32,015 bases of DNA from Folioceros fuciformis (Eukaryota): positions 241,200-273,214 of the forward strand of contig JBNGIO010006337.1 in the NCBI GenBank assembly GCA_049999805.1, in the 5' to 3' direction. A program made the position numbers and the translations under genes. The notes under the pieces were generated by a model, which worked only from the letters and a program-made list of their open reading frames with translations, was not told where the DNA came from and searched no databases. Below are positions 1-32,015 of this stretch, in pieces (position 1 is the first letter of the stretch; the number at the start of each line of letters is the position of its first letter).

Positions 1-22
1 CTGCACAGCTGCTGCTGCTGCC

Positions 23-79
23 CCTGCTCCTGCTCCTGCTGGGATGCTCCGCCCTGGCTCCTGCTCCTGCTCCTGCTGG
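23..79. repeat. 20-bp direct repeat (CCTGCTCCTGCTCCTGCTGG x2) in a CTG/CTC-rich low-complexity tract upstream of MED13
   Basis: Identical 20-mers at 23-42 and 60-79, built of CCTGCT units. Confidence 0.8.
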
Positions 80-120
80 CGCTAGCTGCAGGGCGGGGCA
101 GGGCAGGGCAGTAGGGCGTC

Positions 121-3100
121 ATGATCACAAATGTTTTCAGACTGGTAAGATGCTCTCGGTGGATTTTCGTTCACGTGGTTTAGAACTGCAGTTGTGGTGT
201 CTGTCGAGGTGGAGGCGCAAGGGCAAGGGCGCAATTGTGATTAGGTTCAGGATTCGTGGTTAGGTCTGGGCAATTGGGAATTGCAGTAGTGGTAGGATTG
301 GGCACCGTGAGCTATCGCCGCCTCTTGCGTCGGCTACCTGCAATCCTCGGAAGGTTGAAATTCGGTTGTCTGGCGGATGGACGCAGGGTGGGTTTCAGCT
401 GGTGTCCTGGTTTGAGCTTCGCCCCGATTTCGATCAAATTTCAGGCAGTTTCATGTGAGTTTCTGCAGAGGTGGCAGTAATTGTGGCTCACACAAATCCT
501 TCCAGTCGCATCGTGGTTGTTGGGTCTCCCAATCTTGCTGTCTGGGCGGATCCATTATTGTGTTTTCTAGTCAATTCACGAGGCTTGGTGTATTTGGCCT
601 CCGACTCGATGTGGGAATATGGGACCAATAAGCTTGCTGCGGTTAATAATGCAGGAAGGATACAGAGAGCCTGGAGCAGCTCGCTGTACATACTCTTTCT
701 GCCCATGCCAGGTTGCAGGAGGAGGGCCATCTAAGTGCGTGCGTTTGCTCTTCCTCTCAGAGAGAAGCAACCTCACAACATTTATCGTACACCGGTGTGG
801 CAGCTGAACCTGTGAAGTTATGGCTTTTCTTCTCTGGTTCCCTTGACACAACAAGCCCATTGTTGAAAGGTGCCACTCAGGGTCTGAGAGGTATGTTGCC
901 AAGGCTGCGATTCCCATTTGCTGCCATTTGGGTTCTGAAGTGACCTCAAGGCAGATGTAATGGTCAGTTTTAAGCGGTGGGTGATCGTCGTTGGTTGGCC
1001 TCTCTAGTTGTCAGAGCTGGCCAATGGTCTCCACCGGGTGAACTTGATGACGTGACCTCAGCACTCACTCAAGCACTTCTCAATCGCTTGGAAAGGTTGT
1101 TATTTTCTCTTGATCGAGGTTTAGTCTTGTTTCGTATCTGGTCAGGGTGACCGTTGGAGTTCTTCATATCGTGCAATTGATCCGCTACTTCATCTAATCT
1201 AGAGCTATGGGCGTGCTACCGTTTCCAGGTCATTGAGGAATTTGACTTATGTCAGATTTGGAGATGTCTTTGTGAAGAGCAAGCAGCCTAACGGCAGCGA
1301 CCCAAGGCTTTACAGGTCCCTGAACTTAACAAAATTTATCGTACAGGTGTTTTTAAGTTCAAAATGGTCTGGCTGCTCATGCTGATCCCCTCTTCTTCTG
1401 CAGTGACGGCATTGTCACTTGCGAATTTGTTTTTGCGTCAAGTGAGGAAGCAATTTTTGTCCATGCAATGGTGCGAAGAAAGTACGTTGCTAGCCAGACT
1501 TGTGGACGGTTATTACTAAGCTCAAAGTTGCGAGTGCTGGTAGTCCATCTTCTGCCATAGGAAGCACCCTGTGGAGGGTAGTGGAATCTGAACATCTCCT
1601 TCGCAGATTGTTTTTGTTCTGACTTGTCAGTGCAGGCGTGTGCGAGGTCTTGATGGTTATGACTTGCAAAATGCTCTTGAGCAGCATGCCGATGGCTCTA
1701 TGCCGCATGACTCAAGTTTGCCAGGTGTGTTTGTGTTCTATGTCCTGGCACAAGCGTTTCCTTGTCGGCAGGCATTTCTCCTTCCTGGTTCTAGTTCTTT
1801 CTTATCAGTTTGCTTTTGCCCACATGCAGTAGCCGTAGCCCCTCACGGGTGGTCTGGAAGACTGACTGGTTGCTGCCCAAGTAACCTTGTAACCAGATTG
1901 AAAAGAAGGTGAGCTCATCTTATCTAGGAAGACGTGTTTGATAGGTTTAAATCCATAGAGCTCACTTTAGCTTGTGCGTCAATTCAGTTTCTGCTGGACA
2001 AACATTGAGTGTCGTGAGTCTGTGTGCTTGATTGCGAATAGGATAACCAGCTGCATTGTAGGAGAGGCATGTAGGTTGCAGATAGAATCCCTGGTCAAAG
2101 ATCTCTTGGACGTGTCGTTTGGTAGAACAGCATGCTGTAACCTTGGCCAGGGTGAAGCCTGCAGATTCTGGGCTAGCTCGACCTGCAAGCTGATACAGCC
2201 AGTGCTTCAACTGCTGGTGCTGTTGCAGCAAGCTGCAGGCGGCGAATGACCAAGCTCCTTCAACTGTACCCTTTCCAAATGTGTCTTTTCCAACAACAGA
2301 TGGCTCTATTCTTTACCCAGGGAGCGGACACGCGTGGGTGTATGCTGGCTACCCAGAGGTCTGCATTGGGTGCTCCCCAGAATCCCCGTCTGGGCTGATT
2401 ACGATGGATTCTGGTGTCACTAGTGCCTCTAACCAGATTTTGGAGTCAGATGGAGGCCAAGCTCATGCCCAGGACAACTCTGGTGGCTCAGTCAACTCGG
2501 ATAGTACTCCGAGGTTGAGAGAAGTGTACATCTTTCCTGCTGAAGCTGTGCTGACCCCAATGCCACCCAAAGTACCCTCACCTATCAATCGCAAAAGGTA
2601 GGGAATACACCATTCTCCTTGATATTTACTCAAATTTTCAGTGTGGTGAACCGTGTTCATGCAGTCTGTTAGAACAGCGATGCTATCTGTAATGTCTTTT
2701 TGTTTCTTTTCCTGCTGCAGGACGTGGTTGCAAAACTGGGCTGGCACTGACTGGTTGGAGAACAGTGAGGTCCCGGGCATTATGAACTTGGCATCTTTGG
2801 TCTACTGGTTTGTTGTCTTACCGGATGCTCTTTTGGCTGAGATTAATCACGCATCACTTCGCAGATCGGTTCTAAGTAGACTTTCATCCTCCCTCCTCTG
2901 CAGGAATGGTGGTGATTATTACAAAATTCGGTCATCTAGGAAAGGTTTCATAATGAGTAGGCCACCCCCTAGTTGCAGCAGCAGCAGTGAGGGTGGTAGT
3001 AGTGCTGAAAGCACCAGCAGCAGCAGGGGCAGCAGTGGCTCCAGTGGTAGTGAGGGGGAAGGGGAAGCGAGTACGTTTGACAAGGGTTTGAAAGCGGATG

Positions 3101-6100
3101 CAGACTCACCTGCAAGTACGGTGGATGGAACTCCAGGGAAGAGGGCTTCTAGGAGGACAGCCAGTGTCAATGAGGGCTCGTTACAACAGCCTGAGAGTTT
3201 TATGCTGGATGGAAAGGGCATGCAGGTGAGGGCTAGCAAGTAGCTGTCAGCAACATGACACAAGGTCGTCCTCCTGCTGTAGTGTGATTGGATTTTATAC
3301 CCAAATATTGACTGCACTGTGAGAGCTAACCCTGGCAGGTTTGGTGGGCTGGTGCTCAGGGGCTGAAGCGAGGCCGGACAAGGGGGCTGGCTGATACTGC
3401 CGCAAAATTTGCTCGAAAGGGTTCTATGGAGGATGTGTCTGCTGTTTTTGAAGCTGCCTCCGACAATGCTCTTAGAACTACAGCTGATGTTTATCAATCA
3501 AGTATGGGTGGAGGCACGCCAAGACCTCCAGTCAGTCAAGCTGGTACACCCTGGGATTGGGCAGATGCCGATGGAGGCATTGGCATGGACATGCAAAATG
3601 ATGCTGACATGTTAGCTGAATTTGGAGACTTTGGAGACTTTTTTGAGGATGATGGTCTGGGTTTTGGCGAGGTTGGTATTTGTCATATTGTTGCGTTTCT
3701 CTTATCGTTAATTTTTTTTGTTATGGAACCACGTGTGATTGCCATAGGGTAGAAAATTGGGTAAAGGGGCCGACATAGACTTGTGCATTTTGGCTATGGG
3801 TAATCTGTTACGATGGTAGTGCTGGTGTGAAAATGCATGCAGCAAATCTGTATCGAGTTTCTACTGACAGATCAGTGTGTTCATTGGTGGATGCTCAACA
3901 GCCACCTGGAACAGCAGAATCACAGGCCTTGTTCTCGTTTGGTGACGGTGGAGATGGAGTGAACACGCCTGGAACAGTGTGTCTGGACACCTCAGATCCT
4001 TTGCTGATGCCTCTTTTGGACTTACCCTTCCTTGAACCTCCAAATCAGCACGGTAATAGCAAAGGGTTAACTGGTGAGACACGAGCTTCTTCTGATGGGC
4101 TGACCTCTGTGAAGTCATCAGCTCCAGGTTCGCTCCAGGGTATCGTGAACAACGAGCTGGAGATGGTACCCCGAGCAGAAGCTTCAGTTATGTTCGCTCC
4201 TGAATTTGCTGCTGTGGAGATCCCCGCTGTAAACAAGTCCACTGCTGAAGTATCTCTGTCAAAGCAATCATACCTGCCTGTTGCTGTAAAGGAATTTCTT
4301 CAATCAGGAAAGTCTGATGCCTATGTATATAGTGCAACTCCTCCCCCAACTTCGAGATTTGGTGGCCTAGACAATGGTAGTGAGGTATGGGCACACGGGT
4401 ATTCCAGATTGGGCAACAGTGGGTCACAGGATGTTGCCTGCGCCACGAAAGATGATTCTTCTGGTGCTGAAGGTGGAAACAAACTGCTGCGGACGTGGTG
4501 GCGATCATGTGGACTACCCTCCATGGCTACTACCTTACCAGCAGAAAAGGTTTCTACAGCCAGATTACAGGCCAGGAATACATCGAAGCTTGTGCCTTCA
4601 ACTGTGGAAGTTCAGAGATCCACTGTTGCACAGATTGCAACAGATATGAACTGTGCATTGTTGCAGCTGCAGCTCCATTGTGCGTTACTACTTGATCCTT
4701 CTGGAAGGCCGTTGAATTGTCAGACAGAAGCCCATGCCGCACAGCTATCTTGGAAGAGCCTTGCAGTAAAAGAAGAGGCCTCGGAAGTTACAAACTTGGT
4801 GGACAGTCATTCTGAGAGAAGTTTAACTCGGGCTTCACGGGATAGGAAAAAAAAGGAACGGATTCCATCTAGGATAGTTGGGGATGTGGAAGAGGGTACA
4901 CATGACGAACATCGAGTGGCACAAGTTGGCGTCTGGCGTTCTGTTGGAACTCCAAAATCCCACAAGGGTCTGAATGCAGGAAATTTCCCTAACCATGGTA
5001 TCGGGGTACCAGCTGATCGAAGTGGTATGGGAGGTGAGGAATCGTTTCAAGGTGGCCTTTTGAGGCAAAATCAGATACTGGAGTATGCAGACGCAGTTCC
5101 ACTTTTGGCCCAGCAAGCTGCCGTTCCGGTTGATATTGTCTTAGATGGAGAGTGTGGTGATGGTCCATACCAGTGGCTTGCGTCACGTGAACAGAACAAG
5201 CGTCTTGGATGTTGCGCAAGTGGGATGGTGCACAAGGGATGTGGTGGTATGTTCTCTTTGAGGCATTGGCTCGAAATATCTGGCTTGGAGCTGATTGATC
5301 CTCTTGGGGGAGAGGTAATGCTAAACTCTTCACTGCGGATTCTGTGCTGTAGCACATACTCATAGTGCTACGGCTCTGTAGCTTCATGATGTGTAAGGTC
5401 ATTGTGTCATTACAATGTGGTAGTTAGCTTGCAAAAGCATTGTCCCTGATGAAATTTATGCATTGCGTTGCTTCTGGCTCATGCTTGGCTTTTATGTTCC
5501 TGGAATACTCTCAGGTCAGTCCAGCAATGGCATCTAATGTGCTGCGGAGAGATGTGCGCTGGGCCATGGCCAATTCGTTTGGCAAAACAAATTTCGATGG
5601 ACCTTTGACCATGGCAGAGTGGTGCACTGGCAGAGCTCAGTCATCTGATTGTGGGGAGTTAACTGACAGTATCACTGTAGATTCGAAGGCTAGTGTCATG
5701 CATGTCAGTGCAGAGCACCTGGGCCAACAGCAGAACACTTGTGGACCTCCAGGATCAGTAAAAGGAAACTCTTCCTTTTCCTCTCACTTAAGGATTGATG
5801 ATGGTTGTCACAGGCGCTCTGGGGAAGATTCGAGCCATCAGGTCCTGGGATCCAGTAGAAATTATGATCCAAGTGTTCGTGCGATTGCTCTTCCTGGGGT
5901 TGTTGTGGGGTAAGTTGTAATTTACCATGACTAGTTGCTGCATAGCTCCACACTCTAGCCCGTGGACGAGTAAGATGGTGGAAAACGTGTTGGCTTTTTG
6001 CAGTACTGGTCACATGTGGAGTAACATTTGAGCCCTGCTGTATAAAACTCTCCATTCTTCTTGGCCCATGATGAATCTTCATTTTTTTCCAGGTATCAGG

Positions 6101-8913
6101 ATGATTGGCTTAAAACAAATTTTTCTATGTTGCGTTATTGGGAAAAGGCACCTTTTGAGCCCTTCGCAGTCTCAAAACCTGTGAGTTCACCGAGTGTATA
6201 GAAATATTGATCTACTGAGAAGACTGTTAGTTGAAGGTGTTGATTGACACTGCATCTGTTGTTGTAGGTTCTTTATCACGTGGTGTGCCTGGGATTGGAG
6301 TCTCTCCTTTCAGCAGCAAGTTCTTTTTTCAGTCAGCTGAGTTCAGGTCAGAGATCGAAGTCCGGATTGAAGCTTGATCAGTTTGTAAGCGCTAGTAGTC
6401 TATTTCTGATATCATTTGTATGTTGCAGTGTATGAAATCTGCGGGCTTGGGTCACACCTTCCAGCTGGTGGAGGATCTAGTCCGGCAAGTATGGGGAAGA
6501 TGCCAGCAGGTTTCAGGGTGGTTGATGTGCCTGGCACTGCGAAAGGAGTTCAAAACCCGCTAAGCCTTCCTGGTGACTATGTTGCATGTATGGACAAGTG
6601 GTGGAATATGCTGGAATTTCGAAAAGCGTTTCGAGATGTGTGCAAAAGTATACCTGTAGCAGGGAATACTACTGCCTCACAGAGAGATCCTGAAACGATC
6701 CCTTCAACTGTATTGTCCCAAGAGTTCCTTTTCCTTTTTCTGTGCAATCTGATTGTTGGTTATGTGCTTTGCTGACTGAAAGGATCTTTGCAGGTTGTGT
6801 ATGTGGTTTGCCCGACCTCGGAGCCTGTTGATGTACTTCAGATGATTGTAGATAGTTGCCAGGTTATTGGGTCCTCTCTTAGAATTTCTGAAGGTGGTGA
6901 TAAAGGCACAGCTGGGGGTGGGCAAGGTTCAGCTGTGCCGATCGAAGAGGCAGCAGCTTCCCCAATAGTTGCATGTTCAATAAATCGATTTGCTCTGCAA
7001 GTGGTAACAGCAGATGTCCTTCTTAAGATCAGTGGACATGTTTCCTGCAATCCAGAGATCCTAAAGGACATTGCGTTTGAAGTTTACAATAAAGCTCGAC
7101 GTTTACCTCGACGATGTGCTGCATCTGAACCGGTTCTCAGTGCTGCTTCTAGGATCAGACCAGGGAGTTCAGTTGTTATGCAGCCTGGCGTTGCTATGCC
7201 TGGGATGTGGAAGGATTGCAACACAAACAGAACCAGCATTTCAAGAGATATTGCTCTTGAGAATTCTCTGCTCCGAAGCTGGGAAAGTCCATGGCCATCT
7301 TCAAGAGTGGACTCTGGTAATGAAATATTTTCAGCCACTGTCCAGACGGGGAGCAGTCGCCACCCTCGCTACTTGTATGAACCAGTTTTTGTCCTCGCGG
7401 ATGCTGCCAGTGAGTCGGCAAGTTTTGACCTGCAGTCCAATCGTCTGGTAGTAAAAGACAATGAGAAAAGTATTACTGGTCCAAGTCAACTACTGGCTGC
7501 CAGTATGTCTGAACCTGGCACAAACATTCCTTGTGAAGTGTCAGAGACGGATTTATTAGCTGCCGGGCCTGATCTTCATTGTTGTTATGTATGGGCTGAA
7601 GACTGGCAATGGTTAGTCTCTGTATGGACAGATGCACGTGGTGAGCTTTTAGATATTCACGTGTGGCCCATAGCTGGAGTAGGAGGAACCTCACTTCAAG
7701 CAATTTTCTTCGAAGTACTGCATCAAGGTCTCCTCCTGTTGCAGTCTGCAGTTGATGCTGGAAGCAAGAAGAGTAGAAATGTCATAATTTCTCGGCTGGG
7801 AGGCTTTTCTGAGGTGGAGAACCATGGTATGTGTCATTCAGGTTGGTGTTGCTTCTCTTGCTGCCTTCCTGCACTCGATGTCTCATTTGGTGTGTAAACT
7901 GTGACGGGTCCTTGCAGATTGGCAACGGGTGCTAGTTGGTGTTGGAATCGTCGGGAAGAATTGGGATCTCCAGATCAGGCAGTCTGGCCCCGATGATGTA
8001 AATTGTTCTTCAGATAGGGTATTGGGATCAGTGGCCAGCCCAGCATCTCCCAGTATTTCTATGCTGAGGAAAGGTTCCTCCAATTTCGGGATTAGTGATT
8101 TGAACTCCAAGAAGTTGACTCTTCCACCGCAGTTCAATTTTGAAGCAGTCAGGGGAGCGTTGCATTGTGTCCAAAGCATCACCCTAGTTTCTGTACGTCT
8201 GGAACACAGCTTGCAAGTCATGTGCTGCAGCGAGTTTCAACCGTCCGCAGGTTTGGTTCAGTCTCTGGCAGTGAACTTAGTTCTAATCCAGACGTGTGTA
8301 GATCCCTGGACCATAACTTGTGTAACTTGTGGGTGCAGGGCCGCCAGCTACTATTGGTATCCAGCCTGTAACATCCCTAGCAGCACATAAGGCAGCGATG
8401 CTCTTTGTTCCGACGCATAGTATACGATTCTTGTCATCTCCTTATCTATTACGAGGAGGGGCCGGCGATATCCCACCTCTTGGACAGCTTGTGGTTCAAA
8501 ACAACAGAATTGCTCAGCCGTTGGCTTCAGCTTTTGTAGTTACTCCCCAACCGTCAACTCTCGTAATAGGGGATTGGCCTTCCACTCTCTTGGTAGGATT
8601 GATAGCCTCATTCAGTGTATCAAGCACTGGTGCTATGCAACAGGACCTTACAGCAAGAACCGGTTTGATGTCGGAAGGAACTGCGGGCAGAAGGAATAAC
8701 AAGGCTTGTCCTGCAGATGGTAAAGATACCTTACTTGAGGCAAGGAAAGTGTTGGAAGTGGTCGCCCCTCAGTTGCAGGCACTGTCATGGTTAAGTGCTA
8801 GTCCAATGTTTCTGAAGCGACGATCACCTTTGCCCTTCCATTGTGATATAGCTCAAAAACTGAGCAGACTTCTCTCCTTTATGGTGGCTGACGCAGCCCC
8901 TCCGCCAGGATGA
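121..8913 (+). CDS. MED13: Mediator of RNA polymerase II transcription subunit 13 (CDK8 module; GCT/MAB2-like), multi-exon
   Basis: Exon 1 (121-144) MITNVFRL|GTAAG; exon 2 from 387 GGFQLVSWFELRP. Together these match the plant MED13 N-terminus (MWTNVFRIGGLHNVSWFQ). Later conserved blocks: VKLWLF, YVRFGDVF, VAPHG..GRLTGCCPS, EVYIFPAEAVL, a Ser-rich tract followed by ADADS, EFGDFGDFFEDD, PPGTAESQAL, GYQDDWLKT..WEKAPFEP (~6093), LYEPVFVLA, LHCCYVWAEDWQWLVSVWTDARGELLD and RRSPLPFHCD. Stop TGA at 8911-8913. Not all internal exon boundaries were resolved. Confidence 0.95.
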
Positions 8914-9122
8914 TGGGAAAGTAGAAGCATCAGCTTTAGTGATGCGTAATTTATTTGTCAAATTTGACCCCGGGACAGACCTGGGCCATATAGTCTGTAC
9001 AAATTATTCAATTCGAAGGTAGCCAAGATCCGGCTCATTTCTGCATGTATTTCTGTATGTCCATCAAGCCTGTACCAGTTATCTTTCCGAGGAGTGCGGT
9101 GTGTTGTGGAACAAGCTTGTGA

Positions 9123-11437
9123 TTAATTTTTCTGTGGCGTGTGTAGGCGTCTACCTACGAGAGCGATGGGACGAAGTGGAAAACAAAAGCTCCTGCTACA
9201 GTTGGCTCTCCATTGTTCANNNNNNNNNNNNNNNNNNNNNNNNNNNNNNNNNNNNNNNNNNNNNNNNNNNNNNNNNNNNNNNNNNNNNNNNNNNNNNNNN
9301 NNNNNNNNNNNNNNNNNNNGTACTGAGTCTCTGTCTCTCATCAGCCACTACAAAACATGAGTGTCGGGTTAGCTGCCTGCTGGAGGGAAGGACAGCAAGA
9401 CCACGGAAGTCCCTTGGAGACTTGTTACCTTCATGCGTTTGATCTCGTCATTGATTCGGAGCTTGCTATCCTGCAGGAAGCACCAACACTATCACTAAAG
9501 TCTCCATGTCCTAATCCCCACCTGGCAAAAGGTCGCGTGACGTGCTTCAAGCTTTATGGGCTCAGGTCATCGGGGATGCTTGAGACGCAGACATGGGTTT
9601 GTTGAAGGACTTCACCTGATATGCCTTGGAATTAAGCAGACGGTCATCTTTAGCAGGTGATTGAACCCCTTTCATAATAAACGGCGGCTTCGGCGTCACT
9701 GCTCGCTGGGGTGTCTGCGGCCTTTGCGGGGTTGATGCCCGCGCCGGCTTTGGCGCACTAGCTCGTTTGGGTTCGGGCTCGTGTTCTTGCTGGGGCTTAT
9801 GCTTATTACTGTCTGGTGCGGGGAGTGTTCTGGGTCGCACGTCAACGGGCTCACATCTAAGGCGGTGTCGTGACACAGTCTCCGTCTGCACATCCAAAAC
9901 CCTAGTGTAGGTTAGTGCGCTGCAGAAGGAGGCTCTTAACATGGAGAGCCGGAAGAAAGACATTGAAGGCCTGACCTCCTGCCGTTTCAGCCTCTTCGAC
10001 TCTCCAAGATCCTGCATGGATCAACCCATGCAAGCAGCAATCCTAAAGGCATTAGACAACAAATTGTTCTCATGTGATGTTTGCTGCTCCTCGACTAGTA
10101 TGGAAGAAACAGCTTGGGGTGCAAAGAGCAGAGAAAAAGCCTGGGCACTCCTACTGCAGGTCTTTAACAGCGTACAATGGCTGGTACCTGTTACATTTAT
10201 GTACAATCTCAAACTTTTTGTGTTATGGATGGTGAAGAAACCTACTTTTACGTATTGTTCCGCTAGATTCGTGGCTTGTTTAAGCTTTTCTGATTTCTCA
10301 GCAAGTGACCGTTTAATCTCATCCATTTCCCTGGACGTTTGCAAGAGAGTGAGCCATAATGAGGTAGGACGGAATTTGACGAAATTTCAACAACGGGAAA
10401 CACTGGTACGATCACTCGACAAGGATGTGGAAGAGAACGAACCTCCGGAGAGATTCCAACTGCCTGTCAGCAGCTTCTTGAATTTTTTGTTCTCTTTCCT
10501 TCGATGCCTTCAGTAATTCTTCTTCTCTGTCTTTGGCGCGATCGCCAAGCTTTCTCTCCCTGTCTTCAATATCCCTTTCCAGTTTCTTCCTGAAGACCTC
10601 GAATTGCTTATCTCGTTCTTTCGCGGTCAGTAACAATTCCCTTTCCCGTTCGTCTGCTTTCTGGTTTGATGCCGGCATTCCATACAATACAGCAAGTCAC
10701 TGGAAAATTGACTCTGACGGGCAAGGCTAGAGAGCAATCAGATAATGTCAGAATCTGTACCAGTTTGAAATTTTGGAACTCAAGGAGACACGCTTTTTGA
10801 ATAGCTTCATGTTGCTTCGAGAGGGTCTACACACCAGCTCATTGCATCAGCGGAAGCCCTCTTCACCTTGTTTTTGAGTTGGAAACCGAGCACCGAAAGC
10901 ATAACAAAACGCCAGTCACCTCAAGTGCCTCCTTGTTGGATATCTCCACACGCTTGGCAATGGTAGCCTCCTTGAAGGCTTTTATCTTTGCAGCGGTCTC
11001 CCTAAGAATCATTTCTATCTCTCCATCATTTTTCACCAGAATGTTCTGTCACAAACGACGATGGTACTGAGTTTCCTTGGAAGAGTCACATGTAGTGTTG
11101 GATGAGGTGTAGCAGCTCGGTGTGGATTTTCACGGATTGGTCCAGTGCAGGTGCTTATCCCGCAAGACCATATTCCATCCATTAGACCTCTTGCTAGCCT
11201 TTCCAATACTTAAACACAAAAGACCGACGTGTCATCACTGGGGAATTACTGCCTCCTGCGCGGCAAATGACGGTCAACCTGATAGGGCAGATCAGGGTAC
11301 AAGTTGGAAGTAGATTGCGCTGCAAAATGGTGCATGAGCCGATTCAGCTGTGTGAGCTTCATCTCAATCTTTTGGTCCACTTCCGTGCAATTGTCCGGGT
11401 CAACCCCCGCGGCGGGGGTTCTAGGCTCCTGGTCCAT
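9123..11437 (-). CDS. Uncharacterised multi-exon coiled-coil protein with Pro/basic low-complexity region; 3' end uncertain because it spans the gap
   Basis: ATG at 11437 (MDQEPRTPAAG...EVDQKIEMKLTQLNRLM). GT-AG-bounded exons in compatible phases: NILVKNDGEIEMILRETAAKIKAFKEATIAKRVEISNKEALE; TLSKQHEAIQKACLLEFQNFKL; KADERERELLLTAKERDKQFEVFRKKLERDIEDRERKL...; EMDEIKRSLAEKSEKLKQ; DLGESKRLKRQE; the Pro-rich TPQRPQTPQRAVTPKPP exon; DSKLRINDEIKRMK (9429-9470); WLMRDRDSV running into the gap. Possible terminal exon RRLHTPQKN* ending at 9123. The junction after the first exon was not resolved. Confidence 0.7.
9220..9319. other. Assembly gap (100 N)
   Basis: Run of N; falls within the probable 3' part of the minus-strand coiled-coil gene. 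Confidence 0.99.
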
Positions 11438-11823
11438 CACCAACTCCGAGTATGATACCCGGAGTGAAGGCACGTCACACTGCTGCTCGGACGGTCGCCA
11501 GAATTGGAAGGCCAAGAGGAGAACAGGAAGGGCATATTATCTAGGGTTAGTTTTGTTCTTTTGGCTAACCGGGGCAAATGTCATATACAATTCTTGGGTT
11601 ACCTGTTCCCTTTCCTGTGGCATTGCTATCCATACTGTTTGTAAGTTTCAGTTGATCAGAAGTGAATGATCTAGACATGGATAAGGAGGATGGCGTTGAA
11701 GAATGCATCGGATTCTGCTGGGTTTGTGTATCCATGTTTGAATCTCTTGAAGCCCAGCCTTAAGATCTTACGTTTCCGAGCCTCGTAGCTCAGCACATTG
11801 CTGTTTGTCTCCCCAGCGGATCA

Positions 11824-14800
11824 ATGGCTTCAGGAGCCAGCTGCGGTGCCATTCAGTGGCATCTTTCAGCTCCTCCTGGTGTGCTTGACGGAACTGGATG
11901 GTCTGCCACGAGGGCGGTGTCGCAGCAAGAGAGGGCGGTGCCAGTTGTTCGAGGGCAGCATGAGGATGGCTTGACGCTGAGGGCTGGGTGCGGTGCTGCG
12001 CCTGCCTCTTTGCAGAAGTGCATGTTGAATCTGAGAAACTGGGGAAGGAAACATCGCGGAAAAAATCTGCATGTCAATCTGTCTTTACGCAGCACCTCCC
12101 AGTTGTGTAGCAGGGCTTTCTGGTCCCGAAATGCTTTGAGAGCAGGAACAGCACTTTCAAGAGGGGATTTCCGACCACGACAATCTAGTCAGTTGTATTC
12201 TGTTTCGACTCCTCAAGCAGAAAGTGCAGACGTTGCTTTGCAGGAATACCTTGAACTAGTTGCCGCAGCAATGGGCATACAAGACTACGGCTCCGACGAG
12301 CACATGATCCTCACTGGTCTGATAACATGGGTGTGATTGTTTTTTTTTTTTTTTTTTTTTTTCATTTCACGCACGACGGTATCTCCTGGACAGGTGCTGA
12401 AGAGTCTGGCCTTCGTTTTGACAGGAAAGCAATTGACTTGGGGAATGGAAGGTGCGTGGACCATGACTTGGTGCATGGATGGCAGATTTCATGAAAAGTT
12501 TGAGAGCGAGGATTTTACGCATGAGTGGGCATACGATGGCATCCAGGCCTGGTATGCCGATGCAGGCGGTCGAGTGCAGAAGCAGGAACTTGACGGCCAT
12601 GAGGTTAGTCTCAACAATCTCTCTCAAACCCCTAAGCTTCTGTTGAGACACAAGTGGTCTGAACACCTGTGTCCCTATGCTTGGGTTCCCTTCCAACTAT
12701 GGTAAACGGATCACTGGTGTTCTTTGTGTTTGAAAGGTATGTCTGCTAGTTTCATGGAGTCGGATGGGTTACTGGGTAACAGAGGATGCTCGAAAGCGAT
12801 TGGAGATTCAGCTGGTGTCAGGAGAATCAGTCAAGGCGGTAGATTCAGAATTGGTGCTGTCTCTAAGGATGAAAAATAAGAAGGTATGCTTACCGTGATA
12901 TTTTCATTGCTGAATCAGAGTTTCAGGCATTGCAGCTCGAGCAATGCGCAATCTCTGTCCTTGAGGATCCGCTCTGGGACATTTTTGTAGGTGGTTGTAT
13001 TGATGGTAATTGACAAGGGCAGCTGGCTGCCTTCACGAATGACATTACAAGCGTTTGGAGGGAGTGAAAGGTGGAGTTTCTCGGCATGGCAAAACATTTT
13101 GGTGTGTCCACGAGACTGTTGTATATCTGAACAGTAGCTAGGTGGACCATATAGTGATGACCTTCAATGTGGTTCTGCTAATCATTTCCTGACGTGGTAC
13201 TATTGAAAGGACTGAGTTCTATCCAATATGCAGCCAGATCGCAGCTGCAAGCTTCCAACCTCGGGCATACATTTTCCACCTGCCGGAAGAGAAGAAACGT
13301 TTGACGTAGTAAAGGTTGAAGCGGTAAAGGGAAAGAGCTTTGCAAAAACTGGATTTCGGTATTCATATCCTGCGTCCTTGGTGGTTCCACGATACAACCC
13401 TCGATATCCGTGTTCTGGGATAGATAGCTCGTGCTCCAGTTCTATCCGGGTAATCTTGAGTTCCGTTTGTCCCTTTCATCAGGTGAACTTTCCATGACCC
13501 GTAGCTTTGCCCTAACCTTAGTGTTGGCGCAGATGAGAAGCGCCGACTCTGGCCACTTCCTTGTGCAACCTTTGGTTAATGGGAAGTCGATTGGGTACGT
13601 TGTTGTTAGGGACGCAACTTTTCTGCTGCATGGCCTGCATTACTGTCTTACTGCTGAGCGTATGAACGCTTTTTTCGTATAGGTCATTTATCGTAGATAC
13701 TGGGGCAAGTAACTTGGCCATCTCTTCGAAAAAGGTAAACTTCCTGTACATCTTTCATAGTTGCCGGGCTCTGACCGCAATTCTGTCGTAACTTCCTTTC
13801 GTGCTCACTGTTGCCAGGCAGAGGAATTAAATATGGCCAGATTTGGTGAGGTGTATGTCAGTGGTGTGTCTGGGGCGGTGAGTTTGACCTTGCTGGACCG
13901 GCATATTGTGTCTTTTGAGACCTCCTGCAAGCATAACTGGAGTCTTCGCTGCACAGGGTAAAAGTCAATATGCTCGTGGTAAAACATTCAAGCTTGGACC
14001 CTTCAGTATGACGGATCCTGCTTTTCTGGAGGTATATTTGTGGTCAATTGATGTTTCCATATGCAAAAATATTCTCCTGCAGTGCGACTTTGGATCCATC
14101 GTCCATGTTTGTTGTCTCGTCATTATGCATCAATCAAATCTGATGGCCAGTACAGAACATTTACGACAAGCTGATTTTTGTCTCTTTCAATGAAATTGAA
14201 GCTTCCGATAGACGAACTAGTACCGGGAGTGGTGGGTATATGTGGCTACGACGTATTCCTGGGATGCATCGTTGAGATGTCGGTTAAGAACCGTACATTA
14301 TCGTTGTTTGACCCGTTGGAGTACGAAGCTTCACAAGCTAGACAAAAGCTACACTGGCAGGTCTCTTTCTGAGTCAAGCAGTTTGGTCTTGTGAATAGGA
14401 TGCGGATCCTTTGCAGTAGCCACACGTAACCACTGAAACGTTTCAATCCTCTCATCTGTGTGTGCAGAAAATGTTCCTGATTGAGGGCGTACCTCATGCT
14501 GCTGCCAGGATCAACGGTCAGGAAGTTCTGTTGCTCATAGATACAGGCGCAGGGGGGACTGACTTGATGCTTTACAGCGAAGCTGCCAAGCAATTTAACT
14601 TGAGCAAGACAGGGGTCATTCACATCAAGGGGATTAATGCAGTAGGCATGCAGGTATCCCTTTTATGTCCTCCTCGTTTTGGCCTCTGTATCCACGGTCT
14701 GCAGATCACGTGTCCCTAATTGACGGGTTGGGTTGCAGGTTCCTGTCACAGTGGTAGATGTTCTGGAGTTGGCAGGACACACTTTCAGAAAAGTGACGAC

Positions 14801-14951
14801 CTATGCCATTGATGAAAGGGATAAGATGTTTGTATGCTCGCAGTATTGCGCGGGCATGCTTGGTGGGAGGATACTACAAAACTTTCTTATGGTATTCGAC
14901 TACTCCAAGGGCCGTATGGCTCTGGTTGATGAAAGGACCACCAAAAGTTGA
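11824..14951 (+). CDS. Aspartyl protease family protein with two tandem retropepsin-like (bacterial-type, clan AA) domains and a probable N-terminal organellar transit peptide; ~12 exons
   Basis: Spliced product contains GHFLVQPLVNGKSIG|SFIVDTGASNLAIS (Asp codon 13696), VVGICGYDVF, GVPHAAARINGQEVLLLIDTGAGG (Asp codon 14540) and GMLGGRILQNFLMVFDYSKGRMAL. That is two DTGA plus hydrophobic-hydrophobic-Gly motif pairs. Exons join in phase at GT-AG sites (e.g. introns 12317-12424 and 14654-14738). The N-terminal ~130 aa is rich in Ser/Arg/Ala and poor in acidic residues. Confidence 0.85.
12340..12362 (+). repeat. Poly(T) mononucleotide run in intron 1 of the protease gene
   Basis: About 23 consecutive T. 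Confidence 0.95.
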
Positions 14952-15670
14952 AAAGCAGCAGTTCTTTGCGATGCCATGCCGGTATAGCGGCCGAGCGCGG
15001 TGTTCTTAAGAATTGTTTGAACACCATTCCAGTTCTTGAGCCTCACCCTGGTCCATCCTCGACGTCCAGTTTCGTTACCCAGGATATAAAGAACGTCGCA
15101 CATTATGGACAGGGAGGCATAGTATAGACAAAGTCGCACATTATAAACAAGGTGGCACAATATAGACAAAGCGAAGGATTTTGGGCTCCGCCTCCAACCA
15201 TACAAACAGAAGCCTGCATATGCCTGCACGTAAACCAAACTGCCTCCAGTGAGCCAGAATGAGGAAGGACCTCTTCGATTGTCGTCGAACTGGAAGCTTC
15301 CCTTGTAGTCGAAGGCCAGAGCACATGCTTGCGCGCTCCAATCTGCCCCACACCCACATCTTCTCAGGAACATGCATCATTCCTCCACTGGAATGGCAAA
15401 TGTATAACGAGCTGGGTGCGAACACCAAGGTCGTTATACATGAAGATAAGGCCGGTTCCAACCTCGTGAAAAATTCATTATAAGTGCTCCGGACCAACTC
15501 TTCGACCTCAGAAGTAAAGCCGTAGTCCACGCAAAAGTTTTGAGGCTCTCTCCAAGATCAAAATTATGTACATGCTCCGTGTACTGATCCATGCTGCCGG
15601 GAGATAGTCCAGTTGACACATCATTCAGCAGCTTGTGATGGAGAACACCAGTTTGGAACACTTGCTCACA

Positions 15671-17857
15671 CTAGCTGCCAATGCGGCACTTCATCTCCTG
15701 AAAGACCCTGGATGCATCATTCAGTCTGCTGGCTTTCTCGTACACACTGACCATCGTTAAGTAGAGGTCCTTCTCGGAGACACCCCCCTGAACTTTCAAC
15801 TTCTCGAACGCTCTCTCAGCGGCCTTGATCTCACCCGCACTGCCGTACATTTGCATCATCTTCCAATGCACTTCATCGTAGAAGATTACTCCCTCGTTCT
15901 GTAAGTCCAGGTAAAACTTCTCAGCTTCAGCCAAAAGCCGAAGTTGCCCATAGGCTGTTAAGAGAAGAAGACATGTCTCGGAGTCTGGAAGAATCCTTTT
16001 CTCCTTCATCCTGTCATACACTTTGATAGCATGTGTGCCCCTTTTGGCCCTAACAAACAGAGCAATCATAGCCTTATATACTGATGCATCCTTCACGTCT
16101 CCAGTTGCATCAGCTCTCCAGAACAGTCGGGCCGCTTCCTCTGTCTTTCCAGCCTTGGCAAGGACATTAATTGCTGTGTCTCGTGATGCGCTGCTAGGCA
16201 GCTTGAGCTCATGCAACAACCGCTTGGCGTGCCCCATCAGACCAGCTTTTTCATACACAACCACCATGGACTGATACAGAATCTCGTCCATCGGAAAGCC
16301 CTTTGCTCGAAGCGCTTGGAATAAGTTTGCTGCTTTTTGAAACTTTCCTGCTTTCCCATATATGGATATCAAGGTCGAGTAAGTCACAGCATCTGGTGGA
16401 ACCCCACGCTCCTCCATTTCGATGATCAATTTCGCAGCTTTCTCATGCTCATGTGTGACACCATATAGCCTGATCATTGTGTTGTACGTAATGACCGTCG
16501 GACGAACATCTTTCTTTTGCATCAACCGGAACAGGTAGATGGCATCTGAGAAGGCTTGAAACTCTGTATACACCTTGATCATTATGTTGAAGGTGACGAC
16601 ATTGGGGAACAAGCCCTTGTCCGTCAATCCCCAAAACAAATCTTCGGCTTCTCTTAGCAGTCCCAATCTCCCGAAGATATCAATCATCAAATTGCAGGTT
16701 TTCAGGTCCAGGTGACAGCCTTTGGCCTTCATTTCTCGGAACACCTCCTGAGCCTCAAACAGCTTGTCAGACTCTGCGTACGCATCAATCAGAGTGCTGT
16801 AGCTCACTGTGTCGGGGGAGAGACCCGCGGCCCTCATTTCCGCCAGCAACCCCTCAGCCTCTCTAAACAAGTTTGCCTTGCCAAACATGTTAATCATCGT
16901 GTTGAACACTACCCTATCGGGTTTGATCCCAGAGGCCTTCAATTTGGAGAAAAGCGAAACAGCCCGAATGTAATCCTTCGACCTCCCCGCAAGATCGATG
17001 AGAGTACTAAATATGACAAGGTCTGGTGGGACACCCTTTTCCTGCATCACGTGGAACCAACCCAAAGCCGACTCAAACTTGCCAGCCTTTCCAAAGGCGC
17101 TGATGATAGTTGCATAAGTGAACTTGTCCGGCGTGACACCTCTTCTGGTCATCTCAGCCACTAGGCCCTCCCCCAGTGCCCACTGCCCGGCCTTGAGCAC
17201 GTTCCTCAACACAATGTTGTAAGCATAGATGGACGGACGAACGTCCCCCTTCTCCATCATCCAGTCATGTAGAGCAAGCGACCGCTGCCAATCGCTCTCC
17301 TTGCTCAGCAGAGACATCATAAGTCTGTACGAGATTCTCCCCTTCCACTCCACCATAACATCCTCCAATTCCCGCGCATTACCTGTCTCCTTCAGAGAAC
17401 CCAGAATGTCGTCGATGTTCACCAGATGGTCCGGCTGGGCAGCCTCTCCCTGAGAAAGCAGCATCTGCCCCATCCGAGACCCGGTTGACACCGCATTGCT
17501 CAAGGACGAGCATCTGGACAAGCTGTACTTCCATTTCCGCGAGGGAAGCTGAACCAAACCCAACTTCTCCGTAATCCCGGAGTGCATAGGCAACACTCTT
17601 CCATGACCATGACAGTCCTTGGAGTTCCCAGAAGCAAGACGCGTGAAGCAGGTGGCCTGACCGAGCAGAACGGACCTGGGAAAGCAGGACACCTTCACGC
17701 CCGCCCCACTGTCCAAATACCGTTCATTCACTCGCGTCTGACGCAGCCTGCGAAAGCGCGTCCGCCATGGAGCCACCGGTAGCTGCACAGTCGACAGAGC
17801 GGCTCCCGGCAGGCGAGCAGAGCAGGAATGGGGACAGGTGCAGGGAACCTGCTCCAT
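15671..17857 (-). CDS. PDM3: P-class pentatricopeptide repeat protein, chloroplastic; At5g39980/PDM3-like; intronless, 728 aa
   Basis: Tandem 35-aa repeats (YNIVL..., PDKFTYATII..., PDTVSYSTLI..., PNVVTFNIMI...). Diagnostic segments shared with At5g39980 as I recall it: SLLS..DWQRSLAL.DW, KTCN.MID..G, EHEKA..L..EM, GLMGHAKRLLHELKLP, LAKAG.TEEA, DEVH..M, LNDASRV. Ser/Arg-rich transit-like N-terminus. An in-frame stop lies 12 codons upstream of the ATG. Confidence 0.9.
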   Translation of the reverse strand: MEQVPCTCPHSCSARLPGAALSTVQLPVAPWRTRFRRLRQTRVNERYLDSGAGVKVSCFPRSVLLGQATCFTRLASGNSKDCHGHGRVLPMHSGITEKLGLVQLPSRKWKYSLSRCSSLSNAVSTGSRMGQMLLSQGEAAQPDHLVNIDDILGSLKETGNARELEDVMVEWKGRISYRLMMSLLSKESDWQRSLALHDWMMEKGDVRPSIYAYNIVLRNVLKAGQWALGEGLVAEMTRRGVTPDKFTYATIISAFGKAGKFESALGWFHVMQEKGVPPDLVIFSTLIDLAGRSKDYIRAVSLFSKLKASGIKPDRVVFNTMINMFGKANLFREAEGLLAEMRAAGLSPDTVSYSTLIDAYAESDKLFEAQEVFREMKAKGCHLDLKTCNLMIDIFGRLGLLREAEDLFWGLTDKGLFPNVVTFNIMIKVYTEFQAFSDAIYLFRLMQKKDVRPTVITYNTMIRLYGVTHEHEKAAKLIIEMEERGVPPDAVTYSTLISIYGKAGKFQKAANLFQALRAKGFPMDEILYQSMVVVYEKAGLMGHAKRLLHELKLPSSASRDTAINVLAKAGKTEEAARLFWRADATGDVKDASVYKAMIALFVRAKRGTHAIKVYDRMKEKRILPDSETCLLLLTAYGQLRLLAEAEKFYLDLQNEGVIFYDEVHWKMMQMYGSAGEIKAAERAFEKLKVQGGVSEKDLYLTMVSVYEKASRLNDASRVFQEMKCRIGS

Positions 17858-18280
17858 GGCTCCACAATCAGTGTCTTCTCCACCTTCTGGCTACGAGCAT
17901 TTTGACGCATGGCAGCGGGAGCAGCAAAGGGAATGGCGGACCCAAGCTCTCCGGTACACAGCTGGCGCAGGCATTGCGGACCTGAGCCCCTCTGGAGGCT
18001 GTGAACTGCTAAGCATTATCCCATACTGCGGCCCGAGGCAATGGCCAGCAGAACATGAGCTCCTCCGTACCTTGCGTGAGCTGAACCTCAAGTTGGTCTG
18101 GCATGGAGGCCACGGACCCCACGCCACGGCAAACGGCCATCTCGCAAGGCAGTTATGGACGATCTCGCAGGGACCCATTCCATCCAACAGCTGAGATGAA
18201 GTGGCAGGTGGGTGTCCCGATTCTCGAGGATCAACCACCGGTTCTCCAAGTCTGGAAATCATGAAGCTTGCTTTACAGAG

Positions 18281-18310
18281 GGGTTTAGGGTTTAAGCTAT
18301 GTCCCGCCAC
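18281..18310. promoter_or_regulatory. Telo-box-like element (GGGTTTAGGGTTTA) and E2F-like TCCCGCC motif in the divergent PPR/MRE11 promoter
   Basis: Two plant telomere units at 18281-18294 (AAACCCTA on the minus strand) and TGTCCCGCC at ~18300-18308, about 100 bp upstream of the MRE11 ATG. Confidence 0.45.
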
Positions 18311-18393
18311 AGCGGGTTTCGATTTTTGAGGACGCTGTGTACGTAGTTGGTGGAGAGGATCGATCGGTGGAATTCTCCGGTCTGGTCAGCAGC

Positions 18394-21300
18394 ATGACCA
18401 TGTAAGTGCACCTCCTTGCTTCTTCTTGGAACGGGTGAAGGAGCATAGGAGTGATTGTGGAGTTCGGGTTTGCAGAGGAGATGCCGACCCCGACACTTTG
18501 CGCGTGCTGATTTCCACGGATACGCACCTTGGATTTATGGAGAAAGATGAGATCCGAGGGAGCGATTCATTCAATGCGTTCGATGAGATTTGTTCGATAG
18601 CTATTGAGCAGCAGGTGATCAGGGATTATACAGGATGGCTGCAGCTGGCACTTCCAAGTTTTTCATCAGCAGTACTGAAGTGCAGCTGGCTGCCTATCTC
18701 TGAACAGGTGGATTTCGTGCTCTTTGGTGGGGATTTGTTTCATGAGAACAAGCCTTCGCGGTCGACTTTGGTCAGGACAATTGAAATTCTGCGCCGATAC
18801 TGCCTTAGTGACCGGCCAGTGCAATTTGAGGTCGTCAGTGATCAAAGTGTGAACTTCCCTAACAAGTAAGAACTTCCTCGCTCGAGGACGGACGGGTTGA
18901 ATGGCATCACTAAGGTTGCAAGCTGTGGATTGCCTTCAGATGATGTGGTGTCTTGTTCTCCAGGTTTGGCCTCGTGAACTATGAGGATCCCAACTTCAAA
19001 GTGGGCCTGCCTGTATTTATCATTCACGGAAATCACGATGATCCTGCAGGAGTGGTACGTTTGCCCTGAGACCAGCAGGCCGGCCCTATGCAAACTTCGG
19101 CGTGCAATTCTGACTGTGGTCACGCGAGTCTTTCCTTGCAGGACAACCTTTCGTCTCTCGACATTCTATCTGCATCAAATCTTCTAAACTACTTTGGAAA
19201 AGTCGGACTTAGTGGGTCTGGCGTCGGTCAAATCACCCTTCATCCTATCCTCATACGCAAGGTTGCTTGCATACCTCGTATGAAGGACTTGTGAGATGGC
19301 CCTGTGTGTTTGATGCCTCAGAAAATTCATGTGGCTTCGCCTGGGTCGTTGCTGTCAGGGAGCTACAAATGTTGCACTCTATGGGCTTGGAAACATTCGA
19401 GACGAGCGACTGAACCGCATGTTTCAGGTGTGTAGTCCACAAAATTGTCTCCAGGAACATGGTGAACCGTTTTTTAGCTCGTTTCTGAGCACGGCTTCGT
19501 TGCCCAGACACCTCATGCAGTGGAGTGGATCCGTCCAGAAAAGCAAGAAGACTCGGACTGGTTCAACATATTTGTTCTGCATCAAAACAGGTATTGTGGA
19601 ACAATTACTGTCGTTCCCTTCTATGTGTCCTGTCCCACATGAACTGAGACGTCTTGGTTAAACTGTGACTTGCAGGGTAAAAAGTAACCCGAAGAATGCC
19701 ATCAATGAGAGTTTCCTTGCGGGATTCTTGGACTTCGTGATTTGGGGTCATGAGCACGAGTGCCTTGTAGAACCTCAGGTAATGCGTCTTGCATTTTCGA
19801 ATGCCTTGGTTGCAGGATTGATGTGACACAGAGCTTCTTGCAGGAAGTTGCTGGTATGGGTTTCCACATCACGCAGCCCGGGTCATCTGTTGCAACAGCC
19901 TTAACGGATGGTGAAGCGAAACCAAAGCATGTTCTGCTTGTAGAAATAAAGGTGTGTCCTGGCTGTTGGAGTGTGTCTGCACTAGTATGTTAAGTGCGAC
20001 TATCCGTTTGGAGGAGATTCGTAAACGGATTTTCACAGCTCCCATTTTCGTGCAGGGGAATCAATATCGACCTACCAAGATTCCATTGCAGTCAGTTAGA
20101 CCTTTTGAGTTTACAGAGGTGAGGCGAACTTCCGTTGGGCTCCTTCTGCAACAGTGACAGCCGTCTTTTCCCTTTGCTATCTGCCTTCTGAGTGCCTGGG
20201 GGGTCGGCTCTGGAGCAGGTGTCATTGAAGGATGATCCAGATCTTGATCCAAATGATCCTGTCCAAGTTGCTGAATTTCTTGGGAACGTGGTGAACTGCT
20301 GTACACTGAAGCCCCTATCGTTCTCTTGTGGTAGTTTAGGGAATTCGTTCGTATCGAATGTAAGACTTGTGGTATACCAGGTTCAAGAATCTATAGCTCG
20401 GGCCAGTGCGAAGGTTGTGAAGACGGAGCTAATGATGCCACTTGTGCGAATCAAGGCAGGATTCCTTTTTGTTCTCCTGCTTTTTCATCGAGTCTGGTGG
20501 AAGAACGTTAAATGGCCGTAATATTCTTAACGCTGTGCCCGTCTCTCCTTGCAGGTAGATTATACAGGATATTCAACCATAAATCCCCAAAGATTTGGCC
20601 AAAAGTTTGTGGGTAAGGTATGTTCCTTCTGACATGCTGTTTTCTTGCAGTAATCAAAAGAAGGGCTCATGTCGGATATTTTTTTACATTGTGGAAACAG
20701 GTTGCGAATCCGCATGATATTTTGTTGTTTACAAAACAAGCCAAGAAGCGCCAAACTGTCCAAGGTCGGGGCTTGCTCTCTTATTCCATCGAGTGTTGTG
20801 GTGCTTTCTTGTTTAACCAGAAGCTATCTATGTCTAGAGTATGACCTCGGCTGAAACTGTAGGCTACTGGACAGATTTTGTTCCAGAAACCAGTCTTCGT
20901 AGCTGTCCAATGTAAGAGTTTGACGTACATGCTTGGGTGCCACAGAAAAGCAAGATAAGGAGATGCTGCCTCCAGAGGAATTGAACCAGCAAAATATTGA
21001 AGCTTTGTTGGCTGAGAGCAATTTGGTAATCAATGTGTTGACCATGACGTTCACATTCTATGTCGAGACCAACGAATTTCACTGTTTTTCTCTCATTCTG
21101 AGCATTGCTTCCTCCGTTTTCTCATGTTGCTGACTTGTTGTAGCCTGGTTAAACTGTTGCAGAAGATGGAGATTCTTCCAGTAAATGATCTGGCTATGGC
21201 ACTGCACGATTTTGTCAACAAAGATGACAAGCAGGCATTCGTTTCTTGTGTTCAGCAAACTCTTGAAGACACTCGGGTGAGTAAGTGTTCCCTCTGCCGT

Positions 21301-22584
21301 GTGAAATTTGTGGACAGGAGACATCCAACGGGCTGGCACTGTCGTGTTCATTGTCCAGACCAAGCTTGTTGAAGACGGATCGCAGGATCTTCTTGAGGAA
21401 CCAAATCTTGTTGCCAAAATCAGTGAGCACATGGTGGTAAGTACATGCCCTGCAATTGTTTCCACCTTTTTTTTGAAACGTAATATCGGTGCGGACTCAA
21501 GTAGACGTTCCTCTGCACGTATGAGAGTTCAGCGTCGGGAAGCCGATCGAGAAGCTAGAAAAATTACAGGCGCCGGGCCATCTACTTCAGGGCGCACTGA
21601 AGCATCAGCTGGTCGACAGGTAGCATTCCAGCGGCTAACTATTTAGAATTTGTATCAGCTCTTGTTACTTGCGTGACCTGATCGTCTGGCACGCAGACAG
21701 CAGCAGGCCGAGGCAGATCCGCAAGAAGCTCACAGCTAACTGCAGACGACGACGATGACGACTTTGGAGCGGATCCAACCCCAGCGCCTTCTGCCCCTGG
21801 CAGAGGCAGAAGGCCGTCATCAAGGGGAGTGGCTGCGACTCTCCGAGGCAGGGGACGAGGAGGACGAGCCTCGAAGCAGACAACCCTGGACTTCGCTCCT
21901 CGAGCTCGCCCTTCTCAAAGGTAGTTCAATTACAATTTGAGCACAGAAGCCAGCTGCTGAAACTGATGCACTCTGTACCATCTCTCTGTTCCGGACCAGG
22001 GCTGCATCCGCCGCAGCTAGATCAGCAATGCAGGAACTGAGCGACGACGAGCATGGGGACGAAGGTGCCAGCGATGACGACGAGGCGCTGAAGGACGTGG
22101 AGCAAGTGGAGGACAGCGAGGAAGTACGTGCATTGTGGTGAGTCAGGATAATCCATATCCTGTTCTTTGCTGACATGTGCTGGTGTGACATCTTCAGGAG
22201 ATACCGGAAAGCCCTAAGGCTTCGAGAGGGAAGAAAAGAGCTGCGCCGGCGAGAGGCAGAGGCCGGGGATCCTCAGCTTCAACTCCAGNNNNNNNNNNNN
22301 NNNNNNNNNNNNNNNNNNNNNNNNNNNNNNNNNNNNNNNNNNNNNNNNNNNNNNNNNNNNNNNNNNNNNNNNNNNNNNNNNNNNNNNNGCGCGGAGCAGC
22401 TACATCGACGACGATGTAGACGAGGACGACGAGGACGCCCCGCCCGCCGCGTCTAAGGTAACATGTCCCATCCGATCTTTGCGCCGGCAGCACCTTCCAC
22501 TGATGGCAACGCTCTTCTCACGACGAGGGGTGCAATGGTTAACAGGTGCCAGCGCGGAGAAACTGGGGCTCCATTCGAAAGTAG
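18394..22584 (+). CDS. MRE11: Double-strand break repair nuclease MRE11, multi-exon
   Basis: 8-nt first coding exon ATGACCAT|GTAAG, then [97 protein letters not shown], a Gly/Arg-rich GAR-like segment (RGRGRGGR) and an acidic tail. Last exon 22546-22584 [12 protein letters not shown]. The gap at 22289-22388 interrupts the 3' part. Confidence 0.97.
20456..20554 (+). other. GC-AG intron in MRE11
   Basis: The conserved [21 protein letters not shown] junction only forms with donor AAG|GCAGGA at 20456 and acceptor TTGCAG at 20554. Confidence 0.85.
22289..22388. other. Assembly gap (100 N) within the MRE11 3' region
   Basis: Run of N. Confidence 0.99.
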
Positions 22585-23455
22585 GGGCGGACAGGTGGAA
22601 GACGCGCAAGTGGTCCCCGCCGCCACAGAATGGTATCGGCAGAGTTGATCTAGATAGCCTGTTGAACGAAAACTGTTTCTCTAAATTGATGCGCTCAAGT
22701 GTCAAGGATGTACGGTTTCTTTCGGTTTTCAGCAGTTTCTCGGCGCGAGAAAGTACGCCACCTCGGACGGCTGGGCTTGTGGAACACACAATTTCCCGTG
22801 GTGCACACGAACCAACTCGTGTTGGACTGTTGGTCGCGCAAGGTGATTCGAGACGGTCTCTGAGTACTGTCTGGCACCGTCTCGTTCTCAGGTGATGATC
22901 AATGTCGGGAGGAGTGGGAGTTGGGATGCAGCTTCCTCTTCTATCTTCACCTCTTGCGCAATGCGCGCTTCGGCTCTCACGCCTCGTGCTGTTCCGACGC
23001 TTTGCTGCCTCTCCACCGCTAGATTGAGCCTGTTTGGACCGGTGGAGGCCGCGTTGGTTCTTGCGTTCATCGGAGCAGCTGTCCTCGACTGTTGCGTGAT
23101 CCCTGTGATTCTGCAAGTGTTGGAGGTTGGACATTCGCCTCTTCCGTGCCACTGCAGCTTAGCTCTGGCGTTTCGCTGCTTCCCCAACTGTCATCTTCTG
23201 TCTGATGGTGGCGGCATCACATTGAAGCCCTCATTAGATGCTTCAAGCGGAGTGTCTGCTGTGACTTGTCTGTTGTCTTCGTCTGTTGAACTCATCTGCT
23301 GAGTGGATTGCAGTGGGAGCTTGGCGTTTCCTATAATGTCTTGGAACAACGCTGGTGGTTAGCGCGGACGTTAGAATGTGGTGCTGCTGCATTGTTGGGA
23401 CGCTTGCCTTACCACTGGGGCGGGTGGCCTTTGTGATGGTTGCAGGCTCGTTAGC

Positions 23456-24952
23456 ATGGCCGCCATTGGTTGTAACGCTCCTGTGTGGATGCAACATGGA
23501 TTTCACATAAGGGGAGAGCATGGTCGTGACCCATACAGTGAAACAAAATCAGTGCCATCTGCTTATGCTTCCGAAAGACTCGAAAACGTAGGGGTCAAGG
23601 CAACCAATTGTGCACAGCGGTCCACTACCAGGCTTCAGGAGGCTTATTCCACTCGAGAAGCAAGACTGGATGAGGAATTATGGGTGCGTCTTGTGCCTGC
23701 TCCATCGGGCTCACTACTACAAAAAATAATTTGCTCACCTCCTTAACACCATGGGCCATGTGATTGTAGGCGGCGGCGTGGCTGAGAGCGGAGGGTTACC
23801 TTGAAGATAATCCGTATGGACGGTGTGCACGTGTCCATTGGTTTACCGGCTTCCATTGCCACACTTTTTGCTGTTGCTTCTAGCAAGGTGGCACTTGTCA
23901 GCACAGCTAAACGTACAATCTTGTCATCCTGACAGGTATATGGAAAGTCAGAGGAGGAAATTTGCTGAGCAGGTGAGGCTAATGTCTTTGCTTACTGGCG
24001 ACAATGCAGCTTGTGGACGCGGCAGAGCACCCGATCTTGATCCATTGCATGGACTGCTTGGGCAGGAGTTTGGAGCCTTGAAGAGGCGCCTATCAGGCAG
24101 AGTCGGTCAGTCCATCAAATGCATCTGCTTCATTGCTGTAAGTTAGGAAAGTCCTGGCTGGCCCCCGCTGAGTCCCATTTAGGGATCTTGGTACGAAGGG
24201 GGGTGGCAAGAGTCACCCACCCTTCTGATGCAGCACCAGGTTGCTGACCACAACGGGGCCTCCAACCGCAGATTGTGGACAGGGGCAACGACGTCAGTGA
24301 CCTACACAGGAATGTGGACCCCATGGTGGATACCGTCATTGGCACTCTAGACATAAGCTGCCGTCAAGTTGTGCCAGGTGAGGTGAGTTTTACGGTACGC
24401 GGATGGCCAAAAGCACCCTCGTTCGCACCGTGTTCAACATCGAAAGCAACTGACTGGCCATCCGAACCCAGGGACTCAAGGGGCCTGGCTTGCAGGTTTC
24501 TGAAATGCTGGGGCTCCACAGATATGCCTACATCTCCAATGTATGTGTCTCAAAAATGGCCCGTCGCAATGGCGTAGCGTCCAAGCTATTGCAAGATGCA
24601 GCCCGAGTGGCCGAGGGGTGGGGTGAGTGTCACCACTTCCCACAGCTTTCCCCTCACTTCTGCCGGTGCAATGCTCCAACGCCTTGCCGGCGTCCGCTGA
24701 CAGGTTTGAGTGAGATCTACGTCCACGTCCTGCCAACAAATGTGGCTGCCCAGAATTTGTACTCAAAGCATGACTTTCATGTAAGTATATCCCACCTTTG
24801 GTGATGAGGTGAGTCTAGGTTGTATCATCTCCTGGGTTTTGTCCTCACAACAGTTCTGTTGCTAATTCTCAGCATTTGCTGGTCAGATTGTACAAGCACC
24901 CCTGTCTGAACTCAAAGCTAGCCAACCTGTACTGCTTTGCTGGAATATCTGA
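23456..24952 (+). CDS. GNAT6: GCN5-related N-acetyltransferase, plastid GNAT6 (At2g06025)-like, multi-exon; true start may lie further upstream
   Basis: Spliced: REARLDEELW|AAAWLRAE..R|YMESQRRKFAEQ|EFGALKRR..CICFIA|..VIGTLDIS..|RYAYISNVCVSKMARRNGVAS (acetyl-CoA motif RxxGxA)|GLSEIYVHV..N..AQNLY.K..F|IVQ...WNI*. Stop at 24950-24952. An acceptor at 23445 just before the ATG suggests an upstream exon. Confidence 0.88.
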
Positions 24953-25375
24953 TCCTTAAGTCAGGTGCCCAGTTCAAGACATGGAGAATTCGTTCCTTCT
25001 TTGTGGCGCTCGAGTCACTGGGCTCACTCACCTTTTTTTTTTTTTCTTGTAAATTATCACCTTTTTGTTGTGAACATTTTGTGAGCATTGGGGAGTTCGT
25101 AATGGTGCGGTCGTCACCGCGTTGTTAATAAACGTCGTTAACACTCGTCACTCATAGCATTGGTTTGGACAACTTCCAACGTTCCGAGGAAATTTCTGAA
25201 TTGAAAGTGTGTATCGCACGGGGCGTGATTGTGAAGCTTGCGCGGCACGCGGGAGTTGGACTGTTGCGCGAGTCAAATTCCTTGCGCCGGAATGAAACTA
25301 GTTGGTGTTTTTTGCAGATCGGGGAGCGGCTTGAACTGAATTGTGCGCAAGCGGCAGGGAAGGGATCGGCGAGTG

Positions 25376-26065
25376 ATGCTCAGCACCATGCAGGCGTGGT
25401 TCTCCGGGGGGCCGAGCGCGCAGGCGGACAAGCCAGCGTCTCTGCTTGCGGACTGGCAGTCGTATGCAGCAGCTCAGTCTCACGACACCCCGGCGGCACG
25501 GACAGGAACCGATCTGGAGAGTGGCTTGCAGGAATCGTTCGCTCCGCTACTCAAGAGCGCCAACGAAACCCTAGTGGGAGCGTTCAACAAGGTTTCACAG
25601 GGCGTGCGAGAGCTCCCCGGAAATGTGTCCACTGCTGCCAGCAGCGTGCCCTCTCCTAAGACTCTCATGTACTTCGGCCTTCTGGTAGGCACCGGCATCT
25701 TCTTCATGATGCTAGCCCTGACGGTGTTTCTGCCGGTGCTGGCCCTGGCGCCCCAGAAGTTCGCCCTCTGCTTCTGCTTCGGCTGTGCCTTCATCATGGG
25801 ATCCTTCTTCGTGCTCAAGGGTCCGCAGGCGCAGATCCAGCACATGATCTCCACGGAGCGGCTGGCGTCCACCTGTTCCTTGCTCGGTAGCATGGCTGCT
25901 ACAGTGTATGTGTCCATGGTGCTGCACAGCTACCCGCTTTCTGTCATCTGTGCGGTGGCTCAGGTGTTGGCCCTTCTCTACTACGTTATATCCTACTTCC
26001 CCGGAGGATCCTCGGGCATGAGGTTTCTGTCCGGCATGGTCATGTCCCGGGTGGTTGGGAGGTGA
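25376..26065 (+). CDS. SFT2: SFT2/Got1-family vesicle transport membrane protein (four TM helices), intronless CDS
   Basis: MQAWFSGG..SLLADWQSYAA..DLE N-terminus typical of plant SFT2-like proteins. LAPQKFALCF..G....GSFF.LKGP..Q..HM.S.ERL, VQ/AQV.AL.YY.ISYFPGG motifs and four hydrophobic segments. Confidence 0.92.
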   Translation: MLSTMQAWFSGGPSAQADKPASLLADWQSYAAAQSHDTPAARTGTDLESGLQESFAPLLKSANETLVGAFNKVSQGVRELPGNVSTAASSVPSPKTLMYFGLLVGTGIFFMMLALTVFLPVLALAPQKFALCFCFGCAFIMGSFFVLKGPQAQIQHMISTERLASTCSLLGSMAATVYVSMVLHSYPLSVICAVAQVLALLYYVISYFPGGSSGMRFLSGMVMSRVVGR

Positions 26066-28730
26066 ATGAAGGGCTAAGGCGGAAGCTGATTCGTTTCTTC
26101 CCGCTTGGAGCTTCTCTTGTAGCCCCTCCAGGTGCTGCTGATGTTCTTCCTTTGCTCTTCCTCTTCTGCAAGTGGAAGAGGGCTATGCCAGTGCCATAAG
26201 ATAATATCTTAGAACACTTAAGCGGCAAGTCATTGAGGTCGCTCTTTCCCTCACTAACTCAATCACTGGCGGTTGCACCAGATCTGGTGCGTGACTGAGT
26301 GCGATACTTCAGCATTGTAAGCTATCTCTCTTTGTACCAGAGCACACTACATCCAGCATGTGCGTCGCAGATTGCTTTCTGACAGAACGTAGTGCAGACG
26401 TAGGGGAGACAGCCTTTGAAAGGTGGCAGTATTGGTGATGACGGTGTAATACGTCCATTGTTGCCTTTTGTTTGCAAACCTCCCTCTGAAAGGACGGGAG
26501 AGTGTATGCGATCGTTCCTCATGGCATCTGTATTTTGTGGTGTGTAACTTACTTACCCATAGCAGAGCGTGCGTCAGATGTGTGACGCAGCAGAATATCC
26601 AGGTCGGTGGGGATTGCATGATCCGGTTGTCGCATTGGCGTGTAAGTGTTCTCTGATAGAAAATGTTATTGTTCATAATGGCCTTGTGGTGTGCACGGGG
26701 TTATGAGGTGTTACCGTTCCTCGGCCGTGCTTTTGCCCTCCCTCTTGCCCTGCTTTAGTCCAACTGACTCCAGCAGCATTGGTAGAGCGAATTGGGGCTG
26801 CTGCCTTCCATGCTGATGGGAGGAGAGCCACAAACGAGGCACGCGGACAGAACCAGACAACATAATAGGCTCGGGCTCATGTGGGTGAGCCTGAAGATCC
26901 TGGTTAGGCCCACCAGTGTTGTTTGTTTCTGGGTGGAGTGTAGCAGAGGCCGGGACCTACTTTGTCCCCTCGCTTTTTTGCAGGCTGGCCTTGGAATAGG
27001 AGCTGGTGACCTTTGGCCTCAACTTGCTCCTAAACCAAATCAGGCCCAAAGGAGGCGCAACTGAGGAAAAGGGTGGACTCGGTCCCAGGGGTTTTGCTAC
27101 CTCGCTACGCTGCTGTAGCTACATACTGAATGTGCAGTTGTTCCATCCATCTGTTGACACGTATGGCATAGGTGGGTGTGAGCAGGTAGGCCATGGAGAA
27201 GCAACAAGAAGATGATAGGAAGCAGGAGTTGCGTATGGACTGCAACCAGGCTGTGTTGAGCAAGTGGACAAGGTGCGCTGGATGGCACATGACGGGATAG
27301 CGATAGGCAACAGCCCTTGTATCGTGCAGTGTGCTTATCAGTATCACAAGTCTGGGCCTGGGCAGTCAGTCTGTGTTGTTGTACACCGGTGGTCCTGGAG
27401 GATTTGTACGTGGGAGCCTAGCAAGCATGGGAAGGAGGCAATGGTGGAGACCATATCTGGAATGATGGTTGTACAAACGCCCCTGTTCGCTGCACCCGGG
27501 CTCTAGTTCCAGGCAGGCAAACCGACAAAGATGCCGCTGATATGTGCTGTTCACAGGTTTACAGGGGATCGGCATCCGGCGGAAAAGTGGCCCAGCCTTG
27601 TGGAGCAACGCGTCAGCCAGTGGTTGCGGATGAAGCAGGCCCTGAACCTACCGGGGAAAGGCGGGCGAGCCCATCGCTGGCCTGGCCCTGGCTCTGGCTC
27701 TTCCCCTGGCGTGGCCTGTCCCTGCTTTTTTGGAAGAGGCCTCTCAATAATGTATGGGATACAAGTACATATGTATGGCTTTGTGGGACACCGTCACCTC
27801 CTGTCCATGGGCGAGGGCCATTTTCGTCGTTGCGGCGTCCCGCTGCCGCGGCTGCCATGGCCTTGCTTTTAAGACCTGCTCCCTCTCTCTCATCACATTA
27901 GGAACGACCTAATACGCCCCGCGAATCAAGCAAGGAAGAAGCCGAGCGGGAATCACGAAGGAATTTTCTCCTCCAAAACTTTTACCATGGTGAGGCTGTG
28001 AGTCTCAAGCTACTGTACTTCATAGTCCTCACAGAACTTAAAATAGAGTTCTTCTTCTTTTCCTAGTGGCACAAAAGGCATCCACTACTCGTACTGGTCA
28101 CTTCCTACAACTACCGATCCATAGATGTTTGTCCAATTAACCTAACTCTCTCCCGCAACGCGTTTGCACCTTCCCAGAGTCCCGACGGAGACACAGGATG
28201 CAGGCCGATGAGAATTGGACGATATAGAAGGGCCCTCTCTTCTGCTGCTTGCAACATGCGCGATAGAGCGGATCGCTCCTACTATACCAGCATCCTTTCC
28301 CGTCCCTTCCAGTCTCTTTCCTCTCTCTAACGGGACTCCATGGCCTCCCTTCTTCTTCTCGCTGGCCCGAAATGTCAGTGCATTGCGGAGTCGAAGTGCG
28401 TGATAGCGTTCCCCCTGCATCCCAGGGTCGCGTAATCTCTGCGACCTGTAGCGCTGAGAGGGTCGCGATAAATATTATGTATGACGAAGCAATCTGGCGG
28501 GAAAGCCCCCCGAGCGCACCGGCTGCCTAAATTTTGCTTGGTTTAGAAATTCCCATGTGCCCACGGGAGAGGAGATCACAGAATGCCTGATCGCTGATCT
28601 CGGACGACTGCCTGCTGCCCTGAGAATTATTTCCGACTGTTTCCTCGTCCGGGAAGGAAGGATTTCTGTGAGGTCGCTGTCGCTACAGGATTTACGCGAC
28701 CTCAGTGATTCGACCGGTGCGCTGCTCTCT

Positions 28731-28751
28731 TGTGCTGTGCTGTGCTGTGCT
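28731..28751 (+). repeat. (TGTGC)4 pentanucleotide microsatellite in the probable 5' UTR intron of the AVT1 gene
   Basis: tgtgctgtgctgtgctgtgct. Confidence 0.85.
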
Positions 28752-28904
28752 CTCGTCTCCTCTCATAGAGAGAGCTCTGGGAGCGACTGTGGTTTCTTCT
28801 GCAGCGGCCTGAGGATCCTAGTACCGTCTTCTGGAGAACTAGCTGGTAGCGACTCCTGTTTGTCTCGACTGACAGGAGCCACAGGGACGCCCGGGCCTCC
28901 CACA

Positions 28905-31900
28905 ATGAGTGCCGGCAGGAATGCCTCCTTCTACGACAGTCACGCAGAGAGCGACGACGAAGATGACGATCCCCAGGGGAGGCACGACGACGAGGACGAC
29001 GACGACGACGACGACGACGACGAGGAGGCAGGGCCTAGGTCCCCCAGCGCCTCTGTCAGGGAGGCTAATCTCGAATCCCCTGCTAACAGCCAGCAGTGGC
29101 CGCAGAGCTACAGGTGATTGCTGTTACAGATTTCTGTGTGGTTGTGGGAGTGGGTGTGCAAGTTTTCAGTCCAAATTCTACATTTGTGGCGGCTCGGGAT
29201 TCCGAGGTGGGATTCTGTCTGTCCTGCGCTCTGACAGTCCCGCGCTTGCAAGTTTCTCAAGGAGTTGTCACGTGTACGAATTGAGTTCATGAGATGAAAT
29301 TGAGTTCTGTGGGTGTGGCTCTGTTTGGGTCGGTTCGTCTCTCCTCTAATTTACAGAGATCTCGGAAGATGGCTTTGAGTGGGAAGCGTTTACCTTGGTG
29401 TCTGTGAAAGACCGTGTTCTCATGGCTCGCAGCTTCTTCTCCCAGGCACTCTATGGACATGTACAGTTACATGGCCTCGCCAAGGCTCAGCATGTTCAGC
29501 CCAGGAGTTAGCCGACAGAGCGGCACATACCTCTCCAACTCATACCGAAGACCATCAGTGCACTCACCGGATGCTACAGATTCGCATATCAAAGTTCCCT
29601 TTCTGCCAAGGCCAACGAAACCACAGAAAGCCGAGGTCGCCTACCCTGTTGCTCACAGGAAGCCCTCTGAGCCGCTACCGAAGGAGACCTATGACGTCAA
29701 GGTTTCGGCAGTAAAGAAATGTAGCTTCACGCAGGCCATGCTCAATGGTAGGGAGGAGCTGAATGTGGGGGATCCTGATTCGTGGGCCCTTCTCTTCTCT
29801 TCTGGCGGTGACTTCGCTCTTGACTGAATCCTCTCCGGGCTTGTGGGTGCTCAGGTATGAATGTGCTCGCAGGGGTTGGTCTCCTCACTACTCCGTATGC
29901 AGTCAAGGAGGGAGGCTGGATAAGCCTCCTTCTTCTTCTCGGTCTAGCTCTAGTTTGCCTCTACACAGGCGTCATGTTACGATGGTGTTTGGACAGTAAA
30001 CCAGGCTTGGCAACTTATCCAGACATCGGACAAGCTGCCTTTGGAAGCCTGGGACGGCTTGTAATTTCTGTAAGTGAGTCCTCGCAGCATTCTCTTCCTT
30101 GCTTTGGAAGTCCAGCTGCAGTCTCGTTCTGAGGTCAAACGAAGCTCATGGTTTTTCCTTGCTTGCAGATTGTATTGTACACCGAGCTTTATGTAAGCAT
30201 CCCACCACTTACACCCGCTGGTTGGCCTTTGGGATAGCGGTAAACTCTTTTGGCATTTCATGCTTCATCCTGGACGTGGTGGATGTGTAGGCTTGTTGTG
30301 TGGAATTTCTGATACTCGAGGGAGACAACCTGTCAGCTTTATTCCCTGGAGTTCACCTTGATATTGCTGGGGTCTATGTGGATTCACACAAGGTGTTCGC
30401 AGTGCTAACTGCGTTGTGCATCTTGCCCACTGTATGGCTGAGAGATCTCAGCCTCTTATCCTACGTTTCAGGTCTGGAATCATTCGCTGCGAGTGGATTG
30501 CTTGGTGTTGCTGTCATTGTAGGGGAACAAAAAACTTCAGCACGAAGTTGGCTGAAAATTTCAAGAGGCAACATGACTAGGGCCCAGAGTCTGCAGCCAG
30601 CTTATCCGTAACGGTTTTTTATCCGCTGGGTTGCAGCTGGGGGTGTGGTGGCCTCCATCGTTGTTGTGTGTTCCGTGATCTGGGTGGGGACTGTGGATAA
30701 CGTCGGCTTCACCCACACTGGGCCACTTTTAAACCTGGGAGGTATTCCAGTATCAATCGGCCTATATGGCTTCTGCTTTTCGGGTCATGCAGTGTTCCCC
30801 AACATCTACTCATCGATGAAACATCCAGAACAATTCAACAAGGTTCTGCAGTTGAGGTGCGTGACCTCAAGGCATGTTAAGGGTTAGTGTGTGAATGAGT
30901 GCTGTCCTTGCTTCATTCACGGCTACAGCAACGGGCATTATTCAGTCTCAGTAGGGTTGTGTTTTGCAGCTTCTTAGTATGCACCTGCATCATCGGCGGC
31001 GTTGCAGTCATGGGTTACACTATGTTCGGAGACGACACGGCCTCTCAGATAACGTTGAATCTTCCCAGCCAGTTTGTGGCATCAAGAATAGCCTTGTGGA
31101 CCACGGTAAGCTGCTGGAGGTGCCTTCACGGAGTGGTTCACCTTTCAACTTTCCCTGGATCTTCTTCCAGGGAGTGTGGTCATTGTCTAACGTGTACTGA
31201 TAGTGTTCCCATGCGCAGGTCGTAAACCCCTTTACCAAATATCCTTCCATGATATACAGCTTGCGTCGGTTTGTGGCTGCCAGTGGTACAGGTGTGTGAG
31301 AAGCTAGCTAGCTATTTAGCCTGATTGCATGCCAGTCCTTGAATGAGTATGTGAGACATTGGCACGCTTGAGATGATGGTGGTTTTGCTTTTCGACCTAT
31401 CCAACCGAAGCAACGATTCATGTTCTCCTTAACCGTCTTGGGAACACATATGCTTTGACAATGACTCCGGTTGCATTGAGTTTGGAGGAATTGCTTCCTC
31501 CGAATCTAGACGGCCTCCGGTACCGGTCAACTTCCATCTTGATACGAACCCTGCTAGTGGCGTCAACCGTGGCCGTTGCTATCCTGGTTCCTTTTTTCGG
31601 TGAGTTCCCTTCACTTCCCTTGTACACCTCTGTGGTGTGGTATGGTGGTCCATGGAGCTCCAGACTCCCCACTGCACTCCTGAATGTGGCTTTCGGCTTT
31701 GATGAGAGGCAGGTTACGTGATGGCCTTCATCGGCTCTTTCCTCAGCGTAACTGTCGTATGTCCCTTCGCTCCTAAAACCCATCCATCCATGTACACGTA
31801 CACGTGTGGCCCCGGCTAATTCATCAGCATTGTCTGGGTGACTGACAGTGGTGATTGTGCTCCTTATCTCTGCAGTCGGTGATCCTCCCTTGCGCTTGTT

Positions 31901-31938
31901 ATTTGCGCATATTGGGCCAAAAAGCAACCGTGTCACAG
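28905..31938 (+). CDS. AVT1: AVT1-family (Aa_trans) vacuolar amino acid transporter, multi-exon, 3' end beyond the window
   Basis: Acidic N-terminus; [147 protein letters not shown]. The last visible exon ends at 31938 with no stop codon. Confidence 0.95.
28984..29027 (+). repeat. (GAC)n trinucleotide repeat encoding poly-Asp in the AVT1 N-terminus
   Basis: gacgacgaggacgacgacgacgacgacgacgacgacgaggag = [14 protein letters not shown]. Confidence 0.9.
31239..31447 (+). other. U12-type (minor spliceosome) AT-AC intron in AVT1
   Basis: Donor ATATCCTT at 31239, branch point TCCTTAAC at 31426-31433 and 3' AC at 31446-31447. Removal restores NPFTK-YAL in frame. Confidence 0.93.
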
Positions 31939-32015
31939 GTACGCAACATACATGCATGCTGTGAGATACATTAGAGGGACAGGGAAAGACAAAATGGGTA
32001 GGAGAGGAGCGGTAT

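Follow-up and report, generated by a model that had tools for sequence, protein, structure and literature searches.

A putative organelle-imported aspartic protease of bacterial type in green plants, with a LolA-like domain ahead of two retropepsin-like lobes

What is the protein with two aspartic protease motifs in a single chain that is encoded in the window studied here (a 32,015-nucleotide stretch of Folioceros fuciformis DNA, analysed as a whole), where did it come from and where does it work? Catalogues of organellar proteases rest mostly on flowering plants, and a conserved, expressed protease that occurs from algae to conifers but has not been found in angiosperms would be a part missing from them.

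The gene consists of one open frame of 650 amino acids, assembled from 12 exons with GT-AG introns, from the ATG at 11824 to the stop codon ending at 14951. Its parts, with the basis of each in brackets, are as follows.

11641..11823, + strand: 5' UTR, as far as X1 reaches (RNA contig X1)
11824..12316, + strand: exon 1 (aa 1-164), coding for the leader and the LolA-like domain's first helix (RNA contigs, spliced frame)
12425..12603, + strand: exon 2 (aa 165-224) (RNA contigs)
12737..12883, + strand: exon 3 (aa 225-273) (RNA contigs, spliced frame)
12991..13101, + strand: exon 4 (aa 274-310) (RNA contigs, spliced frame)
13234..13449, + strand: exon 5 (aa 311-382) (RNA contigs, spliced frame)
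13533..13594, + strand: exon 6 (aa 383-402) (RNA contigs, spliced frame)
13683..13734, + strand: exon 7 (aa 403-420), catalytic Asp408 (both joints inferred from the length of X1)
13818..13877, + strand: exon 8 (aa 421-440), first half of flap 1 (RNA contigs, spliced frame, homologue model)
13957..14031, + strand: exon 9 (aa 441-465) (RNA contigs, spliced frame)
14202..14360, + strand: exon 10 (aa 466-518), lobe-1 psi-loop motif (RNA contigs, spliced frame, alignment)
14468..14653, + strand: exon 11 (aa 519-580), catalytic Asp543 (RNA contigs; Pfam Asp_protease_2, E 1.4e-4)
14739..14951, + strand: exon 12 (aa 581-650 and stop), lobe-2 psi-loop motif (RNA contigs, spliced frame, alignment)

Splicing of the gene is visible in RNA-like contigs of four studies, in all four runs examined; none is recorded as RNA, and we took them as such because the joints appear spliced. 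Run X1 showed no difference across the 8 listed pieces, and its listed rows covered 9 of the 11 exon joints. Introns 6 and 7 lie outside those rows, and the X1 stretch between exons 5 and 10 is 248 letters long, as the gene model predicts. Runs X2, X6 and X11, from two other organisms, have the same exon structure and are about 92-98% alike per listed exon piece, the listed pieces of exons 1-11 being gap-free; exon 2 is the most conserved listed exon among these relatives (4 differences in 183 letters). The RNA contigs place intron 1 at 12317-12424 and rule out 12331-12393, which had been predicted from sequence alone. The 5' UTR contains five upstream ATGs, two of them in frame and both stopped ahead of the main ATG. 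The initial annotation had proposed a phase-consistent gene of about 12 exons and had asked for its splicing to be checked against RNA; the spliced contigs bear it out, giving 12 exons and a transcribed gene.

The protein is divided into a leader, a LolA/LolB-like domain and two protease lobes.

11824..12231, + strand: N-terminal leader (aa 1-136), a putative transit peptide (composition)
12232..13389, + strand: LolA/LolB-like domain (about aa 137-362, exons 1-5; limits taken over from the structural model of homologue P0047)
13423..14321, + strand: protease lobe 1 (about aa 374-505, exons 5-10; Pfam on homologues, model of P0047)
13696-13698, + strand: catalytic Asp408 (spliced frame, alignment)
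14235-14246, + strand: lobe-1 psi-loop motif G-I-C-G (spliced frame, alignment)
14355..14927, + strand: protease lobe 2 (about aa 517-643, exons 10-12; Pfam, model of P0047)
14540-14542, + strand: catalytic Asp543 (spliced frame, alignment)
14853-14864, + strand: lobe-2 psi-loop motif G-M-L-G (spliced frame, alignment)

Both aspartates and the glycines following them are invariant in all 27 aligned green sequences, which range from algae to gymnosperms, and each lobe keeps hydrophobic-hydrophobic-D-[TS]-G in 27/27. The psi-loop motif hydrophobic-hydrophobic-Gly is present in lobe 1 of all 27, and the window protein carries it in both lobes. The two pairs of catalytic and G-x-x-G motifs lie where the initial annotation placed them, but the second G-x-x-G is atypical of the family: its last Gly is Cys in 25/27 green sequences, and Gly is found only in the window's gene. 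Flap 1 has no invariant Tyr; at position 433, which we take to be the equivalent of pepsin Tyr75, Tyr occurs in 12 of the 27. Flap 2 is variable between fern paralogues.

All five full-length plant homologues scanned matched PF13650 (Asp_protease_2) at 42-61 bits against a gathering cut-off of 24.3, and exon 11 alone scored 22.9 bits, just under it. No family was found in 10 of the 11 exon pieces scanned, exon 7 being too short for inclusion. TIGR02281 scored 22.6-40.5 bits for the five green proteins, below its cut-off of 57.95. The five plant homologues gave no pepsin Pfam family at E up to 0.1 and neither PF09668 nor a ubiquitin-type family; no pepsin chain was among the five solved sequences retrieved at E up to 1. 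Thus, the lobes are of the Asp_protease_2 type, as had been suggested, and the protein is distinct at sequence level from A1 pepsins and, having two lobes and no Ddi1-type families, from Ddi1.

The structure was predicted for the liverwort homologue P0047, which is 43% identical to the window protein; the window's own 650 residues were treated as spliced sequence only. In the P0047 model (pLDDT 77, pTM 0.78), a LolA/LolB-like domain precedes the two lobes. This N-domain matched 3bk5 (Z 15.8, 203 aligned, rmsd 3.8), 4z48 (Z 14.2) and 3buu (Z 12.6); identity is about 10%, and a common fold is no evidence of function. None of the Lol families in Pfam or NCBIfam matched the five green proteins scanned. 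The model of a bacterial homologue has the same two folds, its N-domain matching the LolA/LolB superfamily with Z 16.8 (202 aligned, rmsd 3.8). This domain, about 225 residues that follow the leader and precede the first lobe, was absent from the initial annotation. The P0047 lobes matched pepsins (Z 16.1-16.8, 238-248 residues aligned) and the covalent HIV-1 protease dimer 3ka2 (Z 14.4, 194/203 aligned, rmsd 3.1), and the model has two Gly-containing flap hairpins. The two lobes are predicted to pack together as in a pepsin or in a tethered dimer of retroviral protease, so that Asp408 and Asp543 would form one site under two flaps without dimerisation; the earlier suggestion that two domains in one chain could form one active site is supported by the homologue model.

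The leader of the window's protein is long (136 residues), has a net charge of +10 and no hydrophobic core (top 12-residue hydropathy 0.81), and hydropathy indicated no signal peptide in it. It is moderately transit-peptide-like (S+T 17%, R 10%, D+E 5%), with four acidic residues among the first 50. The leaders of green homologues are net positive in 21 of 21 cases, with D+E at 4.8% vs 11.6% in the mature part. A plastid-type cleavage motif apparent by eye was dropped, as it was not enriched over shuffles (9/21 leaders vs 6.3 shuffled; 143 of 1000 shuffles as high). The composition fits the proposal that the N-terminus directs organelle import. We infer import into an organelle, plastids being more likely than mitochondria.

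Homologues were found in a streptophyte alga, a liverwort, lycophytes, ferns and the gymnosperms Ginkgo, Cryptomeria and Welwitschia, and chlorophyte-like members exist. Three homologue searches returned no angiosperm sequence. The distribution suggests a family that algae through conifers have retained and that flowering plants have probably lost; the initial annotation, which recognised no angiosperm counterpart, agrees with these searches, whereas the proposed restriction to seed-free plants or algae is contradicted by the gymnosperm members. A word-index search with exon 11 gave no relative among 355 candidates, a weak result, as the index-free search gave 16 matches. Four of these 16 (P0002, P0012, P0013 and P0016) are repeat proteins and were dropped; the first three showed no BLAST match against the complete model, and P0016 only one at E 0.003.

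The bacterial genome sets searched were Armatimonadota, Acidobacteriota and Verrucomicrobiota. Proteins with these three parts, starting with a signal-peptide-like segment, are present in the first two phyla: of 151 Armatimonadota-phylum genomes, 2 carry full-length close relatives (E 1.8e-92 and 2.5e-85), and 201 Acidobacteriota-phylum genomes gave 7 long matches; 201 Verrucomicrobiota-phylum genomes gave only 2 weak, partial matches. These bacterial proteins (L038, L039, L056-L062) have the domain order of the window protein and 24-31% identity to its spliced sequence. Both D-[TS]-G motifs are found in most and the lobe-1 G-x-C-G in four, but they have no introns, Gly where seen at the lobe-2 psi-loop position of the green Cys, and a signal-peptide-like start (hydrophobic core in 8/9) in place of the green basic leader. 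The more distant P0040-P0042 carry an extra PDZ domain. No common gene neighbourhood was found among the 12 bacterial loci listed (scan of 38 proteins: 4 homologues and 34 ORFs from these loci, the ORFs being about half of the 65 listed). Exon 11 and P0047 matched no plasmid; a bacterial homologue as query matched 33 plasmid records, only partially and none covering 80% of it. Among viral contigs, 31 pattern matches confirmed no relative.

Green and bacterial profiles matched with a probability of 99.8 over 482 columns. For the N-domain alone, the probability was 93 and the score 51, vs at most 16.7 in 30 column shuffles; against six Vulcanimicrobiota-type rows alone the match was weak (probability 2.7). 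In the tree, which the initial annotation had called for, the green sequences form one clade (100/99), and no bacterial group was settled as its sister. Because the green sequences form one clade and the same architecture exists in bacteria, the three-part architecture would have come whole from bacteria, with no fusion in plants; the idea that the two lobes were fused in plants thus fails. By sequence comparison, green plants appear to have acquired the gene from bacteria long ago. The suggested bacterial origin is supported by the profile match, the Armatimonadota relatives and the tree, with endosymbiotic and lateral routes both in play.

We give a probability of roughly 0.5 to the following reading of the sequences and the homologue model: the protein would be an organelle-imported, self-contained aspartic endopeptidase of ancient bacterial acquisition, in which the LolA-like domain acts as a selector or gate for substrates that are hydrophobic or lipid-linked. 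An exported bacterial protein composed of a signal peptide, a LolA-like domain and two retropepsin-like lobes would have been taken whole into the green nuclear genome, and its signal peptide replaced by a transit peptide. The protein would be imported, more likely into plastids than into mitochondria. Its LolA-like domain may bind an acyl chain or hydrophobic segment and may in this way choose or let in substrates that are lipid-linked or associated with membranes, for limited cleavage or for quality control. The gene would then have passed down by vertical descent, duplicating in ferns; angiosperms have probably lost it. It is possible, but rather doubtful, that the protein is the founding member of an undescribed class of lipid-gated aspartic proteases, in which a LolA-like pocket would capture an acylated or hydrophobic substrate and pass it to a self-contained site with two Asp, the class being brought by one lateral transfer from an Armatimonadota/Acidobacteriota-type bacterium to the green-plant ancestor and serving a plastid pathway lacking in flowering plants.

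High Ser content and the Met-Ala start that many homologues have fit plastid transit peptides. It is unlikely that the same enzyme is destined for mitochondria or for both organelles, a division that the fern paralogues may have made between them. In favour of that reading, residues 51 to 127 of the leader are basic with much Arg, translation from a second Met at position 67 would leave a basic presequence free of acidic residues, and the leaders of one fern paralogue group resemble mitochondrial presequences. Retrotransposon ancestry, domesticated or decayed, can be regarded as refuted. PF13650 does match at 97 places in the plant's own genome, many within long open frames, but exon 2 and exon 11 have a single match each there (two exon searches, which diverged paralogues could escape), the gene is spliced in RNA with eleven introns, several of them at positions common to gymnosperm and lycophyte genes, a LolA-like domain stands where gag or RT would, and there are full-length bacterial relatives (E down to 1e-92) and one green clade. 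The initial annotation was right that this is no retroelement.

An endosymbiotic relic of the plastid envelope, of cyanobacterial ancestry, would act within the intermembrane space on proteins of the envelope or linked to peptidoglycan, and its loss would have accompanied that of the peptidoglycan toolkit. The signal-peptide-like starts and lipoprotein-carrier fold of the bacterial relatives suit it, as do a transglycosylase and a MurB domain encoded in the window's genome and an algae-to-gymnosperm range resembling that of the toolkit (PMC10784329). However, no cyanobacterium is among the 12 named loci of the matches listed or the 33 plasmid records, and PF13650 had no match in Synechococcus elongatus (14 controls), though the same control also missed Bacteroides thetaiotaomicron. 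Moreover, chlorophyte-like members exist although most Chlorophyta have lost the peptidoglycan layer, and some angiosperms retain the full toolkit (PMC10784329). We consider this origin improbable, and to the same degree a pseudo-protease or lipid-handling protein, in which the LolA-like domain does the work and the lobes bind peptides without cutting: many invariant residues of the green alignment do fall within that domain, and the lobe-2 Cys and variable flap 2 point the same way, but the complete conservation of both Asp, their Gly and the motif Thr/Ser speaks against this reading.

If the lipid-gated class is real, Arabidopsis-based protease catalogues miss a plastid proteolytic pathway of algae, bryophytes, ferns and gymnosperms. 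The family is open to experiment in Marchantia, Physcomitrium, Ceratopteris or Chlamydomonas. The gene is also the first eukaryotic handle found on a bacterial architecture of LolA-like domain and tandem retropepsin, whose named bacterial records are all hypothetical or generic. No published description of the family was found in the literature searched, which covered few subscription journals, in agreement with the earlier view of an uncharacterised system. In Table S1 of PMC8643629, Chlamydomonas Cre16.g668050 is the sole listed 'bacterial'-type clan AA aspartyl protease without an Arabidopsis homologue; it is placed under A1 there, and the main text does not name it. By that table description, it is a candidate orthologue.

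The protein is neither a new fold nor a new catalytic type, and its homologues are already in public proteomes under Pfam labels. Among solved chains, the best match in both structure (P0047 model, Z 23.0, 270 aligned, rmsd 2.9) and sequence (E 0.002) is PDB 9IY9, a putative endopeptidase ('exported protein') of Bacteroides fragilis that likewise has two aspartic protease lobes in one chain; at 13% identity, the roughly 270 aligned residues are the protease part, and the LolA-like domain finds its matches in other chains. The literature searched contained no paper that names 9IY9. The C-terminal domain of mycobacterial PE_PGRS16 (Rv0977, PDB 4EHC), like the PecA family, is also a bacterial single-chain two-lobed aspartic protease fold (Z 16.0, 230 aligned, rmsd 3.2, 10% identity), with a PE domain where the green protein has its LolA-like domain; the PecA model matched none of the five green proteins scanned. 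The LolA/LolB superfamily (3BK5, DUF1329 4Z48, NE2245 3BUU) shares the fold of aa 137-362 (Z 12.6-15.8 on the homologue model), but in the green protein this domain is fused to a protease. MEROPS A1 pepsins likewise have two lobes with one Asp each (Z 16-17), whereas the green protein has no sequence match to them and no signal peptide, and has two Gly-containing flap hairpins and the LolA-like domain; the plant A1 proteases NANA and chlapsin are reported in chloroplasts (PMC9937552 and PMC8643629). Single-lobe retropepsins (HIV-1 protease, APRc, Ddi1, RimB, TIGR02281) have the fold of each green lobe (5c9b and 2fmb, Z 9.9 each, P0047 model) and the D-T-G-A motif, and the retroviral ones are homodimers of one lobe (PMC11957791). 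In structure, the green protein stands between homodimeric retropepsins and pepsins.

Reading the gene region in three frames gave twelve exons with GT-AG introns. Contigs of four public sequencing runs aligned to the window supply spliced joints and bear out the intron-rich gene of about 12 exons described in the initial annotation; the runs had been labelled as RNA by guess, and we read them as RNA because spliced joints are present. This splicing check, proposed with that annotation, kept the structure and placed intron 1 at 12317-12424, ruling out the 12331-12393 of our own first sequence-only model. In the run X1, 9 of 11 exon joints were seen among the rows listed, and the eight pieces listed are identical to the window; for introns 6 and 7, whose joints are not among these rows, the contig has 248 letters between exons 5 and 10, as the model expects. 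The runs X2, X6 and X11, which represent two further organisms and three further studies, have the identical exon-intron structure, exons 1-11 are gapless in the pieces listed, and every one of the indels listed (12 of 31) is 3' of the stop codon. The corrected frame encodes 650 aa with candidate catalytic residues Asp408 and Asp543. Exons 2 and 11 each have one match in the 87-Mb genome. Asp_protease_2 matches occur at 97 places in the genome; the many that lie within long open frames are probably LTR retrotransposon proteases, unrelated to this gene. The 5' transcribed region (11641-11823) has five upstream ATGs with frames of 2-32 codons; translational control is possible.

Genes in the window besides the protease gene are as follows.

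3779-8900: Mediator MED13
about 9560-11460, minus strand: probably a gene of several exons, head to head with the protease
14951-17890, minus strand: P-type PPR gene, single 739-aa frame (Pfam PPR_2, E 5.6e-92), tail to tail with the protease gene
18330-22400: metallophosphoesterase (weak Pfam match), which we take to be MRE11
24454-24800: GNAT acetyltransferase
25340-26065: Got1/Sft2 protein
29400-31720: amino-acid transporter

The gene at about 9560-11460 encodes charged, coiled-coil-like and Pro-rich stretches, and the four pieces scanned matched no Pfam family. An X1 contig runs continuously from the last protease exon to beyond 15700, which suggests that the protease and PPR 3' ends overlap, such a contig being no demonstration of a single transcript.

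A structure was predicted for the liverwort homologue P0047, 42-43% identical to the window's protein, with a 27-row alignment (pLDDT 77, pTM 0.78, disordered leader). Residues 354-634 of the model matched 9iy9 of Bacteroides fragilis best (Z 23.0, 270 aligned, rmsd 2.9), which was likewise at the top in Foldseek, followed by pepsins (Z 16.1-16.8), by Rv0977 (Z 16.0) and, with 194 of 203 residues aligned, by a covalently linked HIV-1 protease dimer (Z 14.4, rmsd 3.1). Because two-lobed structures are matched in both halves, the model supports two lobes with one putative shared active site, as had been suggested for the fused domains. Each lobe has a Gly-containing hairpin at the place of the retropepsin flap. 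The initial annotation overlooked a further domain: residues 111-342 are predicted to adopt a LolA/LolB-type fold (3bk5, Z 15.8, 203 aligned, rmsd 3.8; 4z48, Z 14.2; 3buu, Z 12.6), with an identity of about 10% to each of these chains.

All 27 aligned green sequences have the two aspartates and the glycine of each motif, and the residue in between is Thr or Ser at both sites in all 27. The second G-x-x-G motif noted at first is atypical: the psi-loop Gly is invariant in lobe 1, but in lobe 2 its position is occupied by Cys in 25 of 27 sequences and by Ala in one; the window's protein alone has Gly there. In sequence terms, this replacement is what speaks most strongly against normal catalysis across the family. 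The protein is probably an active protease.

Searched without an index, exon 11 had 16 matches: ten family members, four repeat proteins, which were discarded as non-members, and two aspartyl proteases of bacteria. Two further homologue searches returned 16 and 12 matches. Members of named origin are known from Calypogeia, Selaginella (two genes), Diphasiastrum, Pteridium, Adiantum (three in A. capillus-veneris), Ceratopteris (two), Ginkgo, Cryptomeria and Welwitschia, and one is labelled Mesen1, presumably the streptophyte alga Mesotaenium. All are called hypothetical, uncharacterised or by bare identifiers, and homologues aligned over at least 200 residues are 33-46% identical to the window model. 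Chlorophyte leads are an Atlas cluster (score 0.96; commonest phylum Chlorophyta, known for 6 members) and an intron-rich metagenome locus of 65% GC with all three parts (L035). A Ginkgo query (6892 candidates) reached as far as a 29%-identical algal protein; its four unnamed matches group, at 100/100 support, with either gymnosperms or Adiantum. Gymnosperms carry the gene as well, so the range suggested at first, seed-free plants or algae, is too small. The three family searches, all at protein level, gave no named angiosperm protein, which speaks for loss in flowering plants.

In a tree with 21 bacterial rows, the green sequences group together as a single clade (100/99), as they do (100/99) in one with 16 rows among which are the nearest bacterial relatives. 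The branching order inside it is approximately that of plants. The window's gene is sister to a fern clade (99/100), which makes a fern the probable source. Among 57 homologues there are 12 internal deletions of at least 15 aa; all 12 start within 2 aa of a window intron and 6 have both ends within 1 aa of one (chance for one end 0.15; isoforms of one gene are non-independent). The window's gene thus has several introns in common with gymnosperm and lycophyte genes. A bryophyte-like family transcript (L024:1686-1898) keeps one intron, whose end falls where the window's gene has intron 9. In the fern paralogue groups P0026/P0028/P0031 and P0032-P0037, the second flap is altered and Thr follows the first D-T-G; leaders in one group look mitochondrial to us, which hints at retargeting after duplication.

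The scan found at least 12 bacterial loci, seven labelled Vulcanimicrobiota/Eremiobacterota, with 22-30% identity. Green and bacterial profiles aligned over 482 columns (probability 99.8). The N-domain profile alone matched three PDZ-bearing proteins (probability 93, score 51; shuffles at most 16.7) and aligned weakly with the other six bacterial rows. The model of bacterial P0041 has the LolA-like and two-lobed folds of the green model, plus PDZ. Much closer relatives emerged from whole-genome searches. Full-length matches occur in 2 of 151 genomes of the phylum labelled Armatimonadota (E 1.8e-92 and 2.5e-85), both among the 8 genomes of one class, each homologue preceded by a hydrolase gene of one type in bacterial surroundings; in the phylum labelled Acidobacteriota, 14 of 201 genomes match at 1e-25 or better, seven strongly. 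Since bacterial proteins have the same parts, the tandem and the LolA-like domain arrived together from bacteria; the bacterial origin suggested for the fused lobes holds, and the tandem with its LolA-like domain is bacterial, not plant-made. An endosymbiotic origin is disfavoured; no cyanobacterial member was seen among the matches listed, cyanobacteria being outside the genome sets searched. A tree with 16 bacterial rows gave no resolved order of the close relatives relative to the green clade. Locus L002, from a genome flagged as unpublished, supplies one of nine rows of alignment A4 and one of the 21 bacterial tree rows; none of the claims depends on this locus by itself. In both Armatimonadota-phylum genomes (L038 and L039), the close homologue lies directly behind an acetyl-xylan-esterase-like alpha/beta hydrolase (partial in L038, complete in L039). 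The Vulcanimicrobiota loci L004:420-5267 and L006:2182-5397 have the bacterial gene in two or three copies side by side, and in P0008 (1181 aa) the entire unit is repeated inside one chain.

Most close bacterial relatives have signal-peptide-like starts. The Ser/Arg/Ala-rich N-terminus noted at first recurs in the 21 of 27 green rows with a leader of at least 35 aa: Ser, Arg and Ala are higher than in mature parts, D+E is 4.8% versus 11.6%, and net charge is positive in all 21. Hydropathy reaches 1.9 in 3 of these leaders versus 8 of 9 bacterial starts. At 136 aa, the leader of the window's protein exceeds all others, and four of its first 50 residues are acidic. A suspected cleavage motif was not enriched. 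Organelle import is likely, and in our judgement the plastid is preferred over the mitochondrion. The genome also has a transglycosylase domain in three pieces (C6396:144085-144736) and a MurB domain (C6183:224842-225114), parts of the plastid peptidoglycan toolkit; they fit a possible link of the protease to plastid peptidoglycan.

What was first observed is thus confirmed and its interpretation partly supported. We propose that the protein would be a monomeric aspartic endopeptidase acting inside an organelle, whose LolA-like domain may hold an acyl chain or hydrophobic segment and thereby select or gate substrates. Origin, architecture and organellar-protease reading together we put at about 0.5, lipid gating being the weakest part; lipid or hydrophobic binding by the N-domain has an even chance. 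The literature searched, with subscription papers mostly outside its scope, gave no description of the family. In PMC8643629, Cre16.g668050, a candidate orthologue, is listed as a bacterial-type clan AA protease without Arabidopsis homologue; a search of three supplementary files of PMC11906373 gave no match. The catalytic type and both folds are already known. As far as this literature search reaches, the fold combination, the single green origin and the apparent absence from angiosperms have no earlier description. RseB and MucB are LolA-fold proteins that control proteolysis, and by analogy the LolA-like domain next to the protease may play a comparable part.
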